Source: Minisyncoccota bacterium
Lineage (GTDB): Bacteria; Patescibacteriota; Minisyncoccia; Phycocordibacterales; UBA9973
NCBI GenBank assembly: GCA_025453495.1
Contig: JALOQM010000004.1
Coordinates: forward strand, 28,990 to 92,989
Direction: 5' to 3'
DNA length: 64,000 nt
Shown here: in pieces, positions 1-64,000 of the stretch
How the letters are laid out: every line of letters begins with the position of its first letter
How positions within the stretch are numbered: the first letter of the stretch is position 1
Notes under the pieces: generated by a model
Told to the model about the DNA's origin: nothing
Databases searched by the model: none
What the model saw: only the letters and a program-made list of their open reading frames with translations
Translations under genes and position numbers: made by a program

Positions 1-424
1 TGACTTCTTGGCATCTTCATCCAAAAAATCTTTTCAGTGCGAATTAGCGACATGCTATCATCCCGTGTTGCAAGTATAATCAGAGAATTATCAGTGCTTT
101 GTATGGATACAGGGGTATTTTTTGTATAACACCAGCACGAATTCTTTTCTTTATCATGGAGTTGTTATATAACATCCCCTACTTGCTTTATTTCTAATAA
201 AAAGGAGACAGTGATAGTCAGACTTGTCTGATCTGTGGCAAAAAAGAATGATTGTGGTATGCAGACTCCAAACCTCCGAGTCCTCGCGAGGAAAAATTAA
301 TTTATGCGTACCCACCGCAGAAAGCCTACTTCGGTGGGTTTTCTCTTTTGAGCGAATAATGAATATGCAAATTAAATATGTCTATAGTAACTTCACTAGA
401 AGCTAATATGCTATTCTTATTTAA

Positions 425-1672
425 ATGCAAAAAAATGTTGACATCTACGACATAATCATAATCGGTGGCGGGGCTTCCGGCATGATGGCGGCTACCCTGG
501 CGGGAGCACGTGGCAAAAAAGTACTACTCATTGAGAAAAATAAACGTCTTGGCGAGAAACTTCGGATTACAGGAGGCGGGAGATGCAATATCACAAATGC
601 CGAGCATGATATCAGGAAACTTCTTGCGCACTATGGTAAAGCCGAGCAATTTCTCTATTCCCCATTCTCTGAATTTGGTGTGAAGGAAACAATAAAGTAC
701 TTTGAATCTCGTGACTTACCCATTGTTGTTGAAGCAAACAATCGCGCATTTCCAAAAACACAAAAAGCGGCAGATGTTGCAGTAGTGCTCGAGAAAGAAT
801 TACAAAAACATAATGTCAGTATCAAGACAAGCTGTACAGTAAAAAAGATTACACATGCACATAAAAGAATTACACAGGTTGAAACTGATCAAGGCAATTT
901 CAAAGCTCAATCCTACATCCTCGCAACTGGTGGCACATCACATCCTGAGACAGGCTCGACTGGTGATGGATTTGTCTGGCTTGCCGCACTTGGTCACAAT
1001 GTCAAATCCCCCACGCCCTCTATTGTACCAATCGCAGTCAAAGACACGTGGATCAAGAAACTAAAAGGCGTCTCGGTATCAAACGCAAAAATCACTTTTT
1101 TCCTCGAAAGTAAGAAGCAATTCACAAAAACTGGCCCGCTGCTTTTCACGCACTTCGGTCTCTCAGGTCCGCTCATATTAAATAGCGCAGGGCGAGTCGC
1201 CCAATTGCTTGAGAGCGGTAGTGTAACAGGGACAATTGATCTCTTCCCTGAAAGCGATCACACGGCACTTGATACGAGCGTGATCGCACTCTTTGATGCG
1301 AACAAAAACAAACTCCTAAAAACAGCGTTCAGAGAATTGGTTCCTCAAGGCACGAGTGAGGGTATCCAACTCCTCCTGTCGCAGATTGATTTCACGCACA
1401 AAGTGCATTCGGTGAGTAAAGAAAATCGTAAGAGACTTATTCAGACACTGAAAGCATTACCATTCACTGTGACACATCTTCTAGGCAAAGACCGTGCAGT
1501 TGTCGCTGACGGTGGCGTACATCTCTCAGAAATCGACATGAAAACCATGCGATCAAAGCAGATCGACAACCTCTTCATCACCGGCGATCTCCTCGATATC
1601 AATCGACCCTCCGGTGGCTATTCCCTCCAACTCTGCTGGACGACTGGATATATTGCTGGTATGCAGGCGTAA
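425..1672 (+). CDS. HI0933-like FAD-dependent flavoprotein (NAD(FAD)-utilizing dehydrogenase family)
   Basis: 415 aa ORF with ATG start. N-terminal dinucleotide-binding motif DIIIIGGGASGMMAA, GGGRCNITN block and C-terminal ITGDLLDINRPSGGY block typical of the HI0933/YhiN family. Confidence 0.8.
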   Translation: MQKNVDIYDIIIIGGGASGMMAATLAGARGKKVLLIEKNKRLGEKLRITGGGRCNITNAEHDIRKLLAHYGKAEQFLYSPFSEFGVKETIKYFESRDLPIVVEANNRAFPKTQKAADVAVVLEKELQKHNVSIKTSCTVKKITHAHKRITQVETDQGNFKAQSYILATGGTSHPETGSTGDGFVWLAALGHNVKSPTPSIVPIAVKDTWIKKLKGVSVSNAKITFFLESKKQFTKTGPLLFTHFGLSGPLILNSAGRVAQLLESGSVTGTIDLFPESDHTALDTSVIALFDANKNKLLKTAFRELVPQGTSEGIQLLLSQIDFTHKVHSVSKENRKRLIQTLKALPFTVTHLLGKDRAVVADGGVHLSEIDMKTMRSKQIDNLFITGDLLDINRPSGGYSLQLCWTTGYIAGMQA

Positions 1673-1860
1673 ACACCAATCACCTCGTATACACAACTAT
1701 ATACTAATTTTGCGACATATGTCATATACGTAGGGCAGTTTATTGTTGTTTATCCCACACACAAAAACCACTCTTTTGTTGTTCATATGTTGTAATATCT
1801 TCACTCAAAACAACTTCGAGATATGCTATACTTTTACATATACATTTAATTATTCTTTTT

Positions 1861-2253
1861 ATGGAATCAATCATATCTTCAAACATACCTCTTCTCCTCC
1901 AGCTCATCATAGCAATCGGTCTTATAAATGTATGGGTACTTCGGGTACACCGTCCGACTATATATCGTGGTGGTAATGCAAAAAATATGATTGAAGAGTT
2001 TGCAGTATATGGACTCCCTACATGGATGCTCTATGTAGTAGGTGCTACAAAAATCACTATTGCGCTACTTATGATCGTAGGAATCTGGTATCAGACAGTG
2101 GTCATACCTGGAGCAGCAGTACTTGGACTTCTTATGATTGGTGCAGTAGCATTTCATGTAAAAGTCCATGACAAGATGATAAAAATAATTCCTGCGCTTT
2201 CTATCCTTGTTCTTGCAGTGGCAGTACTAGGTGCTACCCTTTTTATGCCGTAG
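1861..2253 (+). CDS. DoxX-like family small membrane protein
   Basis: 130 aa, four predicted hydrophobic helices, RGGNAKNMIEEFAVYGLP motif resembling the DoxX-like family. The overlapping 1743-1976 ORF was judged less likely. Confidence 0.5.
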   Translation: MESIISSNIPLLLQLIIAIGLINVWVLRVHRPTIYRGGNAKNMIEEFAVYGLPTWMLYVVGATKITIALLMIVGIWYQTVVIPGAAVLGLLMIGAVAFHVKVHDKMIKIIPALSILVLAVAVLGATLFMP

Positions 2254-2349
2254 CGCGATAAGTACTAACTAGAGAGACATTCAATCAAAAAAAATACTAT
2301 GAAGAGTGCCTAGGTGGTCATGCTAGTACAAAAAACATAGTAAAAATAC

Positions 2350-2790
2350 TTATATATCTTTTACTCTCGTAGTGTGGCACTTCTCGCACTTACACCCTTT
2401 TGGCTTGATGTATTCTTTCCAAAATTCGCGACCATAATCATAGGTGATTTCAGTTCCCGCTGGAATCCTACGCTTAGAAAATATCCAGACTCTTTTTTTG
2501 TAGATGGTTGGTTCACTGTTACCACAACACGAGTGGTTGATGTACCGTGCAGTATTGGAACGTGCCTTACCATCAATTGTAATCTTCGCAGTTACTTCAA
2601 ATAGATACTGGCTTGTGATCGTATATTCTTCTTTTTCCGAAAGCTTCCTGCCTACATACTCGATAATACACGCACGGGCAGGTATATCTTGCGCAGCAAA
2701 AAGACCGAGGCCAGCACTTGAGCGCTTCACAGTATAAAAATTTCGATTAAGTGGGATATATGTTCGTCTTTTGGTCATACAGAATGTCAT
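2350..2790 (-). CDS. SET-domain protein (putative protein-lysine N-methyltransferase)
   Basis: 146 aa. GLGLFAAQDIPARACIIEYVG, ARYINHSCCGNSE (the NHSC-x-N SET signature), GTEITYDYG and a C-terminal Cys cluster CKCEKCH (post-SET-like). No signal peptide. Confidence 0.8.
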   Translation of the reverse strand: MTFCMTKRRTYIPLNRNFYTVKRSSAGLGLFAAQDIPARACIIEYVGRKLSEKEEYTITSQYLFEVTAKITIDGKARSNTARYINHSCCGNSEPTIYKKRVWIFSKRRIPAGTEITYDYGREFWKEYIKPKGCKCEKCHTTRVKDI

Positions 2791-2819
2791 TATACGTTTT
2801 TTATTGATAATATAAAAAT

Positions 2820-3446
2820 ATGTTTGGCCTAATGAAACAAGAAATCAAAATACTTAAAAAGTTACGTACACCGATACAGATTCAGGAATACCTTGATACA
2901 GTTCCTATAAACTTTGAGGAGCACAGAGAGACATATATGTCTGTGCGGCGGACACTACAAGAGAAAAAGATGCACTGTCTTGAAGGTGCACTTGTCGCAG
3001 CTACCGCACTCTGGCTACAGGGGCAAAAGCCACTTCTACTTGATCTCAAGGCCGACGGTGATGACGATCATGTCGTCGTGCTCTATCGGACAAATGGCTA
3101 CTTTGGAGCGATTAGTAAGACGAATCATGCAACACTACGCTTCCGTGATCCTATCTACAAGACACTTCGCGAACTTGCCCTCTCCTACTTCCATGAATAT
3201 ACCCATACAAAAAATGGCAAAAAGTGTCTACGCTCGTATTCCACTCGACCGTTTGATCTACGAACACTCGGACATGACTGGATCACGAGTGATGAAGATT
3301 TATACTACATCGCACAAGCAATTGATGATGCATCACATACAAGACTCTTTCCAAAACAGCAAGAGAAATATTTACGTAAAGCAGACCAGATGGAACGACG
3401 CGCGAACGCACTAACTGAGTGGCGTACATCTCGACGACGTGCCTAA
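2820..3446 (+). CDS. Hypothetical protein with papain-like (peptidase C39-like) Cys/His signature
   Basis: 208 aa. HCLEGALVAATALW (catalytic-Cys-like context) and DDDHVVVLY (His context resembling the C39 HFVVL motif). Divergent from the SET gene with only 29 bp between start codons. Confidence 0.4.
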   Translation: MFGLMKQEIKILKKLRTPIQIQEYLDTVPINFEEHRETYMSVRRTLQEKKMHCLEGALVAATALWLQGQKPLLLDLKADGDDDHVVVLYRTNGYFGAISKTNHATLRFRDPIYKTLRELALSYFHEYTHTKNGKKCLRSYSTRPFDLRTLGHDWITSDEDLYYIAQAIDDASHTRLFPKQQEKYLRKADQMERRANALTEWRTSRRRA

Positions 3447-3498
3447 ATGCAAAAAACCTGACCAGGATACGATCCTAATCAGGTTTTGTATGTAAGAG

Positions 3499-4092
3499 TT
3501 ATTTTCCACTTAGGGGTATGCCAAAGACTACTCCGATTTCCAGTGCCCAAGAGGGGATGACGGGAGAATTTTTAATCCAAAGGAGATTCAATCCCCCACG
3601 AAAGGTCCCACCAATCCAATAGTCATTGTTAACAATCCCACCACAGTTAAGCTGCAAAAAAAGTTTGCCTGTGCTTCCTGTGCCTAATTCACGTGCACTA
3701 GGAAAGGAAGGTCCATAGCCGAAACCAACAACTGATCCGGCAAAACTAATTTTACTTTGGTTTCTAGAACCACCTTCAAAAGGCACTCCGAATCCAACAA
3801 GAAAAAGAGTTGCCGGAGTATTTACCGGGAGCCGATAGGTCGTGTCATAGAGGCGAAAATGTTGACCGCCATTATGCTCAAGACCAATCCTTAAATAATC
3901 ACCAGCTAAACCAAAAGTAACTGCACCACCAATAATTGGGCTGTACGGAAATGCCAGAGGTCCTGACTGATCGACACTCATACCGGTAAATATCGTAGTG
4001 AATACTGTACTTTGCGCTTTGGTCTGCATCGGCGCTACTGCCATACCCATCATCCAGATGGCAACAATGGCTAAAAGGTTTGTTTTTTTCAT
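3499..4092 (-). CDS. Secreted glycine-rich hypothetical protein
   Basis: 197 aa. N-terminal signal peptide MKKTNLLAIVAIWMMGMAVAPMQTKA, Gly/aromatic-rich body. Confidence 0.5.
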   Translation of the reverse strand: MKKTNLLAIVAIWMMGMAVAPMQTKAQSTVFTTIFTGMSVDQSGPLAFPYSPIIGGAVTFGLAGDYLRIGLEHNGGQHFRLYDTTYRLPVNTPATLFLVGFGVPFEGGSRNQSKISFAGSVVGFGYGPSFPSARELGTGSTGKLFLQLNCGGIVNNDYWIGGTFRGGLNLLWIKNSPVIPSWALEIGVVFGIPLSGK

Positions 4093-4249
4093 CGAACTAT
4101 TTTTTTGTTTACTTTTTTGTTTCTTCGTAAATTCCGATTAAAAATTAGCATGAGTATATACTTTTGTCAATATACCGCGATATGAAGATCTAATGCAAAA
4201 AACCAAGGTGTACCCTTGGTTTTTTGCATTATTTTGTATTCCTTAACTA

Positions 4250-6004
4250 TTATTGCTTACACACAAGCTCATTTATCTTTTTTGTTGTTGTGATATAGAC
4301 ATACCCTGTGCCTTCATTGAGCCCCCAAGAGCTAAGCACATCGGCTGTGTATGCTTCTTGAAAACGCTTGACTGCGGCATCAGTTGCAAGACCAAAGAAC
4401 CCTGTTGGTTGTATTGATAAGAAAGAATTTTTTAGCAAGAAGCTCTGTAACTTTGTAACCTCTGGACCTCTCGAACCAAGCCTCATATATGAAGTAAGAT
4501 ATGGTGCGCATGTATCTTGAGGTTCCACATATCCTGGAAGCTCTTTCGGATTTGTCGTAAATCCGCCAGCACCAGTATCAATCGGTGGAGGGGCTATACC
4601 AGTATCAGTTGGAGGTGTGACTAATGCTGGAGCAGATACTCCCTGTGCCATCGAGTCGCTATCTGCAGTAAAGCGAATTGTTTCTGAATTTGTGCCAGAA
4701 AGTCTGTAACCGATACCGGCAACAGTCAATGCGCCGTTAAGCATTTCGCCTTCACGAAGCGCGAGACCGACAAGCGAACCTGGACCATCTTCTCCAATTA
4801 CGACATCATTCATAAAATCGACATCAGTAATGACATAGTCAGTCACTCCAATAGTATTTGTTTTAACCGCTTTTACGACACCTTGTGTTGCACAAGCAGT
4901 TCCACTAACACAGCCCGAGGGACTAGTCGTCCATACAAGTGTATCAGCGACAACATCAGCCACAATTGACGGTGAAGCAACATAATCTAAATTTCCACCA
5001 TTTACACCACAAGTATGTACAGCTCGTAGAGTAAATGATTCATGGTCAGTGGTCGCATTATAAGATGCAAATGCAGGAGAAAAATCAATAACGCCATTAT
5101 CTGCTCTTACCTGAAAACTATTAGGTATAGTGGTAGCACCGCAATGGCTTGGAGAAATAGAGCCGAATTGCAGACTACCAGGAGAGCTACCATCAAGAAC
5201 AAGAGATACGACATCTGAATGATATCTTGTCGCGATATTTCCAAAACTATCATAAGCAGTAACCACGGGCTGTGTAGTCCACACCACACCACTTTGCACA
5301 TCACCATAAACTGGAGTCGGTGTCATGCTTGGTAGTGTAGTGAAACTAAGAGTTACTGCTTGACCTGGAATAATCGTAAAGGCATTATCGATAGCCTTAC
5401 CTGTAGAACCTCCACCCTTACCTGTTGCTGAATCATCAGATACAAATAATTCTTGCCCGATTATCCAAAGCTGAAGATTTCCGTCTTGTGAAGTAAAGCC
5501 ATCACCATCAAAAACAGCAGCAGTTTCAGGGTTGAAAATTATATTAAGAATACTAAAAGAAATTGTGTCTGAAACATCAACAGTACTTCCGTAATTAAAT
5601 GGAGCGGCAAGAGTGAGTTGTATTCTTGTACCTACAACTTCAACCAAAGAAACTTCTCGATCAGTACCATTTATAGAAATAAAACCACCTGAACCAATAT
5701 CTGATTGCACCACTTCTGTTGGATCAGCAATAAATGAACCATCAAGAGTAAATATATTTGGAAAATTAACAATAATCTTGGATGCTGTTCCAGTACTTGT
5801 TGTCGTATAAGATACTTCGTATTGCCCCGGTTCACCGACAATATCATCAGTACCAAGAGTTACTGGAGCGACTGTAGCAGTAGTTATTGATGCTTGCACC
5901 GAGTTCCGCCACACAAATCCACCCACAACAAGAGCAGTGATAATACCTACAATAGTGAGGGTATACACATTGTTGGAAATTTTTTTCTTGAGTATATTCA
6001 ACAT
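4250..6004 (-). CDS. Membrane-anchored cell-surface protein with C-terminal peptidoglycan-binding (PG_binding_1-like) domain
   Basis: 584 aa. N-terminal signal anchor, long Thr/Ser/Gly/Val-rich beta-type body. C-terminus LGSRGPEVTKLQSFLL...GFFGLATDAAVKRFQ matches the PG_binding_1 motif pattern. A terminator hairpin follows at 4195-4228. Confidence 0.6.
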   Translation of the reverse strand: MLNILKKKISNNVYTLTIVGIITALVVGGFVWRNSVQASITTATVAPVTLGTDDIVGEPGQYEVSYTTTSTGTASKIIVNFPNIFTLDGSFIADPTEVVQSDIGSGGFISINGTDREVSLVEVVGTRIQLTLAAPFNYGSTVDVSDTISFSILNIIFNPETAAVFDGDGFTSQDGNLQLWIIGQELFVSDDSATGKGGGSTGKAIDNAFTIIPGQAVTLSFTTLPSMTPTPVYGDVQSGVVWTTQPVVTAYDSFGNIATRYHSDVVSLVLDGSSPGSLQFGSISPSHCGATTIPNSFQVRADNGVIDFSPAFASYNATTDHESFTLRAVHTCGVNGGNLDYVASPSIVADVVADTLVWTTSPSGCVSGTACATQGVVKAVKTNTIGVTDYVITDVDFMNDVVIGEDGPGSLVGLALREGEMLNGALTVAGIGYRLSGTNSETIRFTADSDSMAQGVSAPALVTPPTDTGIAPPPIDTGAGGFTTNPKELPGYVEPQDTCAPYLTSYMRLGSRGPEVTKLQSFLLKNSFLSIQPTGFFGLATDAAVKRFQEAYTADVLSSWGLNEGTGYVYITTTKKINELVCKQ

Positions 6005-6146
6005 GATATTTTTTACTTTATGTTTTACTTATGAGTTATACTCAATATACTAGCATATGCTAATGAAAAGCGCATTTGTACAATACGTAGTATATATTCC
6101 GTACAAAAGGCGTATTTTAGTAGCATACAATACTGTATACTAGACA

Positions 6147-6542
6147 TTGCATAGAATTTCGGGGCATATTCTACGCATAAGTCTTGCGATTACCTTTATT
6201 TGGATTGCTAGTGTGATACTCAAATACCCAGAAGTCTGGGGTGAATATCTCAAGCCTTGGGCAATCGATCTCCCTCCCGCCTCCGTCGAAGCAACCATGC
6301 GTGCGACAGATATTGCTGATATCGTAATCGGCTTCTTGTTTCTTGTGCCGAGCATAGCGTGGGTTGCTGGTATTCTCGGTGTACTCCATATGCTTCTGGT
6401 TCTTGTGACATCGGGCATAACTGATATGACCGTAAGCAACATTGGACTACTTGGCGCGTCGGCTGCCATAGTCCTTGATTCACTTTCTTTTTTTATTCGA
6501 AAACGGCATAGTAGTAAAACTACTGCGACCCCCACCACATAA
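6147..6542 (+). CDS. Hypothetical small membrane protein
   Basis: 131 aa, three hydrophobic helices. Preferred over the antisense 6140-6577 ORF on hydrophobicity pattern only. Confidence 0.3.
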   Translation: MHRISGHILRISLAITFIWIASVILKYPEVWGEYLKPWAIDLPPASVEATMRATDIADIVIGFLFLVPSIAWVAGILGVLHMLLVLVTSGITDMTVSNIGLLGASAAIVLDSLSFFIRKRHSSKTTATPTT

Positions 6543-6554
6543 ACGACACACGTC

Positions 6555-7253
6555 ATGCGCTTACATCGATTTTTCACTACTACTGATATTGGAAATGTTC
6601 ACGCGGGTATGGTAGTTACTATTTCAGATCCACACATCACGCACCAGCTTAGTAAAGTACTTCGAGCAAAAATAGGAGACCCAGTCGCATTTTTTGATGG
6701 ACAAGGTATAGCGATAAATGGCGACATAGTGGAGCTACAAAAAAACACAATTACTCTCTTGGTAAAAGAGCAAAAAAAGCATCAAAGACCAAAAAAAATA
6801 ACAATACTCTATCTTGCTATGCTCAAGCGCGAGAACTTCGAGCTTGCCGTACAAAAAGCAACTGAGATAGGCATCAGTGCGATTGTCCCACTTCTCACAG
6901 AGCGAACCATAAAGACAGGTTTCAACCGTACACGTATTGAGAAAATCATAATCGAAGCTGCTGAGCAATCTGGGAGAGTATTTGTCCCAACACTCTACGA
7001 ACCAAAGTCATTTATTCAAGCTTGTAAAGAAATACAAACCCTTAAATTATTTCTCGATTTCGATGGGACTCATTTTGAGAATGTGCTAAAAAAAACAAAA
7101 GACACAGTAGCTCTTTATGTCGGGCCTGAAGGTGGATGGACAGATACTGAACGAGCACTTGCAAAAGAAGCGGGCTGTATCGCAACAACGCTTGGCACAC
7201 TAACCCTACGTGCAGAAACTGCGGCAATCGTCGGAAGTTATCTAATCATATAA
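6555..7253 (+). CDS. rsmE: 16S rRNA (uracil1498-N3)-methyltransferase RsmE
   Basis: 232 aa. N-terminal PUA-like region (HRFF...), C-terminal SPOUT motifs LYVGPEGGWTDTE and TLGTLTLRAETAAI. Confidence 0.9.
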   Translation: MRLHRFFTTTDIGNVHAGMVVTISDPHITHQLSKVLRAKIGDPVAFFDGQGIAINGDIVELQKNTITLLVKEQKKHQRPKKITILYLAMLKRENFELAVQKATEIGISAIVPLLTERTIKTGFNRTRIEKIIIEAAEQSGRVFVPTLYEPKSFIQACKEIQTLKLFLDFDGTHFENVLKKTKDTVALYVGPEGGWTDTERALAKEAGCIATTLGTLTLRAETAAIVGSYLII

Positions 7254-7325
7254 AATAAAGCCTGAATTCACTTAGGAATTCAGGCTTTTTTGTAAAAATA
7301 AAAACTACAACTGCAGGTAAAAACC

Positions 7326-8456
7326 TTACTCCGGAGGGGAATCAAAACTCGGAGTTGTGCTCGGTGCAGTAGTGGGAGCAGGTGCAACCGTTTCACGTCG
7401 CGGTGGCGGAGGCGGATCAAACGTCTCCGTTTTGGGTGCCGATGGCTGAGTCTTCGGTATCTGTGTTGCGGGCTGTGGTGTACTCCAACTTGTAGTTCGC
7501 TGCGGTTGCTTCTTTTTCGGCTCGGTGTTTACTACCCCATCAACTGGAGTAGGAGCTGTTTTAAACGAGACAATCACACAATAGCCTTCCGCTTGATAGC
7601 GACGGAAATTGCGTTTTGCTTGCCGTTCCGAAATGGAGTCATTTTTGAACTTCAGGATGTATGCGTCAAGCATAAATTCCTGAAGTTCTGTAATGTAGGC
7701 GGTAAAGCGGTACCCTTGCGGTTTGGTCGTTGCCTCAATAAATGCGGCATCCATCTTTAACGGCATCACATGTCTTCCAATAGGAAGATTCGTTTGAAGA
7801 TCCTTGCCGATCGGGAGAAAAATATCCACCAGTTCGCTCGGTCCAGATTCCGTACCTTTGCCTACATCAAGATCAGTGTAGGTCACAGCCGCATCGGTTA
7901 AACCAATAAAGTAACTGTAAAACGGTATACCAACCGCCAGATAACTTTCTTCGCTTGCATTGAAGCGATAGTTATAGGGCGGAAGCGATACCGAATCATG
8001 TGGAACGAGGCGGAAATTTTTGGCGTGAGGTACACCTTTACTGGTAAGGCCTGCAAGCACTCGCTCACCATACTTATCGCCATTACAGCGAATAGTACTT
8101 CCTGTATTGAGCGTAGCCTCAATGATTAAGTCCATGTTATCGGGCTTCTCACGAAGCACGATCTGAAGATCATTATTCTGATCCTCAGTCGAAAACATCG
8201 ACACCCATATACCTTTTTTTTGCGAATCATTCGTAATCATAAATGACGCATAACAGCCTGTTGGACCAAGGCTCCAGATGGCGTCTGCTGTGACATACGG
8301 AATGTAACCTATAATATACGGGTCACCACTATTACTACCATTTTGCTCGTATACATATGCGTCTTTCGGCACTATAGAGTTATCAGCTCTATAGTGTGCC
8401 TGCAAGGTCACGCTGAAAAGCGCGAGTAGGCAGGCTGAAAAAAAGATTTTTTTCAT
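7326..8456 (-). CDS. Secreted hypothetical protein with Pro/Thr-rich C-terminal tail
   Basis: Start chosen at MKKIFFSACLLALFSVTLQA (signal peptide; ATG at 8454-8456) rather than the upstream in-frame extension. C-terminal about 70 aa is P/T/S-rich low complexity. Confidence 0.55.
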   Translation of the reverse strand: MKKIFFSACLLALFSVTLQAHYRADNSIVPKDAYVYEQNGSNSGDPYIIGYIPYVTADAIWSLGPTGCYASFMITNDSQKKGIWVSMFSTEDQNNDLQIVLREKPDNMDLIIEATLNTGSTIRCNGDKYGERVLAGLTSKGVPHAKNFRLVPHDSVSLPPYNYRFNASEESYLAVGIPFYSYFIGLTDAAVTYTDLDVGKGTESGPSELVDIFLPIGKDLQTNLPIGRHVMPLKMDAAFIEATTKPQGYRFTAYITELQEFMLDAYILKFKNDSISERQAKRNFRRYQAEGYCVIVSFKTAPTPVDGVVNTEPKKKQPQRTTSWSTPQPATQIPKTQPSAPKTETFDPPPPPRRETVAPAPTTAPSTTPSFDSPPE

Positions 8457-8627
8457 GCTTTTTTCGGTTTTTGCAGTTGTTGTTTTTATTGGTTTATTAA
8501 AGTTACATCCTACGTCCTCCGATCTCGGGAAAATTCCGAGATCGGGTAGGGATATACGCATTATACTTATTTAAGTAAATATGTCAATACCTTCAAATAA
8601 GGTAATAAAATGGCATTTTTTCAATAT

Positions 8628-9257
8628 TTACAGATTTTCTTTATTGCTGAGAAGTTTCGTCAAAAAAGTGCGTCGATGGATGACGGTGATCCCCTTTTGC
8701 TGTATCTTTTCATAATGCAATTTCGTCCCATAGCCTTTGTGCATTTCAAATCCATAGTGCTCAAATTCTTTTGCATATGCTGACATTTTGCGATCGCGAC
8801 TGACCTTGGCGACAATCGATGCGAGTGCGATAATGGGCTCTTTTTCATCTCCCTTGATAATCGTTTTTTGCTCTAGAAACTGTTTTGGTGCGCGGATACC
8901 ACCATCAAGTAATACCTGTGTATGTTCCGGATCAGCCGCGACTTTCTTAAGTACACCATCAATACCTCGCCTGATACATACCGCAATACCATAGCGATCA
9001 ATCATCTCACCTGCGACAAGTGCGACTGACATTTTTGCGCGACCGTCTTTGACCCATGACTGTAGTGTGGCATACCATTCTTCTCTCTTTTTTTCTGAAA
9101 GCTTTTTTGAATCCCGAAGTTTTGTAAAAGTGCCACTCTCACGCAGTGCATCAAACACCTCTGTGTCAAAGAGTACTGCGCCAACTGCAACAGGCCCTGC
9201 AATCGGACCACGCCCTGCTTCGTCAATACCGACAACATACTCCCGCTTTTTGTCCAT
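8628..9257 (-). CDS. rnhB: Ribonuclease HII
   Basis: Start at MDKKREYVVGIDEAGRGPIAGPVAVGAV (canonical RNase HII N-terminus; ATG at 9255-9257), with downstream conserved blocks. Confidence 0.9.
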   Translation of the reverse strand: MDKKREYVVGIDEAGRGPIAGPVAVGAVLFDTEVFDALRESGTFTKLRDSKKLSEKKREEWYATLQSWVKDGRAKMSVALVAGEMIDRYGIAVCIRRGIDGVLKKVAADPEHTQVLLDGGIRAPKQFLEQKTIIKGDEKEPIIALASIVAKVSRDRKMSAYAKEFEHYGFEMHKGYGTKLHYEKIQQKGITVIHRRTFLTKLLSNKENL

Positions 9258-9297
9258 ATTTTTCCATAGTATCCCATTTGCTATACTTGGGCTACTT

Positions 9298-12200
9298 ATG
9301 AGCGAAGCGCGTCCAAAATTCGTCCACCTACACACACATAGTCACTATTCCCTACTCGACGGGCTTTCAAAGATCGACGACATAGTCGATATCGCCGCCA
9401 AAGATGGCATGCCGGCAATAGCAATCACTGATCACGGCAATATGTATGGCGCGATCGATTTCTATAAGACGTGCAAAGCAAAAGGGATAAAGCCAATCAT
9501 TGGAGTCGAAGTCTACATGACTGCGGGCTCGCGCAAAGATAAATCACCCGAGACAAATAGTGGCAAACGCTACTATCACCTGACGCTACTTGCAAAAAAT
9601 CTCCAAGGATACAGAAACCTAATTCGCCTTGTCACGCTCTCGAACCTCGAAGGATACTATTACAAACCACGTGTCGACAAAGAAATTCTCCGAGAATATC
9701 ATGAAGGCATTATTTGTCTGTCAGGATGCATGGGCGGTGAACTCTCGCAGACTATTCTCCGTGGTGATATCGAAAAAGCAGATACCCTTGTCGCTGAGTA
9801 TCAAGATATTTTTGGTGAGGAACAGTACTTCATTGAGATTCAACGGCACCCATCTGTCGAAAATGACGCAAAGTGTAGAACTGCACTTATTGCACTTGCA
9901 AAAAAGCACAACATACCAGTCGTTGCGACGCAAGATTCACACTATCCGTGCTCTGACGATCACCACGCCCACCACACACTCCTCCAGATCAACACACAGG
10001 GCGACGGTAAAGAAGGTGCAAAATTTGAATTTTCAAGTGATGACTTTTCCCTTATCTCAACCGACAAAGCATACGAAGTATTTGCTGATATCCCCGAAGC
10101 GGTCGCAAACACGGCAAAAGTTGCAGAGATGTGTAATCTTGAGCTTGAGCTTGGAAAATTCATTTTTCCAGAATTTCCTCTTCCAGAAAATAAAACTGGT
10201 GATGATGTCTTATGGGAACTTACTCATAAAGGTCTTGCTGATCGTGGGCTTGCTGAAGATGTGGAAGCAAAAGAACGACTCGAATACGAGCTTGGTATCA
10301 TAAAGATGAAAGGCTATGCCTCCTACTTCCTCGTGGTCGAGGATCTTATCCGTTATGCATCTGAAAACAATATATTCACAAATATCCGAGGTTCTGTTGC
10401 TGGGTCGATGACCACATATCTTCTTGGCATCACCAAGATTAATCCACTTGAATACAAGATTCCGTTTGAGCGCTTTCTCAATCCCGAGCGCCCATCGGCT
10501 CCCGATATAGATATGGATTTCGCTGACAATAGGCGTGACGAGATTATCGAATACACCAAACATAAATATGGAGAAGATAAGGTGGCACAGATTGGTACGT
10601 TTGGTACTATGCTCGCGCGTGGTTCCGTCCGTGACGTCGCGCGCGCGCTTGGGTATCCCTACGGCACAGGGGATCGCATCTCAAAACTTATCCCTTTGGG
10701 ATCTCAAGGTGTATCAATGACAATTAATCACGCGATGGAATTGGTTCCTGAACTTGCCACAATGTATAAAAAAGAAAAAGACGCAAAGGAAATTATTGAC
10801 CTCGCGAAGAAAATAGAAGGCTGTGTCCGACACATCTCCGTGCATGCCGCAGGTGTGGTAATTGCACCAAAACCACTTATTGAGTATGTACCAACACAAT
10901 TTGATCCCAAGGGTGGAAAGATTATTACTCAATACGACATGTACGCCGTCGGTGAAGATGGTGTGGGACTCACCAAATTCGACTTCCTTGGTATCAGAAA
11001 TCTCTCTATACTCGAAGCCGCCATCAGACTTGTAAAAAAGCTTCGTGACATCGATATTGATATCGAAAAAATACCACTTGATGACAAACGAACATTTGCC
11101 ATGCTCACGCGTGGCGATACAGAAGGTCTCTTTCAGCTAAACGGGTCTGGTATGACCCGCTATCTCAAAGAACTGCGGCCATCGAACATTCATGACATCA
11201 ATGCCATGGTTGCGCTCTATCGTCCTGGCCCGATGCAGTTCATTCCAGAGTACATCAAGCGTAAACACAATCCAAAACTCATCTCCTATCTTGATCCAGC
11301 ACTTGAACACATTCTCGCCCCGACATATGGAATTCTAGTATATCAAGATGACCTTTTGATGATGGCGCACGACCTTGCTGGTTATACTTGGGGTGAAGTC
11401 GACAAATTCAGAAAAGCGGTAGGTAAAAAAATTCCAGCAGAAATGGAAGCGCAAAAAATGAAATTTATTCAAGGCTGTATGAAGCACAGCAATTGGAGCG
11501 AGAAAAAAGCGACCGAAATCTGGAAATGGATCGAACCGTTCGCTGCGTATGGCTTCAACAAAGCACATTCCGTTTCTTATGGTCGCGTCGCCTATCAAAC
11601 TGCATACATGAAAGCAAACTTCCCTGTCGAATATATGACTGCGATTCTGACCGCGGAGTCAGGAGATGTCGAAAAGATCGCTGTGATCATTAACGAATGT
11701 GAACGTATGCATATTTCAGTCCTCCCGCCTGACATCAATGAGAGTTTTGGTGGCTTCACAGTTATCCGTGGAAATGAAAAAGAAGAGATCCGCTTTGGCC
11801 TCTATACCATCAAGAATCTCGGCACGGACATTTCTGATGCAATTATTGAAGAACGAAAGAAAGGGGGAAATTTCAATTCCATTTCAGCGTTCTTGAGCAG
11901 GATTCAACACAAAAATCTTAACAAAAAATCGCTTGAAGCACTCATCAAGTGCGGCGCAATGGATACATTTGGAGAGCGTGGTGCTTTACTTGCCAATATG
12001 GAAGACATGCTTGCCTACAACAAGGAAGTCGGAAAAGAAGGATCGAGGGGACAAACTTCACTCTTTGGTGCCGCAGTACACGAAGCACTTGGTGCGTTTA
12101 AGCTCAAAGATGCTCCCCCAGCACCACCAGAAGAATTACTCTCGTGGGAAAAAGAATTACTCGGGCTCTACATCAGTGGACACCCACTGGATAAATGGCG

Positions 12201-12504
12201 TGACGTGCTTGCAAAAAAAGACGTTACTATCAAACGAATTAAGGAAGAATTCGGCCAAGGTATGAAAGTCGGTATCGCAGTACTTATAGAAGAAATGAAG
12301 CCGATTATCACAAAAACCAATCAGCACATGGCATTTCTCAAAGTTGCTGATTTGTCTGACCGTATCGAGGCAGTGGTATTTGCAAAACCATACAAAGAAT
12401 TACAGACACTACTTATCGCAGACAAATGCTTCTTTATCGAAGGCACTATATCCGTCAGAAATGGAGAAAAAAGCATCCTGATCGATCGGGCGAAACTAAT
12501 TTGA
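9298..12504 (+). CDS. dnaE: DNA polymerase III alpha subunit
   Basis: Start at MSEARPKFVHLHTHSHYSLLDG (PHP domain N-terminus; ATG at 9298). Full-length polymerase core with PDIDMDF and OB-fold C-terminus. Ends with TGA. Confidence 0.95.
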   Translation: MSEARPKFVHLHTHSHYSLLDGLSKIDDIVDIAAKDGMPAIAITDHGNMYGAIDFYKTCKAKGIKPIIGVEVYMTAGSRKDKSPETNSGKRYYHLTLLAKNLQGYRNLIRLVTLSNLEGYYYKPRVDKEILREYHEGIICLSGCMGGELSQTILRGDIEKADTLVAEYQDIFGEEQYFIEIQRHPSVENDAKCRTALIALAKKHNIPVVATQDSHYPCSDDHHAHHTLLQINTQGDGKEGAKFEFSSDDFSLISTDKAYEVFADIPEAVANTAKVAEMCNLELELGKFIFPEFPLPENKTGDDVLWELTHKGLADRGLAEDVEAKERLEYELGIIKMKGYASYFLVVEDLIRYASENNIFTNIRGSVAGSMTTYLLGITKINPLEYKIPFERFLNPERPSAPDIDMDFADNRRDEIIEYTKHKYGEDKVAQIGTFGTMLARGSVRDVARALGYPYGTGDRISKLIPLGSQGVSMTINHAMELVPELATMYKKEKDAKEIIDLAKKIEGCVRHISVHAAGVVIAPKPLIEYVPTQFDPKGGKIITQYDMYAVGEDGVGLTKFDFLGIRNLSILEAAIRLVKKLRDIDIDIEKIPLDDKRTFAMLTRGDTEGLFQLNGSGMTRYLKELRPSNIHDINAMVALYRPGPMQFIPEYIKRKHNPKLISYLDPALEHILAPTYGILVYQDDLLMMAHDLAGYTWGEVDKFRKAVGKKIPAEMEAQKMKFIQGCMKHSNWSEKKATEIWKWIEPFAAYGFNKAHSVSYGRVAYQTAYMKANFPVEYMTAILTAESGDVEKIAVIINECERMHISVLPPDINESFGGFTVIRGNEKEEIRFGLYTIKNLGTDISDAIIEERKKGGNFNSISAFLSRIQHKNLNKKSLEALIKCGAMDTFGERGALLANMEDMLAYNKEVGKEGSRGQTSLFGAAVHEALGAFKLKDAPPAPPEELLSWEKELLGLYISGHPLDKWRDVLAKKDVTIKRIKEEFGQGMKVGIAVLIEEMKPIITKTNQHMAFLKVADLSDRIEAVVFAKPYKELQTLLIADKCFFIEGTISVRNGEKSILIDRAKLI

Positions 12505-12571
12505 CAAAAAAAGGATTAGTAGTACCATTGTATATAGTAAAGTTATTAAAAACCTTTAATCTAGAGACTAT

Positions 12572-12856
12572 ATGGAATCAGAAAGAAACCAAATAAAACT
12601 ATTCTCTCTAGAGAGAGGGGATGGAGACACAAATCCAGAAACAACACTTCGTGTTGTTAAATCTCTGGAAGAAACAAAACGTGAAATCGCAACTTTATAC
12701 GGTATCCTCCCTGGGAGCGATTTATACAAAAAGCAGCTCAGAGAAATAGGAGGTCTATGGTATATCGAAAACGAGCCAATCAAAGAATGGAAGGAACGTA
12801 TAGACGCTCTTTATGCACCCGATCCACATGATGAATACCGCCGAGGACAATATTAA
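12572..12856 (+). CDS. Hypothetical small protein
   Basis: 94 aa ORF with ATG start. Followed by two rho-independent terminator hairpins (12866-12896 and 12904-12943). Confidence 0.4.
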   Translation: MESERNQIKLFSLERGDGDTNPETTLRVVKSLEETKREIATLYGILPGSDLYKKQLREIGGLWYIENEPIKEWKERIDALYAPDPHDEYRRGQY

Positions 12857-12865
12857 GTCTCTCTT

Positions 12866-12896
12866 AAAAAAGCGTCTGACTGGGACGCTTTTTTCT
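12866..12896 (+). terminator. Rho-independent terminator (agcgtc-loop-gacgct followed by T-run)
   Basis: aaaaaagcgtctgactgggacgcttttttctttt seen directly. Confidence 0.6.
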
Positions 12897-12903
12897 TTTC
12901 TAT

Positions 12904-12943
12904 CCCACCAAAAAATCCCGCAGCTGCGGGATTTTTTGGTGGG
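12904..12943. terminator. Bidirectional terminator; 40 nt perfect palindrome
   Basis: cccaccaaaaaatcccgcagctgcgggattttttggtggg is a perfect palindrome with A-run and T-run flanks. It sits between convergent genes 12572-12856 (+) and 12948-13520 (-). Confidence 0.6.
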
Positions 12944-12947
12944 ATAA

Positions 12948-13520
12948 TTAGATTTTATATTGTTCCATCTTTTTCATGATGTCAAAAACATCATCAGCAT
13001 ATGAGGCAACAACGCGGCCATTGTATGATTCGAGCCGTTCTCGAAGATCTCCATCATAATGGTGTGCGGTGTTTGGATTATTACCACCAAGATTGCGCGC
13101 GACTGTTTCGATTGCCTCATCTATTGAAGCAAATCCAGCCGTACAAGAATGCCATCCAAAAGGGTTATTTGGTGCTTTCGGGTTCTTGCAAGCAAATTTG
13201 CCGCCTGTCGACTCACGAACTCCAACCGCTGCCACAACGTGCCAATCGAGCCCGTTCTTCTCGGCTTCAAGGACAAGCTTCATACCATAGCCTGCTAACG
13301 GCATACCACGGTCGCGGAAGTATGCATCGATTTTTTTTGCCTGTTCCTCTTGCAATGCTTTTTTAATAGCTGCAGGATTCGCAGTTTCGATATAGTGTTT
13401 TACTTGAGATACAGCAGGTGCGGCTGTCTCGGTCACTAGTGCTCCAGCAGAAAATGAGGTTACTACTACAGGAAGCAATACAAAAGACCGCAGATACTGT
13501 ATTATTTTGTTTCGTTGCAT
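12948..13520 (-). CDS. Secreted glucosaminidase-like peptidoglycan hydrolase (FlgJ/mannosyl-glycoprotein endo-beta-N-acetylglucosaminidase-like)
   Basis: 190 aa. Signal peptide; VGVRESTGGKFACKNPKAPNNPFGW resembles the glucosaminidase-family ESxxG...NN-FG block. Confidence 0.45.
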   Translation of the reverse strand: MQRNKIIQYLRSFVLLPVVVTSFSAGALVTETAAPAVSQVKHYIETANPAAIKKALQEEQAKKIDAYFRDRGMPLAGYGMKLVLEAEKNGLDWHVVAAVGVRESTGGKFACKNPKAPNNPFGWHSCTAGFASIDEAIETVARNLGGNNPNTAHHYDGDLRERLESYNGRVVASYADDVFDIMKKMEQYKI

Positions 13521-14129
13521 AGATAGCGGTAGTGTGCTCCGCCAACACCGTTACTGAATGTCTTGCTTTCGGAAATTGAAAGACTTACTTTCCCTTTTTT
13601 CAAAGATTACGTGTATAGTAGCATACCCTACTTTAATTGTCAATATTTATGCAATAGATTTTTTACTCGTCAACAACATAAAAGCCTTATAAAATAAAGG
13701 TTTTATGCTGTTTTATACAATAGTTTTTAGAGATATTTCGTTATCATAAAAGCTAGCATTTTCTCATCTAATTCAACATTACACCGGTCGGTTTCGTAAA
13801 CCAAGAACCTACCGAGTTCAATAGAGGCTTTTGCAAGTGTTTGTACAAGGAAATCATGTGAAATTAGGTCACTTTTCATGGCTTTTCAGTTTTTGAATTC
13901 CCATGAAATGTGCTAAGCTTCGGTGGCCTGGGCTGTTGATAGCAGTCCAGGTCTTTTTTGTTCTAGTTGAAAAATTCATGAACAATTGCAAGTTAGTCAA
14001 TGCTATAAAGACTACTATTTAATTATTTTGTAACGACAGATTTGCACACAATAAGTCGGTCGGATAAATTTTCTGTAATACAAAACTCTACAAACTTTTT
14101 GCTCGTGTCACCTTTTTGTGCTAATACTT

Positions 14130-14762
14130 CTATCTTTTACCCTGTTTCCACTTCTTGTGATTTGTTGAACGATTGACGAACCAAGCATCATCAGCATTAA
14201 ACCACCATGCGTCAGGGTGCATGGTCATAATTAGCGAACCAAGTTTTTTTGCCGCCGGAGTTTTCAAACGTTTATTTGCAATAACAATCCACTCCCTCGC
14301 TTTTGAGTTCCCCTTCACCTCCTCTTCGCGAAGTGTCGACATCCATTCAAGCACATCGGCATCTTTGACGATCTTTGCTTCAATAGACTGACGCTCTTGT
14401 TCTTCATTAAAAAGAGAAAGTATTTCCCCACCAAACGGGACAGAATCTGCAATATCACGGACCGCATCAGCTTCAGCTAAACGCCCATAGCGTTGGTGCA
14501 CATAGTTATGATCTGAAGTACGTCCTTCTCCTATGTCATGAAAAAGTGCCATCAAGACTGTCTTTCGCACATCAGCCTTTGGATCAAGATTAGCAAGCGC
14601 ATACGCAATCATCGCTGTATGAAATAAGTGCTCCGCGACCGATTGTGCACCACTACCAAGAAACCAAAGCCCAGAGCGCGGAGTTTTACTATGAATTGCT
14701 GTCTCATAGACAAATGAGGCGAGTTTACTGTAGACATCGGTCGTTCTTTTCTTTGCAGGCAT
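14130..14762 (-). CDS. HD-domain phosphohydrolase (YfbR-like 5'-deoxynucleotidase family)
   Basis: 210 aa. AEHLFHTAMIAYAL...LFHDIGEGRTSD gives the H...HD...D metal-binding pattern of the HD superfamily. Confidence 0.8.
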   Translation of the reverse strand: MPAKKRTTDVYSKLASFVYETAIHSKTPRSGLWFLGSGAQSVAEHLFHTAMIAYALANLDPKADVRKTVLMALFHDIGEGRTSDHNYVHQRYGRLAEADAVRDIADSVPFGGEILSLFNEEQERQSIEAKIVKDADVLEWMSTLREEEVKGNSKAREWIVIANKRLKTPAAKKLGSLIMTMHPDAWWFNADDAWFVNRSTNHKKWKQGKR

Positions 14763-14788
14763 ATATGCTGATTATACTACAATGAAAC

Positions 14789-15247
14789 TTATTTTAGTAT
14801 GTCGGACAATTCTCGTATATCGGTGATGATGCATTGTGGCTTCTCTGTCTCCATTGTCGGTGTTTCGTCGGCAAATTTGCCTTTCTTGAGCCAGACGGTA
14901 GATGTGCCTTTCCGGTTACCCCATGCGATACCGCGTATCATGCGGTCGTCGACAACAATTGTTTCCTCCGGACGAACAGCAAGCTCGGTCAATAGTTTGT
15001 CATACAGAGCGTCCTTGTCTTCACCACCAACAAGAATGTACTTACACTAGCCTGCTATGCCAGTCGCCTCTATCACAGCGCGACGACTTTCAGGACTATC
15101 ACTTTTTGCAAGCGATACTAGTGCGAGCGTGTACTTCGAAGCGAGAGCTTTCAGAAGTTCCAATTCTCCGGGGAAAAGAGCACCTGCATACGGATCATAC
15201 AATGTCCGTCCCCAATCAAAGATACTGACTTTTATTTTTTCTCCCAT
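14789..15247 (-). pseudogene. HAD-superfamily hydrolase reading frame interrupted by a single in-frame TAG (at 15047-15049)
   Basis: Two ORFs (15047-15247 and 14789-14992) are in the same frame, separated only by one TAG. The continuous translation reads ...ATGIAG*CKYILVGGEDKDALYDKLLTELAVRPEETIVVDDRMIRG. N-terminal part has IFDWGRTL (HAD motif I-like) and the C-terminal part has VVDDRMI (motif IV-like). Confidence 0.5.
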
Positions 15248-15283
15248 AATTTTAACTTATGCGAGTCGTCCTCCACATAAAGA

Positions 15284-17749
15284 CTATTTACCGTGGCAGT
15301 GCTTGAATTTTTTGCCGGACTGACACGGGCACGGATCGTTTCGTCCCATTTTTTTGAGATCTGCGGGTTCTATATTACCGTCATCAATCTCTTTTGATTC
15401 AGAGAGATGTTGTGCGGAAGACACATCTGCGACAGACGCACTCTCAGCTTCATCTATTTTGAGTGTTTCGATAAGAGAAATCACTTGCTCACGGAAATGC
15501 AGCTCCATCTCACGGAAAAGACGTAAACCTTCACGCTTGTACTCTATAAGTGGTTCTCGTTGTCCATATGCACGTAGATTAACTGAGCTTCGCATATAGT
15601 CCATTGTTTCAATATGTTCGGTCCAAAGGATATCATTGACATAGAGCGCGATTCGCTTGACAGCAGCAAGAAATGGAGCAGCACCCATAACTTTGCGCTT
15701 TGCAGCAAAGAGTGCTACTGCTTTTGTATTTTCTTGGACAATATCAGCAATCAATTTCTCAATAGCAGCATCGTCGCCAAGCAAAAGTGCATTGCGTCTA
15801 CCATAGACAACATGTCGCTGGTGGTTCATAACATCATCGTATTCAAGTGTGTGCTTGCGAGCATCAAAATTAAATCCTTCGATTTTTGTCTGTGCACTCT
15901 CAAGTGCGCGAGAGATAAGACGATTCTCAATTGGCATATCTTCTGGTATCCCAAAACGCCCCATCATGCGTTTGATCCTGTCTGAACCGAAGATACGCAT
16001 AAGATCATCTTCAAGTGATACATAAAAGACGGTTTCACCTGGATCACCTTGCCTCCCAGTACGTCCACGCAATTGATTGTCGATACGACGCGCTTCATGC
16101 CGCTCGGTACCAAGCACATAGAGTCCACCAAGACGTTTTATCTCTGTTTCAAGTTCTTGACTGCTTGGTGAACCACCAAGCTTGATGTCGACACCACGAC
16201 CTGCCATATTTGTCGCAACAACAACAGAACCCTTTACGCCGGCCTGCGCAATGATTTCTCCTTCTTTCTCATGATTTTTAGCATTAAGTACTGTGTGACG
16301 GACACCCTCGCTCAAAAGATATGCAGAAAGAAGTTCATTCTTTTCGATTGAGACAGTACCAATAAGTACTGGCTGACCTTTCTCTTGCAATTCTTTGACT
16401 TTCTTGGCTATCGCGCGGAATTTCCCTTTCTCAGTCTTAAAGATAAGATCAGTATGATCAATGCGCTTGATCTCGCGATGTGTCGGAATAGTGATAACGT
16501 CGAGCTTATATACTTTGAAAAATTCTTCTGCTGATGTCTGTGCCGTACCAGTCATACCAGCAAGCTTTTTGAACATACGGAAATAGTTCTGGTATGTAAT
16601 TGATGCAACGGCACGGGTTTCTTTTTTGATATCTACACCTTCTTTTGCCTCAATTGCTTGATGCAGTCCTTCATTCCAGCGGCGACCAGGCTGAAGACGA
16701 CCAGTCGACGGATCTACGATGATGATTTCACCATCCTTGACGACATATTCCTTATCTTTGAGGTAGAGTGCCTGTGCTCTGACAGCAGTCTCAAGGTGAT
16801 GTACATACTTAATTCCCTTCTCTGTATATATATTGTCGATACCAAGCAATTTCTCTGCCTTACTGATACCAGCATCAGTCAATGTGATCGCTCGAAGTTT
16901 CTCATCTACTGCATAATCTTGATCTCGAGAAAGTTCTCGAGCGATTTTGGAAAATGAGCGATAAAAATCCTCAGAGTCACCTGACTCAGATGAGATAATG
17001 AGTGGTGTGCGTGATTCATCAATCAAGATTGAGTCAACTTCATCCACAATTGCATAATTATGTCCGCGTTGCACTATTGTGTCATGCGTGCGCGCAAGAT
17101 TGTCACGCAAGTAGTCAAAACCGAATTGACTGTTGGTACCGTAGGTAATATCTGCTTGATACGCCTGCTTACGAGATACAGGACGTAGGAAATCAGTAAA
17201 GACTTTAAACGATCCTTTTTCATCGCGTTCTTTGTCTTCTTCTGTATGCGAAGGATCATACAAAAATGAATGATCTTGATCGCCAATAACACCAACAGAG
17301 AGACCAAGATAATCATACACCTGCCCCATCCAACCCGCATCGCGACGGGACAGATAATCGTTCACAGTGATGACATGCACACCTTCTCCAGAAAGTGCGT
17401 TCAAATATGCTGGAAGAGTTGCAACAAGTGTCTTACCTTCACCAGTACGCATTTCGGCAATATTGCCTTGATGTAGTGCGATACCACCGATCAATTGGAC
17501 ATCATAGTGACGAATACCAAGAGTACGCACAGCTGCTTCACGGACAAGTGCAAATGCTTCAGGAAGCAGTACGTCAAGCGTTTCTCCAGCAGCAAAACGT
17601 GATTTGAGTTGTGCAGTACGCTTCGGAAAGTCTTCAGCCTGTAGTAAAGAAATTTCCTTTTCAAGCTCACCTATCTGCTTAATAAGTGGCGAAAGCGAAC
17701 GTATATAAGTGGTGTTTCGATCTCCGAAGATACTTTTTAAAAAAGACAT
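15284..17749 (-). CDS. secA: Preprotein translocase ATPase SecA
   Basis: Start chosen at MSFLKSIFGDRNT (ATG at 17747-17749), the typical SecA N-terminus. DEAD-motor motifs (MRTGEGKT), C-terminal zinc finger CPCQSGKKFKHCHG. The upstream in-frame extension to GTG at 17968 encodes KEGS repeats and is probably untranslated. Confidence 0.95.
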   Translation of the reverse strand: MSFLKSIFGDRNTTYIRSLSPLIKQIGELEKEISLLQAEDFPKRTAQLKSRFAAGETLDVLLPEAFALVREAAVRTLGIRHYDVQLIGGIALHQGNIAEMRTGEGKTLVATLPAYLNALSGEGVHVITVNDYLSRRDAGWMGQVYDYLGLSVGVIGDQDHSFLYDPSHTEEDKERDEKGSFKVFTDFLRPVSRKQAYQADITYGTNSQFGFDYLRDNLARTHDTIVQRGHNYAIVDEVDSILIDESRTPLIISSESGDSEDFYRSFSKIARELSRDQDYAVDEKLRAITLTDAGISKAEKLLGIDNIYTEKGIKYVHHLETAVRAQALYLKDKEYVVKDGEIIIVDPSTGRLQPGRRWNEGLHQAIEAKEGVDIKKETRAVASITYQNYFRMFKKLAGMTGTAQTSAEEFFKVYKLDVITIPTHREIKRIDHTDLIFKTEKGKFRAIAKKVKELQEKGQPVLIGTVSIEKNELLSAYLLSEGVRHTVLNAKNHEKEGEIIAQAGVKGSVVVATNMAGRGVDIKLGGSPSSQELETEIKRLGGLYVLGTERHEARRIDNQLRGRTGRQGDPGETVFYVSLEDDLMRIFGSDRIKRMMGRFGIPEDMPIENRLISRALESAQTKIEGFNFDARKHTLEYDDVMNHQRHVVYGRRNALLLGDDAAIEKLIADIVQENTKAVALFAAKRKVMGAAPFLAAVKRIALYVNDILWTEHIETMDYMRSSVNLRAYGQREPLIEYKREGLRLFREMELHFREQVISLIETLKIDEAESASVADVSSAQHLSESKEIDDGNIEPADLKKMGRNDPCPCQSGKKFKHCHGK

Positions 17750-17839
17750 GGGCACATGATACCATATATCTCTACCTATTTTAAGAAAAACAAAAAACTC
17801 CGCTGTTGCGGAGTTGTTTGTGAAATACAGTAAATTTAG

Positions 17840-17930
17840 CGCTTCTTTTTTGCTACCTTCTTTGCTGCTTTTTTTACTACCTTCTTTACTACTTTCTTTG
17901 CTACCTTCTTTGCTTTTTTCTTTGTTGCCA
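17840..17930. repeat. 12-nt tandem repeat (about 7 units, ctaccttctttg-like) in the secA 5' region
   Basis: Period-12 spacing of ccttcttt/ctttcttt motifs seen directly. Would encode (KEGS)n if translated on the minus strand. Confidence 0.7.
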
Positions 17931-18369
17931 TGGTAATGGTATGAAAAATTATTTTTAATAGAGTGCACTAACGACCTTCACAAAAAATATAAGTGGGAAA
18001 GTTTGTGAAAAAATTTTTTAATGCATCTTCTGAAATAATTATCTCGCAAGAAAAAACTAAATACAATATTTTTTTTACAAAACTGTGGATAACTTTTTTA
18101 TTTTAGTAATGTGAATCATGAAAAAAAATTATTTACAAAAATATTTTTCATTTTCAAAAAAATAGTACCTATGCATTTTTATTTTTTACTTTTTGAAAAT
18201 TAAAAAACACTCGCGGAAATTTCCACGAATGTTTTTTAATTCATCTGCACTGTGAGCCGCAAGTGCGAGCTCCAACACAAATGCCTATGTGAGTGCAGTC
18301 GCGGCTCACAGTAGAGACGACTGCGCATACAGTGTAGCAAATAGCTATAAAATGTAAAAGATAGTCTAT

Positions 18370-18954
18370 CTATTCACGGACAACAGTTATGTTCCCCTCA
18401 ACATCAATACTGATAATACGTGAAGGTTTACTACTGGTACATTCCTCTTGCCGAAGTGGTACAACATATTCGACACCTGCAACAATCCGTGGATCAATTG
18501 CTCCAAAAGTTGTCGGTGTCGGCGCACCACTCAGATTTGCTGATGTAGAAACAAGCGGCACGCCGAGTGAAGTTATGAGCGCTTTGCAAAATGGATCAGT
18601 TGTGACACGAATCGCAACACTGCCATCACTATGACAAACTGCAAGCGGTATCCGTTCTGCTTTGGGATAAATAATTGTAAGTGGCTCTGTTGTAGAAGCA
18701 AGCAGTTCTCTGACTTCTACAGGAATAGTACCGACATACAAAGCGAGCATTTCTATACTAGCAACAAGAAGAATAAAACTTTTGGTGGCGTCACGTTCCT
18801 TGAGTGTAAACACTTTCAAAACAGCTTCTTTATTAGTTGCATTACAACCAATCCCCCATACTGTATCAGTCGGATATAAGATCGTGCCACCATCTTCAAG
18901 TACAGCAAGTGCTAGAGCAAGCGCCTGATTTTGTATATCAGAAAGTTCATTCAT
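18370..18954 (-). CDS. tsaC: L-threonylcarbamoyladenylate synthase (YrdC/Sua5 family)
   Basis: Start at MNELSDIQNQ (ATG at 18952-18954). YPTDTVWGIGCNA and VPLVSTSANLSGAPTP blocks typical of YrdC. Confidence 0.85.
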   Translation of the reverse strand: MNELSDIQNQALALALAVLEDGGTILYPTDTVWGIGCNATNKEAVLKVFTLKERDATKSFILLVASIEMLALYVGTIPVEVRELLASTTEPLTIIYPKAERIPLAVCHSDGSVAIRVTTDPFCKALITSLGVPLVSTSANLSGAPTPTTFGAIDPRIVAGVEYVVPLRQEECTSSKPSRIISIDVEGNITVVRE

Positions 18955-19129
18955 AGAGATAGTATATACAAGAAAAATAAGAGGAAAAGCCAGAAAACAC
19001 AAAACCCCCTTGCAGGGGTTTTGTGCGGCATTCGTGTTGTTTGTAATAATACGAGATCATCACAGCAACACTCACACTGGTATAGTAGCAAATTCAAATT
19101 ATTTTGTCAAGCACTGTTTCGTATACTAA

Positions 19130-19157
19130 TTGCTATTTCATTTTTCCTTGCTATAGT
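19130..19157 (+). promoter_or_regulatory. Sigma-70-type promoter for rnpB (TTGCTA, 16 nt spacer, TATAGT)
   Basis: -35/-10 hexamers seen directly. Predicted start site about 7 nt downstream coincides with the RNase P RNA P1 5' strand (about 19165). Confidence 0.55.
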
Positions 19158-19164
19158 AGACGCA

Positions 19165-19590
19165 GTTTTGAGCCAGATAGTTGCTCTTTGATGTATATCA
19201 AAGAGAGGAAAGTCCGAACACATAACGATTCAATTCGTATAGGTAATGGGTAATTCCCATACGGAGCAATCCGCGAGGTGCGAGCAGAGACGCTTGCAAG
19301 CGAAAGTGCGCAAGCGTCCCGACTTCGGTCGGGACGAGTTCTCAAGGTAACTTGAGAGGTGAAACGGCTAAATCCTTACCCGTGTGCAAGGCCGTGTTCC
19401 CCACTACTTTAAACAGTTATATGAATACTCTATGTAGTAATGAAATAAAAATTATCGCATACGCATACTCACATAAGTTTTTAAAGTAGTGGGGAAAGTG
19501 CCGCTTGAGGCCGACGGCAACGTCGGTCCCAGATAAATGACTATCGTCTGGGTAACCAGATACAGAATTCGGCTTATAGGCTCAAAACTA
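19165..19590 (+). ncRNA. rnpB: RNase P RNA (bacterial type A-like)
   Basis: Universally conserved GGAAAGTCCGAACAC near the 5' end and ACAGAATTCGGCTTATAG near the 3' end. P1 pairing gttttgagcc (19165-19174) with ggctcaaaac (19579-19588). Contains an AT-rich extended hairpin insertion (ccccactacttta...taaagtagtgggg, about 19377-19500). Terminator hairpin at 19596-19626. Confidence 0.85.
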
Positions 19591-19595
19591 ACATG

Positions 19596-19626
19596 AAAAA
19601 GTGCTCCATAAAGAGCACTTTTTCTC
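19596..19626 (+). terminator. Rho-independent terminator after rnpB
   Basis: aaaaagtgctccataaagagcactttttctcttt seen directly. Confidence 0.6.
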
Positions 19627-19651
19627 TTTCTTACGCTGTATACAGAGCATA

Positions 19652-19680
19652 AGTGAGATTATTGACATATTACTTAGTAT
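19652..19680 (+). promoter_or_regulatory. Perfect consensus sigma-70 promoter (TTGACA, 17 nt spacer, TATAAT) upstream of the large surface-protein gene
   Basis: ttgacatattacttagtatattatataat seen directly, about 60 nt upstream of the ATG at 19740. Confidence 0.6.
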
Positions 19681-19739
19681 ATTATATAATAGCTACATTA
19701 CCTTCAAACCAGGTAATTTACTAAATTTATCTATTATTT

Positions 19740-22124
19740 ATGAGTACTATCATCAAAACATTCATGGCATCGACCTTCATCGTAGGTATGGTGCTCATGT
19801 CAGCTACACCGGCATTTGCCTATCGAGCAACCCGACGCAGTAGTTCAACAAGTACAAGTACGTCGAGCTCATCTGCTTCGAGTTCTTCCTCTTCAGTAAT
19901 CTCAACAAACTTGTCTTCTTCGGCAAGTTCAGTAACTGTAAGACCAACTTCTTCAGCGAACACAAATACAACGCTTACCTCAAACATGAGTTCGAGTTCA
20001 TTTACTGTACTCCCTGCAACAAATATCACTGCCACAGGAGTAGATCTTAGTGTGTCATATACAATTGGTCATGCGGACGCAAACGCTGGCGGCGTTGACG
20101 TCAAATTCGTCTACGACACCACTCCAAGTATCAATTACGTTTCATCACCAGCAACTGCCTTCACTCTACTTGCTTCGGGTTCTGGGGGTTCTGGAACACA
20201 CACAATGAACGTTGCGGGTCTAACTCCTAACACCACATACTATTACCGTATTCTTGGTAACGGTGCGTCAGTAAGTTATGTCGGCAATACTGTCGTTTCA
20301 TTCACTACGTTACCAGCAAACAACAGCACTGGCGCATCGACGTTTACGATCAACCCAGCAACAGCTGTCACTCAGGCGACAGCGCAGCTTAACCTAACAT
20401 ATGCTATAGCTCCGGCAGATGCATTAAATGGCGGCGTTGACGTCAAATTCGTCTACGACACCACTCCAAGTATCAATTACGTTTCATCACCAGCAACTGC
20501 CTTCACTCTACTTGCTTCGGGTTCTGGTACGACACTAGCAAACTCTGTGCAGGCACCAATTGTTTCCACGGTAACAGCAGGAAACATTGCAAATACGCAA
20601 GCACAACTAAACGGTACCTATAATGCAAATGGCACAGCAAGTACTATCTGGTTTGAATACGGTCCGACTGTCGCACTTGGCCAGTCGACTAGCATACAAA
20701 ATGTCGCTGCTAACACATCAGGCAACTTCAACAACACCATCACTGGTCTTGCTGCAAACAGTACCTACTATTTCCGTGCAGTCGGACAAAACAGCTTTGG
20801 TACAGCATATGGCACAACACTTTCGTTCACTACGACAAATACAAATTCATCTTCTTCATCAGGCGGTGGAAGTGGTGGAAGCGCAGTTGCTGATGTCTCA
20901 ACATTGAATGCAACAGCAATAACTGATAACAAAGTGACACTTGAGGGAACATTCTATTCAAATGATCTTGCAACAACAACCTGGTTTGAATTCTCTACTA
21001 ACGAGAGAGATGTTATCAACAATAATGCACGCGCTGTTGGTCGGCAAAATCAGCAAACTGTAGCGTACGGAGACTTCGACTACACTGTCGACGATCTTAC
21101 TCCGGGAACAACATATTACTTCCGTGCAGTTGCAGAAAACACACGTGGTATCTCTTACGGTACAATCAAGTCATTTACTACAGCAGGAACTTCTCTTGAG
21201 AATAGTTCTGACTTCAGTGCACTTACCTCTCTTGCAACCGGTATCAGTTTCACAAGCGCAACCTTAAACGGTATCATAAAGAATGATAGAAATGAAGCAA
21301 TACAGGGCTACTTCGAATACGGTACAAGTGCAAATTCACTTGTAAATTCAACAAATATGAAGTCACTCGGCTCAAATGAAACACTTGCAATGAGTGATGC
21401 AGTCTTTGGTCTTGCACAAGATACCTTCTACTACTTCCGAGCAGTCGCGGAAAGCTCAAATGGTATCTCTCGTGGTGACATCAGAATATTCAAAACACTC
21501 GGTGGTGTCGTCTCGACTGAGACAGGTCCAGTCACACCTGTGACAACTGTTGTGGCTTCAAATTCTGCTTTTGTAACAGTGTCTATTGAAAGCCAATCAG
21601 AAGAAGTGGCATCAGGTGATGCTATAAACTACACTGTTCGTTACAAGAACACTAGTGGTTTTGACCTTGCAAGCACAGCAATCGAAGTCACTTTCCCAAA
21701 CGAAGTAGAATTTAACAACACTTCAGATGGTCAATTTGATGCAGTGCGCAATACACTCGTCGTCAATGTCGGTACACTTCCCGCAAATGTTGAAGGTAAA
21801 ATAACGATAGATGCGACAGTGCTCTCTGGTGCAAATGTCAAAGACTTCCTCCTTACCAATGTCCTTATGAAGTACGTCAATCCTCTAACAAAAGGACAAG
21901 AAGAAGCAATTGCGTATGTCATCAACACGGTAACAAACAATAACAGAAATGCACTCGGCGCAGCATCACTCTTTGGAAACGGAAGCTTTCTCCCAAACAC
22001 TGTTATCGGGTGGCTCTTGCTCGTGCTCGTCTTGAGTGGCCTCGCCTTCCTTGGCAGATATATCTATGTCGGTCAAAGAAGAAAGGCATACATAGAAACC
22101 ACACCTGACAACCTCCCTCACTAA
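19740..22124 (+). CDS. Large cell-surface protein: signal peptide, Ser-rich region, fibronectin-type-III-like repeats, DUF11-like domain, C-terminal transmembrane anchor
   Basis: 794 aa. Signal peptide, S/T low-complexity stretch, recurring ...TTYYFRAV..N... motifs (FN3-like strand G) about every 110-115 aa, DUF11-like segment (AINYTVRYKNTSGFDL...), C-terminal hydrophobic anchor plus RRK. Contains a 98-nt perfect direct repeat (20088-20185 = 20430-20527). Terminator at 22142-22168. Confidence 0.6.
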   Translation: MSTIIKTFMASTFIVGMVLMSATPAFAYRATRRSSSTSTSTSSSSASSSSSSVISTNLSSSASSVTVRPTSSANTNTTLTSNMSSSSFTVLPATNITATGVDLSVSYTIGHADANAGGVDVKFVYDTTPSINYVSSPATAFTLLASGSGGSGTHTMNVAGLTPNTTYYYRILGNGASVSYVGNTVVSFTTLPANNSTGASTFTINPATAVTQATAQLNLTYAIAPADALNGGVDVKFVYDTTPSINYVSSPATAFTLLASGSGTTLANSVQAPIVSTVTAGNIANTQAQLNGTYNANGTASTIWFEYGPTVALGQSTSIQNVAANTSGNFNNTITGLAANSTYYFRAVGQNSFGTAYGTTLSFTTTNTNSSSSSGGGSGGSAVADVSTLNATAITDNKVTLEGTFYSNDLATTTWFEFSTNERDVINNNARAVGRQNQQTVAYGDFDYTVDDLTPGTTYYFRAVAENTRGISYGTIKSFTTAGTSLENSSDFSALTSLATGISFTSATLNGIIKNDRNEAIQGYFEYGTSANSLVNSTNMKSLGSNETLAMSDAVFGLAQDTFYYFRAVAESSNGISRGDIRIFKTLGGVVSTETGPVTPVTTVVASNSAFVTVSIESQSEEVASGDAINYTVRYKNTSGFDLASTAIEVTFPNEVEFNNTSDGQFDAVRNTLVVNVGTLPANVEGKITIDATVLSGANVKDFLLTNVLMKYVNPLTKGQEEAIAYVINTVTNNNRNALGAASLFGNGSFLPNTVIGWLLLVLVLSGLAFLGRYIYVGQRRKAYIETTPDNLPH

Positions 22125-22141
22125 TCACTATTTGCTTTACT

Positions 22142-22168
22142 AAAACGCACCCAGTAGGGTGCGTTTTA
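22142..22168 (+). terminator. Rho-independent terminator
   Basis: aaaacgcacccagtagggtgcgtttt seen directly. Confidence 0.6.
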
Positions 22169-22566
22169 GTATTCTTTAACCTAACTAACTCCTTTCGTCG
22201 TTTTTTCTAGGATTGTCTTATTATGTACTGAGTTTTTCTTTTCGCCTCCCGCTTTTTCTTGCATGCGGAGTCTGCCTAATAACTATCCTGCATGTTCAGC
22301 TGTAAAGCGAAATATACTCTTTTTGTAATTAATTACTTGTTACAGTTAGAGGCAGACAAGTCCTCGCAGCGAAGAAAGCGGAAATGCGTGAGTAATTCAT
22401 GCAAAAGCCAGAACCCTACCACTATGCACACTGCGCAAGCGAGTAGCGAGCCGTAGTAATTTTTCAGCAGAAAAATACGCGTGTGCATAGTGGTAGGGTT
22501 AAAACAAGAACACGGTATATTCAATAACTACTACATAGAAAACGATCATGAGAGTCACACGACTAT

Positions 22567-22610
22567 GTACAGATAAAAAGCACCCGAGCAGGTGCTTTTT
22601 ATCTGTACAT
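22567..22610. terminator. Bidirectional terminator, 19-bp-stem palindrome immediately 3' of nrdJ
   Basis: tgtacagataaaaagcacc-cgagca-ggtgctttttatctgtaca seen directly. Confidence 0.55.
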
Positions 22611-22614
22611 CTAT

Positions 22615-24960
22615 TTAGATTTCACACACACCAGAAACACACGCTAACTCTTTTTTGACTTCTGTCTCATCTGCACGCTCATAAGTAACAATCTTTGAGA
22701 AGTCGATATTTTTTACTCCTTTCAAAAGCTCTTCGTAACGCTTTGCATCAATCGGCTCATATGGCGCAAGTTGGTAAATATGGTTTGAACGAGGAAGGAA
22801 TGAGAGACCGCCGACAATATCCCAGTTCTCATATACCCAATTAGCAACCATGATCCACTCGTCATCACCAACAGAGATTGTTACTGATGGATTGTGTTCG
22901 GTGAAATTCGTCTTCACCACTTTCCAGTGTTCAAGTTGTTCAAGGGCGGTGATATCGTCCTTGAAGATAGCACCCTTTGGAGCTTTGACTGGAAATTCAA
23001 GTACATAGGTCGTTGCCGTATCCATTGCCTGCCCTACTTCTGGATGATATGGGATACCTTGATCTTTGAGCATTTTGAATAGTGCGTCAGTTGCTGAAAT
23101 ACGAATGCGACGAATGTAGTATTGAGCATGACGTGGATGCATGCCTGATGCTGAGTCTACAGTCTGCGAGACAGTGCCTGATGGCTTCACACAGGTGATA
23201 CAAGTTGATGCATTAATACCAAAGCGCTTTGCGTAGAGTTTGTTGACGCGAATTGCTTCTTCCTTGAGCTTTCGAAGTATTTTTGGATCACGAGCTGCTG
23301 TCGAATCCCACTGACCAGTGATAGAGACACCGAGCAATCGTTCTTCATCGCAATTCTTTTTCCATGCTTTTGAGAGGTATGGGAAATTCGTAAGTGTCGA
23401 CTGATAGGTACCAAGAATTGTGGCGATACGAACCTTTTTCATAAGTGTCTTTTCTGTATCATCGGCACGAGCAACAACTTCAGAAAGATTACAAAATTGC
23501 TTTGACTGAAGGAGGATCTCACCGCACGGATTAGTACCAATCCAACCAATACGATCATCGAGAAGATTCACGCGACGCTCAGGAAGCGTTGCCCCGAGAT
23601 TGCTACGATTAAAGATACCGCGCTCACCCGAGCCAGACTTCATAAGTGCAATCCACTCATCCATAAATTCAGTAGTTGAAGGTTTTGTATTGTATACAGC
23701 GGAGTTATTGGCAAGCATGCGCTGCCCTTCAGAATTCCAAAACTGACCTGTCTTTGCGTCACGCATTGCTTCATCATCTAGATCAGAAAGTGAGATAAGT
23801 GCACTTCTGCGGACACCACCAGCAACGACACATTCGCCAATTTTGCAGATAATGTCATGCACATCAATATTTGAGAGACGCTTACCTTGTTTGCGCAATA
23901 TTCTATCGCGTGCGAATGCAAGCACTTGGCGAAGTGGCTCAGGACCTGAACTCTTGCCTCCCATTGTCTTCAAACGTGCACCTGCTGGGCGAAGCTTAGA
24001 GAAATCAAATTCAACATCATTGCCTGCAAACCAAGTTTCCAAACCGTCAATAAGCGCGTCCGTCCACCCTTCTTTACTATCACCAACGACGTGAACTTTT
24101 GCTTTCTTACCTTTTTGTTTAGCGATCTGCGGTAGTGCCTGGACATTCTGACTCTCAACAGAAAAGCCAACCCCCGTACCACACATAGAGACATACATAA
24201 TTTCTGCGATGTCGCGAAGCGATGCAGGTGCAGTGTAAGAGCAGTTATATGCACAGACATTGGTGCGCTCAGCCGCAGGACCTGCAAACTGTACAAGTCG
24301 CATCGATGGCATAGCCTCCTGACGAAGTATTGCCTCACGTATTTCTTTATACTCAGCGGAAGTCAACTTGTTACCGAGATTCTTCTTCATGAAGTCTACA
24401 TATCTGTCGATCGTTTCAATCCACGTTTCGCGACGACCTTCGGATTCAATCCATTTTGAGTATGTACGGTAGTAGACGAGTTCTGCAAGCGGATTTCTAA
24501 AGTATTTCTTGCTTTCTGCTACCAACTTTTTGACATGCGGTGGTACTTCCCCGAATTCCTCACGCGCTTTGGTGCGTTCTTGACGATAGAGGATATAGCT
24601 CTTGGCTGTCTCTGGTAAACCCTCTTTAATAAGGGCTTTTTCTACCAAATCTTGGATAATCTCAACTGTCGGGACGAAATTGTAGTCCTGGATAGTCTTC
24701 TTAATCTCAAGTAGATCTTGGTGTGCTCGTTCAGCAACATGCTCTGGAGGCATGGCACTCTCCCCAACTACTTTCATTGCTTTGCCAATCGCTCGAGAAA
24801 TACGGTCGATATCAAATGGCACAAGACGACCGTCACGCTTTCTTACTTGGTTGATACCAGTGAAAGAATTCTTTGCCGATGTCTGTGATCGGGGTCCTGG
24901 TTTCACTGAAGACCGGGACTTTGGTGTGGGTTTTTTGCGCATAGTGAGACTATTGTACAT
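22615..24960 (-). CDS. nrdJ: Ribonucleotide reductase, class II (adenosylcobalamin-dependent, NrdJ-like) with N-terminal ATP-cone
   Basis: 781 aa. ATP-cone-like N-terminus (VRKRDGRLVPFDIDRISRAI), active-site block NPCGEI, length and motif order typical of monomeric/dimeric class II RNR. Confidence 0.85.
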   Translation of the reverse strand: MYNSLTMRKKPTPKSRSSVKPGPRSQTSAKNSFTGINQVRKRDGRLVPFDIDRISRAIGKAMKVVGESAMPPEHVAERAHQDLLEIKKTIQDYNFVPTVEIIQDLVEKALIKEGLPETAKSYILYRQERTKAREEFGEVPPHVKKLVAESKKYFRNPLAELVYYRTYSKWIESEGRRETWIETIDRYVDFMKKNLGNKLTSAEYKEIREAILRQEAMPSMRLVQFAGPAAERTNVCAYNCSYTAPASLRDIAEIMYVSMCGTGVGFSVESQNVQALPQIAKQKGKKAKVHVVGDSKEGWTDALIDGLETWFAGNDVEFDFSKLRPAGARLKTMGGKSSGPEPLRQVLAFARDRILRKQGKRLSNIDVHDIICKIGECVVAGGVRRSALISLSDLDDEAMRDAKTGQFWNSEGQRMLANNSAVYNTKPSTTEFMDEWIALMKSGSGERGIFNRSNLGATLPERRVNLLDDRIGWIGTNPCGEILLQSKQFCNLSEVVARADDTEKTLMKKVRIATILGTYQSTLTNFPYLSKAWKKNCDEERLLGVSITGQWDSTAARDPKILRKLKEEAIRVNKLYAKRFGINASTCITCVKPSGTVSQTVDSASGMHPRHAQYYIRRIRISATDALFKMLKDQGIPYHPEVGQAMDTATTYVLEFPVKAPKGAIFKDDITALEQLEHWKVVKTNFTEHNPSVTISVGDDEWIMVANWVYENWDIVGGLSFLPRSNHIYQLAPYEPIDAKRYEELLKGVKNIDFSKIVTYERADETEVKKELACVSGVCEI

Positions 24961-25068
24961 AAAAAAATTTTCAAGTGCCTAGTGTGAAAAATAAAACATA
25001 ATACAAAAAAGTGCTTGTAAACTATTTCTCAAGTCAAGACCTTTTTTCTCTAGAAAAAATGAATTTTT

Positions 25069-25536
25069 TTACCCAGAAAAAGAAACGGGGTCGCCAAGCT
25101 TGAGATTTTGTTTTTGAGAAAAGCCGGCTTTTGTCTCAAGTACATAGAGAGCATCAGTGTTTGGATAAAAAATTTTCGGATATGAATCTGGTGAAATATC
25201 TCGTTCAATATGCACAACAGTCATATCTTCCCCAATCCAAATGATATCAATCGGAAAATGCATATCTTTCATCCAAAAACCATATTTACCGGGCATGGTA
25301 AATACAAATACCATGCCAAAATCATCATGAATTTGAGCATATTTTGCAAGCCCAGTTTCTTTTTCACTCATCGTATCTACAAACTCAATTCGGAGAGTCT
25401 TACCTGCTATGTTAATAATTGACTGTGCTGTAGCTAACTCATTTTTTTGAAAATAAAGAGTTGCTACAGCAATCAATACACCAAAAAACCCAGCAAGTAA
25501 GACAATATGCACGACTTTGTTAATGTTGGTTTTCAT
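25069..25536 (-). CDS. DUF192-family protein, membrane-anchored
   Basis: 155 aa. N-terminal TM helix; conserved core (TLRIEFVDTMSEKETGL...HFPIDIIWIGEDMTVV) resembles DUF192/COG1430. Confidence 0.65.
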   Translation of the reverse strand: MKTNINKVVHIVLLAGFFGVLIAVATLYFQKNELATAQSIINIAGKTLRIEFVDTMSEKETGLAKYAQIHDDFGMVFVFTMPGKYGFWMKDMHFPIDIIWIGEDMTVVHIERDISPDSYPKIFYPNTDALYVLETKAGFSQKQNLKLGDPVSFSG

Positions 25537-27218
25537 AACGAGATTGTAAGAGTTCCATTAGTAATGCTAAGAATCCGGTTCATATACTGCAAAATTGCTG
25601 GACGATGAGTAATACATACTATAGTCTTATGTTTGGCAAAATGTTCAAAAAAGTTTTTTAGTATTCTATATTCAGTTTCTTCATCAAGTGACGATGTTGG
25701 CTCATCAAGAATAAAAATAGGAGCATTCTTACAAATTGCTCGCGCAATACCAATGCGCTGACGCTCTCCACCTGAAAGAGCATATCCTTTCTCACCAACA
25801 ACAGTATCAATCCCATCGGGAAGCGTATCAATAATTCCTTGCAATTCAGAAATACTAATTGCAGCTTCCAAAAGAGCTGGGTTAACTTTACGCATACCGG
25901 TAATGTTTTCTTTAAGAGACACATTCAAGAGTTCAGTTTCTTGAAGGACAACTGATATATTTTTTATTACAGCATCATGATTGATTGACTGGTAGTCTAC
26001 GTCTCCTATCTTAAACGAACCAGAATTAAGAGGATATAAACCAAGGAGAATCTTTACCAGTGATGATTTGCCACTGCCTGAAGATCCGATAATTCCCACC
26101 CATTCATTTTTTTTAATAGTAAAATCAAAATTCTTAAGAGCAATCTTTCCATCGGGATATGATAGGCTTCCATTCTGGATCGTAATAGAATCCCAATCTT
26201 CTGGAAATGACTGATTTCCAGAAGAGTTTTTATCTTCGTTGAAGAAAAGGGGCTTCATTTGAGACAGATCTGAACGTATCTGCACAAAGGTATTCATAGC
26301 GGTCATGCTGTCATTCGCAGCTTCTCTGAGTTTTGAAAAATATGAGTAAAATATGACTATCTGACCGATAGTCATCGCTCCAACGAGCACCTGATTCCCC
26401 GCCACAAGAAAAAATGATGCAATAGCTAAGCCATTTAATGCTTGAAATGAGTACCATTTATAGACTCCTAATCGATTTCTTGCCAATTGTGCTTCTTTTG
26501 AAGCTTCTTCACTATTTTTAATATATTCTTGAATGTTTTTTTCTGCACCGGTTGCTTTTATAGAGAGCATATTTCCTGAACTTTCAATATATTTTCCACT
26601 TGCTGTCTGATTGAGCTTATTTACTGTATCGCTTAAATACAGAAATTTTTTACTGAAACCGACTTGGAGCAATAAGAATATTCCAAGATATCCAGCAATA
26701 ACTACTAAAAACATCCAATTTGTGAATAGAAAAAATGCAATAACACCAACAAACGATACAATGATTGGAAACAACATCTGATTCACAAATGATGTCCAAT
26801 TACCGAGTGCAGCACTCCCAGTAAAAATCCGTTGTGTTTTTGCTCCGGTTGTTTCTGTTGCGTGCCATTTGAGCGAGAGGTCAGACAATTTTTCAAATCC
26901 TATTATTCTGGCACGTGTTTTTGCTATAACTCCGATCTTAGAAAGTGCATATTTGCTTCTCAAGCGTATCAGTGAAACAAGAGCATACGATATTCCAAGA
27001 AACGCAACATAGTTATAAAAAAGAGTGAGTGAATCGCCTCGAGAGTAAGTAATAAAAAAATCGACAATTTTGCCAACAATGAGTGGGGGTACAAGATCAT
27101 AGAAAAATGCAGAAAAAAGAACACCGTTAAAAAAGATGTACGCTACACGCTCTTTTTCTAGAAAATGCCAAATGACCTTTGGTAATTCGATTAGTGAAAA
27201 TGATGTAGCATTTTTCAT
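25533..27218 (-). CDS. ABC transporter, fused permease/ATP-binding protein (type I exporter, MsbA-like)
   Basis: Start at MKNATSFSLIE (ATG at 27216-27218). Six-helix TMD then Walker A GSSGSGKSS, ABC signature LSGGERQRIGIARA, Walker B ILDEPTSSLD. 4-nt ATGA overlap with the downstream gene. Confidence 0.85.
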   Translation of the reverse strand: MKNATSFSLIELPKVIWHFLEKERVAYIFFNGVLFSAFFYDLVPPLIVGKIVDFFITYSRGDSLTLFYNYVAFLGISYALVSLIRLRSKYALSKIGVIAKTRARIIGFEKLSDLSLKWHATETTGAKTQRIFTGSAALGNWTSFVNQMLFPIIVSFVGVIAFFLFTNWMFLVVIAGYLGIFLLLQVGFSKKFLYLSDTVNKLNQTASGKYIESSGNMLSIKATGAEKNIQEYIKNSEEASKEAQLARNRLGVYKWYSFQALNGLAIASFFLVAGNQVLVGAMTIGQIVIFYSYFSKLREAANDSMTAMNTFVQIRSDLSQMKPLFFNEDKNSSGNQSFPEDWDSITIQNGSLSYPDGKIALKNFDFTIKKNEWVGIIGSSGSGKSSLVKILLGLYPLNSGSFKIGDVDYQSINHDAVIKNISVVLQETELLNVSLKENITGMRKVNPALLEAAISISELQGIIDTLPDGIDTVVGEKGYALSGGERQRIGIARAICKNAPIFILDEPTSSLDEETEYRILKNFFEHFAKHKTIVCITHRPAILQYMNRILSITNGTLTISL

Positions 27219-27228
27219 TCCTAGGATG

Positions 27229-29481
27229 TTATTTCGCGATAGTAGCCGCTTCGTCAAATTTAATCGAGAGTAACTTTGACGCACCGTCTGCGCCGACAGT
27301 CACGCCATAGAGAACATTTGCACGTGACATCGTCTCACGATTGTGAGTGATAACGATCAGCTGAGAGTACTTTGAGAGATTCTCAAGCATGTCGCCATAT
27401 TTACGGCTATTTGCCTCATCAAGCGCGGCATCGGTCTCATCAAGTACGAGAAATGGTGGCGGATTGACCTGAGAGATCGCAAAGAGAAGTGCAATCGAGG
27501 TAAGCGAACGCTCGCCACCTGAGAGCATCGTCAGTTCTTTAACCTTTTTGTGTGGAAGTGAGATATGGATAGCGATACCGCTTTCAAATTCTTCTTCCTC
27601 TGGCATTTCTGTAATCTCCTCATCATCCACGACCCGCTTTTTAGGAAGAACAACTGCAAGAGACGCCTGACCACCGCCAAACATAAGTGCAAAGAAATTC
27701 TCAAACTGTGTATTTATCCGCTCAAGACCCTGGCGAAACTCAGCATCAAGATGTTCTTTGAGATCACGAATAAGGCTTTCAAGTGAAGCGAGGCTTTGTT
27801 TGAGGTCGTCGATTTCTTTGGCAAGGAATTCACTACGTTCTTTGACTTCGGTGTACTCTTTTATGATGTCGTCTCCCCCCCCCGCGCCAATGTCCTCAAG
27901 CTTGATTTTGATGCGCTCAATCGCTCGTTTGCGATCCTCTTGCATCTGACGTGATTCAGTTATATCTGCATGCGGTATTGAGAATTCTTTGTAGGCCAAA
28001 ATTTCTCGACCAATAAAGCCTTCCCCTTCTTGTATTTCCTCTATCAACTGATCATAGAGACGTTTATTGGAGTCTTCTTTTGCTTCTGTAAGCGCGAGTG
28101 CATTCTCGACTTCTTTCCGCGCTAATATACGCTCAAAGCGTACCTGATCAGCCTGACGCTCAAGTGCTTTTTCTTCTACGATGGCGACTTTGAGGCTATC
28201 GCTTTTCTCGCGTAACGCAGTTTCTTCGAGTACAAGTTTCTCTACTTCGCCAAGAAGTCCTGCATGTGTCTCGCGCATCGCCAGAAGCTCTGCAGCATTT
28301 CCTGCATCTGTAACCGTTTCTGGTTGTGCTTTCTTGTCGACAAATGTCGCAATCATCGTCCGTATCCGTACTGCAATGCCACGTATTTCCTCGATATCTG
28401 CTTTTGAAGAAAGTTCGTCAATCGCGCTTGCCACACTTGCAAGTAATGCATCCACTTCAGCAGAACGTATCATTCGATTCTCAGTTGGCATTTCTTCCTT
28501 ACGACGTGCTCGTTTCTCTTCAAGCTCGATCATACCTTCAATGCGGCCGAGCTTGCGCGATACCTCATCTTTCAAAGCACCGATCGCTCTTGCTTTTTCT
28601 TCAGTCTCAGCAAGTGCACGCTCGCTTGCACTGCGCTCACGGACTATTTCTGTCTGTTCTTCTACTGAAGCTCGTATAGTATCAAGCTTTGCCAAAAGCT
28701 CTGCCTTTTCTGTCTCAATTTTCTGTCGCTCGTCAGAAATATAGAGCTCTTCTTTCTTGAGATACTCAGTATACAAGCCTCTAAGCTCTTGGCGCATACT
28801 TTCTGCTTTTTCGTATTTCTCTACTTGCTTCTTGAGAAAAGTAAGATGTGGCAGTATTTCACGGCGAGCTGATTCTGCTTCTTTGATATTCTCTTCAGTC
28901 TTCCCAAGCTTACGCTCGCTCTCACGAATACGGTACTGATACACCTTAAGACCAAGCGCGTCTTCGATCATCGCACGACGATCTTTTGCAGATGCATTCA
29001 AGATTCGATCTGCTTCACCCTGAGAAATGATATGGTGACCAGAGGCACCTATGTTTACTGACGCAAGAAGTTCAAGTACGTCTTTCAAGCGCACCTCAGA
29101 ACCGTTGATGAGATAGCGATTCACGCCATCTGGATAAACTTCACGAGAAATACTCACTTCATCAAAATCAAGCTTCGTTGCGTCACCTCCTGCACTAGTC
29201 GGCATTGAGAAGACACGCTTTGTATTATCAAAGACAATCGTCACACCAGCGCGTGACTGCTTCGGAAGTGTCTTTGAGCCTTTGAAGATGAGATCGGCGC
29301 CGAGTTTACCACGAAGTGACTTCATCGACTGCTCACCAAGTACAAAACGGATCGATTCGACGACGTTTGATTTGCCAGAACCATTTGGTCCCACCACAGC
29401 GGTAACTGGACTTGTAAACAAAAGCTCGCTCTTCTTGGCGAATGACTTGAATCCTATAATTTCTAGGCGTTTTAGTTGCAT
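27229..29481 (-). CDS. smc: SMC-family chromosome-partition ATPase, short form (750 aa)
   Basis: N-terminal Walker A GPNGSGKSN, long coiled-coil (E/K/R/L-rich), C-terminal LSGGERSLTSIALLFA and Walker B FLVLDETDAALD. Only about two-thirds the usual SMC length. Confidence 0.8.
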   Translation of the reverse strand: MQLKRLEIIGFKSFAKKSELLFTSPVTAVVGPNGSGKSNVVESIRFVLGEQSMKSLRGKLGADLIFKGSKTLPKQSRAGVTIVFDNTKRVFSMPTSAGGDATKLDFDEVSISREVYPDGVNRYLINGSEVRLKDVLELLASVNIGASGHHIISQGEADRILNASAKDRRAMIEDALGLKVYQYRIRESERKLGKTEENIKEAESARREILPHLTFLKKQVEKYEKAESMRQELRGLYTEYLKKEELYISDERQKIETEKAELLAKLDTIRASVEEQTEIVRERSASERALAETEEKARAIGALKDEVSRKLGRIEGMIELEEKRARRKEEMPTENRMIRSAEVDALLASVASAIDELSSKADIEEIRGIAVRIRTMIATFVDKKAQPETVTDAGNAAELLAMRETHAGLLGEVEKLVLEETALREKSDSLKVAIVEEKALERQADQVRFERILARKEVENALALTEAKEDSNKRLYDQLIEEIQEGEGFIGREILAYKEFSIPHADITESRQMQEDRKRAIERIKIKLEDIGAGGGDDIIKEYTEVKERSEFLAKEIDDLKQSLASLESLIRDLKEHLDAEFRQGLERINTQFENFFALMFGGGQASLAVVLPKKRVVDDEEITEMPEEEEFESGIAIHISLPHKKVKELTMLSGGERSLTSIALLFAISQVNPPPFLVLDETDAALDEANSRKYGDMLENLSKYSQLIVITHNRETMSRANVLYGVTVGADGASKLLSIKFDEAATIAK

Positions 29482-29966
29482 AAATACGCTTTATTGTAGC
29501 GTTTTTAGATAAAAGCTGATACTTGACTTTTAGTTATAAATACGACATAAAGTGGACGTAGCACATCATAATAAAATATCACCCTTCAAATATAACTCTA
29601 ATGAGACACCTCCTGATACTCCTGCTCATCTTCTCTGCAACAACCGCGTTCGCACAGAACCAGAAAACCATGCGCGTTGAAGAAGAAGCCTTCGTTATCA
29701 AAGAAATCCGGATCGCAACGAGTTGCTGAGATACCGCAACTGCGGTGACGAACGAACTTTGGTACAACGGCAACCAGCTCAACCTTTCCACCCGTTTCCA
29801 GTCCTACCCTGCACACGCTATCGCAGTAAGCAAAATGCAGTTCGTGATTATCGACGGTGTCCGTGAACTTGAAGTGACATGCACTGATCCGCTCGGCACG
29901 CACGTATTCTACTTTCTGAAACAAAACGTTGCGTACTTGCGGATAGGCTGAAAATCAATTTGAAGG

Positions 29967-29998
29967 AAAAGTCCCGCTCACCGAGCGGGACTTTTTCA
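29967..29998. terminator. Bidirectional terminator hairpin
   Basis: aaaagtcccgctcaccgagcgggacttttt seen directly. Lies about 115 nt 3' of rnc (minus strand). Confidence 0.55.
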
Positions 29999-30113
29999 TT
30001 TTCACTTAGTGAGCGAGAATGTGTTTTTGAAAAGCCTTGCAGAGCGCCTGGTGCGAGCAGAGAATTTTTCAACAGAAAAATATTATGCTTTTCAAAAACA
30101 TATTGAGTAGCTC

Positions 30114-30809
30114 TTAATCAAGCCACCCCTTCTTCAGAAGCGCCTCGCGTGCCGCTTCCTGTTCCGCTTCCTGTTTGCTCTTCCCTTTTCCTTCTGCAAT
30201 CATATCAAGGCCGAAATAGATACCGATTTTGAAATGTTTATCATGATCAGGACCAGTTTCAGCAAGTACTTTGTATGATGGTGTGACTCCTACGTATTCT
30301 TGCGCTTTTTCTTGCACGAGACTTTTTGCATCACGATAGAGTTTCTTGGCGACAATCTCGTCAAGCTTACCAAAGAGCGCGCGAGCGATGAAATTCTCGG
30401 CGACAGAATAGCCTTGATCGAGATATACCGCGCCGACAAATGCCTCAAAAGTATTGGCAAGGATATACTGACGCGCCTTGCCACCATCTTTTGATTCACC
30501 TTTTGAGAGAAGCAAGTACTCATTCATACCAAGCGTGTCTGCTGATTCGGCAAGGGTGATTGCATTGACGAGTGCGCTTCGGTATGCGGTAAGCTCACCC
30601 TCATTGTGCTCTGGATAGCGATTATAGAGATAGCGTGTGACGACAAGCTCAAGCACCGCATCACCGAGAAATTCAAGTCGCTCATTGTGCGCGAGACCTG
30701 ACTTCGGATTTTCATTGATATAGGAACGATGGATAAATGCTTGCGTAAGCAATTTTTTGTCAGAAAACATGACACCAACCTTTTTTTCAAATTGTGAGAA
30801 ATCTATCAT
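30114..30809 (-). CDS. rnc: Ribonuclease III
   Basis: First true ATG at 30807-30809 (the ORF-track start is a TTG). RNase III signature ERLEFLGDAVLELVV, C-terminal dsRBD. Confidence 0.9.
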   Translation of the reverse strand: MIDFSQFEKKVGVMFSDKKLLTQAFIHRSYINENPKSGLAHNERLEFLGDAVLELVVTRYLYNRYPEHNEGELTAYRSALVNAITLAESADTLGMNEYLLLSKGESKDGGKARQYILANTFEAFVGAVYLDQGYSVAENFIARALFGKLDEIVAKKLYRDAKSLVQEKAQEYVGVTPSYKVLAETGPDHDKHFKIGIYFGLDMIAEGKGKSKQEAEQEAAREALLKKGWLD

Positions 30810-30897
30810 AAACAAGAAAGATCCAGGTGGTAAAGGAGGAAGAGTATTCTCTCTTTTTCATCTGTATTCTTATGTAAAACTTATAAAATCGACGCGA

Positions 30898-31806
30898 TTA
30901 GTTGCCTTTTGCAAGAAGCGCTACACCTTTGGTAATGACTGGCAACATATCGTCGTACATTTTAAGCTCGGTGATATCGGCGAGTTTAAACCAGTGTGCA
31001 TCATCGAGTCCTCCTGAATCATCAAGGGTTAACTCACCATATTTCGCTTCGGCAAGGAAGAAAGATACTTTTTTCAGAGTTTTGCCTTTCTCTGGATGAG
31101 ATGCGACATATTCGTTGCCACCGAGCTTGTCTTTGACTTCTACAGTAAGACCAATCTCTTGCTTAACTTTACGGATCACGCCAGCTTCTTCCTCTTCTCC
31201 TTCCTCGAGCTTACCTTTGGAAAGGGTCCAACGACCAAAGACATCATGCACAAGAGCAAGGAGTATTTCTCCATTCTTATAAGCATAGACAACAGCGCCG
31301 ACAAGCGTCTCAACAGGAAGTTTTGAGATATCGACAGGCTCAGCTGTCTTTTTCTTTTTGCTTACTTCTTCTTTGCCAGGCTCGCCAAGTTCTTTGTAGA
31401 CAGCACCAAGTACACCATTGACGAATTTGCCTGAATTTTCTCCACCAAATGTCTTTGCAAGCTCAATAGCTTCGTTAATAGCAACCTTTGGTGGTACTTC
31501 AGTTCTGTTACCAAAAAGAAGCTCAGCAAGTCCAAGACGTAAGATATTGCGATCTACAGAAGAGATTTTATCAATCGGCCAGTCAGGAGCGGCTTTTTCT
31601 ATAACGTCATCGATAATCTTGCCTTTTTTGACGACGAGATCAATGAGACCTTGCATAAAAGCTTGATCATCAAGACCAGGGCCGAATTCTTTTATATTGC
31701 GAGCAAGGATTGCCGCCACCTCTTCAGAGGACGCTTTTTTGTTATTAAAATCCCACTCAAAGAGCGTCTGTAAAACAATTGACCGTGAGAGGTGTCTGTT
31801 TGCCAT
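30898..31806 (-). CDS. nusB: NusB (transcription antitermination factor) fused to a C-terminal NUDIX hydrolase domain
   Basis: 302 aa single ORF. Residues about 1-140 carry NusB blocks (RSIVLQTLFEWDF; AINEAIELAKTFGGENSGKFVNGVLGAV). Residues about 170-302 carry a Nudix box GKLEEGEEEEAGVIRKVKQEIGL (G-x5-E-x7-R-E-x2-E-x-G). Confidence 0.75.
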   Translation of the reverse strand: MANRHLSRSIVLQTLFEWDFNNKKASSEEVAAILARNIKEFGPGLDDQAFMQGLIDLVVKKGKIIDDVIEKAAPDWPIDKISSVDRNILRLGLAELLFGNRTEVPPKVAINEAIELAKTFGGENSGKFVNGVLGAVYKELGEPGKEEVSKKKKTAEPVDISKLPVETLVGAVVYAYKNGEILLALVHDVFGRWTLSKGKLEEGEEEEAGVIRKVKQEIGLTVEVKDKLGGNEYVASHPEKGKTLKKVSFFLAEAKYGELTLDDSGGLDDAHWFKLADITELKMYDDMLPVITKGVALLAKGN

Positions 31807-31833
31807 GCGAAAAAATATTTTAAATGAAAACGC

Positions 31834-32055
31834 TTATTTTGCGCTTGTTTTCTTTGCTTTTGCTTGACTCTTCTCTACCTTGGCAAGTTTGTTCATGACA
31901 TTCCTGCCTTTGTAGAAGCCACAATACTTGCAGATCGTGTGGTTCAGATTTTTGGCACCACAATTTTCACATGTAGTCATCAAAGTTGCCTTGATGGCGT
32001 GGTGTGAGCGGCGATTTGCCGTGTGGGCTCTTGTATGTCTCATTCGTACTACCAT
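31834..32055 (-). CDS. rpmF: 50S ribosomal protein L32
   Basis: Start at MVVRMRHTRAHTANRRSHHA (ATG at 32053-32055). L32 signature (RRSHHA...C-x2-C...C-x2-C zinc ribbon). Confidence 0.85.
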   Translation of the reverse strand: MVVRMRHTRAHTANRRSHHAIKATLMTTCENCGAKNLNHTICKYCGFYKGRNVMNKLAKVEKSQAKAKKTSAK

Positions 32056-32154
32056 AGCGGGGAGTATAGCGTATTTAGCTAAAAAATACAAGATTCTAAT
32101 AGAATTCTCCAAACTAAAGAACTACTAGTCTTTCAAATGCTTTTTTTATTTTTG

Positions 32155-32227
32155 AGCCAATGGTCGGGATTGAACCGACGGCCCCCGCTTTACGAAAGCG
32201 GTGCTCTACCAACTGAGCTACATTGGC
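32155..32227 (-). tRNA. tRNA-Thr (anticodon CGT)
   Basis: Cloverleaf folded by hand: acceptor GCCAATG/CATTGGC, D-arm GCTC-AGTTGGTA-GAGC, anticodon stem CCGCT/AGCGG with loop TTCGTAA, T-arm GTCGG-TTCAATC-CCGAC. No encoded CCA. Confidence 0.85.
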
Positions 32228-32308
32228 TAATGAAAGACACTTTAGCAAAAAATAGTGAATAAAAAAATCTCTCTTGTGTGTACAAAGAGAGATTTAAAGG
32301 AAATGCAA

Positions 32309-32827
32309 TTAACAGGAATAGTAAGCAAAGAAGTCACCTGCAAGAGACTGATCAATAGGTATTTCCCCTGAATCAGTCACTTTTCCTTTCTCCACCATAA
32401 GATATGGTACAACAAGACAACTGGTTGTGCTTGTTTTGAGAAAAAAGGTTCCAGCAAAGATGATCCTTCCAGACCAATTACTTGGTACTGTTTCGGGATT
32501 ATCTTTGTAAAAATCTCTGACATTAACATTTGCCACACATGATTCCTCCTTACATTTAAAAAAAACAAGCACTTCATCAAGTGTTATCGCTAATATTTCA
32601 TCCCTAGATAACAGCATGATTTTTTTAGGACTACACCGAAGGCGCCTTGTTTTTACATGCAATGTAGGCGCATTAATACAGCCATCGGGAATTTTAGGTG
32701 GTAAATGGAGATCAATCAATTTGACTTCATTTATTGGAACTGCAACAACAGTCATAAAAAAGAACTTATTTAAAGGTGAAAAGTTTGGTTTCAGCCTTGA
32801 ATATGAAAAACAATTCATATTCGCCAC
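32309..32827 (-). CDS. Hypothetical protein
   Basis: 172 aa ORF (GTG start in the ORF track; internal ATGs possible). Terminator-like hairpin at about 32255-32295. Confidence 0.35.
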   Translation of the reverse strand: MANMNCFSYSRLKPNFSPLNKFFFMTVVAVPINEVKLIDLHLPPKIPDGCINAPTLHVKTRRLRCSPKKIMLLSRDEILAITLDEVLVFFKCKEESCVANVNVRDFYKDNPETVPSNWSGRIIFAGTFFLKTSTTSCLVVPYLMVEKGKVTDSGEIPIDQSLAGDFFAYYSC

Positions 32828-32883
32828 GACAGATTATAGCATGTATTGACAGTAAATTTAATCTATAGTATCGAATAATTTTA

Positions 32884-34692
32884 CTAGTGCTTCCTTTTTA
32901 TTGTAAGTCGTTCAAGCTCATCTATCGATCTCTCAATCTCATCAAGTCCAGCTTTAAAAAATGCTGGATCTGTCACATCTATCCCCGCTTTTTTGAGTAT
33001 CTGCTCCGGTGTGTCACTACCACCAGCTGACAAAAATTCTTTTATTTTCTCGGCAAAAGATTTATCTTTTTTCCAGCGGGCAAAAAGGGATTTGCTAACA
33101 AGCTGGCCATAGGCGTAGGTATAGACATAAAACATACTGCGCAAATGTGACCAGTTCACAAACGAATACCCATCACGCTCAGTGAGTGCGACAGCGGGGC
33201 CCGCGTATGCTCCAATATGCTTTCGCATAAGTGCTGCTATTGCAGCTGCAGAAAGTTCGCCTTCTTGCTTGATTTTCTGATGCAATTCATTTTCAAAGTT
33301 GAAACAAGCTATTTGGAGAAAAATCGTCGAAATATCATTTGCGATCTGTTTATGCAACATGATGATACGATCTTTTTCTGGAAGCATGTTTTTGAGATGC
33401 TCAATCGTTACCGATTCAAAAAACGTGCTCGCGGTTTCAGCAATAGATGTGGAATAATCACGATACATAACCGGCTGAGAATCAGAGAGTTCCCCATGGA
33501 TCGCATGCCCCATCTCGTGACCAAGTGTCTCCACGCTCCGTACGGTGTCATTGTGATTGAGGAGCACAAATGTCGGTGCAGCATTGATACCCCAACAATA
33601 CGCGCCACCGTGCTTTCCCTTTCGTGGATACACATCAATCTGACCGTTTGAAAGATACGTATCAAGAAAATTTCCATAGCGCGAGTCGACAGAAGCGAGC
33701 GCTTCACGCACAATAGGAACTGCTTTTTCAAACGGAAACTTCTGGGAAATTTTACCAATGTCGACAACACGATCAATCATGGCAAGCTTCTTCTGTTTGA
33801 GTAGCCGCGCATGCAACTTAAAGAAACGCTGACTGATATAAAAATGAGACGTAACTAAGGACACGAGTTGCTCTATCACCGCTTCATCATTTTGATGTCC
33901 GAGAACCGTTCCCGCAAATGGTTTTGTAAATCCGCGCTTCTCATCAGAAATTTTGTGGGCTGTAATAAGCGCAGTGAGCTCGCTTGCTGCAATATCAGCA
34001 ATAGACATGAGCTTTTTCTTTATTTCATCAGAAAACGCATGACGCTCATTTCTGTTGCGAATCTCACTTACAATAAGCTGCGCTTTCTCTATCGGTATAT
34101 CCTGACCCTTCCAACGTATAGAAAGTTTATGTACTTCCTTCTCTGTAAGCTTGATCCACAATGATCCTGTCGGAATGGAAAGTAGACTCATAAGCTCCTC
34201 TTCTTTCTCGGAAAGATTGTGTTTTGCCACCTCAAACTCACGGGCAAGCATGTATCGGTATGTTGTCAGTTCTTTTGCGGCCAGAAATTCTTTCTGCTTT
34301 ACCGGCGTGATCGTCCCAAGTTTGAGTGAAAAAAACCGAACGAGGTTTCCTGCTTTTGCGTAACGTTCCTCAAATTTTGTCTGGAGTGCGGAAGCCTTCT
34401 TGTTCTCAGAATTCATATGGAACTGGAGCGCGGTATACCACCACGGCTTCGGCGAGCTCAGGACCTCTGACGCTTTCTCATAATCGCGAAGCGCCGCCAA
34501 GAGCGCCTTTTTGTCTGTGAGATAGTCGGTACGATGCGCCCACTTCTTGCGAAATGCCACGGCCGTCCGTTCATATGTGCGCATATCCCGCTCAAGTTTC
34601 GGATCATCGAGAGATGCATAGAGGAGTTTTAGGTTCCACTCCGTTTTGATCTTTGCTTTTTTCTTTTGCATACGCATATTCATACTACCCAC
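32884..34692 (-). CDS. M3-family oligoendopeptidase (PepF-like)
   Basis: About 600 aa. Zinc motif HEMGHAIH. Several clustered in-frame starts (GTG 34692, ATG 34683/34677/34671). Confidence 0.85.
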   Translation of the reverse strand: MGSMNMRMQKKKAKIKTEWNLKLLYASLDDPKLERDMRTYERTAVAFRKKWAHRTDYLTDKKALLAALRDYEKASEVLSSPKPWWYTALQFHMNSENKKASALQTKFEERYAKAGNLVRFFSLKLGTITPVKQKEFLAAKELTTYRYMLAREFEVAKHNLSEKEEELMSLLSIPTGSLWIKLTEKEVHKLSIRWKGQDIPIEKAQLIVSEIRNRNERHAFSDEIKKKLMSIADIAASELTALITAHKISDEKRGFTKPFAGTVLGHQNDEAVIEQLVSLVTSHFYISQRFFKLHARLLKQKKLAMIDRVVDIGKISQKFPFEKAVPIVREALASVDSRYGNFLDTYLSNGQIDVYPRKGKHGGAYCWGINAAPTFVLLNHNDTVRSVETLGHEMGHAIHGELSDSQPVMYRDYSTSIAETASTFFESVTIEHLKNMLPEKDRIIMLHKQIANDISTIFLQIACFNFENELHQKIKQEGELSAAAIAALMRKHIGAYAGPAVALTERDGYSFVNWSHLRSMFYVYTYAYGQLVSKSLFARWKKDKSFAEKIKEFLSAGGSDTPEQILKKAGIDVTDPAFFKAGLDEIERSIDELERLTIKRKH

Positions 34693-35397
34693 TTATGGCC
34701 GCTTTTGGAAATAACAGATGATTGAGCGACGCTTGTTTGGACGGCCTTTTGAAAAATGCTTATGCGATGTTTCTTCTTTGAGTTTGATGAAATGCGGTTC
34801 GAAATATTCTGCGATAGCTTCGTCAGTCCAGACATATTCGTACACTTTGAGACGCGGGTGGATATAGGCGTTTTTCTCCCCCGCCCCATGCTTTGCTACA
34901 AGCTTCCTGGCATGCACGTCACCCTCCGCGTAAAATGATTTAAAAAGGAGAAAGCCGTCAGGAGTAAGGACACGCAGCATTTCCGCGCGATATACCTCGC
35001 GTTCACTCTCGGCAAGAAAATGAGACGACATAAGATCAAGAATAAGGTCGACAGATGCGTCAGGGAGTGGGAGCGGCTCGCTGATCGAGCGGACAGCGAA
35101 TTGTACTCGATCGCCAAGATGCGCAGACGATTTCTGTGCCTGTTTGATAGCCTCTTCAGAAATATCATACCCAATACCGGAAACACCAAAACGATCTGCG
35201 AGATAGATGAGATTACGTCCGTTGCCACAGCCAAGATCAAGGACAAAAACACCGGGACGAAAAACATCATCGCCAAATTCTCGCTGCATGAAGCGGATGT
35301 ATTTCTCAAGGTCAGCGCTCACCTTCTCCGACAACGCAAAAAATTCCGGGTCTTTGTACTCTTTGTTCCAGAAATCCTTGAGACGCTTTTTGTTCAT
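34693..35397 (-). CDS. Class I SAM-dependent methyltransferase
   Basis: 234 aa. Motif I VLDLGCGNGRN and downstream D-loop acidic residue pattern. Stop abuts the pepF-like start (operon-like). Confidence 0.8.
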   Translation of the reverse strand: MNKKRLKDFWNKEYKDPEFFALSEKVSADLEKYIRFMQREFGDDVFRPGVFVLDLGCGNGRNLIYLADRFGVSGIGYDISEEAIKQAQKSSAHLGDRVQFAVRSISEPLPLPDASVDLILDLMSSHFLAESEREVYRAEMLRVLTPDGFLLFKSFYAEGDVHARKLVAKHGAGEKNAYIHPRLKVYEYVWTDEAIAEYFEPHFIKLKEETSHKHFSKGRPNKRRSIICYFQKRP

Positions 35398-35409
35398 AGC
35401 ATATGAAGA

Positions 35410-36666
35410 TTAATGCTTTGGCACCCGTTTGCGCAGGAGAAAATAGTTAAGAGCAAAGAAAGTAGCAATACCCGCAAATACAACAGCAGCATGAGCGAAG
35501 CCGAGCTCGTCGATCATAACACCGACAAGAAGCGGTGAGCCAAGACCTGCGAGTGTAGTTAAACTATCAAACGCGCTTTGCTGTTCTCCATATCTCTCAG
35601 GTGTACCAAATGTAGTAATAAGACCTCGCTCGACCACAGAAAAGAGTTCAAGCAGTACGCCAAGAAGGAAACTTGCTACCATTTTGAAAGCAAAACTCGG
35701 GAAAAGAGCAAGACCAGTCATAACCAGTGCCACAGCAATAAGACCAACAGAAAGTAGAAAGTACTTATTACTCTTATCAGCAATTTTCCCAAACGCATAC
35801 CCAAAGAGTGATGGAATCGTACCAATAATCGACAACAATACTACAAATCCTGGCTGCGCACCTTCGGCATAAGCATCAATCGGAATGAAAAACCACATCA
35901 AGACACCAATAATGCCGGAGAACACAGAAAGTGCACACAGAAACCATAAATGCCTACTCCAAGAACTACATAGTATGAGTGTTTCTTTGTATGGAGCAAT
36001 GATACCAAAACTGGCTACTGATAGATTCTTTTCGTTTGCGACATGATCACGTGGAGCTCGACGCACAACAAAAAAAGCAAGGATTGCAAATGGTGCAATC
36101 GCAAGCAACAGTACATGTATCGGTAGAATAGCCAAAAGTACAATACCAGTAAGTGCTGCAAGTATCCATCCGAGATTTGCCCATGTATCAATAAACCCAA
36201 ACGCTGAACTGATAATACCTTTTGGTGAAAGACGTCGATAATATGTACCCACTCCAACATCTTCCATCTGCCAAGCAATACCGTTGATTGCTCTTGCAAG
36301 TATGATAAAGATTGCAAGACCAAATGCTCCAGCAAGAAAATAGCTGACTCCAACAAGTGGATAAATAAGCAGAGAAATCAAAATCAGACGGCGCGCAGAT
36401 GTGCGATCAACCCACATACCGACAATCGGAAGCATAAGTAATCCGGTCACATCAATCACAGAACGAAACAACCCCGCCTCAGCAAATGTATGTGAAAACG
36501 TAAAAATGAAAATAGGGATTAGCGCCTCACCAAAGCCCCAACCAATCCAGCGCACCATACGTGACCAAGCAACAAGCTTAATACCAAGCGGTAATTCACT
36601 TTCAGGAGAAAGAGTGTCAGTTTTTACGTTGGTGCGTTTTGGATGTATGCGGTCAGTTTTTCCCAT
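35410..36666 (-). CDS. MFS-type transporter
   Basis: 418 aa, about 12 hydrophobic helices, MFS-like GxxxDRxSxRR loop (MWVDRTSARRL). Confidence 0.7.
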   Translation of the reverse strand: MGKTDRIHPKRTNVKTDTLSPESELPLGIKLVAWSRMVRWIGWGFGEALIPIFIFTFSHTFAEAGLFRSVIDVTGLLMLPIVGMWVDRTSARRLILISLLIYPLVGVSYFLAGAFGLAIFIILARAINGIAWQMEDVGVGTYYRRLSPKGIISSAFGFIDTWANLGWILAALTGIVLLAILPIHVLLLAIAPFAILAFFVVRRAPRDHVANEKNLSVASFGIIAPYKETLILCSSWSRHLWFLCALSVFSGIIGVLMWFFIPIDAYAEGAQPGFVVLLSIIGTIPSLFGYAFGKIADKSNKYFLLSVGLIAVALVMTGLALFPSFAFKMVASFLLGVLLELFSVVERGLITTFGTPERYGEQQSAFDSLTTLAGLGSPLLVGVMIDELGFAHAAVVFAGIATFFALNYFLLRKRVPKH

Positions 36667-36759
36667 AGAAAATTCTACAAATGTATTCCATATACTGTAA
36701 CAGAAACGATATGTCAGTGAAAGCTACACTTCAGGAATTAGGTATAGTCTCCCTTCGGG

Positions 36760-36832
36760 AGCCAATGACCGGGATTGAACCGGTGACCTCGCCCTTACCA
36801 TGGGCGTGCTCTACCAACTGAGCTACATTGGC
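36760..36832 (-). tRNA. tRNA-Thr (anticodon GGT)
   Basis: Hand fold: acceptor GCCAATG/CATTGGC, anticodon stem CGCCC/GGGCG with loop ATGGTAA, T-arm ACCGG-TTCAATC-CCGGT. Shares its 5' half with the tRNA-Thr(CGT) at 32155-32227. Confidence 0.85.
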
Positions 36833-37020
36833 ATATTGTTACCTTACTGTATCAATGTAACTATTTCAGTGATACCTACCAAAACAGCTACATTGGCATA
36901 CTACTTTGAAACTATAGAGTGTTTCGCAGACAATACTAGTGTATTTTTGCTGTTTTTGCAAAAAAATAATCTCCTATATTTCAAGGAGATTAGCAGTCGT
37001 TTTACTATAACTGCTCTTGA

Positions 37021-37299
37021 GCACTTTGGGCGTGGCTCTACAAAATAGACAAGGAACACAAGAGCTACAGCTTGATTTCAGACACCATCAGTGTGTTTGA
37101 AGACATTGGCTGGATGGTCGGTCCGATCATCGCCGGTATACTCTATAGTGCGATTGGCCCGACATGGACGATCGCTGTCGGTGGCGCACTTATTTTCTGC
37201 AATCTGATCATCTTTATATGCATGACAAAACATCCAATCATCTCGAGTGTTACGGATATGTTGCCTTTCAAACCACATCGCAAGCGTTATAAGCACTAA
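37021..37299 (+). pseudogene. Isolated C-terminal fragment of an MFS-type transporter (gene remnant)
   Basis: The open frame from 37021 (annotated ORF begins at a TTG at 37072) encodes only the last one or two helices, VGPIIAGILYSAIGPTWTIAVGGALIFCNLIIF, resembling the C-terminus of MFS transporters. There is no upstream body. It is opposite in orientation to the intact MFS gene at 35410-36666. Confidence 0.4.
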
Positions 37300-37312
37300 A
37301 AACGATACTGCA

Positions 37313-37338
37313 AAATCCCCGCTGTGGCGGGGATTTTT
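37313..37338. terminator. Bidirectional terminator hairpin
   Basis: aaaatccccgctgtggcggggatttt seen directly. 3' of the DEAD-box helicase gene. Confidence 0.6.
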
Positions 37339-37344
37339 GCGTGA

Positions 37345-38583
37345 CTATATAAACGTTAGTGCAGTGCCTACTTTGTCCCCACGACCGGTGCGGCCGATGC
37401 GATGGATGTAGGTATCATAATCCTGTGGAATATCGTAGTTTATGACATGCGTAATATCCGGAATATCGATACCACGCGCTGCAACATCAGTCGCGATCAC
37501 TGCCTGTATCTCACCCGTTGCAAGCGCCTTAACTGCACGCTCACGTTCGCGGTTGCGCATGTCGCCATGGAGTGCAAGGACTCTGAACCCGCGCTTGGTG
37601 AGTTCTTTTGCAAGATCATCAGTATGACGCTTCATCTCGCGGAAGATAAGTACTTTTTTTACTTCTGGACGAATAAGGATATCATGCAATGCTTCAATCT
37701 TTTGTTCTTTCGACTGTGCACGGACGACATTCTGGTCAATACTTGCAGCAGTATCTCGTGTTTTTACGGAAACAGTTACTGGATTGGTCAGGAAATCAGT
37801 GCACAGTGTCTTGATCTCAGGAGAAAATGTCGCAGAGAAGAAAAATCCCTGACGTTCCTTTGGCATCTTGCCGAGGATATAACGCATGTCATTCACAAAT
37901 CCCATATCAAGCATACGATCCGCTTCATCAAGGACGACAAGGCCGAACATTGATGGCTTTATGTTGCCACGATCGATAAGATCTTTGACGCGTCCTGGGG
38001 TACCGATCACGATATGGACACCCATATTGAGTTCACGAATCTGTCGATTGATCGGTGAGCCACCGACGCAGGAGACGGAAAAGAGGCGCATACCATTAGT
38101 AAACGAGCGAAATTCATTTTCAATCTGAAGCGCAAGTTCACGTGTCGGCGCGAGTACCATCGCACTCGCCTTCTTGTCATTGAGTAGCGTATTGATAATC
38201 GGCAATAGAAATGCTGCGGTCTTGCCTGTACCGGTATTTGCAATACCGATCACATCCTTCCCGGAAAGACCAAGAGCAATTGTCTGATCTTGAATTGGTG
38301 ACGGATTGACATAATTCTTGATAACGAGATTTTTGAGCAATGGTTCAGGAAAACCAAAATCAGCAAATGTGTGTGTAGACACATATACTTCTTTTTCTTT
38401 TGCGACTGCTTTGTTTATAAACAGTTTCTCATCGATATAATTGCCACGTTTTGGCTTGCGTATCTTGGGGCGTGCTACACCTCGAGATTTAAAATTTGGA
38501 CGCGAAAATTTCCTCGCACCACCGCGTGCATCACGCGATTTCCCGGGAGAAAAATCCCGAGTCTTATATTTAAGTGTATACAT
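37345..38583 (-). CDS. DEAD-box ATP-dependent RNA helicase
   Basis: 412 aa. Q-motif, Walker A ANTGTGKT, DEAD box VLDEADRM, SAT, HRIGRTGR. Basic RG-rich N-terminal tail. Confidence 0.9.
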   Translation of the reverse strand: MYTLKYKTRDFSPGKSRDARGGARKFSRPNFKSRGVARPKIRKPKRGNYIDEKLFINKAVAKEKEVYVSTHTFADFGFPEPLLKNLVIKNYVNPSPIQDQTIALGLSGKDVIGIANTGTGKTAAFLLPIINTLLNDKKASAMVLAPTRELALQIENEFRSFTNGMRLFSVSCVGGSPINRQIRELNMGVHIVIGTPGRVKDLIDRGNIKPSMFGLVVLDEADRMLDMGFVNDMRYILGKMPKERQGFFFSATFSPEIKTLCTDFLTNPVTVSVKTRDTAASIDQNVVRAQSKEQKIEALHDILIRPEVKKVLIFREMKRHTDDLAKELTKRGFRVLALHGDMRNRERERAVKALATGEIQAVIATDVAARGIDIPDITHVINYDIPQDYDTYIHRIGRTGRGDKVGTALTFI

Positions 38584-38703
38584 GTGTTTTGCTTGTTACT
38601 CTTGTTCTATCCCTATCACCTTGAGTACAAACACACAATGATACAAATAGAAGTTATTAATTTACTTTTCGAATATACTAAAAAATATGTTTTCTGTCAA
38701 TAA

Positions 38704-39834
38704 TCAAGAAATGCGACGCGGAAGGAGCGGTGAAATGCGCGCCATGATCTCGTAGTTGATAGTGCCGATGCGCTCGGCGAGCGCATCGGCAGACACAACC
38801 TCATGTCCCTGTTCTCCGATCAAAATGACTGTGTCCTCTTCCACAACGCCGGCAAGGCCCGACACATCAACCGCAAACATATTCATCGCGATCCTGCCGA
38901 CAATAGGACAGCTCGTGCCGCCGACAAGAACGAACCCATTACTTGAGAACCCCCTGTCATACCCGTCGCTATAACCCTGTGGGACGATGCCGATTTTCAT
39001 CGGTTGTGCCGTCACATAACTCAGTCCGTAGCCGATCGGATAGCCGGCCGGCACTTCTTTGACCTGCGCGAGCTTCGTCATCCATGAGAGCACGGGAAGA
39101 AGTGTGATTGAGCTTGAGAAGCGTTTACGTAATTGCGACGACGGCCACAACCCATACATGCCGATACCGAGCCGAACAAAGACCCCTCCCCAATTCCCCT
39201 CCTGTTCGACAAGAAATCCGGATGTGGCAGAAATATGGTGACGTACCTCGGGAAATCCATGCATTGCGGCATACTGCTTTGCTTCTATGAGCACCTTGTA
39301 CTGCTTGCGCGCATGATCAAGATCGTCGGTATCTTCAATGTTTGAAAAATGAGAATAGACAGCTTCTAGCGCTACATGCGAGTATGTTTTTATCTTTTCG
39401 ATGAACATCGGCAATTCCTCAATGAGAATTCCCTGCCTGCCGAGTAGGGCGTCGATCTTTACGTGCACCGGGATAACTTTTCCCGACTTTTGAGCGAATG
39501 TCGAAAGAAGAGAAACCGTCTCAAGATCATAGACACCGAGAATGCCATTTAACGCAACCAACTCAGAAAGTGCACCACGTGGCACGTAGCCAAAAATATA
39601 GACTGGCTTCGCTGTGAACACACGAATCGCTCGCAGTTCTTCGATATCATCGACTTGGAAAGCATCAACAAGCGGCTCTGCGATAGAGACTATTTCTTTG
39701 AGCCCGTGACCGTAGGCATTGGCTTTCACGACCGCGACGAGCATAGTATCCGCGGGCAGGCGCTTGCGAAACACTCCGATATTATGTTCGAGATTCGCGC
39801 GGGAAATATGAATATAAGAAAGCGGCACTGACAT
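38704..39834 (-). CDS. alr: Alanine racemase
   Basis: Start at MSVPLSYIHISRANLEHN (ATG at 39832-39834). PLP-lysine block VVKANAYGHG, C-terminal beta domain. Locally higher GC than surroundings. Confidence 0.9.
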   Translation of the reverse strand: MSVPLSYIHISRANLEHNIGVFRKRLPADTMLVAVVKANAYGHGLKEIVSIAEPLVDAFQVDDIEELRAIRVFTAKPVYIFGYVPRGALSELVALNGILGVYDLETVSLLSTFAQKSGKVIPVHVKIDALLGRQGILIEELPMFIEKIKTYSHVALEAVYSHFSNIEDTDDLDHARKQYKVLIEAKQYAAMHGFPEVRHHISATSGFLVEQEGNWGGVFVRLGIGMYGLWPSSQLRKRFSSSITLLPVLSWMTKLAQVKEVPAGYPIGYGLSYVTAQPMKIGIVPQGYSDGYDRGFSSNGFVLVGGTSCPIVGRIAMNMFAVDVSGLAGVVEEDTVILIGEQGHEVVSADALAERIGTINYEIMARISPLLPRRIS

Positions 39835-40013
39835 GGAGACAGTATACAGACAAAAACAGCTCGGCAAAAGCCGAGTTGTTTTTGTTTTGCGCGAGTGATG
39901 GGACTTTCCCTCGACTCTCAGCTCGTCGCCACTCGCCTCGCCATCTCGCATACTTGCTCGATATGGCTCTGGCGTTCAAGTCCTCTCGAAGCTTCGCTTC
40001 TCGTCCAGCCACG

Positions 40014-40037
40014 AAAAAAGCCCCGAAGGGCTTTTTT
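40014..40037 (-). terminator. Terminator hairpin 3' of the tRNA cluster
   Basis: aaaaaagccccgaagggctttttt seen directly. Confidence 0.55.
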
Positions 40038-40042
40038 CTTTG

Positions 40043-40116
40043 CGCGAGTGATGGGACTTGAACCCACGACCTTCCGCGTGACAGGCGGACGCTCTAACCA
40101 GCTGAGCTACACCCGC
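40043..40116 (-). tRNA. tRNA-Asp (anticodon GTC)
   Basis: Hand fold: acceptor GCGGGTG/CACTCGC, anticodon loop CTGTCAC, T-arm GTGGG-TTCAAGT-CCCAT, discriminator G. Confidence 0.85.
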
Positions 40117-40174
40117 AATTCTGGTTACTTTTCGAACATAGGCACTGTAGCAATTTTCGCGCCCATATTCAATG

Positions 40175-40248
40175 TGTCGGCGGGTGGAATCGAACCACCG
40201 ACCTTGGGCTTATGAGTCCCACGCTCTAACCGACTGAGCTACGCCGAC
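40175..40248 (-). tRNA. tRNA-Met (anticodon CAT), elongator type (G1-C72 paired)
   Basis: Hand fold: acceptor GTCGGCG/CGCCGAC, anticodon loop CTCATAA, T-arm GGTGG-TTCGATT-CCACC. Could alternatively be a lysidine-modified tRNA-Ile2. Confidence 0.75.
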
Positions 40249-40271
40249 ATATATGTATTTATCAAACCATG

Positions 40272-40343
40272 TTGCGGGGGCCGGATTCGAACCGACGATC
40301 TCAAGGTTATGAGCCTTGCGAGATACCACTTCTCCACCCCGCG
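40272..40343 (-). tRNA. Initiator tRNA-fMet (anticodon CAT)
   Basis: Acceptor CGCGGGG...CCCCGCA A with the C1:A72 mismatch diagnostic of bacterial initiator tRNA. T-arm GTCGGTTCGAATCCGGC almost identical to E. coli tRNA-fMet. Confidence 0.85.
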
Positions 40344-40370
40344 ATATACGATATTTTACAAACAGCCACG

Positions 40371-40574
40371 TCATTCTACTATAGATTTTTGATTATGCAA
40401 ATAAATAAGAATCTGCATGGCGGCTTCTTTTTGTCTGCTCGAGCCAAGACGAACACGGTCGATCAGAGAGATGATGTGTTTTTTATCATCACGACGATGT
40501 ATGAGTACTACCCACACAATAACCAAACCAAGCGCCAAACAAATAAAAAGATATCTCGTATATTCGGTATCCAT
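40371..40574 (-). CDS. Hypothetical small membrane protein
   Basis: 67 aa, one hydrophobic helix. Weak call. Confidence 0.2.
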   Translation of the reverse strand: MDTEYTRYLFICLALGLVIVWVVLIHRRDDKKHIISLIDRVRLGSSRQKEAAMQILIYLHNQKSIVE

Positions 40575-40673
40575 TTTCCCTCCTTTTCTTTTTTATGTAA
40601 GCAATTTTTTATACTATACTATAAAATATAATAGTGTCAAAAAATAGCATTTTACTGCATTTATTGAGTATCT

Positions 40674-42440
40674 ATGCTACACTATACCCCTATGGAACAG
40701 GAAAAACTGAACAATCAGAGACACACACTCGCGCACCTGCTCGCTCAGGCAGTGATTGAACATTATCCGAGCGCAAAGCTCACCCTCGGCCCAGCGGTCG
40801 ACAACGGTTTCTATTACGATATCGATTTCGGCGGAGAAAAAGTAACCGACGCCGATTTGCAGAAACTGGAAGCAACGATGCGCAAAAATCTTCCAAAGTG
40901 GACTGCATTCACCCACCAAGAAGTAACGAGAGACGAAGCGCTCACACAGTTTGACGGCAATGAATACAAAACTGAACTCATAAACGAAATCGCTGATAGG
41001 GGCGAAACCATTATCCTTTATACCTGTGGCGGTTTCACCGATCTATGTCGCGGCGGCCACAGCGACCACCCCGTAGACGAGATTGATGCTGAATCGTTCA
41101 AACTCGACCGCGTCGCCGGCGCCTACTGGCGCGGTGATGAAAAGAACAAGATGCTCACCCGTATCTACGGTCTCGCATTCGCGACAAAAGTAGATCTTGA
41201 TGCATTCATCTTCCAGCAAGAAGAAGCCAAGAAGCGTGATCACCGCAAGCTCGGCAAAGAGCTTGGTCTTTTCATTTTCTCAGAACTCGTCGGCCCCGGC
41301 CTTCCTCTCTGGACACCGAAAGGCACGCTCGTCCGTGAACTTTTGAACGATTATGTCTGGGAACTCCGCAAACCACGAGGCTACCAGAAAGTGACAATTC
41401 CACACATCACAAAGAAAGAACTTTACGAGACATCCGGCCACTGGGCAAAATACGCCGAAGACCTCTTCAAGATCAAGACGCGCGAAGATCACCTCTTTGC
41501 CATGAAGCCAATGAACTGCCCACACCACACGCAGATCTTCGATGCTGAACAGCGTAGCTACCGTGACATGCCGCAGCGCTACGCCGAGACAACCATGGTG
41601 TACCGTGACGAGCAGTCCGGCGAGCTCTCGGGTCTTTCGCGTGTGCTTTCTATTACTCAAGACGATGCACATGTCTTCTGCCGTGAAAACCAAATAGAAG
41701 ACGAAACAATGGCAATCTGGGATATCATCGAAACTTTTTACGGCACGTTTGGCTTCAAGCTCCAGGTGCGCTTTTCGCGCCATGATCCATCGACACCGGA
41801 GAAATATCTCGGTGGCGAAGAAGTCTGGGCAAAGGCAGAAGGAGCACTCAAGAATCTCATGGAAAAGAAAGGCATCACTTGGATTGACGGCATCGGCGAG
41901 GCGGCATTTTATGGACCAAAGATAGACTTCATCGCTCGTGACTCAATCGGCCGCGTGCTCCAGGTTGCGACAATTCAGCTTGACTTCAACCAACCAAAAA
42001 GCTTCGGTCTTTTCTGTATCAATGAACAGGGAGAAAAAGAGCAGGTCGTGATGATCCACGCGGCAATCATGGGATCGATTGAGCGCTTCATGTCAACACT
42101 CATCGAGCACTACGCTGGTGCATTTCCACTTTGGCTCTCTCCTGTGCAGGTAGCAATACTTCCAATTTCCGACAAGCATAGTGAATACGCGCGAGATGTA
42201 CTCGGGAAACTCAAGGCATCGGGCATTCGCGCCGAGATCGATGATTCACGTGAATCGCTTGGCAAAAAAATCCGCGCCGCAAAAACACAAAAACTACCTT
42301 ATCTCATCGTCATCGGTGACAAGGAAATGGAATCACAGACAGTCACACTCGAAGGACGCAACGACGAAAAGCACGAAGGTATTACATTTGATGCCACTCT
42401 CATATTACTTAGAGAAAAAATAGACAACAAGAACAACTAA
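40674..42440 (+). CDS. thrS: Threonine--tRNA ligase (short form lacking the N-terminal TGS domain)
   Basis: 588 aa. Begins in the editing domain (RHTLAHLL...GPAVDNGFYYDIDF), class II catalytic core and C-terminal anticodon-binding domain. Confidence 0.9.
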   Translation: MLHYTPMEQEKLNNQRHTLAHLLAQAVIEHYPSAKLTLGPAVDNGFYYDIDFGGEKVTDADLQKLEATMRKNLPKWTAFTHQEVTRDEALTQFDGNEYKTELINEIADRGETIILYTCGGFTDLCRGGHSDHPVDEIDAESFKLDRVAGAYWRGDEKNKMLTRIYGLAFATKVDLDAFIFQQEEAKKRDHRKLGKELGLFIFSELVGPGLPLWTPKGTLVRELLNDYVWELRKPRGYQKVTIPHITKKELYETSGHWAKYAEDLFKIKTREDHLFAMKPMNCPHHTQIFDAEQRSYRDMPQRYAETTMVYRDEQSGELSGLSRVLSITQDDAHVFCRENQIEDETMAIWDIIETFYGTFGFKLQVRFSRHDPSTPEKYLGGEEVWAKAEGALKNLMEKKGITWIDGIGEAAFYGPKIDFIARDSIGRVLQVATIQLDFNQPKSFGLFCINEQGEKEQVVMIHAAIMGSIERFMSTLIEHYAGAFPLWLSPVQVAILPISDKHSEYARDVLGKLKASGIRAEIDDSRESLGKKIRAAKTQKLPYLIVIGDKEMESQTVTLEGRNDEKHEGITFDATLILLREKIDNKNN

Positions 42441-42528
42441 ATACTTTATCCTTTCCTTATTTTCCTCTTGCTATACATATTCCAACATTCGAACGAATGT
42501 TGGAATATGTATTTTGCAACAACGCTAT

Positions 42529-42804
42529 ATGGAAAAACAAAAAGACCATAGAAAAATCAAAAGGATTATTAAAGGTTTCGCAAATAATTGGCGAATTAGA
42601 ACAATGGCATTACTCAAAGAAACCCGACTTTCTGTTGGTGAAATTTCAGAAAATCTCAAAACTGATTTTAAAAACATTTCAATTCATATCACTAAACTGG
42701 CTATTGCCGGTATTGTCATAAAACGATACCAAGGTAGAGAAGTGCACCTCAAGCTTACTGCTCGCGGCGAGAACATTCTAACATTCATTCGAATGTTAGA
42801 ATGA
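42529..42804 (+). CDS. ArsR/SmtB-family winged-helix transcriptional regulator
   Basis: First ATG at 42529 (the ORF-track start at 42514 is TTG). RIRTMALLKETRLSVGEISENLKTDFKNISIHITKLAIAGIV matches the ArsR HTH pattern. Gene is bracketed by related palindromes at 42473-42512 and 42774-42803. Confidence 0.65.
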   Translation: MEKQKDHRKIKRIIKGFANNWRIRTMALLKETRLSVGEISENLKTDFKNISIHITKLAIAGIVIKRYQGREVHLKLTARGENILTFIRMLE

Positions 42805-42931
42805 GGCAAAAGTAATACGATGAGAATCGTGATAGAATGAGCAAGTGAATTGATTAGGTCTTAAGTGGGACCGCAACCAAGGTCCGCAAACCTAGCAAGA
42901 CGAGAATATTAATACTTAATTATTTATATAT

Positions 42932-43126
42932 ATGTTTTCAAACAATCTCTACAACCTCATGATGCAAGCAGTTGAAGAGCACAAAAGTCTCTGGCGTATC
43001 AAGGATGATTATATACAAGACGCTGCAGCAGCACCGGAAGCCAAAACGTATTGGGAAAAGATGATACGCGAAAAAGAAGCGCATATCACCGAACTCACTG
43101 CGCTCATCAAAAAAGAATTAGCGTAA
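42932..43126 (+). CDS. Hypothetical small protein (possible target of the adjacent regulator)
   Basis: 64 aa, ATG start. Followed by a strong terminator (43138-43166: aaaaaccacccgaacgggtggtttttt). Confidence 0.45.
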   Translation: MFSNNLYNLMMQAVEEHKSLWRIKDDYIQDAAAAPEAKTYWEKMIREKEAHITELTALIKKELA

Positions 43127-43179
43127 CCACCTCCCACAAAAAACCACCCGAACGGGTGGTTTTTTGTGACACAGTAGTC

Positions 43180-44460
43180 TTAGTTAAAGATAATATTTCC
43201 ATTAACATCTAAATAAACCATGCTAAACTCTACACTATTTTCGTTCTTACGAAATGACGCAGCCTCCATAAGTAAACTTTTAGCATCTATCATAGTAATA
43301 AGCCTGTCTGGAGAATAGTTATTAATCAAAGCAAAAAAGACTGTTGTATTTGTTTTTTCTGCTTTTTCTATAAGATCTGTAAGACTTTTTACTGAAAAAT
43401 CGGATATACCCTCATCTGAAAGCATTATTATTGCACCAGCTTCTCTTTTTTTGTCTGAGTATTTTCCTGATTCATATTCTTGTTCCATCTTAGCAAGCAT
43501 TTCATGTGTCGCAGAAAGCTGATGTTCATCATCATCACCAGTTCCTGTTTCATTCATAAAAGCCTCAACGTCTTTAGCATCTTTGACTTTAGTATAGTTA
43601 TCCCAATCAATACGATTGCTGAAAGTAACCATACGATTATCATGTGATGAAAATCGGGAGTGATTCGCTGTCAACGCTTCAGCAATTTTTTCAGCAAAGA
43701 TAGTATTTTCTTCATCCATAGATGAGCTATTATCAAGTAAAATACGCGTATGAGGAAAATCAGAAAGCACTTGTACTAATTTGGTAAACTGTTCGGTATG
43801 TTCATTTTCTGCAGGCAGCTCGATCAAGATTTTTACATATCGGCAGGTCTCATACAATGCTTCTACTTCTGCAGGAGGAAGCTGCTCTATCTCGTCTTTT
43901 GTGTATGGCTTGTTAGTTAGTGGATTTTTTAATTGAGAAAGTGAGGTTACTCCCCTACCGTGATCAGGACTAATAGCAATCTTTGTATTTATTTTTTTAG
44001 CAAAAAAATTAGTTAATGCTTGAAAAGTCTGGGTCTGATATAAAGAGTCTATGAGCTCATAGTAGACGGTTTTTATCTCTTGGGCACGAGCTTCTGATAA
44101 TTCTTCATTACCTCCTTTCCATGTTGTTGTTTCTCGTTCATCACTTGAGACTTCAAGTGTTATCCGGGCTTGCTCTAGTTCAGCTGCTTGTTCTAGTGTA
44201 TTGTGCGCCTCCAAAAAATGAATAATAGTTTTTTTAAACTCCTCTTTTTCATGAGGATTCATTTTGGCTTCATTTTTGGGAAAAGCATTTTTAAGTTCAG
44301 ATTGTAAAAGTTTATCTTCCTGACTAGTATTACCTCCTTCTCTGCAACCACCTACCAATGTCGCAGCCCCTATCGCAAGCCAGGTAAGACTTCTTCGTAC
44401 ACCAGTAAGCATTTTTGTTTTTTTACTTTCAGTGTTATTCTCAAAAGTTACTTTTTCCAT
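43180..44460 (-). CDS. Lipoprotein with von Willebrand factor A (vWA) domain
   Basis: 426 aa. Lipobox-like LAIGAATLVGGC, vWA metal-site motif ILLDNSSSMDEE (DxSxS), later TGTGDDDE and IIMLSDEG blocks. Confidence 0.55.
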   Translation of the reverse strand: MEKVTFENNTESKKTKMLTGVRRSLTWLAIGAATLVGGCREGGNTSQEDKLLQSELKNAFPKNEAKMNPHEKEEFKKTIIHFLEAHNTLEQAAELEQARITLEVSSDERETTTWKGGNEELSEARAQEIKTVYYELIDSLYQTQTFQALTNFFAKKINTKIAISPDHGRGVTSLSQLKNPLTNKPYTKDEIEQLPPAEVEALYETCRYVKILIELPAENEHTEQFTKLVQVLSDFPHTRILLDNSSSMDEENTIFAEKIAEALTANHSRFSSHDNRMVTFSNRIDWDNYTKVKDAKDVEAFMNETGTGDDDEHQLSATHEMLAKMEQEYESGKYSDKKREAGAIIMLSDEGISDFSVKSLTDLIEKAEKTNTTVFFALINNYSPDRLITMIDAKSLLMEAASFRKNENSVEFSMVYLDVNGNIIFN

Positions 44461-44576
44461 ACATCATATTCTAACAAGAAATTAATTTTATACAAAGTAT
44501 ATTCTCACAAGTCAAATTTCTTGCTTGCGTTGTACCAAACAAGTGGAAGCTGTTTGCATGCAACTCACCGAAAATA

Positions 44577-45032
44577 TTATAAATACACAATTTCGATCCC
44601 AAGACGAAGTGCTTGGTCATGCTCCCACCGAGCGCCGTATGAAGATTGCCAATTTTGCATGAAGTAAAACGTTCTAATTTTCCCTGATTCAAATAGTGGT
44701 TGATAGAAATCAGTAAGGATTGCCTCAAGATACTCACCAGGCAAAAGGTCTGCTTTAAATCTCTGCATGGGAATCTCAAATAGCAACTGATCAAAGACAT
44801 GCATCCCTTTCTCTTGGAGCTCACGGATAACTTCAGCAAATGCGAGAAGATTTCCTTCTATCGAGCCTGCGCCACCAGTTGAAATCGGCCCACAGACCTG
44901 GACAACAGGATCAGGCATTCGATTAAGAATATTTTGACCGAGTTGATACATCTCAGAAACTGAAGCTATAGAAGCAAGTGCTGAATACTCTTCTACTGTC
45001 CAGTATTGCTTAGTAGCAGGCTGTAATTGCAT
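44577..45032 (-). CDS. Hypothetical protein (possible DUF4406 / nucleoside 2-deoxyribosyltransferase-like fold)
   Basis: 151 aa. VCGPISTGGAGSIEGN resembles the IAGPMTG motif of that fold. Weak. Immediately downstream of gyrB (operon-like). Confidence 0.35.
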   Translation of the reverse strand: MQLQPATKQYWTVEEYSALASIASVSEMYQLGQNILNRMPDPVVQVCGPISTGGAGSIEGNLLAFAEVIRELQEKGMHVFDQLLFEIPMQRFKADLLPGEYLEAILTDFYQPLFESGKIRTFYFMQNWQSSYGARWEHDQALRLGIEIVYL

Positions 45033-45040
45033 ATGAACTA

Positions 45041-47143
45041 CTAGATATCCAAGTTTGCCATCTTTGCATTTGACTGGATAAAAGACTTGCGTGGTGGGAC
45101 TTCAGAACCCATAAGAATATCAAATACTTTGTCTGCTTCAGCTGCGTCCTCGATTGAGACCTGTTTGAGCGTTCGTGTTGCTGGATGCATTGTCGTCTCA
45201 TGCAATTCTTCGGCATTCATTTCACCGAGACCCTTGTAGCGCTGTATAGATACTTTTGGCGCCCGTGCGATTGCCTTTGTCTCCTCATCTTCTGCTCCCT
45301 CTTCGGCTGCCTGTTCTGCGGCTGCCGCAAGTAGTTCTTCAAGCTCCGGCGCGTCTTTGCCGACGATCTTGTCACGCTCCTCATCAGAGTATGCATAAAA
45401 GATTTCTTTCCCCTTCTTTATCTTATAGAGTGGTGGTTGTGCAATATACACATAGCCCGCATCGATAATCGGTCGGAAATAGCGATAAAACAAGGTAAGC
45501 AAAAGTGTACGAATGTGCGCACCGTCGACATCGGCATCAGTTGCGATGATAATCTTGTGATAGCGCATTTTGACAATATCAAATGTATTACCGATTGAAG
45601 CACCCATGGCAATAACGAGATTTTTGACTTCTTGTGATGCGAGCATCTTGTCGAGACGTGCGCGTTCGACGTTTAGGATTTTGCCGCGTAGTGGCAAGAC
45701 TGCCTGCGTCCGACGATCGCGACCCATCTTTGCTGTACCACCAGCCGAATCTCCCTCCACAATGAAGATTTCTGATTCTTCAGCGCTCTTGCTCTGACAG
45801 TCAGTGAGCTTACCTGGAAGTGTGAGGCCTTCGAGTGCGCCCTTACGAAGCACTGAATCTTTGGCTGCCTTGGCTGCCTTTCTCGCATTCATAGCGATGA
45901 TCAACTTATTGATGATCTTTTTCGCATCGTCTGGGTGCTCTTCGAGATATTCCGCAAATGCTTCACCGAATACGGTTGCGACCGCTGACTGTGCTTCTAC
46001 TGAGCCAAGCTTTGCTTTCGTCTGACCTTCAAACTGGATTTCGCGAAGCTTCACGGAGATAATCGCTGTCACGCCTTCAAGCACATCGTCACCGATAAAT
46101 CCACCAGTATCACTTTCTTTGAGATAATTATTTTTCTTAGCGTAACTATTGAGAAGTCGCGTCAGTGCAGTTTTGAAACCAGTCACATGTGTACCACCCT
46201 CGCCATTGTAGATATTGTTTGCAAACGGGATGATACGTTCGGACATGTCGTCGATATACTGAAGAGCAACTTCAACTGACACATCTTGTGCACCTTCAGT
46301 CTTGTGCTCCTTTTCAATATAAAAAATATGCTCGTGGATTGGTTTCTGGAATCTGTTTGTGAACTGGATAAATGACATAAGCCCACCTTCAAAATAGAAG
46401 CTCATTGATGGTACTTCAAGACCAAGATCTTCAAGCCAATACGCATCATCTGTATCAATTTTACCAGTATATGCTCTCGCATCAATGATGCGAATTCGTA
46501 GTCCTTTGACAAGGTACGCCTGCTGACGCAAGTGTGAGACAATAGTATCCCAATTGAATTTTACTTCCTTAAAAATAGTAACATCAGGTTCAAAGGTGAT
46601 GATTGTGCCATGCTCTTTTGATGTACCGACTTTCTTAACCTTACTCTTTGGAACGCCGATTGAATATTCTTGCACGTGCTTGCCACCTTCACGGTGAACT
46701 TCAGCTTTTGCATAGACTGAGAGTGCATTGACCACTGACGCACCCACACCATGCAAACCACCAGACACCTTGTAGCCTGATTCTTCCCCACCGAATTTGC
46801 CACCGGCATGCAGTGTGGTCATGACTGTCTCAAGGGCAGACACTTTTGTCTTTGAGTGGATATCGACTGGAATGCCACGACCATTGTCGACGACACGTAC
46901 ACGATTACCAGGAAGGAGTGCGACTTCGATACGATCTGCAAACCCACCCATAGCCTCGTCACGAGAGTTATCAAAAATTTCCCAGATCAAGTGATGCAAA
47001 CCATCGGGACCAGTCGAGCCAATGTACATACCAGGTCTTTTGCGCACTGGCTCAAGACCCTCGAGCACTGAGATTTCTTCAGCTCCATACTTGCCCACTG
47101 CACTTGAGGACTTTGATTGTTTTTTGCCTTTTTCTTCAGCCAT
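45041..47143 (-). CDS. gyrB: DNA gyrase subunit B
   Basis: Start at MAEEKGKKQ (ATG at 47141-47143). GHKL ATPase motifs (EIFDNSRDEA; GLHGVGASVVNALS), Toprim EGDSAGG, PLRGKILNVE. Confidence 0.95.
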   Translation of the reverse strand: MAEEKGKKQSKSSSAVGKYGAEEISVLEGLEPVRKRPGMYIGSTGPDGLHHLIWEIFDNSRDEAMGGFADRIEVALLPGNRVRVVDNGRGIPVDIHSKTKVSALETVMTTLHAGGKFGGEESGYKVSGGLHGVGASVVNALSVYAKAEVHREGGKHVQEYSIGVPKSKVKKVGTSKEHGTIITFEPDVTIFKEVKFNWDTIVSHLRQQAYLVKGLRIRIIDARAYTGKIDTDDAYWLEDLGLEVPSMSFYFEGGLMSFIQFTNRFQKPIHEHIFYIEKEHKTEGAQDVSVEVALQYIDDMSERIIPFANNIYNGEGGTHVTGFKTALTRLLNSYAKKNNYLKESDTGGFIGDDVLEGVTAIISVKLREIQFEGQTKAKLGSVEAQSAVATVFGEAFAEYLEEHPDDAKKIINKLIIAMNARKAAKAAKDSVLRKGALEGLTLPGKLTDCQSKSAEESEIFIVEGDSAGGTAKMGRDRRTQAVLPLRGKILNVERARLDKMLASQEVKNLVIAMGASIGNTFDIVKMRYHKIIIATDADVDGAHIRTLLLTLFYRYFRPIIDAGYVYIAQPPLYKIKKGKEIFYAYSDEERDKIVGKDAPELEELLAAAAEQAAEEGAEDEETKAIARAPKVSIQRYKGLGEMNAEELHETTMHPATRTLKQVSIEDAAEADKVFDILMGSEVPPRKSFIQSNAKMANLDI

Positions 47144-47244
47144 TGAGATATAATTACTAGCGAAGTATACCAAAAATATGATCAAATAAAAAGCCCTTTT
47201 GAACTTACTAAGGGGGGCTTTTTGTCAGTAGGTACGCAGTGCGC

Positions 47245-47784
47245 CTAAAATCTGATTGGCACTACAAATGTCCTTGGCGACTCGCCGGATGGATCAGTAT
47301 TTGTAAAGAGTAAATATCCAGTCGGCGTGCGTTGTGGTGGTGTGTGTATTGTCAGCCGTGTAGAAAACGTTGCTGGTAACTGCATCCAGTTTCCAGATAT
47401 AGAAAGAATTTCTGTCGAAGAAAGCGGATTGTCACGTGAATCAAAAACACGCACTGTCCCTGCTTGTCCTTCAAAAGGACCCCAGTTACAATCACCGGTG
47501 ATGTATCCTGACACATTGACTGTAGAAGATACTTGCTCATTTGGTGACGGTGCTGTCACTGTGATACCACACGTAGACGAGAGTACAGGGTTTGGTATTG
47601 GTGCAGAAATGGGGGGAACTATCGTAGGTATATTTGGTTTAACAGCTGGTGACGGTCTATCGCTATTTCCAAAAAGTGGCGACCTTTTTGTGTTACTGAA
47701 GTTGCCAATAGCCGCAAGCGCGATAAAGATACCGACAAAGATAAGTATTATTAGGATACTATTTGAACCACCGCCTTTTGACAT
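47245..47784 (-). CDS. Membrane-anchored hypothetical protein with Pro-rich linker and Ig-like C-terminal domain
   Basis: Start at MSKGGGSNSILIILIFVGIFIALAAIG (ATG at 47782-47784). Pro-rich PSPAVKPNIPTIVPPISAPIPNP, C-terminal beta-type domain (GYITGDCNWGPFEGQAGTVRVFD). Confidence 0.45.
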   Translation of the reverse strand: MSKGGGSNSILIILIFVGIFIALAAIGNFSNTKRSPLFGNSDRPSPAVKPNIPTIVPPISAPIPNPVLSSTCGITVTAPSPNEQVSSTVNVSGYITGDCNWGPFEGQAGTVRVFDSRDNPLSSTEILSISGNWMQLPATFSTRLTIHTPPQRTPTGYLLFTNTDPSGESPRTFVVPIRF

Positions 47785-47884
47785 AGAAAAAATGATTATT
47801 GGATAATGACTATATTGTAGCGCATTTACACAAAAGAAAAACCATCCTGTAATCAGGATGGTTTTTACGGTAAAGAGCAAAACA

Positions 47885-48664
47885 CTATACTTCTGCTTTC
47901 ATCTTGATTATAAACCTTAGCGAGATAAGTCGATAGTTGAGTACACCAACTACTGCGCCAATAACTGCAAATACAAGAATCTGTAGCATGTCAAAGTTTA
48001 GGATGTAACTCGTGATAGTCCCTGCTGATGCAAAGACAAAACACAAAAGTCGCTCATCGGAATACGTCAGAATGAAGAGATGTTTGAAGAATTTTCCGAA
48101 ACAAGAGACAGACCATACTATTCCCTTTCCGATTTCAGTTCTTTTTTTCCAAAGAAATCTGACGGTGTAGTAAGTAGCAAGTATCGGTGAAATAGTAAGC
48201 ATTGATAGCGGATTTGCATATTTCAACCAAAAACGACAATAGTTGTTATATTCTATATTTCTGTCAAATAGTGCCACAACCATGAGGAAAAAAAACACAA
48301 TAGCTACAAAGAAAAAGAAATTGAAAATGATAGGTAGAACTGCTCCAACGATTTCCAATTTCTGAGAACAAAAAGTACTTAAAAATAGATTGGCAACTCC
48401 GACAAAAAGAACATTTGCCAGAAATTTAAGAGTTACTATGATTCTTGCTTTTGTATTTTCATGTAAGCGCCAGCTGCTTACATGATTCCATGCTTTCGGA
48501 ACAGCGAGAATAATTGCTTTAATGTCGCATAAGAGATAAGCACTTACGCCACCAATGATGACACCAAGCCACCAAAAGTCTGTAGTAATCTTAGTCGCAA
48601 TGAGCGAACCTGTGAGGATACCCATGAAGATTGCGAGCATAATCCGGAGAGATTTCTTTTCCAT
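47885..48664 (-). CDS. Hypothetical polytopic membrane protein
   Basis: 259 aa with about 6-7 hydrophobic helices. No recognisable family. Confidence 0.45.
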   Translation of the reverse strand: MEKKSLRIMLAIFMGILTGSLIATKITTDFWWLGVIIGGVSAYLLCDIKAIILAVPKAWNHVSSWRLHENTKARIIVTLKFLANVLFVGVANLFLSTFCSQKLEIVGAVLPIIFNFFFFVAIVFFFLMVVALFDRNIEYNNYCRFWLKYANPLSMLTISPILATYYTVRFLWKKRTEIGKGIVWSVSCFGKFFKHLFILTYSDERLLCFVFASAGTITSYILNFDMLQILVFAVIGAVVGVLNYRLISLRFIIKMKAEV

Positions 48665-48805
48665 GCTATGTAATTGTTAAGTTACTGTTTTGAGTTTTAG
48701 AATTTGATTTTTCTAAAAGAGACTTTATCACGAAATATAGTTCTCGTCAACTAAAGCTACTCTCCTTGCGAAATCGACTTTACGTTATGCTTGCTTTTAT
48801 GAAAG

Positions 48806-48850
48806 GAAAAAACCTCCGTTCACTACTGAACGGAGGTTTCAAGATTTTTT
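48806..48850 (-). terminator. Rho-independent terminator
   Basis: aaaaaacctccgttcactactgaacggaggtttcaagatttttt seen directly. 3' of the gene 48849-49379. Confidence 0.55.
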
Positions 48851-49379
48851 ATACTACATATGTGAGTATCAAAGATAGAATCATGCAGGTATAACAAAAA
48901 ATTCTGCGTAAAATAACCTTCTTTTTTTCGATGGTAGTGGAGTGGGAAATAACAAAAACTGTGGCAAAAGCAATAGACATAGCGGCAATCAAGACACCTG
49001 ACATGAAAGCTGAGATACCAGCGATAAGAGTAAAAATAAAAGCAAAAAGAATAGCAACACCAGAGAACACATGCGCAAAATTATTTTTTCGCTTGTCTTT
49101 AAAAAGAAGAAATGCAGAAAAAAGCAAAACTGAAATAGGTACAAGTACCACATGCCAGGCGAATGCTGTTTTCTCGTCAGTTTCAAAAGAGCCTGTCACA
49201 TCAATATTTGAGCCACTCAAACGGATTCCCTGGTCATAAGCAGCTGTTATACCAAGATTACGCGACTGGCTTTTGGGTGCAACAACGATGTTGCCTTCGG
49301 TAGTCTGTTGTAAGTGGTTTTGGGCACTTACAACCATAGCAACACAAGTGCATGCAAGGAAAAGAAATATCTTTTTCAT
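48849..49379 (-). CDS. Hypothetical membrane protein with signal peptide
   Basis: 176 aa. Signal peptide MKKIFLFLACTCVAMVVSA, then 3-4 hydrophobic helices. Confidence 0.45.
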   Translation of the reverse strand: MKKIFLFLACTCVAMVVSAQNHLQQTTEGNIVVAPKSQSRNLGITAAYDQGIRLSGSNIDVTGSFETDEKTAFAWHVVLVPISVLLFSAFLLFKDKRKNNFAHVFSGVAILFAFIFTLIAGISAFMSGVLIAAMSIAFATVFVISHSTTIEKKKVILRRIFCYTCMILSLILTYVV

Positions 49380-49513
49380 GGCTTTTTTATTTAGTTTTTA
49401 TACACTGGTAACTTACCAGCGTGGCTTATTCTATTCTTAATAGAGCATATAAAATCTATCTAGTCAATACATAATACAACACCTCCCGAACGGGAGGTGT
49501 TTGACTACTTTCT

Positions 49514-50548
49514 CTATGCTATCGTATAGAGTCCGTTTTTGTTTTTCTTGAAATATTTTGGGTTCTGGAGATTAACGAGAATAGTATTCTTCTTGAGGAA
49601 ACGCTCTTTGAGGACACGATTGACGATACCGTCTTTTGACATTGGACCCTCTTTCTTGAGAATCTCTTTTATCACATCACGGACAACACCTGGCTTATAT
49701 CCCCAATCACGAAGTGCATAGTAGCCACGACCGACAAGCACGAAACGCTGATCTTTGATGAGTTCATTGTGACAGGTCGCGACATGCGTCTTTTTGCCAA
49801 AGGTATCGGTAATTGCTTTTGCAACTTCGCGGAAATGCATCGGAGAACCATGCTTTCGCATGATGAGATACGCATAGTCTTTGACACCACGAGTTTTTAC
49901 ATTTGATGAATCAGCCCTCCCCCACTCACCAAGTGGATTGCTATTGATACGCTTTGAGATCGAAAGCCAACGACGTGCAATTTCTTCGTTCTTGTATTCA
50001 GCAGCAACTCCTTTGAGTTCATTTATAAAACGATCAACGATATCTGGCTCTGAAACGAGTTCATCATCAGAAAGTGATTCATAGAGTTTCTTGAGTGTAA
50101 TATGGACACCGTCTGCAGTAGCACGATCGACACTCCACCGTGGTTTGAAATGTTCATCTTCTTTATGTTTCTCAAAAAAGTCATGCACAACAAGGTGTAG
50201 ATGTATATGATTTTGTGTACTTTCGTCTTTGGAAATAGAACCAAGAAGATCCTCTTCAGAAACAACACCGCCAAGCGAAGCGATATAGTCACGGAGCTCT
50301 TCAAATGCCTTCTGTTCTACTTTGAATGCTTCTGACTTTCTGATCGAAGTAAGAGCTGCATTTTCTATCTGGCGTACACGCTCACGTGTAATCCCGTATT
50401 TTTGACCGATAGCTTCGAGTGTCTTTCGTTCGAGATCATCACCAAGTCCAAAACGTCCGGAGATGACATCATAGGCACGGTCGTGCAGATCTGCAAGAAT
50501 CTTCTTGGTAGTCTGCTTTGGTTTAAAAGTTAATGTAATTGAAGGCAT
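49514..50548 (-). CDS. DNA-binding protein with N-terminal sigma-70 region-4 HTH and C-terminal HARE-HTH domain
   Basis: 344 aa. Residues about 20-75 GRFGLGDDLERKTLEAIGQKYGITRERVRQIENAAL match the sigma-70 region 4 consensus. C-terminus MHFREVAKAITDTFGKK...CHNELIKDQRFVLVGRGYYALRDW resembles the HARE-HTH domain of the RNA polymerase delta subunit. No sigma region 2. Confidence 0.5.
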   Translation of the reverse strand: MPSITLTFKPKQTTKKILADLHDRAYDVISGRFGLGDDLERKTLEAIGQKYGITRERVRQIENAALTSIRKSEAFKVEQKAFEELRDYIASLGGVVSEEDLLGSISKDESTQNHIHLHLVVHDFFEKHKEDEHFKPRWSVDRATADGVHITLKKLYESLSDDELVSEPDIVDRFINELKGVAAEYKNEEIARRWLSISKRINSNPLGEWGRADSSNVKTRGVKDYAYLIMRKHGSPMHFREVAKAITDTFGKKTHVATCHNELIKDQRFVLVGRGYYALRDWGYKPGVVRDVIKEILKKEGPMSKDGIVNRVLKERFLKKNTILVNLQNPKYFKKNKNGLYTIA

Positions 50549-50633
50549 TTTCGCTTGTACTAATTAATTTATTAAAATGGTCATATTTGCAGACTTCATA
50601 TTATCAGTTAATCAATAGATTGTCAACACTTTA

Positions 50634-52448
50634 TTAGTGAGCATCCTCTGTTTTTCTAGCTGCCTTAGCACGATCGGTTTCTGTAAGGTGTTTTTTGCGT
50701 AGACGGACACTCTTTGGAGTAATTTCGAGGTATTCATCATCAGCCATAGTCTCAAGACCTCGCTCAATAGAAAGTATATATGCCGGCTTCAGATAAATAG
50801 TCTCGTCAGACCCAGACGCACGCATGTTTGTCAGTTGCTTACCCTTGGTCGGATTGACAGCAAGTTCTTCGCCTTTGATCGAATCCCCGACCACCATACC
50901 TTCATAGACTTCCGTGCCTGGCTCGATGTACAGCGTGCCGCGCTCTTGTAGATTGCCAAGTGCAAATCCAAGTGCCTTGCCGGCTGCCATTGACGTCATG
51001 GATCCAGCCTCACGCTTCTTGACCTCTCCTGCATACGGATGAAAACCAATCACACGTGAAGACATGATGCCTTCGCCTTTGGTATCGACGACGAATTGTC
51101 CACGATACCCAAGGAGTCCGCGCGTTGGAATCTCAAAGACGAGACGTGTGATGCCATCCTTATCACGCATGTCTTTCATAACACCACGACGCTTGTTGAT
51201 CTTTTCGATAACAACACCAGAAGAGATACTTGGGACGTCGATGATAAGTTCTTCAAACGGTTCTAGTTTTCGTGTCCCAAGCGGAGTCGAGGGATCGCTT
51301 TCTGTTTTGATAATAACCTGCGGTTGAGATACTTGCAGTTCATAGCCTTCGCGACGCATATTCTCAAGGAGTATCGCGATATGCAATTCTCCACGACCAT
51401 AGACTTTGTAATGTTCACCAGAGAAATCTACTTTGAGACCGACATTGATCTCAAGTTCTTTTTCGAGTCGTTCGCGGATCTGACGACCAGTGACAAATTT
51501 ACCTTCACGTCCAGCAAATGGTGAATCATTTACGAGGAAGTTAAGAGAGATAGTCGGCTCATCGATATGGATTGACGGTAGTGGCATTGTCGATTCACTG
51601 TCGACAATAGTCTCGCCGATATAGATGTCTGGAATACCTGCAATCATACCAATGTCTCCAGCAGTAATCTCTGAAGAATCTTTTCTTGCAATACCTTCAA
51701 ACGTAAAAAGCTTTGTGATTTTACCAGTACGAGTATCGCCTTGTGCATTTTTTACTAGAATCTGCGCTCCTGATGCAATAGTGCCACCATAGACACGCAC
51801 GACTGCCATACGACCAAGGAAATTGTCATAGCCGAGATTAAAGACCTGCGCTGCAAATGGTTCTGTGCTCTTTGTCGAAGCAACTGGTACTTGCTCAAGG
51901 ACGACATCAAGAAGTGGTGAAAGATCTTTTGCATCATCAGTAAGCAAACGCTTAGCAATACCTTGGCGACCGATCGCATAGACAGTTGTGAAATCAAGCT
52001 GTGCATCATTTGCACCAAGCTCAAGGAAAAGCTCAAGTACTTCCTCGTGTACTTTGTCAGGATTGCCACCTGGTTTGTCGATCTTGTTTATAACCACAAT
52101 AGGCTTGAGTCCAAGCTCAAGTGACTTCTTGAGGACAAATCGCGTCTGTGGCATTGGACCTTCTTGCGCGTCGACAAGCAGAAGCACCGAGTCAATAGAA
52201 CGAAGCACGCGCTCAACTTCAGAACCGAAATCCGCGTGCCCAGGCGTATCAACAATGTTGATCTTTGTGTCTTTATAAAAAATAGAGGTGTTCTTCGAAT
52301 AGATAGTGATGCCGCGTTCTTGCTCAAGGGCGTTTGAGTCCATAGATACGCCTTCGGCGACCATACCGGTCTGACGCATCAATGCATCGGTCAAGGTAGT
52401 CTTGCCGTGGTCAACGTGCGCAATGATTGCAATGTTTCGTATGTCCAT
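50634..52448 (-). CDS. typA: Translational GTPase TypA/BipA
   Basis: 604 aa. [24 protein letters not shown]-motifs. EF-G-like domain order and C-terminal BipA-specific domain. Confidence 0.95.
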
Positions 52449-52620
52449 ACTGTAGTAAAAAATAATTCAAATAAAAAAACCGCGAAGCGGAGATAGGATA
52501 ACGTAGTAAAACCTATCAAATAAAAAAGCTTTATGCAAAAAACTCTAACATAATTTCATTTTTTGTAAACGTATGATAGAGTATGATTCGAATTGTTCTT
52601 ACTAAAAAACTCTGTAACAC

Positions 52621-52884
52621 ATGAATACATATTCAAAACAGCAGATACTGCGTGTCTTACATTTCACTATCAGCGTTTCACTGGTGACAAGCATAGTACT
52701 AATACTTGCTATCTCAGGAAAACACTACACCAACAAAGACAAGCTCTTATACTGGTTGTTTCAAATTGTAGTACTTATATTTTTTGGAAGCGCTGCTATT
52801 CGTTTGGTATTTTTCTTTTGGAAACCGAGCACAACAAGCAGGATAGACCATCATCAAAATATTACTTGGAAACACAGTGATTAA
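52621..52884 (+). CDS. Hypothetical small membrane protein
   Basis: 87 aa, two hydrophobic helices. Followed by hairpin aagctctcac...gtgagagctt (52925-52959). Confidence 0.3.
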   Translation: MNTYSKQQILRVLHFTISVSLVTSIVLILAISGKHYTNKDKLLYWLFQIVVLIFFGSAAIRLVFFFWKPSTTSRIDHHQNITWKHSD

Positions 52885-52959
52885 AAGCTGATGAACATAT
52901 CATATAGTTTTTGATACTACCAAGAAGCTCTCACGACTAGTAATTAGTTGTGAGAGCTT

Positions 52960-54057
52960 TTATTTTACAAGCTTCACAATATCGTGATAGGTCACAAGCA
53001 ACATGAGTGCGATAAGGAGGAAAAAGCCAACTGTATTTAGGGTGTTTGCAACTTTCGGCGTGATTGGAGAACCTTTAATCTTTTCTATAAGAAGGAAGAG
53101 AAGGCGACCACCATCAAGCGCTGGAAATGGCAGCAAATTGATGATAGCGAGATTTATAGAGATAACAGCAGTAAGCATCAAGAGATGGACAATACCAAAG
53201 TTATATGCATCGCCGACAACGCCGACAAGCCCAACTGGTCCTGTCACTTGTGTGAGATCAGCCTTACCAAGTACTGCATCACGAAGCAATGTCGCAAGAG
53301 AGACAGCTGTCTCGCCAGTCAACCTTGAGGTCAACAAGAAGCCTTTTGCAAGTGCTGTATGTACTGGAAGTTGCACTTTGCCGACCACATCAAGAGAAAC
53401 GCCGACTCCAGCTCGCCCATCAACTAACCCATCTTCTGGGACAAGGACAAGTGATTGGCGACTTCCTGCACGCTCGTATTCAACCAAAATATTTTTCCCG
53501 GCATTCTCGGCGACTGTTGTTTTGAATACTTCAATATCAGGATTTGTTATTTCTCCTGTTTGTGAATCAATAGCGACAATTCGATCACCGGCGATAAACC
53601 CAGCTCTGTCTGCAGGAGCACCTTCGACAACAGAAGTAATCGTAAGCATCGGCATTTCTTTGTATGAGAGTGATGAATCCACTGGACCAGAAGTCGGAAG
53701 TCCCGCCATAAATCCTGAAGAAATGAGGAGCCACGCGAGGATGAAATTAAAAGCAACACCAGCAAAGAGTACTGCCGCTTGGATATACTTTGGTTTCTTG
53801 ACCATACTACGTGCTGCATCAGGACCAGAGAGGGATTCGTCATCAGGATTTTCCCCAAAGATTTTTACAAAACCGCCAAATGGCAATAAGTTAAAAGAAT
53901 ACGTGGTCTCCCCTTTTTTGATACCAAAGAGTCTTGGTGGAAACCCAAAACCAAATTCATCGACACGTATACCAGAACGCTTGGCGACGATAAAATGCCC
54001 AAACTCATGGACAAGGACAAGGACCAATAGAATGATAAAAAATAGAAGGATATTCAT
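52960..54057 (-). CDS. rseP: RIP metalloprotease RseP (site-2 protease) with PDZ domain
   Basis: 365 aa. HEFGHFIVA zinc motif in TM1, central PDZ, C-terminal LDGG-type motif (ALDGGRLL). Confidence 0.9.
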   Translation of the reverse strand: MNILLFFIILLVLVLVHEFGHFIVAKRSGIRVDEFGFGFPPRLFGIKKGETTYSFNLLPFGGFVKIFGENPDDESLSGPDAARSMVKKPKYIQAAVLFAGVAFNFILAWLLISSGFMAGLPTSGPVDSSLSYKEMPMLTITSVVEGAPADRAGFIAGDRIVAIDSQTGEITNPDIEVFKTTVAENAGKNILVEYERAGSRQSLVLVPEDGLVDGRAGVGVSLDVVGKVQLPVHTALAKGFLLTSRLTGETAVSLATLLRDAVLGKADLTQVTGPVGLVGVVGDAYNFGIVHLLMLTAVISINLAIINLLPFPALDGGRLLFLLIEKIKGSPITPKVANTLNTVGFFLLIALMLLVTYHDIVKLVK

Positions 54058-54217
54058 AAGATATTAGTAGTTTGTATTTAGTATATAGTATTTTGCCTTC
54101 GTGTGGAGTACATCGTATTTTCTGAAATACTTGGTTGAGTGAGTTTTGTTTTTTTGGTTTAGAAAAACCGCACAAGCGAAACAACCCAAGGGCTTTTAGA
54201 AAATATGATGCGGGAAC

Positions 54218-54769
54218 CTAATTCATGACTTCGTTTTCTTTCTTTTGGAAAATACTTTCAAGATCAGCATTTGTCTCATCGACAATCTTTTGAAGATCAT
54301 CTTTTAGACGAAATTTCTCATCTTCACTCATACCGCCTTCTTTTTCTTTTGCTTGAATGGCGTTCCATGTTTCTTCACGCATCTTGCGTACAGACACACG
54401 AGCATCCTCAAGTCGTTCTTTGAGAATCTTTACAAGCGACACACGACGCTCAGTCGTGAGCATCGGGAAAATAACCCGAAGTCCAGCATCGTCTGTTGCA
54501 ACAGAGAGTCCGAGGTTTGCCGCCTGGATCGCGCGCTCGACTTCTTTGACCTGACTCTTGTCCCATGGCGCGACTCGGAGCGTCTTTGGATCTTCGATAT
54601 GAATAGCCGAAACGTTCTTGATCGGCATCCAGGATCCATAAGACTCGATCTGAATACCATCAAGAAGTGCTGGTGATGCCCGACCAGTATGAATCTGAGA
54701 ATACTCTTTGCTAAGCCACTCGCCTATCTTTTGGGCTTCTGCTTTTGTCTGAGAAAAATTGTATGCCAT
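54218..54769 (-). CDS. frr: Ribosome recycling factor
   Basis: 183 aa. Typical RRF length and conserved VRKMREE/ERRVSLVK blocks. Confidence 0.9.
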   Translation of the reverse strand: MAYNFSQTKAEAQKIGEWLSKEYSQIHTGRASPALLDGIQIESYGSWMPIKNVSAIHIEDPKTLRVAPWDKSQVKEVERAIQAANLGLSVATDDAGLRVIFPMLTTERRVSLVKILKERLEDARVSVRKMREETWNAIQAKEKEGGMSEDEKFRLKDDLQKIVDETNADLESIFQKKENEVMN

Positions 54770-54811
54770 ATGGCTGAGAGTATAACAAAAACAAAAAAAA
54801 TCCGCGACAGT

Positions 54812-55525
54812 TTACATAAGCACGAGCGCTATATATTCAAGAAGCATTTTTGTTGATGCGCCGCGATCACGCATATAGCTCTTTGTACGAAGCAATGACT
54901 CATAGTGCGTAACTGGTACTGAAGTACTATTTTGCATAGCATCTCTCAGTGCAAGCTCGATGCCGTCGAGTAGTTTGAGCGCCTCGCCTTTCAGATACAC
55001 ATGTTTCTCATCATCTTCATACTCCGTAAGAAGCTCTGCAATGTACTTAAGACGTTCTGGTTTGGATAATCGAAGAAATTCTTTTCCTTTAGTTAAGAGT
55101 ACAGTATGTTGCTCTGGACGAGTATCTCGAGGAATGAGAAAAAAACGTGAACGCAAGGTTGGAAGCAGTGCATCTCCACTTGGCGTGATGACAAAGAAGT
55201 GCACACCAAGTGCTGGCTCTTCAAGCACCTTAAGGAGTGCATTTTCTGCTTCACGAGTAAAAAAACGAACCCCAATAAGAAAAAATCTTCTATCACCCAC
55301 TGCACTACGTTCAACTTGTCTTGCGCGAAGCGCTCGCGCATCATCAACAGTAAAGAGTTCATAGTACTCACTTGTGACATCAGGGTTCCCTTCACGTGCA
55401 ACTCCAAAAGAATCAAGTAGTGTAAGAATACTTGGCAAAAGCACTTCATGCTCTCCTTCTATGAGATACGCATGATGCAAGGTATCTCTGTGTATGTGTG
55501 CGGCAAGCTGCATACTCTCGCTCAT
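54812..55525 (-). CDS. holB: DNA polymerase III delta-prime-like clamp-loader subunit (degenerate, no P-loop)
   Basis: 237 aa. HAYLIEG, LLKVLEEP, sensor-like TLRSRF. Lacks an intact Walker A. Confidence 0.6.
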   Translation of the reverse strand: MSESMQLAAHIHRDTLHHAYLIEGEHEVLLPSILTLLDSFGVAREGNPDVTSEYYELFTVDDARALRARQVERSAVGDRRFFLIGVRFFTREAENALLKVLEEPALGVHFFVITPSGDALLPTLRSRFFLIPRDTRPEQHTVLLTKGKEFLRLSKPERLKYIAELLTEYEDDEKHVYLKGEALKLLDGIELALRDAMQNSTSVPVTHYESLLRTKSYMRDRGASTKMLLEYIALVLM

Positions 55526-55588
55526 TGTACGGTAGAAATGAAAATAAAAAAATCCCCTTATGACAGAGGATTTTTAGCAAAGAACAAA

Positions 55589-56068
55589 CTACAGCAACGT
55601 AAAAACAATAACGTGTTGCTTTGCACCTTCTGGTGCGCCAAAATCTGCACTGGGTCGAGACTCAAAGCTGATTCTGGCGAGTTGCTTTTTCTCCCATACT
55701 TCATTTACAGCCTCTATTGCTCTTTTGACTATAGAGATGGCTCGCACACCGGTCAGTTGATGTACATCATACAGATGAAATTCGCAACTAAATGCTTTAT
55801 GCAAAGAAAACATGTCTTCAGTACACCCTGCTTCGCGAAGCAGTCGCCCAAGTAGGCTCACTGTTTCACCTGCTGTCTGATTATTGGGATCAATTTGGTA
55901 CTGGTGCTGCCACATAAAGATATTTCTGTATTCACCCGGTAGATCAGCAAGTAAGTGCTTCTCGATACAGTCAAGAATAGAAAGCACAAGTGCATGTTTC
56001 AATTCGTTTCGAAACACATGAAGCTCTAAATATGATTTTTTCATTAGAACAGTTTTTGATTTACGCAT
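55589..56068 (-). CDS. Hypothetical protein
   Basis: 159 aa ORF with ATG start. No confident family assignment. Confidence 0.35.
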   Translation of the reverse strand: MRKSKTVLMKKSYLELHVFRNELKHALVLSILDCIEKHLLADLPGEYRNIFMWQHQYQIDPNNQTAGETVSLLGRLLREAGCTEDMFSLHKAFSCEFHLYDVHQLTGVRAISIVKRAIEAVNEVWEKKQLARISFESRPSADFGAPEGAKQHVIVFTLL

Positions 56069-56115
56069 ACAGTATCATAGAGTGCGATCAAATCAAAAAA
56101 CGCCACAAGGCATTT

Positions 56116-57129
56116 TTATCTCTTACTAATGATTGTCTTTTTATATGTGTCGAGATGCTCGAGCGCGATACCGGTCCCTTTAGCGACACAATAGAGGGCG
56201 TCTTCGGCAAGCTTTGCCTTCACTCCAGTCTTTCTAAAAACGAGATCTGGGAGATTACGAAGCTGAGATGAACCACCAGTCATTATGATACCCTGATCAA
56301 TAATATCGGAAGCAAGTTCTGGAGGTGTCTCCTGTAGTACATCTTTGATCGCTTTGACCATTTGATGCAACTCTCTGTCGATTGCTTTGACTATTTCATT
56401 GGTTGAAACTTGAGCAGTTCGCGGCAAACCTTGGATGTAGTCACGTCCTTTGATTGTCATGACGAATTCTTCTTCAAGTGGAATTGCAGCACCAATCTTT
56501 ATTTTTACAAGTTCTGCAGTCTTGTCGCCAATTGCGAGATTGAATGTCTTTTTGATGTAGTCGGCAATTGCTTGGTCTATTTTGTTACCCGCGACTTTGA
56601 CGGAGGTGGAAGCGACAATACCACCAAGCGAGATCACTGCGACGTCAGTGGTGCCACCACCAATATCGACAACCATGTGTCCCTTTGATTCATAAATTGG
56701 GATACCTGCGCCGATCGCGGCAAGAATTGGTTCCTTCACAACGTATGCATTTTTTGCACCTGCTTTGATAGCAGCTTCGACAACTGCGCGTCGTTCTGTT
56801 GACGTCACGCCCGCAGGAACGGAGACCATTACATCCGGTTTCCAGAGGTGCCACTTACCAAGCGCTTTGGTGATGAAATACCGAAGCATTGCTTCGGTGA
56901 CGCGATAGTCAGCAATCACGCCGTCTTTCATCGGACGGTATGCGACGATTGAGTCTGGGGTTTTGCCAATCATTTCCTTGGCATCAGCGCCAATAGCGAG
57001 TATTTTGTTGTCTTGCATCGAAACTGCAACAACTGATGGTTCATTGAGTACTACGCCTTTGCCAGGCAAATAGACGAGGGTATTTGCTGTGCCAAGATCG
57101 ATGCCGAGTTTTTTCGTAAAAATGCCCAT
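56116..57129 (-). CDS. mreB: Rod shape-determining protein MreB
   Basis: 337 aa. Actin-fold phosphate-1 motif GIDLGTANTLVY, adenosine motif and connect motifs. Confidence 0.95.
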   Translation of the reverse strand: MGIFTKKLGIDLGTANTLVYLPGKGVVLNEPSVVAVSMQDNKILAIGADAKEMIGKTPDSIVAYRPMKDGVIADYRVTEAMLRYFITKALGKWHLWKPDVMVSVPAGVTSTERRAVVEAAIKAGAKNAYVVKEPILAAIGAGIPIYESKGHMVVDIGGGTTDVAVISLGGIVASTSVKVAGNKIDQAIADYIKKTFNLAIGDKTAELVKIKIGAAIPLEEEFVMTIKGRDYIQGLPRTAQVSTNEIVKAIDRELHQMVKAIKDVLQETPPELASDIIDQGIIMTGGSSQLRNLPDLVFRKTGVKAKLAEDALYCVAKGTGIALEHLDTYKKTIISKR

Positions 57130-57207
57130 AAATAAAGGTAAGTATTGTCACCACTATAGCAGTTTGTGGTGATACTGCAAAGTAAAGGATAAAAAAGATT
57201 GGTAAAT

Positions 57208-57247
57208 AAAAAAGCATCGTGTGGTGTTGCAACGATGCTTTTTTATT
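57208..57247. terminator. Bidirectional terminator hairpin
   Basis: aaaaaagcatcgtgtggtgttgcaacgatgctttttt seen directly. Confidence 0.55.
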
Positions 57248-57266
57248 TGCAGTTGAATAAAGAGCA

Positions 57267-57629
57267 TCATGCCCATACTTTGCTTCCAATCTTCCCGCCT
57301 ACAAAAAGAGTAAACGGGATGGCGAATACCGCAAAAAAAGGCAGAAGTACCCATTCCAAGGGAAGCGAGGAAATTACCCAATACATACTACGAAGTATGC
57401 ATGTTAGCACAACAATAGCTTCTACACAGTCATACACAAAAGATATAAAGCTAAAAATCACGCCGCCATCCTTGGATAAATCTCTCAATTTACCTCCAGT
57501 ATTGGAGGTACTACTACTTAAAAAAAGTAGGAATAGGATAAATAGACCCGATGCCGGAGTTTGCCAAAGAGCACCAATGCCAAATGCAAAGGACATGAGC
57601 ACGAAAAAATTATAAGGTATGTTTTTCAT
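57267..57629 (-). CDS. Hypothetical small membrane protein
   Basis: 120 aa with 3 hydrophobic helices. Stop lies just above the terminator at 57208-57247. The overlapping plus-strand ORF was judged less likely. Confidence 0.3.
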   Translation of the reverse strand: MKNIPYNFFVLMSFAFGIGALWQTPASGLFILFLLFLSSSTSNTGGKLRDLSKDGGVIFSFISFVYDCVEAIVVLTCILRSMYWVISSLPLEWVLLPFFAVFAIPFTLFVGGKIGSKVWA

Positions 57630-57779
57630 AGATGAGTTTTTTTGAAAGGGCGCATCACCCTTTCTGGTGAGAGATTAGGTGATTTCTAAAACTGTTTTAG
57701 AATAAAATATGTATTATGTCAAATAATTCACACCATCCCAACACCTTGTAATCACCTACCACGTGGTATTCTAAGCCTA

Positions 57780-59717
57780 ATGAAAGTCGTCACTGTCATT
57801 CCTCTCACTCGAGGGCTCTATAAGGAAGATCTTTCCTACTTCACCGCACATGCCGTCACACCAGGCACAATCGTTTCCGTCCCTCTTCGCAAAAAAATAG
57901 TCGATGCCGTTGTGATCGCAGTAGAGCACCTGACAAGCTCAAAGATCAAGGTGAAGTCTTCGGCATTTGCTCTCAAAAAAATCCACTCTATCAAGGGACC
58001 ATTACCCTTTCACACTGCATTTTGGAATACACTTGTGGACACACGGACGTACTTTCTTGGCACTCTTGGTGCCACACTCTATTCACTTGTACCGAAGCTC
58101 TTTTTTGATGAATACGAATTACTCCCAAAACTTGCACAACAAGAAACTCCTCGCATGTCTGCAATCGCGCAAGACAAACTCGCGCTCATGCGACCACTTG
58201 ATGAACGCATCGGGCTGTATCGGACACTTATCCGAGAATCATTTGCCAAAAAGGAATCTATCTATCTGTGTGTACCGACAGTGCGCGACGCAATCTTATT
58301 TTATGAAGCACTCAAAAAAGGCATCGAAGAATATATCTATCTTTTCCACGGCGAACTCACACCCAAAAAAACACTTGCATCGTATAGTGCTGCAGTCCTA
58401 AACGAACACCCAGTCGTTATTGTCGGCACTGGTGGCTACTTGGCAGTGCCAAGACAAGACATACAAACTGTCATCGTAGAGCGTGAGACATCACCATCGT
58501 ACCGGACAATAGGAAGACCGCATCTTGATATTCGAGTATTTGCGGAATTTTTTTCAAGGAGAATTGGCGCGCGCCTCATCATGGCTGATACGTTCTTGCG
58601 GACCGAGACATTGCATCGCATGGAATCCGGAGCGCTATCAGAAATGAGCCGCCCCTCATTTCATCTCTCAAAGACAATCAAGCGAGAAATCATCGACACA
58701 CGACGCAAAGAAGATGATAAAGGTACTAAAGCACCGTTTAGTAGTGTGCATCCGAGACTCAAAGAAGTAATCGAAGAAACGACTCTTCAAGGCGGGCGCT
58801 CATTTATCTTTACACTGAGAAAAGGTCTTGCTCCAGTCACGCAGTGTGGCGACTGTGAGCATATCCTTGGCTGCGAAGCCTGTGGTGCGCCGCTTGTCTT
58901 ATATAAAGAGTCTGGTGAGCGGCGTATCTACCGTTGCAATAAATGTGAAAAAACATATTCCTCACTTATCCTTTGTCCCTCATGTACAAGCTGGAAACTA
59001 GTACCGCTTGGTATCGGCACCGAATCGGTCACCGAAGAACTCCGACGACTGCTCCCTCAAGCGACAATACTCCATGTCGACAAAGAACATACAAAAACAA
59101 AAGCACAGGTGGAAAAAGTACTCAACATCTTTTATAAAACACCGGGAGCAATCCTGGTGGGCACAGGGCTTGCACTTCCCTATCTTGCACAAGGCGTAGA
59201 TACTGTCGCTGTAGCGTCATTTGATTCGCTCTTCTCTGTGCCGTCATTTCGTATCGGGGAGAAAATACTTTCACTTGTCGCACGACTTGAAGAATCCACA
59301 ACAACACAGTTTCTCTTGCAGACAAAAAACACTGATGATCTGCTCGTTCGTGATATCGCATCTGGAAATCTCGCAGAAGCGTATACGCGAGAAGCTGCAT
59401 TCCGAGAAACACTCGGGTTTCCTCCATTTTATACATTTGTCAGATTGTCAGTACAAAGCACACGTCCCGAAGAAACACTAGTCCAAGATATGGCACAGAC
59501 GCTGTTTGGAAGTATTGCAACAGAAGTATTCTCTCCTGTCGCGCATAGAAATAACAAAGGCGTAGCTACACACATACTCCTACGCATTCCTGTTGCGAAT
59601 TGGTCACCCGAGCATATCACAAAAAAGCCAGATGATTCGCGCGTCTTTGCGACACGGTGCATGGAGCTTGGTCCCGCATGGGATATTGTTGTCGATCCTG
59701 AAGATATACTGTATTAA
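57780..59717 (+). CDS. priA: Primosomal protein N' (PriA)-like, with degenerate helicase ATPase motifs
   Basis: 645 aa. N-terminal 3'-DNA-binding-domain-like region, PriA Cys-rich zinc region CGDCEHILGCEACGAPL...CNKCEK...CPSC. The positions aligned to Walker A (GSGKT) and Walker B (DEEH) read ...RESFAKKES... and VIVERETS. Confidence 0.7.
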   Translation: MKVVTVIPLTRGLYKEDLSYFTAHAVTPGTIVSVPLRKKIVDAVVIAVEHLTSSKIKVKSSAFALKKIHSIKGPLPFHTAFWNTLVDTRTYFLGTLGATLYSLVPKLFFDEYELLPKLAQQETPRMSAIAQDKLALMRPLDERIGLYRTLIRESFAKKESIYLCVPTVRDAILFYEALKKGIEEYIYLFHGELTPKKTLASYSAAVLNEHPVVIVGTGGYLAVPRQDIQTVIVERETSPSYRTIGRPHLDIRVFAEFFSRRIGARLIMADTFLRTETLHRMESGALSEMSRPSFHLSKTIKREIIDTRRKEDDKGTKAPFSSVHPRLKEVIEETTLQGGRSFIFTLRKGLAPVTQCGDCEHILGCEACGAPLVLYKESGERRIYRCNKCEKTYSSLILCPSCTSWKLVPLGIGTESVTEELRRLLPQATILHVDKEHTKTKAQVEKVLNIFYKTPGAILVGTGLALPYLAQGVDTVAVASFDSLFSVPSFRIGEKILSLVARLEESTTTQFLLQTKNTDDLLVRDIASGNLAEAYTREAAFRETLGFPPFYTFVRLSVQSTRPEETLVQDMAQTLFGSIATEVFSPVAHRNNKGVATHILLRIPVANWSPEHITKKPDDSRVFATRCMELGPAWDIVVDPEDILY

Positions 59718-59773
59718 AATAGCCTAATAGTTGCTAAATTTGCCTTTTATGCTAGTATATTGGCTATCAAATT

Positions 59774-60010
59774 ATGAGAAACACAAACATCGAAGTCAGT
59801 AAAAATCAGAATGAAAACGGACTCTCGCTATTGCGTCGATTTTCGCGCCGCATGCAAGAATCCGGCATCATCCAAAAAGTAAAAGGCAAGCGCTATTCTG
59901 AACGCGCTGAATCGAAACTCTCAATCAAAAACCGCGCGCTCAAGCGCATGGCGAAACGAAAAGAGATGGAACGCCTACGCAAGCTTGGCAAACTCCCAGC
60001 AACCAGATAA
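59774..60010 (+). CDS. rpsU: 30S ribosomal protein S21
   Basis: 78 aa, basic. LRRFSRRMQESGI and RKLGKLP blocks typical of S21. Confidence 0.85.
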   Translation: MRNTNIEVSKNQNENGLSLLRRFSRRMQESGIIQKVKGKRYSERAESKLSIKNRALKRMAKRKEMERLRKLGKLPATR

Positions 60011-60015
60011 TACCC

Positions 60016-60405
60016 ATGGTCGCAAGTGATACAGTCTCAATCACACGCATGACGAAAGGCAAGCTCCCAAGCTTGCCTTTCTTGCGTATAAAAAATGACG
60101 TACTTGGCAAGACATACGATCTGTCAATCGTTTTTGCTACACCAAAAGTCTCTCAAGCACTCAACAAACAATTTCGAGACAAAGACTATCCGACAAATAT
60201 CCTTTCATTCCCTCTTTCAAAAACATCCGGTGAACTTGTGATCTCTCTTGCCAAGGTACGTGCTGGAGCAAGTGAGTTTGGCAAATCATACACACAGTTC
60301 CTTGGGTTCTTGCTCATCCACGGTATGCTCCATTTGAAAGGATACGAGCATGGTAGTACAATGGAGAAGTATGAAGCACGATTTGCAAAAAAGTTTGGCT
60401 TCTAA
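60016..60405 (+). CDS. ybeY: rRNA maturation endoribonuclease YbeY
   Basis: 129 aa. Metal motif HGMLHLKGYEHG (H-x3-H-x5-H). Confidence 0.9.
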   Translation: MVASDTVSITRMTKGKLPSLPFLRIKNDVLGKTYDLSIVFATPKVSQALNKQFRDKDYPTNILSFPLSKTSGELVISLAKVRAGASEFGKSYTQFLGFLLIHGMLHLKGYEHGSTMEKYEARFAKKFGF

Positions 60406-60417
60406 ATCTCTCACTTC

Positions 60418-61575
60418 ATGATTCAGAACGTCAAAGTTGGCATTGATATCGGTACAAGCGCGACACGCGTTGTTGTTTCTGAATTTCACAAAGAAAGCCT
60501 CACGCCAAAAATCTTGGGCACAGGTATCGCTCCTACACATGGCATGCGACATGGCTATGTACTGCAACCAACTGAAGTGGCACGAAGTGTCAAAAAAGCA
60601 CTTACTGACGCTGAGAAAAACGCAGGTATCTCTATTCGGCGCGTCTATGTGTCAATCGGTGGTGTCGGTCTTGGCTCAGAAACCGCCACAGGGTCAATCA
60701 TGATCAGCAAGGCTGATGGTGAAGTGACACACATAGACATCGAAAGAGCAATGCGCGAAAGCGAAGAGTCGCTCAAGCTTGCAAACAAAAAAATTATCCA
60801 TGCTCTACCGATAAGCTACCGTATCGACGGCAAAGAAATCCTCGGCAGTCCAGAAGGTATCCGTGGAGTAAAACTTGAAGTAAAGACGCTCTTTGTCACG
60901 AGTCTCGAGAAGCATCTTGATGAATTACTTGCTGTCGTACGGAGTGCCGGTGTCGAGATTGTCGACGTCATCGCAAGTCCAATTGCGGCAAGTTTTGCAG
61001 TGCTTAATGACCGCCAAAAGACTGTCGGTTGCGCACTCGTAAACACCGGTGCCGAAACTGTCTCGATAGCAGCATTTGAAAACGGCGGCATTGTCTCGCT
61101 CCAAGTATTTTCTATCGGCTCAGCAGACATCACCAATGACATCGCGCTTGGGCTCAAGATTCCTCTCGAAGAAGCCGAAGGTATAAAAACCGGATCCATG
61201 GCAAGTGAGTACTCAAAAAAGAAACTCGACGAGATAATCGAGGCGCGCTTGCGTGATATTTTTGAACTCATCGACAATCATCTCAAGAAGATCAAACGAA
61301 GTGGCCTCCTCCCTGCTGGTATCATCATCACTGGCGGTGGTGCGAACCTCCCGAGAATCGAAGAGTATGCCAAACAGTCACTTAAGCTTCCGGCAAAAAT
61401 TGGCGTCGCAGAACAATTCGAACAAACAAAGAGCAAAGTACGCGACCATGCGTGGTTTGTCGCTGCGGGGCTTACCATCGCCGGCGCAAGTGGAACCAAT
61501 GAACGTGGTGCAAGTGATACCTGGAAGCGAATCAAAGCGTCACTTGGTGCTATACTCAAGCAGTTGATGCCGTAA
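60418..61575 (+). CDS. ftsA: Cell division protein FtsA
   Basis: 385 aa. Actin-like GIDIGTSATRVVV N-terminus, domain order typical of FtsA. Confidence 0.9.
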   Translation: MIQNVKVGIDIGTSATRVVVSEFHKESLTPKILGTGIAPTHGMRHGYVLQPTEVARSVKKALTDAEKNAGISIRRVYVSIGGVGLGSETATGSIMISKADGEVTHIDIERAMRESEESLKLANKKIIHALPISYRIDGKEILGSPEGIRGVKLEVKTLFVTSLEKHLDELLAVVRSAGVEIVDVIASPIAASFAVLNDRQKTVGCALVNTGAETVSIAAFENGGIVSLQVFSIGSADITNDIALGLKIPLEEAEGIKTGSMASEYSKKKLDEIIEARLRDIFELIDNHLKKIKRSGLLPAGIIITGGGANLPRIEEYAKQSLKLPAKIGVAEQFEQTKSKVRDHAWFVAAGLTIAGASGTNERGASDTWKRIKASLGAILKQLMP

Positions 61576-61588
61576 AAAACTATACTTT

Positions 61589-62140
61589 ATGAAAGACATT
61601 TCTATAGAATACGCTCATATATACACAAACAAGAAAATTGGAGAAGAACAAAAGTTATCTCTTACAGTACTGCGTGATCTTGTCAAAGAACATTCTGGAA
61701 AAAATATATCATTTGTACTTATGGTTGATGATTATTCATTTCCTGATCCTTCTTTTGGTTATGGTGGTTTGAAAGATTGGCTCAATGAAAATGGCTTTAA
61801 GCCAGATATCATGATACGTGAATCACAATTAATTCCTTCATGCGACGAGGTTATACATTTAATTGAAGATAAAAAGCTTCGAGAACAGATTGGCGACTAT
61901 ATTCGCAGCAAAAAATACCCTTGCTCACTCTTTGTAGCAACTTGGTATCTTATTCGTCTTGGATATATCGAAAGCAACCTTATACAGAAAGAATTTATTG
62001 CAAAAGAACTCATTAATATTCTACCAAGAAGTTTTGAACCATTTGAGAATGCAGCCTTTGAGATACTTCGCGCGACACGATTTCGCAATGCTGTTGACCA
62101 TATCTCTAATCGCTATTTTGAAGGTAGATTGATCGCATAA
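61589..62140 (+). CDS. Hypothetical protein inserted between ftsA and ftsZ
   Basis: 183 aa ORF with ATG start 13 nt after the ftsA stop. No recognisable family. Confidence 0.45.
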   Translation: MKDISIEYAHIYTNKKIGEEQKLSLTVLRDLVKEHSGKNISFVLMVDDYSFPDPSFGYGGLKDWLNENGFKPDIMIRESQLIPSCDEVIHLIEDKKLREQIGDYIRSKKYPCSLFVATWYLIRLGYIESNLIQKEFIAKELINILPRSFEPFENAAFEILRATRFRNAVDHISNRYFEGRLIA

Positions 62141-62273
62141 TTGCACTCCTTCCCTTCATACTAGAAACTTTTCTGGCTTGAATAATTATGTAAGGGAAAT
62201 TTTTACTTTTCCTCATTTTCTGCTATCATTTCACTTGTATCACTAACAACTAAAAGATAATCACTATCACTGT

Positions 62274-63434
62274 ATGCCAAAACTCAATCCAGAAATTGAA
62301 TCGTTCGCACGTATCAAGGTCATCGGCGTCGGCGGCTCGGGGAAAAACGCTCTCAATCACATGATCAACTCCAAAGTCAAAGGTGTTGAATTCATCGTCA
62401 TGAATACCGATACACAAGACCTTCACAATTCCCTCGCTCAGAAAAAAATCCATCTCGGCAAAAATCTTACCCGCGGTCTCGGTACAGGCATGAATCCAGA
62501 AACAGGACGCAAGGCAGCAGAAGAGACAAAGGCTGAAGTACAAGATGCAATCAAAGGAGCAGATATGGTCTTCATCGCATGTGGTATGGGTGGTGGTACA
62601 GGCACTGGCGCAGCACCGATTGTTGCGCACGCAGCAAAAGAGCAAGGTATCCTCACCGTAGCAGTCACGACAAAGCCGTTCTTTTTTGAAGGAAATGCTC
62701 GTATGCAACTTGCTGAGCGAGGTCTTGCTGAGCTCTCAAAAGAAGTCGACGCTATTATCGTCATTCCAAACGATCGCATGATCGCAGTTGCCGGAAAAGA
62801 CACCAATCTCAAAAACGCTTTTGCTATGTGTGACGATGTCCTCCGTCAGGCTGTCGAAGGCATCTCAGATCTCATCACGACACCTGGTATCATCAACGTT
62901 GACTTCGCTGACATCAAAGCGATCATGTCAGATGCGGGGTCAGCGCTCATGGGCATCGGCTCTGCGACTGGTGAAGGCCGTGCAGAAAAAGCAGCAGTCC
63001 AAGCAATCAATTCTCCACTCCTTGAACTCTCAATCAATGGCGCAAAAGGAGTACTCTTTGCAATCTCTGGTGGTGACGACATCACCATGCACGAAGTGCA
63101 GGAAGCGGCACGTATCATCACAGAGTCTATTGATAGAGATGCCAAAGTGATTTTCGGTACTATTAAAGACGACCGCCTTAAAAAGGGTGAACTGAAGGTC
63201 ACCGTTATCGCGACTGGCTTCCCAACCAACGCCGAGAAGAAGACACTCTTCTCCCCTGTTGTAGAAAATAGTACTCAACAAAAAGAAGAGAAACGAGAAA
63301 TACACAATGCGATGGTGCAGCCTGAAATAAAGAAGGAAGTAAAAAAGATAGAAGTTGAAGAGCTTGTACTCGAAGACGATACCGATGAAGACTGGGGGGC
63401 TGTACCAGCATTCCTAAGACGCGGCAAGAAATAA
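62274..63434 (+). CDS. ftsZ: Cell division protein FtsZ
   Basis: 386 aa. Tubulin signature GGGTGTGAAP, GVGGSGKNALN, T7 loop NVDFADI. Confidence 0.95.
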   Translation: MPKLNPEIESFARIKVIGVGGSGKNALNHMINSKVKGVEFIVMNTDTQDLHNSLAQKKIHLGKNLTRGLGTGMNPETGRKAAEETKAEVQDAIKGADMVFIACGMGGGTGTGAAPIVAHAAKEQGILTVAVTTKPFFFEGNARMQLAERGLAELSKEVDAIIVIPNDRMIAVAGKDTNLKNAFAMCDDVLRQAVEGISDLITTPGIINVDFADIKAIMSDAGSALMGIGSATGEGRAEKAAVQAINSPLLELSINGAKGVLFAISGGDDITMHEVQEAARIITESIDRDAKVIFGTIKDDRLKKGELKVTVIATGFPTNAEKKTLFSPVVENSTQQKEEKREIHNAMVQPEIKKEVKKIEVEELVLEDDTDEDWGAVPAFLRRGKK

Positions 63435-63531
63435 TAAAACTAGAGTCTAGTGTCTAGGGGACTAGAGTTTAGTAACATACAAATACGTATAGATTTTTTA
63501 CTATACCCTAGACACTAACCACTACACTTTC

Positions 63532-64000
63532 ATGACATACGATCTCATCATTATCGGCGGCGGACCTGCAGGTATTTCTGGAACTGTATATGCTGCCCGA
63601 AAACGCCTAAAAACACTTCTGATTACTCCGGATTTTGGTGGACAATCTATCGTCTCACCAGATATAAAAAACTGGATCGGGCATACTTCGATAAGCGGCG
63701 CTGCACTTGCAGAATCACTCAAACAGCACGCTGAAGAATACAAAGGTGAGTTCCTCAATATTGTCGAAGGTGAAAAAGTTGTCACTATAGAAAAAAGCGA
63801 AAATGATTTCACTGTAAAAACCGATGCTAGTACAGTATATCAAGCAAAAACAATCCTTATCGCTTCAGGAAGTGGCAGAAGGAAACTCGATATTCCAGGT
63901 GCTGATGTATTTGAACACAAAGGACTAACCTATTGTGCGTCGTGTGACGGCCCACTCTTTGCCGACAAAGATGTAGTGGTTATTGGTGGCGGAAATGCAG
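63532..64000 (+). CDS. trxB: Thioredoxin-disulfide reductase (3'-truncated by the window end)
   Basis: ATG at 63532. [11 protein letters not shown] motif, redox-active CASCDG, second GGGNA motif at the window edge. Confidence 0.9.

Follow-up and report, generated by a model that had tools for sequence, protein, structure and literature searches.

NusB, universal and well studied, belongs to the machinery by which bacteria transcribe and mature their rRNA; it is normally a bare protein of 140 aa. RsmB consists of a NusB-like N-terminal domain followed by a SAM-dependent m5C methyltransferase domain, and NrtR-type regulators join a Nudix-like effector domain to a winged-helix domain that binds DNA. 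We know of no nucleotide or RNA 5'-end input to the Nus machinery in model bacteria. Nus factors loop BoxA RNA to RNA polymerase (RNAP), promoting rRNA maturation with the enzyme-fold protein SuhB, and nusB and rnc interact genetically (PMC4807359). The Nudix domain of human TRPM2 (NUDT9-H; box RILRQE) binds ADPR and is inactive, and NUDT9 carrying RILGEE is also inactive (PMC6461439, PMC4974056). The RNA-processing factor CF Im25, whose Nudix box lacks two glutamates, binds Ap4A and ATP with no hydrolysis, and in Ap4A hydrolases a Tyr or Phe located 17 residues after the box stacks on adenine (PMC2425470). No description of a NusB-Nudix fusion was found in the searchable literature, including the 2017 review of the Nudix clan.

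Such a fusion is encoded in the window (the whole 64-kb stretch of DNA analyzed here) by a single uninterrupted ORF of 302 aa plus stop codon, with an ATG start (Table 1). Pfam places NusB at residues 7 to 138 (PF01029; E = 4.9e-33; 114.8 bits versus a cutoff of 23.1) and NUDIX at residues 169 to 289 (PF00293; E = 7.1e-15; 55.6 bits versus a cutoff of 21.1). The ORF list, both Pfam matches, and an above-cutoff match to TIGR01951 agree with the sequence-only reading, which had described one ORF with a complete NusB, a linker, and a NUDIX domain. A 100% identical protein (P0001), recorded from NCBI, JGI, and Logan assemblies, is named [quoted passage not shown] an annotation that hides the second domain.

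Table 1. Features of the nusB::nudix locus, with positions in the window
Feature	Position	Strand	Basis and remarks
Whole nusB::nudix ORF	30898..31806	-	ORF list; Pfam NusB + NUDIX; 100% identical protein P0001
NusB domain, residues 1-140, seven helices	31387..31806	-	PF01029, TIGR01951, PDB matches, AF2
Linker, residues 141-168 (GEPGKEEVSKKKKTAEPVDISKLPVETL)	31303..31386	-	AF2, alignments
Nudix-fold domain, residues 169-302	30901..31302	-	PF00293, AF2, Foldseek
Degenerate Nudix box, residues 198-220	31147..31215	-	G198-x5-E204-x7-R212-K213-V-K-Q216-E217-I-G-L, read from sequence
rpmF (ribosomal protein L32)	31834..32112	-	PF01783, E 7e-15; 27 nt upstream of fusion
tRNA-Thr (CGU)	32154..32227	-	ARAGORN + Rfam; upstream of rpmF
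rnc (RNase III)	30114..30815	-	Ribonuclease_3 + dsrm domains; 82 nt downstream of fusion
smc, last member of conserved gene order	27229..29481	-	SMC_N, E 6e-65; synteny

The merging of two genes by an assembly or frameshift error is a prior possibility in any metagenome-assembled genome, and at one locus (L045) the two domains do lie in separate ORFs; otherwise nothing points to such an artifact. No stop or frameshift separates the domains, which share one ORF at 79 of 80 loci, each taken from a different species-level genome. The same architecture occurs in independent NCBI, JGI, ENA, and Logan assemblies, and the linker is kept in frame among homologues. Given the independent assemblies and the 79 single-ORF loci, the probability of an artifact is practically nil.

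The N-terminal half scores 122.5 bits against the NCBIfam model for nusB (TIGR01951), above the equivalog cutoff of 88.35, and matches PDB NusB chains (2jr0, 3r2c, and 1tzt) at E values of about 1e-19. Its AF2 model has the all-alpha, seven-helix NusB fold over residues 4 to 140 (helices 4-20, 27-41, 48-60, 62-72, 83-98, 106-121, and 123-140; pLDDT mostly >85). Compared with stand-alone NusB (E. coli; Aquifex aeolicus 3R2C, a NusB-NusE-BoxA complex; and Thermotoga 1TZT), the N-terminal 140 aa correspond to the full-length protein and share a highly similar C-terminal motif (KVAINEAIELAK.FG.E.S.KFVNGVL), whereas the fusion is longer by 160 aa, made up of the linker and the Nudix fold, and has different neighbors, with rpmF upstream and rnc downstream. 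Judged by these matches, the gene encodes the organism's NusB and truly belongs to the NusB equivalog family. Six-frame HMM, phmmer, and regex searches found no second NusB and no other Nudix gene in the 64-kb window. Membership in RsmB was rejected because the RsmB models (TIGR00563/NF011494) match residues 7 to 171 only, at 48.2 bits against a cutoff of 319, and the methyltransferase domain is absent.

Relatives occur in at least 547 species-level genomes of Patescibacteria (Paceibacteria), and all of the best 120 homologues (65 to 100% identity; about 300 aa) have both Pfam domains. The fusion is of ancient origin and represents the usual form of NusB in Paceibacteria-type Patescibacteria, a large clade of the candidate phyla radiation (CPR). 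Its architecture had been called unusual, which holds relative to model bacteria but not within this clade. The order rpmF-nusB::nudix-rnc-smc is conserved across the loci examined. The L32 gene is directly upstream of the fusion in nearly all 80 loci, and rnc is 3' of it in all 79 loci whose contig reaches past it (the contig of the remaining locus, L018, stops just after the fusion gene); both neighbors are also present at the distant locus L081. A representative with a Nudix domain only 28% identical keeps the same gene neighborhood, and cluster look-up names one of the distant fused representatives “Candidatus Parcubacteria.” In the window, no minus-strand terminator-like site was found between the fusion gene and rnc. 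The listed TTG start of rpmF is probably too far upstream.

CPR genomes are compact, neighboring genes in them do fuse, and relatives of the Nudix domain exist as stand-alone proteins at 30 to 44% identity. A neighboring housekeeping Nudix gene (an ApnA hydrolase or MutT-like) could, on these grounds, have been joined to nusB during genome streamlining, leaving two halves that work independently. A hydrolase with a housekeeping role should, however, have retained its catalytic glutamates, as have the stand-alone relatives. Furthermore, fusion and synteny persist to 28% domain identity and across at least 547 species, with one split among 80 loci, and close family members share a strongly conserved linker. 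We consider such an uncoupled fusion very improbable.

Among the candidates for stand-alone forms, P0141 is a true stand-alone Nudix gene in a mobile-element-like context, and P0143 is on a 695-bp contig. P0128 was rejected as an adjacent stand-alone Nudix gene, being a fragment truncated at a contig end, with rnc on its downstream side. In P0213, a related Nudix domain that likewise lacks the first Glu is fused to Sigma70_r4 and DnaA_C helix-turn-helix (HTH) domains. A scan of viral contigs found no relatives of the Nudix domain.

The AF2 model of residues 141 to 302 (pLDDT, 84; pTM, 0.76) has as its best Foldseek match the Aquifex Ap4A hydrolase 3i7u (E = 5.6e-12; target-normalized TM score, 0.92; rmsd, 1.7 A). 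Further matches are to Ap4A and Ap6A hydrolases, MutT1, NrtR (E = 2.5e-10), BdRppH (3ees; E = 2.9e-8), and NudC, and profile matches of the Nudix domain are to Ap4A hydrolases and Dcp2. The modeled fold is of the (di)adenosine-polyphosphate-hydrolase structural type, with ApnA hydrolases closest. Membership in the NrtR-type regulators was rejected, as Pfam found no HTH domain in the protein and the NrtR Nudix domain is a structural match only. Membership in RppH was likewise rejected on the score against the equivalog model NF001936, which covers residues 177 to 220 only and reaches 21.9 bits where the cutoff is 118. With a pI of about 5.4, the Nudix domain is acidic, so that a generic RNA-binding signal from charge is absent. 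The linker has a computed charge that is roughly neutral; its sequence is strongly conserved among close relatives, and in deep relatives it is 13 to 47 aa long and of mixed charge. Fixed packing of the two domains is not predicted, because linker residues 143 to 156 have a pLDDT of <50 and the whole-protein pTM is 0.54, and in the model the linker is a flexible segment of about 25 aa.

The sequence-only reading described the Nudix box as intact and named missing catalytic glutamates as a finding that would speak against it. The string quoted for the box, GKLEEGEEEEAGVIRKVKQEIGL, fits G-x5-E-x7-R and the final E-x-G-L, but the protein departs from the complete box GX5EX7REUXEEXGU with its three REUXEE glutamates. 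Its core is R212-K213-V-K-Q216-E217 (RKVKQE), in which the first Glu is replaced by Lys (minus-strand codon aaa at 31168-31170) and the second by Gln (caa at 31159-31161), while the third, E217, is present; the box is not intact, and the loss of the catalytic glutamates is partial. Position 266, which aligns with E103 of the Caenorhabditis elegans Ap4A hydrolase, presumably the downstream acidic catalytic or metal-binding residue of these enzymes, is Gly. The residue at +17 from the box is H237, aligned with C. elegans Y76, in place of an adenine-stacking Tyr or Phe; His occupies this position in only 15 of 37 deep fused representatives.

The loss of box glutamates is polymorphic in the fused family. 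The family consensus box is canonical (REIKEEIGL), and the R-E..E-E pattern occurs in 32 of 79 species loci and in 55 of the 120 close homologues. All four box glutamates are kept in 94 of 245 fused proteins (about 38%). Among 37 deep fused representatives, Glu is found at position 213 in 8, at 216 in 19, and at 217 in 32, and the 23 closest stand-alone relatives have Glu at these positions in 22, 22, and 23 cases. At position 266, 243 of 245 fused proteins have Gly, and 13 of the 23 stand-alone relatives have Glu. E217 is kept in about 90 to 98% of the fused proteins, E204 is mostly kept, and D268, two residues past the lost Glu, is conserved in 216 of 245. By Fitch parsimony on a neighbor-joining (NJ) tree of 234 fused proteins, with tree and counts both crude, the minimum numbers of state changes are 29 for E213, 34 for E216, and 18 for E204 among the box glutamates, and 0 for W193, 1 for K197, and 3 each for Y233, Y284, and D188 among the putative nucleotide-contact (pocket) residues.

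A bifunctional enzyme would give these observations a catalytic meaning: an RppH-like or ApnA/Np4A-cap hydrolase would be delivered by NusB to BoxA-bearing nascent rRNA and would convert the triphosphorylated or capped 5' end of the leader to a 5' monophosphate, so that the leader decays after RNase III cleavage. The similarity of fold and profile to ApnA hydrolases, MutT1, Dcp2, and BdRppH, the canonical consensus with its many canonical members, and the adjoining rnc, which suits an RNA-processing theme, all fit an active enzyme. Because about 38% of the family keep all box glutamates, E217 is kept, and D268 is conserved, the active site could be altered but functional. However, two of the three REUXEE glutamates are replaced in this protein, the downstream Glu is replaced by Gly almost throughout the family, and the box glutamates change repeatedly across a clade in which binding-type residues stay the same, whereas stand-alone relatives retain them. 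The low RppH score and the inactivity of NUDT9 lacking the first Glu alone also argue against catalysis. The TRPM2/NUDT9 precedent may not transfer, because Nudix subfamilies differ in the general-base residue. On balance, an active bifunctional enzyme is possible but unlikely. The coupling of antitermination to cap or nucleotide hydrolysis, as initially suggested, is unlikely for this gene because two box glutamates are replaced and the E103 equivalent is Gly. With RKVKQE and Gly at 266, the Nudix module in this genome is most probably non-hydrolytic; the roughly 40% of the family with a canonical box may have residual hydrolysis as an accessory activity, and across the fused family hydrolysis would be optional at best.

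Loss of glutamates is not accompanied by decay of the domain. Mean pairwise identity is 0.745 for the Nudix part versus 0.81 for NusB, and deep conservation is 0.48 versus 0.53; on these values, the Nudix domain is not decaying, and purifying selection constrains it about as strongly as NusB. In the alignment with Ap4A hydrolase contact positions, K197 corresponds to K36, K245 to K83, and Y284 to Y121. According to the conservation pattern, selection maintains the fold and the residues aligned with those through which Ap4A hydrolases contact phosphate and base, but not the metal-binding and catalytic glutamates.

Conservation of this kind bears on whether the Nudix fold serves as a protein-protein module, which would bridge NusB/S10-BoxA to RNAP, NusA, or NusG in a SuhB-like manner with no small-molecule or RNA-end ligand. 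SuhB itself is an enzyme-fold protein that has been proposed to bridge NusB/E-BoxA and RNAP, the catalytic residues are eroded here, and several residues whose conservation is specific to the fused clade and absent from stand-alone relatives (H187, N231, P238, Y249, F273, L281, and D286) could form an interaction surface. The best-conserved residues, however, are common to canonical stand-alone relatives and aligned with the nucleotide contacts of Ap4A hydrolase; conservation of these positions indicates a retained ligand pocket and argues against a structural scaffold. In addition, AF2 predicts no packing of the Nudix fold on NusB. A purely structural scaffold appears distinctly unlikely.

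We tentatively favor, at a little less than even probability, a Nudix domain that is mainly a tethered binding module, as a pseudoenzyme or semi-enzyme. It would bind a nucleoside 5'-polyphosphate, which could be a free nucleotide, for example ApnA or an NTP, or the 5' end, triphosphorylated or Np4-capped, of the nascent pre-rRNA leader that NusB/S10 would hold at BoxA. The module would modulate or stabilize the NusB-dependent complex for rRNA transcription and maturation, and this complex would hand the leader-trailer helix to RNase III. The broader link between NusB and nucleotides or RNA 5' ends that the sequence-only reading drew stays plausible, though as a matter of binding and not of catalysis. 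The acidic Nudix domain and the His at +17 count against the binding-module reading. ARAGORN and Rfam detected no rRNA operon within the window, and BoxA-like matches with up to two mismatches number 8 in this stretch without an rRNA operon, versus 8.9 expected by chance.

A more specific version of the binding module, which we hold to be speculative and rather improbable, is a pseudo-Nudix sensor or clamp that gates or stabilizes BoxA-NusB-S10 by an Ap4A-type alarmone or by the 5'-triphosphate or Np4 end of the leader, and so couples rRNA transcription and RNase III maturation to nucleotide or 5'-end status. If so, the module might substitute for SuhB-like factors in minimal genomes, and nucleotide or 5'-end status would be a new regulatory input to the Nus machinery. 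A major lineage of ultra-small, host-dependent bacteria has kept a Nudix appendage on NusB over deep time with the pocket residues conserved and the catalytic ones not, and a conserved pocket without catalytic residues points to an unrecognized nucleotide or RNA 5'-end input into ribosome biogenesis.

RsmB/Sun, the 16S rRNA methyltransferase, shares the logic of an N-terminal NusB-fold RNA-binding domain joined to an enzyme-fold domain, but the N-terminal domain here is a true NusB and not an RsmB paralogue, and the C-terminal domain is Nudix and not a methyltransferase. E. coli SuhB has a phosphatase-type enzyme fold, acts together with NusB/NusE-BoxA during rRNA maturation, and is linked genetically to rnc; it differs in being a separate protein with an unrelated inositol monophosphatase fold, and equivalence is by analogy only. 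RppH and BdRppH are likewise Nudix-fold proteins of ApnA-hydrolase-like ancestry, with RNA 5' ends as substrates, whereas the fused protein has a low RppH equivalog score and incomplete catalytic glutamates.

ApnA-hydrolase Nudix enzymes (aq_158, 3I7U; C. elegans, 1KTG; Thermus thermophilus Ndx1, 1VC8; and mycobacterial MutT1/Rv2985) provide the best structure and profile matches. Like them, the domain enters the box through W-T-x-x-K-G, has a cluster of Lys residues following beta-strand 5, and carries a C-terminal Tyr (Y284, corresponding to Y121); it differs in the RKVKQE box, the +17 His, the Gly at the E103 position, and the fusion to NusB. In the state of its box, it resembles the non-catalytic Nudix modules (TRPM2 NUDT9-H, CF Im25/NUDT21, and the NrtR effector domain), which have kept the fold, lost box glutamates, and belong to or are joined to regulatory or RNA-processing machinery; the resemblance to NrtR is that of a degenerate Nudix sensor and not of membership. 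RKVKQE corresponds to TRPM2 RILRQE position by position, with the first Glu lost, the second changed to Gln, and the third kept. Unlike these modules, the domain has NusB as its partner and no sequence-level orthology with them, its ligand binding is putative, and Glu loss is polymorphic rather than fixed in the fused family. With canonical and degenerate boxes interleaved on its tree, the family provides a natural series of transitions from Nudix enzyme to pseudoenzyme, comparable to TRPM2.

In the window, nusB::nudix encodes both domains in one chain. Pfam places a NusB domain at residues 7 to 138 (E = 4.9e-33) and a NUDIX domain at residues 169 to 289 (E = 7.1e-15). The NCBIfam NusB equivalog TIGR01951 matches with 122.5 bits, above its curated cutoff of 88.35, and the NCBIfam equivalog models for RsmB, MutT, RppH, and NudC all fall far under their cutoffs. 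PDB sequence searches match residues 3 to 149 to NusB chains of Aquifex, Thermotoga, and E. coli (E = 1e-19 to 1e-14) and residues 169 to 299 to Nudix enzymes, the best being the Aquifex Ap4A hydrolase 3i7u. By profile and fold, the protein is a member of the NusB family; its binding of S10 and BoxA is putative. Public databases annotate it merely as NusB, and the literature that could be searched, a comprehensive review of the Nudix clan from 2017 among it, yielded no description of a NusB-Nudix protein. The architecture proposed in the sequence-only reading (NusB, linker, and NUDIX in a single ORF) is borne out by the ORF listing and Pfam. Its coordinates and length also stand, its strand had to be corrected to minus, and, on the question of a stop or frameshift between the domains, the ORF listing shows no internal stop.

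The identical protein is recorded from several independent sources, and both Pfam domains occur in all of the best 120 homologues (65 to 100% identity, 297 to 316 aa). Query patterns drawn from the Nudix half, run against one genome for each GTDB species, found a relative in at least 547 genomes, which bear the names Nomura-, Yonath-, Kaiser-, and Wolfebacteria, Paceibacterota, and Minisyncoccia; NusB and Nudix form one ORF in 79 of 80 retrieved loci. This distribution, which had also been proposed as a check, upholds the fusion, and an assembly artefact merging two genes, the error that had been named as fatal to it, is ruled out with near certainty by the independent records, the homologues, and the loci. 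In the sole exception, L045, the separate ORFs probably reflect a local frameshift or sequencing error, a genuine split being possible. Many of the 80 genomes with the Paceibacteria-type fusion and synteny carry the record title “uncultured Candidatus Saccharibacteria bacterium,” and that of L064 reads “Burkholderiales bacterium”; these records are probably mislabelled or mis-binned.

The minus strand reads tRNA-Thr(CGU), rpmF (L32), nusB::nudix, rnc (RNase III), a 630-bp gap, and smc, and no minus-strand terminator-like site was found between nusB::nudix and rnc. The order L32-NusB::Nudix-RNase III-SMC recurs in essentially all 80 loci and is kept in a further locus (L081), in which the Nudix domain shares only 28% identity with that of the window; fusion and neighbourhood are therefore old. 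Neither a second NusB or Nudix gene nor an rRNA operon was found in the 64-kb window, and a BoxA consensus search of this stretch, which lacks an rRNA operon, gave matches at chance level.

rnc and smc abut in most related loci. Here, a short ORF in the gap between them begins with a signal-peptide-like sequence (MRHLLILLLIFSATTAFAQ...), stops after ~42 codons, and seems to go on in another frame; together these ORFs may represent one frameshifted gene for a small secreted protein, running convergently to rnc. A bidirectional terminator-like hairpin closes this candidate gene. Rfam matches in the gap, mostly amino-acid-operon leader models over the hairpin, are weak, lie under gathering scores, and are probably due to chance.

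Features of the window and related loci, and residues of the Nudix domain with their aligned counterparts and minimum state changes
Feature	Position	Strand	C. elegans Ap4A hydrolase residue	Minimum state changes
nusB::nudix (302 aa, ATG start)	30898..31806	-		
Gap between rnc and smc (~630 bp)	29482-30113			
Short gap ORF (ATG)	near 29601	+		
Continuing gap ORF	29745..29951			
Hairpin (15-bp stem)	29965..29997			
ORF (172 aa) flanked by M3 oligopeptidase gene and tRNA-Thr; without Pfam hit (E <= 0.001)	32309-32827	-		
RNase P RNA, bacterial class A (148.8 bits)	19165-19592	+		
Class II (B12-dependent) ribonucleotide reductase, N-terminal ATP-cone	22615-24960	-		
L045, whole	3590-4492			
L045, NusB ORF	3590-3997			
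L045, Nudix ORF	4208-4492			
P0141 gene in L082	5001-5453			
D188				3
W193				0
K197			K36	1
E204				18
K213			E52	29 (E213)
Q216			E55	34 (E216)
E217			E56	6
Y233				3
H237 (+17)			Y76	
K240 / K242 / K245			K79 / K81 / K83	
G266			E103	
Y284			Y121	3

An AlphaFold2 model of the full-length protein, built with a 120-sequence alignment, shows two confident domains (mean pLDDT 85.6), one of seven helices (NusB) and one with a beta-grasp/alpha Nudix fold. Because the joining segment (residues 143 to 156) has pLDDT < 50 and overall pTM is 0.54, the model predicts no fixed packing between the domains. Close relatives share a well-conserved linker (GEPGKEE.SKKKK..EPVDI.KLPVE), which in deep relatives comprises 13 to 47 aa of mixed charge. 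One NusB-Nudix protein of 577 aa (P0231) has nearly no linker (NusB 317-417, Nudix 423-545) and an extra ~300 N-terminal aa without a Pfam match. A separate model of residues 141 to 302 (pLDDT 84, pTM 0.76) matches the Aquifex Ap4A hydrolase (E = 5.6e-12; target-normalised TM 0.92; rmsd 1.7 Å), as well as the mycobacterial MutT1/Rv2985 ApnA-ase, the NrtR Nudix domain, the Thermus Ndx1 Ap6A hydrolase, the C. elegans and human Ap4A hydrolases, CT771, BdRppH, and NudC. At the sequence level, the domain profile matches Ap4A hydrolases and yeast Dcp2. Structural and profile matches therefore place the domain in the nucleoside-5'-polyphosphate (ApnA/cap) branch of the Nudix clan.

The consensus Nudix box is GX5EX7REUXEEXGU. 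The window protein reads G198-x5-E204-x7-R212-K213-V214-K215-Q216-E217-I-G219-L220 (codons checked directly), RE having become RK and EE QE; the box had been read as intact, a description that K213 and Q216 in place of Glu contradict. Gly266 occupies the place of the downstream Glu, a hallmark of ApnA hydrolases. At +17 the protein has His, versus the Tyr or Phe typical of Nudix Ap4A hydrolases (PMC2425470). Given the incomplete box and the loss of both ApnA hallmarks, it is assigned to the Nudix fold superfamily and not to the Nudix hydrolases or Ap4A hydrolases.

Among the 120 closest homologues, position 213 is Glu in 66, Lys in 27, Arg in 18, and Thr in 5, position 216 is Glu in 103 and Lys in 12, and position 217 is Glu in 118. 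R-E..E-E is complete in only 32 of 79 species-level loci, with two glutamates in 35 and one in 12. In NusB-carrying diverse representatives (clusters at 50% identity; n = 37), Glu is found at 213 in 8, at 216 in 19, and at 217 in 32; for the 23 closest stand-alone Nudix proteins (~140 aa), the counts are 22, 22, and 23. At position 266, 243 of 245 fused proteins have Gly and 13 of the 23 stand-alone relatives have Glu, and only 94 of the 245 retain all four box glutamates. These alignments indicate that glutamate loss is a family-wide pattern and not a private mutation of the window gene. The domain overall is nearly as conserved as NusB (mean pairwise identity, 0.745 versus 0.81 in the close family; mean top-residue frequency, 0.48 versus 0.53 in the deep set), and minimum state changes were counted on a neighbour-joining tree of 234 full-length fused proteins with catalytic columns masked (table). 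Conservation and counts together make it clear that selection keeps the fold and the pocket-type residues common to catalytically canonical relatives and does not keep the canonical metal-binding/catalytic glutamates. nusB::nudix is a real, ancient NusB variant found across the clade, to which a Nudix module with eroded catalytic residues has been added. Confidence is very high that the fusion is real, that NusB is genuine, that the Nudix fold is of ApnA type, that the box is degenerate, and that distribution and synteny are clade-wide.

The same Nudix subfamily occurs in another DNA-binding or regulatory architecture, as seen in P0213, a protein of 379 aa that joins Sigma70_r4 and DnaA_C-type HTH domains to a Nudix domain sharing 40% identity with the fused one; its box (...LRKTREEIGL) lacks the first REUXEE Glu. 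P0141 is a true stand-alone Nudix protein (150 aa, 40% identical to the fused domain) with a canonical box, and its neighbours (integrase, DNA methylase, and a faint Phage_rep_O gene) resemble those of a mobile element or prophage. The family patterns matched no relatives in a scan of viral contigs.

With K213, Q216, and Gly266, the Nudix domain of the window protein probably does not hydrolyse its ligand; ~40% of relatives have canonical boxes and may still do so, as in the TRPM2 series. The earlier proposal that antitermination is coupled to hydrolysis is unlikely for this gene, given its degenerate box and Gly266 and the repeated glutamate flips across the clade. The same three points weigh against an active enzyme, RppH-like or decapping, that NusB delivers, an unlikely explanation that would fit the canonical consensus box of the family and the retention of E217, E204, and D268. 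An uncoupled fusion of a housekeeping hydrolase is highly improbable, as housekeeping relatives keep the glutamates and fusion, linker, and synteny are all very stable. A purely structural, SuhB-like scaffold is quite unlikely. Tentatively, we favour a tethered binding module for a nucleoside 5'-polyphosphate that would act on the NusB complex, an explanation drawn from Nudix-erosion precedents and the nusB-rnc link put together. The ligand could be a free ApnA/NTP-type nucleotide or the 5' end of nascent leader RNA, and the module would stabilise or fine-tune the NusB complex while rRNA is being made and matured. The significance would rise considerably should the domain turn out to sense nucleotides or 5' ends and to feed into rRNA synthesis.

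Such erosion of a Nudix domain has direct precedents. In NrtR-type regulators, a degenerate Nudix domain serves as effector sensor, and that domain is a structural match of the one studied here. Human TRPM2 carries a NUDT9-H domain (box RILRQE) that binds ADP-ribose and lacks catalytic activity, and NUDT9 loses its activity when mutated to RILGEE; invertebrate TRPM2 orthologues whose boxes are canonical have remained enzymes (PMC6461439; PMC4974056). Position by position, RKVKQE of the window and RILRQE have lost and kept the same glutamates. CF Im25, which is a subunit of the machinery that processes pre-mRNA 3' ends in eukaryotes and has a Nudix box lacking two glutamates, binds Ap4A (Kd 2.4 uM) and ATP without hydrolysis (PMC2425470). 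In E. coli, genetics ties nusB to rnc, and Nus factors are modelled to tether BoxA RNA to the elongating polymerase, aiding folding of the 16S leader-trailer helix, the RNase III substrate, with assistance from the enzyme-fold protein SuhB (PMC4807359). The invariant nusB::nudix-rnc adjacency in Paceibacteria fits this functional link. Identity with RppH (21.9 versus 118 bits) and with RsmB (no methyltransferase domain) is excluded, and in architecture the window protein comes closest to RsmB, in which a NusB-like domain is combined with an enzyme-fold domain that works on rRNA.

Follow-up and report, generated by a model that had tools for sequence, protein, structure and literature searches.

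The segment considered here lies in a 64-kb stretch of DNA, all of which was analysed and which is henceforth termed the window. Its upstream neighbour, outside the module proper, is thrS, the gene for threonyl-tRNA synthetase (40674-42440, forward strand, an ORF of 588 aa), and on its downstream side is a gene for a 64-aa protein (42932-43126, forward strand). Between them is encoded a 91-aa regulator (42529-42804, forward strand), whose start ATG at 42529 is supported by the rest of its family, and this gene is flanked by the two palindromes to which a first-pass annotation had drawn attention. Both are indeed present with perfect arms: the upstream one (42473-42512, without strand), henceforth the proposed operator O1, has two arms of 19 nt each (42473-42491 and 42494-42512), which are 100% complementary across a 2-nt gap, while the second has arms of 13 nt each (42774-42786 and 42791-42803), also 100% complementary, across a 4-nt gap, and overlaps the TGA stop (42802-42804) of the ORF that begins with the ATG at 42529. 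The unit is closed by a bidirectional palindrome resembling an intrinsic terminator (43135-43168, without strand), with 16-nt perfect arms CACAAAAAACCACCCG and CGGGTGGTTTTTTGTG; a terminator-like equivalent also follows the 64-aa gene in the relatives L007, L009 and L021.

The conserved part of O1 is a 28-bp core, ATTCCAACATTC-GAAC-GAATGTTGGAAT (42479-42506), the extension of its arms to 19 nt being specific to the window genome. The corresponding 28-bp site in the second palindrome, the proposed operator O2, is ATTCTAACATTC-ATTC-GAATGTTAGAAT (42775-42802, without strand), and comprises codons 83-91 of the regulator gene (ILTFIRMLE, in helix α5) together with the first base of the TGA stop. 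As the first-pass annotation had observed, the two have the core AACATTC...GAATGTT in common: the pattern AACATTC-N(0-10)-GAATGTT occurs twice in the 64 kb as against an expectation of 0.01, and O1 and O2 are, judging by this likeness, versions of one site. Further copies were sought in the window with the 28-mer ATTCYAACATTC-N4-GAATGTTRGAAT, and no third copy was recovered with 0-3 mismatches allowed; the half-site alone likewise shows no enrichment elsewhere in the 64 kb. The length and perfection of the upstream palindrome had been singled out as unusual, and this is true only in part. Some 23 hairpin palindromes with arms of 12 nt or longer occur in the window, most of the other long ones being bidirectional terminators of the A-run/GC-core/T-run type, and therefore arm length alone is not exceptional here. 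What does distinguish O1 and O2 is that they have an AT-rich core in common and that one of them lies within coding sequence.

The assignment of the regulator as ArsR-like holds, though a single sequence falls just short of the profile thresholds: it scores 21.1 bits with Pfam HTH_5 (cut-off of 22) and 42.3 bits (5e-11) with the NCBIfam ArsR/SmtB model NF033788 (55-bit cut-off). A ten-member family profile searched against the PDB recovers HlyU (7e-11), then CadC and CzrA, and also SmtB and NolR, and nearly all the homologues listed carry a precomputed match to PF01022. The AlphaFold2 model (pLDDT 92) has helices at residues 2-17, 20-31, 36-43 and 47-59, strands at 63-68 and 71-76 and a last helix at 78-90, which is the canonical ArsR/SmtB order α1-α2-α3-αR-β1-β2-α5, and a Foldseek search with it yields HlyU, CzrA, CadC and NolR at TM 0.85-0.89. 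Taken together, the profile matches and the predicted structure place the protein in the ArsR/SmtB fold superfamily. It has no cysteine at all, its only histidines are His7, His53 and His74, and helix α5 (residues 78-90) is devoid of His, Cys and Asp. Of the known metal-ligand arrangements, neither the Cys-x-Cys of α3 nor the Asp/His-x-His ... His-x-x-Glu/His of α5 was found, and the reactive Cys pair of the persulfide sensors is absent from the window regulator; relatives belonging to the TTTTGCAAAA class defined below have a single Cys, in α5. Thus, the known metal- and persulfide-sensing sites cannot form in this protein, which falls outside both of these subgroups for want of their defining residues, and a metal signal, as envisaged in the first-pass annotation, is unlikely on the evidence of its residues.

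The family is large: 3,478 protein clusters are recovered at E up to 1e-8, mainly from Patescibacteria by their source names. Relatives were also sought in viral contigs and none was found there. A database protein identical to the window regulator carries the source annotation 'Candidatus Pacebacteria' (Candidate Phyla Radiation), and the host of the window is an uncultured groundwater bacterium.

We assembled from public genomes and metagenomes 15 distinct homologous genes, coding for proteins 47-76% identical to the window regulator, by protein similarity alone, the DNA motif never being used in their selection. They show a characteristic layout: 14 of the 15 have a 28-bp site of 12-4-12 form in the same register as O2, so that exactly 2 nt of the stop codon remain beyond its end, and a matching counterpart of O1 is present upstream in all 15, ending 10-65 nt 5' of the ATG. 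The consensus is ATTC-N4-NTTC-N4-GAAN-N4-GAAT, with three classes of core, namely TTC-N4-GAA, TTT-TGCA-AAA and TCC-NTAA-GGA. The two sites of a gene vary together: the upstream and stop-codon sites are identical at 23.7 of 28 positions within a genome as against 18.2 of 28 between genomes, and none of 100,000 permutations of the pairing reached the observed total, a count that overstates the number of independent events because the loci are phylogenetically related. The change to TCC..GGA (ACATCC..GGAAGT) in L017 is present in both of its sites, as are the GCAT ends in L031; membership of the TTC-N4-GAA or the TTT-TGCA-AAA class is likewise common to both sites of a gene; and two paralogues on one contig of L013 each have their own matched pair. 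Between the window and its nearest relative L021, whose regulator is 76% identical, the flanking non-coding DNA has diverged while the sites are conserved.

The same comparison bears on the view that the palindromes work as hairpins in RNA or single-stranded DNA, the upstream one ending thrS transcription and the one at the stop codon terminating or stabilising the regulator mRNA. In the window, O1 as RNA has a predicted folding energy of -28 kcal/mol (z -9.6) and precedes UUUUG, and O2 has one of -16.5 kcal/mol; further, the inserted segment described below parts thrS from the terminator at 43135-43168, so that a new terminator after thrS would be useful. However, it is particular bases that are conserved across the homologues (ATTC, TTC/GAA or TTT/AAA, and GAAT) rather than pairing, most of the sites having mismatches at 1-5 of the 12 arm positions, and the stop-codon site of L006 folds at only -7.3 kcal/mol (z -1.4). 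Moreover, L021 has neither the 19-nt arm extension nor the T-run at its upstream site, O2 has no T-run or U-tract after it, and hairpins leave unexplained why the upstream and downstream sites within a genome have the same sequence. As an account of the pair of sites this is thus quite improbable; a scan with a consensus terminator model does not call O1, although O1 in the window genome could additionally terminate thrS transcripts because it would form a stable RNA hairpin followed by UUUUG.

The site at the stop codon is also a piece of protein-coding sequence, in which the 28-mer reads as I-L-x-F-x-R/K-x-L-E/Q/K plus the T of the stop and makes up most of helix α5. Its codon usage departs from that of the remainder of the same genes: Ile is ATT in 12/12 cases at the site and in 46% elsewhere, and Glu is GAA in 8/8 as against 63%; in the TTC..GAA class Arg is NGA in 7/7 as against 33% and Phe is TTC in 7/7 as against 41%, while in the TTTTGCAAAA class Phe is TTT in 6/6 as against 59%, all of which, given the relatedness of the loci, should be read as a few events and not as fourteen. 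A natural control is provided by L023, the only gene of the 15 that lacks an in-frame site, where a similar C-terminal peptide (VLKFVKLLK) is encoded by codons that break the palindrome, and where the second site lies instead in the 38-bp gap ahead of the next gene. The codon choices argue that the stop-codon site is selected as DNA and not as protein alone, with the synonymous positions preserving the palindrome. The residues themselves follow the class of the site, F-x-R being paired with TTC-N4-GAA, F-C-K with TTT-TGCA-AAA and S-I-R-K with TCC-ATAA-GGAA. Apparently, then, the nine codons that are shared by site and helix shape the choice of amino acids as well as that of codons.

To locate promoters, the stretch from each upstream site to its ATG was scanned for the best sigma-70-like hexamer pair. 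The -35 hexamer of this best match falls within the upstream site in most loci (scores of 8-11 out of 12), as the central TTTGCA or as the outer TTGGAA/TTGAGA. In eight loci the -10 hexamer ends 6 nt before the ATG, which suggests leaderless or near-leaderless transcripts of the regulator. For the window regulator a tentative promoter (42488-42515, forward strand) may be proposed by analogy with the homologues: TTCGAA at the centre of O1 (42488-42493), a spacer of 16 nt and TATTTT (42510-42515), 13 nt before the ATG, which is a weak 7-of-12 match. If these matches are the promoters in use, the layout of the upstream site is the classic one of a repressor that occludes its own promoter.

The resemblance to promoter elements could also be turned against such a view, the sites then being read by another transcription factor or by RNA polymerase itself as divergent -10/-35 boxes: the outer hexamers TAGAAT, TATAAT and TAAAAT are similar to -10 boxes, and TTGGAA and TTTGCA to -35 boxes, and the tie between protein and site is drawn from sequence comparison. 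Yet plain promoter elements need neither two-fold symmetry nor an in-frame copy at a stop codon. Another factor fits poorly too, because the classes of site track those of the regulator's own recognition helix, FKT/FKN going with TTC..GAA and YEN with TTTTGCAAAA, and each of the two L013 paralogues has a matched pair of its own. We accordingly give such a reader of the sites little credence.

No consistent candidate for a promoter overlapping O2 emerged across the loci examined, and a role for O2 as the operator of a downstream promoter was dropped, no locus showing a consistent overlap of this kind. The stop-codon site is instead fixed to the stop of the regulator, irrespective of how far off the next gene begins (2 to 278 bp). 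Anchored in this way, and with no promoter consistently overlapping it, O2 is read here as an operator at the exit of the gene. The next gene starts only 3-13 nt past the stop-codon site in seven loci, which points to its co-transcription with the regulator in these. The genes downstream of the regulator across the loci are unrelated to one another, and include those for a histidine phosphatase, a member of the endonuclease III family, an FAD oxidase, a NadA operon, glycosyltransferases and unknown proteins. The centre-to-centre distance between the equivalents of O1 and O2 varies from 286 to 345 bp and shows no helical phasing; DNA looping between the two was considered, and these unphased distances lend it no specific support. 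Within the sites, the ATTC and GAAT tetranucleotides are spaced by N4, N12 and N20, never by N8. Further copies exist in some loci: in L016 an identical 28-mer precedes the ATG of a second zinc-ribbon paralogue by 3 nt, in L013 the stop-codon site is repeated 540 bp downstream as a 33-nt copy whose flanks are unrelated, and L006 has an extra site 108 nt upstream of a membrane-protein gene. By their placement, these copies support the existence of a small local regulon.

The 64-aa gene downstream of the regulator had been taken for its target. Its product has 23 homologues and no match in Pfam or NCBIfam; the AlphaFold2 model (pLDDT 95) is a hairpin of two helices, for which a Foldseek search of the PDB returns generic helical hairpins only, at E above 0.7, and its conserved residues include Glu16, His17, Glu49 and His51. 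In the light of its genomic neighbourhoods it is a plausible target at most. In all the genomes examined, homologues of this gene adjoin thrS: the distance from the thrS stop is 6-10 bp in L007 and L009, where no regulator intervenes, and in L010 two other small genes occupy the junction. The syntenic thrS genes of these three code for proteins with tRNA-synt_2b and HGTP_anticodon domains. Among the genomes examined, the regulator cassette sits at this junction only in the window and in L021/L022, whose contigs come from the Hainich groundwater wells. O2, moreover, is tied to the stop of the regulator, and L021 has a good promoter match of its own, TTGATA-16-TACAAT, at the equivalent place between site and 64-aa gene, clear of O2. 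In the window, the regulator and the 64-aa gene are separated by a spacer of 127 nt (42805-42931, forward strand), which holds an extended -10-like element, TGATAGAAT (42830-42838), that does not overlap O2, and, specific to the window, some 52 nt containing a nested hairpin (about 42857-42908), which alignment shows to be absent from L021. A riboswitch or leader RNA in 42805-42931 was considered and rejected: a search of the 127-nt spacer against Rfam gave nothing at the gathering threshold and nothing above noise when E was relaxed to 10, the z-score of its fold is -1.7 and the hairpin stretch is missing from L021. The 64-aa gene may have come under the influence of the regulator via read-through, since the cassette splits a thrS|64-aa pair that is coupled in other relatives.

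As the junctions of L007, L009 and L010 lack the regulator, the segment 42441-42931 of the window is an insertion or a deletion relative to them. The threonyl-tRNA synthetase of L021 is 73% identical to that of L010, 62% to that of L009 and 51% to that of the window, and with the regulators of the window and L021 at 76% against 51% for their synthetases, the distribution of the cassette at this junction is patchy. Comparison of the loci suggests either repeated gain or transfer, or else several losses.

This patchiness is what remains of the first-pass annotation's other suggestion, that the upstream palindrome marks a mobile element or recombination site, for which the 64 kb provide no scattered copies. 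In its fuller form, the two sites would be recombination or mobility sequences bounding a small portable cassette, in the manner of integron attC or dif-like sites, their similarity being kept by recombination; the presence or absence of the cassette at a junction where L010 has other small genes, the 76% and 51% identities, the 33-nt copy in L013 and a 14-of-16 inverted repeat (42458-42473 and 42893-42908) flanking the cassette all speak for it. It is highly improbable nonetheless, as the palindromes do not bound the inserted segment 42441-42931, no recombinase gene is found among the neighbours, throughout the family the site lies in frame within a structural helix, co-variation extends to both halves of both sites, whereas recombination would leave hybrid sites, and the 14-of-16 repeat is at about the chance level for an AT-rich search space of 1.6 kb. 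Nor could a target-site duplication be defined around the inserted segment, a loose match of ATACTT being all that was found.

We propose that the two palindromes are operators of the regulator encoded between them, O1 serving autorepression and O2 acting at the gene's exit, either as a roadblock or in the manner of an auxiliary operator, a reading that we hold to be likely. The dimeric autoregulator of the first-pass annotation is thereby supported by comparative evidence: the flanking pair of sites is conserved and co-varies across the family, and in most homologues the upstream site lies over the best promoter-like match. From this we infer that the regulator binds both sites, that the effect is repression, and by which modes O2 may act. 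The core of O1 (42479-42506) would cover the regulator's own promoter region, and the protein, probably as a dimer or a pair of dimers, would on binding it shut off its own transcription. The same 12-4-12 site is repeated as O2 in the codons of the C-terminal helix, ending at the stop codon, so that a repressor occupying it would stand where transcription leaves its own gene and could act as a roadblock, halting polymerases on their way into the gene downstream; alternatively, O2 could be an auxiliary operator by which repression at O1 is strengthened. By this route the 64-aa gene might have been brought under the control of the cassette in the window genome and its nearest relative. The operator and autoregulation parts of this reading are well supported by the comparisons between loci, and overall we see here what is probably an ordinary self-regulating repressor, whose layout, to judge from the homologues, recurs across a large family of relatives.

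A bolder proposition, which appears rather unlikely, is that the regulator and its two sites form a self-contained, transferable control cassette that carries its exit operator in its own C-terminal helix. Such a cassette would impose repression on whatever lies downstream of its landing place, and the sequences of operator and helix would constrain each other's evolution as a dual code. Both the patchy occurrence at the thrS|64-aa junction and the diversity of the downstream genes would then be explained.

Because the bacteria of the Candidate Phyla Radiation (Patescibacteria) have not been cultured, their gene regulation has hardly been studied, and a search of the literature, limited in its reach, returned nothing on ArsR-type regulators from this group. 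The present comparison supplies a candidate operator motif for a large family of Patescibacteria regulators, ATTC-N4-NTTC-N4-GAAN-N4-GAAT, along with its variant with the TTTTGCAAAA core. The arrangement itself, with a regulatory DNA site and a structural protein helix in the same nine codons, is uncommon, and the same limited search recovered no description of an in-frame operator at a regulator's own stop that is conserved family-wide. If O2 is a roadblock or auxiliary operator, it would be a compact means of coupling regulator and cargo in a very small genome; if the regulator does not bind the sites, their co-variation needs another explanation.

Precedents for several of these features are presented by known systems. 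The controller (C) proteins of restriction-modification systems, which are of the Xre-type helix-turn-helix fold and have all their C-boxes upstream, are comparable in being small autoregulating DNA-binding proteins that act on palindromic boxes and form a portable unit placed before varied cargo; the protein described here is instead a winged-helix one, and no restriction-modification genes adjoin it at the window locus. Closer are the ArsR/SmtB autorepressors (SmtB, CzrA, CadC and ArsR), which bind inverted-repeat operators of the 12-2-12 type over their own promoters. With these the regulator agrees in fold, in size, in having a palindrome of about 26-28 bp at its own putative promoter and in being encoded first, ahead of the cargo. 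It differs from them in four respects: the α3 and α5 metal ligands are wanting, the sites are of 12-4-12 form and end in ATTC/GAAT, the regulator's last nine codons contain a second, in-frame copy, and the downstream genes are unrelated to metal resistance.

Within the ArsR family, the SqrR/BigR/HlyU/YgaV subgroup reads an ATTC-N8-GAAT box (bioRxiv 10.64898/2026.05.15.721447; PMC9774250). This subgroup provides the best matches to our protein in both sequence and structure, and its box has the same ATTC/GAAT tetranucleotides as the sites described here, whereas the spacing of the latter is N4, N12 or N20 in place of N8. It is further set apart by the window protein having no Cys whatever, and hence no persulfide-sensing pair.

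The second site has a parallel in the auxiliary operators found inside coding sequences, for instance lac O2 (in lacZ) and gal OI (in galE), where a second copy of the operator is similarly found in an ORF a few hundred bp past the one at the promoter. No sign of tetramerisation or of phasing is seen here, and the site differs from those operators in that the ORF is the repressor's own gene, with the site locked to its stop codon and constraining its C-terminal helix.

The 64-aa two-helix protein is encoded next to thrS in all genomes examined (window 42932-43126; homologues at L007, L009, L010 and L021), and the start of its gene usually lies 6-10 bp past the thrS stop. Between the window and the nearest relative, L021, the regulator is 76% identical and the 64-aa protein 83%, whereas the adjacent ThrRS reaches only 51%; the ThrRS of L021 shares 73% identity with its counterpart in L010, a relative without the regulator. 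The high identities of the regulator and the 64-aa protein, the low identity of ThrRS and the closer relationship of the L021 ThrRS to that of L010 together suggest that either the cassette (the regulator gene with its paired sites) or thrS has moved laterally. At the same junction in L010 (1936-2475) the place of the regulator is taken by two other small genes, encoding products of 116 aa and of 61 aa, the latter with CxxC...CxxC motifs. The thrS/64-aa junction has the look of a site where small genes insert preferentially.

Replicate samples of a single groundwater well yielded two contigs, L001 (1-283) and L003 (1-462), that have the regulator locus in common and diverge completely from about 240 bp upstream of it, directly after the third codon of a divergent 108-aa gene. 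A third sequence, L002, ends at this same point. The point of divergence is a strain-level rearrangement breakpoint.

A single contig, L013, encodes two regulator paralogues 1.9 kb apart (385-663 and 2514-2792), whose paired sites differ in variant from one paralogue to the other, and carries a third, orphan site (1178-1205) upstream of a TspO-like gene. In L016 (3263-5760) and L020 (1207-4984) we found tandem paralogues of large Cys-rich proteins (230-590 aa), which share the N-terminus M-x-x-E-x-K-N-C-Q-N-C-K-x-D-F-V-I-E-P-D-D-F-G-F-Y-E-K-I and have no match in Pfam or NCBIfam; each of the L016 paralogues is preceded by the proposed operator of the regulator.

Another locus of a regulator homologue, L006 from Parcubacteria CG1_02_44_31 (MNWK01000036), has two decoy copies in tandem (2790-3150), each about 120 bp long, upstream of the real ychF, as does L018. 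Each copy reproduces the start of ychF, from its AT-rich leader through the ATG to roughly codon 14, followed by a hairpin, GTCGAGTCCCG...CGGAACTCGAC. These could represent a repeated duplication of the 5'-end or a small insertion element targeting the ychF start.

Many long perfect palindromes with an A-run, a GC-core and a T-run lie between convergent genes of the window (4191-4231, 12901-12946, 22565-22610, 43135-43168 and 57204-57248, among others), and the genome makes heavy use of bidirectional intrinsic terminators. Ordinary features include a bacterial class A RNase P RNA (19165-19592) and, shortly before thrS, three clustered tRNA genes (40043-40343).

The spacer 5' of the 64-aa gene contains a segment of about 52 nt (42857-42908) that includes a nested hairpin, AGGT..GGACC..GGTCC..ACCT; the segment has no match in Rfam and is missing from L021. 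In the 64-aa protein itself Glu16, His17, Glu49 and His51 are invariant or nearly so and, at a non-significant level (E >1), its matches in the PDB include encapsulated-ferritin and rubrerythrin-type helices.

Follow-up and report, generated by a model that had tools for sequence, protein, structure and literature searches.

A PriA orthologue of the Patescibacteria with degenerate helicase motifs, probably a pseudohelicase serving as a fork-binding and replisome-loading platform

Introduction

PriA is the replication restart protein that is conserved across bacterial phyla, and the Escherichia coli priA300 allele, which encodes the K230R variant, supports restart via the PriA-PriB pathway even though this single substitution abolishes the ATPase activity of the protein (PMC5778457). 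The K230A variant of E. coli PriA loads DnaB in vitro, and the study in which it was used describes the binding of forks, the pivoting of the cysteine-rich region (CRR) and the formation of a pore on a fork whose lagging strand is single-stranded (PMC10175261). A PriA protein in which the Walker A lysine is replaced in nature is found in Deinococcus radiodurans, where the GKT signature carries a Lys-to-Arg exchange; this protein possesses neither ATPase nor helicase activity and binds single-stranded DNA (ssDNA), forks and DnaB (Lopper, Boone & Morrow, 2015; PMC4504706).

Our literature search found no papers that link PriA with the CPR, Patescibacteria, Parcubacteria or Saccharibacteria. Actinobacterial PriA, to which UniProt/HAMAP gives the name "probable replication restart protein PriA" together with the caution that its helicase domains are not detectable, would represent another lineage whose PriA is without recognisable helicase motifs; a search for papers on motif loss in mycobacterial PriA returned nothing relevant. 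Here, we report on a priA-like open reading frame (ORF) found in a 64-kb stretch of patescibacterial DNA, which is referred to as the window in the following. A preliminary description, made from the sequence alone, had considered its product as a PriA homologue with degenerate Walker A and Walker B motifs.

Results

Sequence relationship and predicted fold of the PriA homologue

The priA-like ORF begins with an ATG codon and contains no internal stop codons. Its 645-residue product is 100% identical to MUD00_02770, the deposited protein of the metagenome-assembled genome, for which NCBI gives the name "hypothetical". Significant homology to PriA over the full length of the protein was found: TIGR00595 was matched with E=3.9e-53 and 180.8 bits in an alignment that begins after the P-loop, at model position 14, the alignment to NF004069 spans residues 12-566, a phmmer search against the PriA chains of the PDB yielded E=3e-26, and hhalign assigned a probability of 99.9 to the match with PriA. 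The TIGR00595 score lies below the curated equivalog cut-off of 230.35, and the protein is far under every cut-off of the PRK05580 and PRK14873 models. No actinobacterial PRK14873 model gave more than 99.5 bits, as compared with 181 bits for the generic TIGR00595, and the protein therefore falls outside the actinobacterial subfamily.

The AlphaFold2 (AF2) model of the protein was predicted with a pLDDT of 88 and a pTM of 0.85. When this model was searched with Foldseek, the top PDB matches were all PriA structures, headed by 8fak_H (TM 0.76, E=3e-40) in an alignment of 685 columns that covers the whole chain and followed by 6dcr, a delta-WH variant of E. coli PriA. The higher TM-score to 8fak hints that the resting conformation might be similar to the fork-bound "pore" state of the E. 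coli protein. The matches after PriA were other SF2 helicases (e.g., Mfd and DEAD-box proteins), and the model contains the two RecA-like lobes of this superfamily. By sequence and predicted fold, the 645-residue protein is a PriA homologue. No second PriA homologue was seen within the window, which covers 64 kb of the genome; a canonical PriA or another restart helicase might be encoded elsewhere. A scan for promoters and terminators near the gene gave counts at the level of shuffled sequences. The features of the gene and of its surroundings are compiled in Table 1.

Table 1. Positions of the priA-like gene, its domains and former helicase motifs, and the downstream genes in the window
Feature	Residues	Coordinates	Strand	Basis
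priA-like ORF (645 aa)		57780..59717	+	stop codon included in coordinates
3'-end-binding domain (3'BD)	1-110	57780..58109	+	PF17764, column counts, AF2 secondary structure
Short variable linker (22 residues), in place of a winged-helix domain of about 90 residues	111-132	58110..58175	+	alignment gaps, pLDDT, entropy
Helicase lobe 1 (RecA-like), predicted to be catalytically degenerate	133-290	58176..58649	+	AF2, Foldseek, column entropy
Former motif I (Walker A position), MRPLDERIGLY	137-147	58188..58220	+	MAFFT, hhalign, column counts, AF2 model
RESFAKKES, within the clade-signature helix YKTLIRESFAKK that follows the former P-loop	152-160	58233..58259	+	MAFFT, hhalign
Former motif II (Walker B), VIVERETS	231-238	58470..58493	+	alignments, column counts
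Relic of the aromatic-rich loop, YRTIGRPHLDIR		58500..58535	+	alignment; loop residues from PMC5175346
Former motif III, IMADTFLRTET (E. coli ILGSATPALET)		58578..58610	+	alignment
Cysteine-rich region (CRR), two Cys4 zinc sites	353-408	58836..59003	+	alignment; PMC10175261
Former motif V, ILVGTGLALPYLA (E. coli ILIGTQMLAKGHHF)		59151..59189	+	alignment
Former motif VI, GRAGRAGK segment replaced, 5-residue deletion		59265..59315	+	alignment
C-terminal domain (CTD) and stop codon	521-645	59340..59717	+	AF2, Foldseek
Same-strand conserved downstream genes: S21-like small basic ORF, ybeY, ftsA, 183-aa ORF, ftsZ		59774..63434	+	context only

Degeneration of the ATPase motifs

Both MAFFT and hhalign placed the E. 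coli P-loop segment GVTGSGKTEVY opposite MRPLDERIGLY, with R143 replacing K230 and with no equivalent of the glycine-rich GVTGSG loop in the ORF; the pattern [AG]xxxxGK[ST] is absent across its entire length. In the AF2 model, the strand that precedes the former P-loop stops at residue 137 and the following helix starts at residue 140, leaving a connection of only about two residues. The preliminary description had assigned the Walker A position to RESFAKKES. This segment aligns to ENVLAQGKQ of the E. coli protein with both programs and was thus mis-registered by about 10 residues downstream of the true position. The core of the claim, namely that the protein possesses neither a P-loop nor a DExH motif, stands nevertheless, both at the correctly aligned sites and in an ORF free of the pattern. 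The possibility that careful alignment would uncover a P-loop overlooked by eye did not materialize, as MAFFT, hhalign and the boundaries of the HMM matches all place the site alike. The second of the assigned segments, VIVERETS, was correctly located: phmmer, MAFFT and hhalign align it with VIVIDEEHDS of E. coli PriA, so that DEEH is replaced by ERET. The DEAD-box helicase, SMC, ABC ATPase and BipA proteins encoded in the same window retain intact canonical Walker motifs, and the loss of these motifs is therefore specific to PriA.

The remaining helicase elements are affected as well. Members of the clade carry the pattern [ED][HRK]E[SNT] at the former motif II. In the relic of the aromatic-rich loop, W333 of the E. 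coli protein is replaced by Pro, and R334 and Y335 are gone, while Y241, D250 and R252 around it are invariant or nearly so within the clade. Both arginine fingers of motif VI are missing in all members. Judged from these alignments, every element needed for the binding and hydrolysis of ATP has been lost (the P-loop, the catalytic residues of Walker B, motifs III and V, the arginine fingers of motif VI, and the aromatic-rich loop as the coupling element), and we infer that the protein would be devoid of ATPase activity.

DNA-binding, zinc-binding and C-terminal domains

The 3'BD was detected by the Pfam model PF17764 with E=4e-4, a score that is under the cut-off in the query; this domain is among the precomputed annotations of most homologues and the predicted fold matches. 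Its pocket for the 3' end is partially conserved. The Tyr residue of the pocket (Y18 in E. coli, Y20 here) is present in 190/190 sequences and is kept in the wider sets as well, and all of the 190 possess Lys or Arg in the column of E. coli K61. The D17 column contains Ser or Thr instead, and that of G37 falls in a gap. In the alignment and with hhalign, residues 116-200 of E. coli PriA correspond to gaps only, and the protein consequently has no winged-helix domain; the linker found in its place combines the lowest pLDDT with the highest entropy of the entire protein. The PriA domain order attributed to the ORF in the preliminary description hence holds for the 3'BD, the helicase lobes, the cysteine-rich region and the C-terminal domain, but not for the winged-helix domain (about residues 110-200 in E. 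coli), which is missing. Since D17 is replaced by Ser or Thr and the winged-helix domain, which helps E. coli PriA to bind forks, is absent, the recognition of forks may differ from the E. coli model.

The zinc-binding insertion noted previously is real. Its eight Cys residues (C356, C359, C365, C368, C386, C389, C399 and C402) align with C436, C439, C445, C448, C463, C466, C476 and C479 of E. coli PriA, and each of them is retained in 188-190 of the 190 clade members and likewise in wider sets of sequences. D358, the equivalent of E. coli D438, and the clade-specific pair S404-W405 flank the surface that corresponds to the docking site for PriB in the E. coli protein. The C-terminal domain is present, and the corresponding Pfam model PF18074 is found among the precomputed annotations of some homologues.

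Selection, distribution and gene neighbourhood

Comparison with a 76%-identical orthologue by the NG86 method yielded dN=0.14 and dS>2 and hence an omega of about 0.06, with values of 0.03 for lobe 1 and 0.04 for the CRR; since dS is saturated, omega is to be read as an order-of-magnitude figure only. The dN/dS analysis proposed at the outset therefore points to purifying selection, which extends to the catalytically degenerate lobe. Lobe 1 also has the lowest column entropy among all domains, i.e., it is the most conserved part of the protein, and stretches of the former motifs rank among the ten most conserved 12-mers. The column of K230 is occupied by Arg in 190/190, 139/139, 117/117 and 110/110 aligned sequences. 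An acidic residue opposite D320 and a Glu opposite E322 occur in nearly all sequences, and DEEH or EEEH is kept by only a few members (P0224, P0189 and P0247). The replacement residues are fixed among sequences that are mutually 31-45% identical, and the length of the homologues is conserved at 620-675 residues.

A survey of the orthologues, likewise suggested beforehand, revealed a P-loop at the motif I site in none of about 560 relatives, and relatives with canonical motifs were not found among them. The relatives that lack the P-loop include Nomura-, Wolfe-, Vogel-, Zambryski- and Taylorbacteria as well as Paceibacteria. For outward searches we used as seeds P0224, which has DEEH, and P0213, which is nearest to E. 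coli PriA; no homologue bearing a P-loop was present among the best 120-150 matches listed for each search. The boundary of the P-loop-less state would lie beyond these matches, and other CPR classes, such as Microgenomatia, Saccharimonadia and Gracilibacteria, are candidates for it. In a representative library clustered at 50% identity, about 1,057 clusters reach E<=1e-30. Scanning of genome contigs with a clade-specific peptide pattern derived from the signature helix detected the clade signature in 203 GTDB species representatives, a count that gauges the breadth of the clade and is blind to states outside of it. Strings of the type GxGK[ST] that lie off the site occur in 4/496 homologues. 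We regard the off-site GK[ST] and DExH strings of P0069, P0202, P0244, P0247 and P0361 as chance occurrences, since they sit within the linker or within the CRR, away from the junction of strand 1 and helix 1, and are not conserved.

Most of the 82 loci that were compared share the gene order holB<-mreB<-|priA->S21-like->ybeY->ftsA->ftsZ, and the downstream genes differ in 24 of the 82.

Discussion

We estimate a probability of roughly 75% that the ORF represents the PriA orthologue of a patescibacterial (CPR) organism from the Parcubacteria/Paceibacteria radiation, and that its product is a functional pseudohelicase acting as an ATP-independent platform for fork binding and loading. Since hundreds of CPR/Parcubacteria relatives share the same state, the protein appears to be a working pseudohelicase and not the product of a dying gene. 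Its most likely function, by analogy with the ATPase-dead PriA proteins, would be the recognition of forks without ATP and the provision of a platform for replisome loading. [quoted passage not shown] PriA would then provide a docking platform for the recruitment of DnaB, either directly or via an adaptor, as the K230R and K230A proteins of E. coli do in the PriA-PriB pathway and as has been proposed for D. radiodurans PriA. The former ATP site would be frozen in a new state, structural or serving as an interface, that is strongly conserved. The binding of forks and the recruitment of the helicase are both predicted activities. The suggestion of the preliminary description that PriA might act in this organism as a structure-specific platform without ATP hydrolysis accordingly fits the sequence, the predicted fold and the precedent of other PriA proteins; it has to be amended in that the winged-helix domain, one of the two fork-binding domains, is absent.

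The same description had considered a decaying gene as the alternative. Relaxed selection toward loss in a reduced genome might be suspected from the degenerate catalytic motifs, from a TIGR00595 score below the curated cut-off and from the label "hypothetical" given by NCBI, and the genomes of CPR bacteria are streamlined. We reject this explanation as very improbable: neither a disrupted frame, nor an omega near 1, nor a patchy retention of the gene was observed. The ORF is intact, omega is far below 1 and lowest in the "dead" lobe, the replacement residues have remained fixed at substantial sequence divergence, protein length and synteny are conserved, and the AF2 model is confident; the number of orthologues and their independent sources make it implausible that they are assembly chimeras. 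Still more remote is the idea that an intact P-loop has merely been overlooked through faulty alignment. The erroneous registration of RESFAKKES and the few GxGK[ST] strings elsewhere in homologues could be raised in its favour, but the agreement between MAFFT, hhalign and the HMM boundaries argues against it, as do the location of these strings in the linker or the CRR, their lack of conservation, and the fact that no sequence has GK[ST] at the junction of strand 1 and helix 1 or in its vicinity.

Two further explanations accept the loss of the canonical motifs and the conservation of the protein. The protein might still be an NTPase that uses R143 instead of the Walker A Lys and the E234/E236 pair instead of the Asp-Glu pair, an idea with which the invariant Arg opposite K230, the nearly universal acidic residues opposite D320 and E322, the survival of DEEH or EEEH in three members and the high conservation of lobe 1 are all compatible. 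We nevertheless judge it quite improbable, given that the glycine-rich loop is missing and the modelled connection at its position is so short, that the catalytic Glu has been exchanged for His, Arg or Lys, that the arginine fingers of motif VI are deleted throughout, and that the aromatic-rich loop, which couples DNA binding to ATPase activity, has been lost; moreover, the K230R variant of E. coli PriA is ATPase-dead (PMC5778457), and no ATPase activity could be measured for D. radiodurans PriA, which bears the Lys-to-Arg exchange (PMC4504706). Somewhat less improbable, yet in our view unlikely, is a PriA scaffold that has been neofunctionalised for a DNA- or protein-binding role outside of restart, e.g., in coupling the state of the chromosome to cell division. 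The conserved position of the gene beside mreB, ybeY, ftsA and ftsZ, the loss of the winged-helix domain together with the change at D17 of the 3'-end pocket, and clade-specific conserved residues on the surface of the CRR such as W405 could all be viewed in this light. However, housekeeping neighbours in tiny genomes provide weak functional evidence, the downstream genes vary between loci, and the protein is the sole PriA homologue in the window. Furthermore, the Tyr and the basic residue of the 3'BD, the CRR and the CTD, with which E. coli PriA binds forks and ssDNA, are retained, and PriA is the restart protein found across phyla (PMC5778457). We therefore favour the ATP-independent platform for replication restart over both explanations.

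We tentatively consider, at appreciably less than even odds, that replication is restarted throughout the Parcubacteria/Paceibacteria radiation, and possibly in further parts of the CPR, by a minimal PriA that works independently of ATP and is devoid of the winged-helix domain. The former nucleotide site (R143, E234, E236, D250, R252 and the YKTLIRESFAKK helix) would then form a conserved interface or structural lock, and DnaB would be recruited either directly or via a CPR-specific adaptor that docks where the surface of the CRR is altered (S404-W405). If true, this would represent the largest natural "priA300-like" lineage, and a whole major radiation of bacteria could dispense with the helicase activity of PriA. 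Owing to its strong conservation, the "dead" lobe 1 constitutes a defined target for asking why a helicase core is kept after catalysis has been lost. Since these PriA proteins score below curated thresholds and are often annotated as "hypothetical protein", gene inventories could wrongly deny replication restart to CPR bacteria.

The PriA proteins of this clade join the PriA pseudohelicases already described (D. radiodurans; cf. E. coli priA300), and the novelty that the preliminary description implied is therefore limited. They form a second pseudohelicase lineage, one that is far larger and more radically eroded, and this strengthens the view that the selectable core function of PriA is that of a scaffold for fork recognition and replisome loading, and not unwinding. 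With the D. radiodurans protein, the PriA described here shares motifs I and II that poorly match the consensus, an Arg at the position of the Walker A Lys, retention under selection as the presumed restart factor and a proposed role as a platform that binds forks and contacts DnaB (PMC4504706). It differs from it in its affiliation with the phylum Patescibacteria/Parcubacteria, in the complete absence of the glycine-rich loop, which goes beyond a Lys-to-Arg exchange, and in the additional loss of motifs III, V and VI, the aromatic-rich loop and the winged-helix domain, as known here from sequence. The priA300 (K230R) and K230A proteins, ATPase- and helicase-dead forms of PriA that still assemble a primosome and load DnaB (PMC5778457, PMC10175261), are the functional analogue of our proposal, and R143 represents the same substitution as K230R; each of these variants, however, carries one engineered exchange in a site that is otherwise intact, and they require PriB and DnaT. 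The PriA structures from E. coli and Klebsiella pneumoniae (4nl4, 6dgd, 8fak) share the fold of our protein (TM 0.67-0.76) at an identity of about 18-24%, with a 3'BD, two RecA-like lobes, an eight-Cys, two-zinc CRR inside lobe 2, and a CTD, whereas the protein studied here is shorter (645 versus 732 residues), lacks the winged-helix domain and the ATPase motifs, and has S-W-N/K in place of the PriB-docking residues S481-T482-H483 of the E. coli enzyme. The winged-helix domain is likewise missing from the delta-WH form of E. coli PriA (6dcr), which was derived from an active helicase by an engineered deletion.

Identity of the priA ORF

The uninterrupted priA ORF encodes a 645-aa protein with 100% identity to one already deposited from a MAG as 'hypothetical protein MUD00_02770 [Candidatus Pacebacteria bacterium]', for which JGI uses the name 'primosomal protein N''. 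Its homology to PriA is secure on four counts. The NCBIfam model TIGR00595 matched the protein with E=3.9e-53 and a score of 180.8 bits, under the curated cut-off of 230.35, with the match starting at model position 14, immediately past the P-loop. PriA chains were the only solved structures recovered by phmmer (E=3e-26), and the hhalign comparison of E. coli PriA with the family profile yielded a probability of 99.9. The nine best PDB matches of the AlphaFold2 model (pLDDT 88.2, pTM 0.85) were all PriA, headed by 8fak_H (TM 0.76, E=3e-40) and followed by 6dcr, the E. coli winged-helix-deletion PriA, and then 4nl4. By homology, fold, cysteine-rich region (CRR) and C-terminal domain (CTD) the ORF product is a PriA, and its 3'-end-binding domain (3'BD) is present with a partly altered 3'-end pocket; it departs from PriA in winged helix, helicase motifs and curated score threshold.

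Loss of the nucleotide-binding motifs and of other helicase motifs

The protein and its homologues were aligned with E. coli K-12 PriA by MAFFT and independently by hhalign, with concordant results. The counterpart of the E. coli segment GVTGSGKTEVY is MRPLDERIGLY (residues 137-147); the Walker A lysine K230 faces R143, and the glycine-rich loop is left without any counterpart. The AlphaFold2 model places the end of strand 1 at residue 137 and the start of helix 1 at residue 140, so that the phosphate-binding loop is predicted to be physically gone. The preliminary description was right that no P-loop exists at this site, but the string that it took as the Walker A equivalent, RESFAKKES (residues 152-160), lies opposite E. 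coli ENVLAQGKQ, where the helix that follows the P-loop ends, and was therefore mis-registered by about 10 residues. Its reading of Walker B was borne out by phmmer, MAFFT and hhalign, with E. coli VIVIDEEHDS corresponding to TVIVERETSP. The degeneration that it reported is thus real; the PriA domain order that it assumed does not extend to the winged helix, which is absent.

Erosion of the motifs goes well past these two sites. Motif III (E. coli GSATP) reads ADTFL, motif V (TQMLAKGHHF) reads TGL-ALPYL, and in motif VI the GRAGRAGK segment and both arginine fingers are replaced, with a five-residue deletion. In the aromatic-rich loop (K328-Y335), by which E. coli PriA links DNA binding to ATP hydrolysis (PMC5175346), W333 is replaced by Pro, and R334 and Y335 are lost. 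In place of the winged-helix domain (E. coli ~110-200) there is a linker of 22 residues, highly variable and modelled with low confidence. The two RecA-like lobes are present as folds, and the CTD is kept. The zinc-binding insertion noticed earlier as Cys4-type is the CRR, in which all eight cysteines are kept in alignment with those of E. coli. The 3'BD is likewise retained: of the 3'-end pocket residues known from E. coli PriA (PMC5778457), the 3'-end-stacking Tyr Y18 corresponds to Y20 and a basic residue matches K61, while D17 is replaced by Ser/Thr. Canonical Walker motifs are intact in other P-loop proteins of the window (DEAD-box helicase, SMC, ABC ATPase and BipA); the loss is hence confined to PriA and is no compositional or assembly artefact.

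Selection on the degenerate protein

As an alternative, the preliminary description had considered that the gene is decaying, and had proposed dN/dS as a check for purifying selection. Nei-Gojobori comparisons with the two closest orthologues (loci L002 and L003; 76% and 60% identity) gave a dN/dS of about 0.06 for the whole ORF, 0.03 for lobe 1, in which the dead Walker motifs lie, and 0.04 for the CRR. With dS saturated (>2), these values are order-of-magnitude estimates, but dN is far below dS throughout. Among 190 distinct family members (mutual identity 31-45%, median 42%), column entropy is lower in lobe 1 than in any other domain, and the former motif regions YKTLIRESFAKK, DIKTIILEHESS, IFADTLLRPETL and GSILIGTEMAFF belong to the ten 12-mers with the strongest conservation in the protein. 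The replacement residues at the dead site are themselves fixed: R opposite K230 (190/190), D/E opposite G229 (187/190), E opposite D320 (189/190) and E opposite E322 (190/190). The catalytic E321 faces H/R/K/N, and D250 and R252 do not vary. The gene also resides in a conserved housekeeping neighbourhood, in which holB and mreB, pointing leftward, are followed by rightward priA, the S21-like gene, ybeY, ftsA and ftsZ; this full order was found in 38 of 82 loci and in part in most of the remainder. Taken together, the low dN/dS, the conservation of lobe 1, the fixed replacements and the maintained neighbourhood rule out a pseudogene. That the dead site is so strongly conserved suggests a present structural or interface role for it.

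Occurrence among relatives

A scan that took one genome for each GTDB species found the clade-signature peptide, a conserved helix after the former P-loop that contains RESFAKKES, in 203 species. When 1.84 billion cluster representatives were searched exhaustively with HMMER, 1,057 of them matched at E<=1e-30. The 150 best of these, which extend to E=1e-105 and 31% identity, are all 620-675 aa long, and the Arg opposite K230, the motif VI deletion, all eight Cys and the Tyr of the 3'BD are universal among them. The same features recurred in two further searches outward from the homologues P0224 and P0213. Canonical motifs in relatives, which the preliminary description would have taken as a sign of lineage-specific pseudogenisation, were not encountered at K230, where every homologue aligned carries Arg. 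The only drifting element is the Walker B relic, [DE][KRHNE]E[SNGH]; this pattern fits a course in which the P-loop and motif VI were lost long ago and the non-catalytic motif II has been decaying slowly since. A few members (P0224, P0189 and P0247) still read DEEH or EEEH at Walker B without P-loop and motif VI, and are possibly slow-decaying relics of use in dating the loss.

The homologues carry source names ranging over Nomura-, Wolfe-, Vogel-, Zambryski- and Taylorbacteria, Paceibacter, Paceibacteria/Paceibacterota, Minisyncoccia and 'Parcubacteria'. From the best-scoring, in-family matches, the motif loss is therefore at least class-wide in Parcubacteria/Paceibacteria. Taxon labels are inconsistent (L004-L083, P0001, P0274, P0463): 'uncultured Candidatus Saccharibacteria' is the title of many TPA MAGs, and several records bear 'Candidatus Pacebacteria', a name that belongs to Microgenomates in NCBI taxonomy. 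PriA and gene order group the oddly labelled records with Parcubacteria/Paceibacteria, and their labels seem to be mistaken or to have been used as a fallback.

Other genes in the window

The holB homologue, like PriA, is a replication protein under-annotated by standard thresholds in this lineage. A hydrophobic 120-aa ORF between mreB and priA shares part of its span with an alternative + strand ORF of 138 aa. The SMC-like protein falls far short of the usual length of bacterial SMC proteins (~1,150-1,200 aa).

Features of the window, with coordinates and strand
Feature	Position	Strand	Length	Observation
SET-domain protein	2350-2790	-	146 aa	Small; in a CPR genome
Ribonucleotide reductase (RNR)-like protein	22615-24960	-		Clear ATP-cone and RNR alpha domain; catalytic barrel matches very weak (E ~1e-6); divergent RNR
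ABC-transporter ORF	25533-27284	-		Downstream of SMC-like ORF; 56-nt overlap
SMC-like protein	27229-29481	-	750 aa	SMC_N match at residues 3-735; Walker A and B intact
NusB-NUDIX protein	30898-31806	-	302 aa	Single ORF; N-terminal NusB, C-terminal NUDIX hydrolase domain; unusual fusion
tRNA cluster	40042-40343	-		Tight; tRNA-Asp and two tandem tRNA-Met(CAT) genes, candidates for initiator, elongator or tRNA-Ile2 precursor
Sigma70 region-4 protein	49514-50548	-	344 aa	Region 4 N-terminal, HARE-HTH near C-terminus; non-standard sigma-factor architecture
DNA polymerase III delta' (holB) homologue	54812-55525	-	237 aa	Short; 62 bits, far under NCBIfam cut-off 180.6
ORF flanking priA, mreB, ftsA	55589-56068	-		No Pfam/NCBIfam family matched
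ORF flanking priA, mreB, ftsA	57267-57629	-		No Pfam/NCBIfam family matched
priA ORF	57780-59717	+	645 aa	PriA homologue
Basic ORF between priA and ybeY	59774-60010	+	78 aa	Position conserved in relatives; weak S21 match (TIGR00030 E=2e-3, below cut-off); no Pfam match
ORF flanking priA, mreB, ftsA	61589-62140	+		No Pfam/NCBIfam family matched

Proposed function

ATPase-dead variants of E. coli PriA, K230R (priA300) and K230A, sustain restart via the PriA-PriB pathway and DnaB loading in vitro (PMC5778457, PMC10175261). In E. coli PriA, fork binding is by itself enough to make the CRR pivot; the pivot creates an ssDNA pore (CRR, HD2 and CTD) and uncovers a CRR surface on which partners dock (PMC10175261). 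The D. radiodurans PriA, with a natural Lys-to-Arg exchange in Walker A, has no measurable ATPase and unwinding activity, and binds ssDNA and forks at near-normal affinity and also DnaB (PMC4504706). Judged from its sequence, the ORF product retains exactly those parts that serve the ATP-independent steps in the E. coli K230 mutants and in D. radiodurans PriA; because these parts are kept, it would most likely act as a platform for fork recognition and helicase recruitment. The platform role that the preliminary description proposed is well supported at the levels of sequence, fold and evolution.

The PriB-binding CRR surface of E. coli (D438, S481-T482-H483) corresponds to D358 and S404-W405-N/K406 in the clade, a hint that the altered surface would suit a partner different from PriB. 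The AlphaFold2 model is nearer to the fork-bound conformer (8fak, TM 0.76) than to apo structures (TM 0.67), which may hint, with little weight, at a fork-bound-like resting conformation.

Comparison with known PriA pseudohelicases

UniProt flags actinobacterial PriAs as being without detectable helicase domains; the ORF product scores higher on generic PriA models than on the actinobacterial PRK14873 models. PriA pseudohelicases are an already known concept to which the ORF adds, and Deinococcus is still listed as the only exception in the main review (PMC5778457). Our literature search found no paper tying PriA to CPR, Patescibacteria or Parcubacteria. The present case is noteworthy mainly for its breadth over a whole major CPR radiation and for its conserved, re-purposed dead site. 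The ORF product is a natural counterpart of priA300 and the same kind of protein as the Deinococcus-Thermus PriA pseudohelicase. It differs from the latter in coming from another lineage, in missing the winged helix, and in a much deeper erosion, since all NTPase elements are gone, whereas poor matches to motifs I and II are described for the Deinococcus-Thermus protein (PMC4504706).
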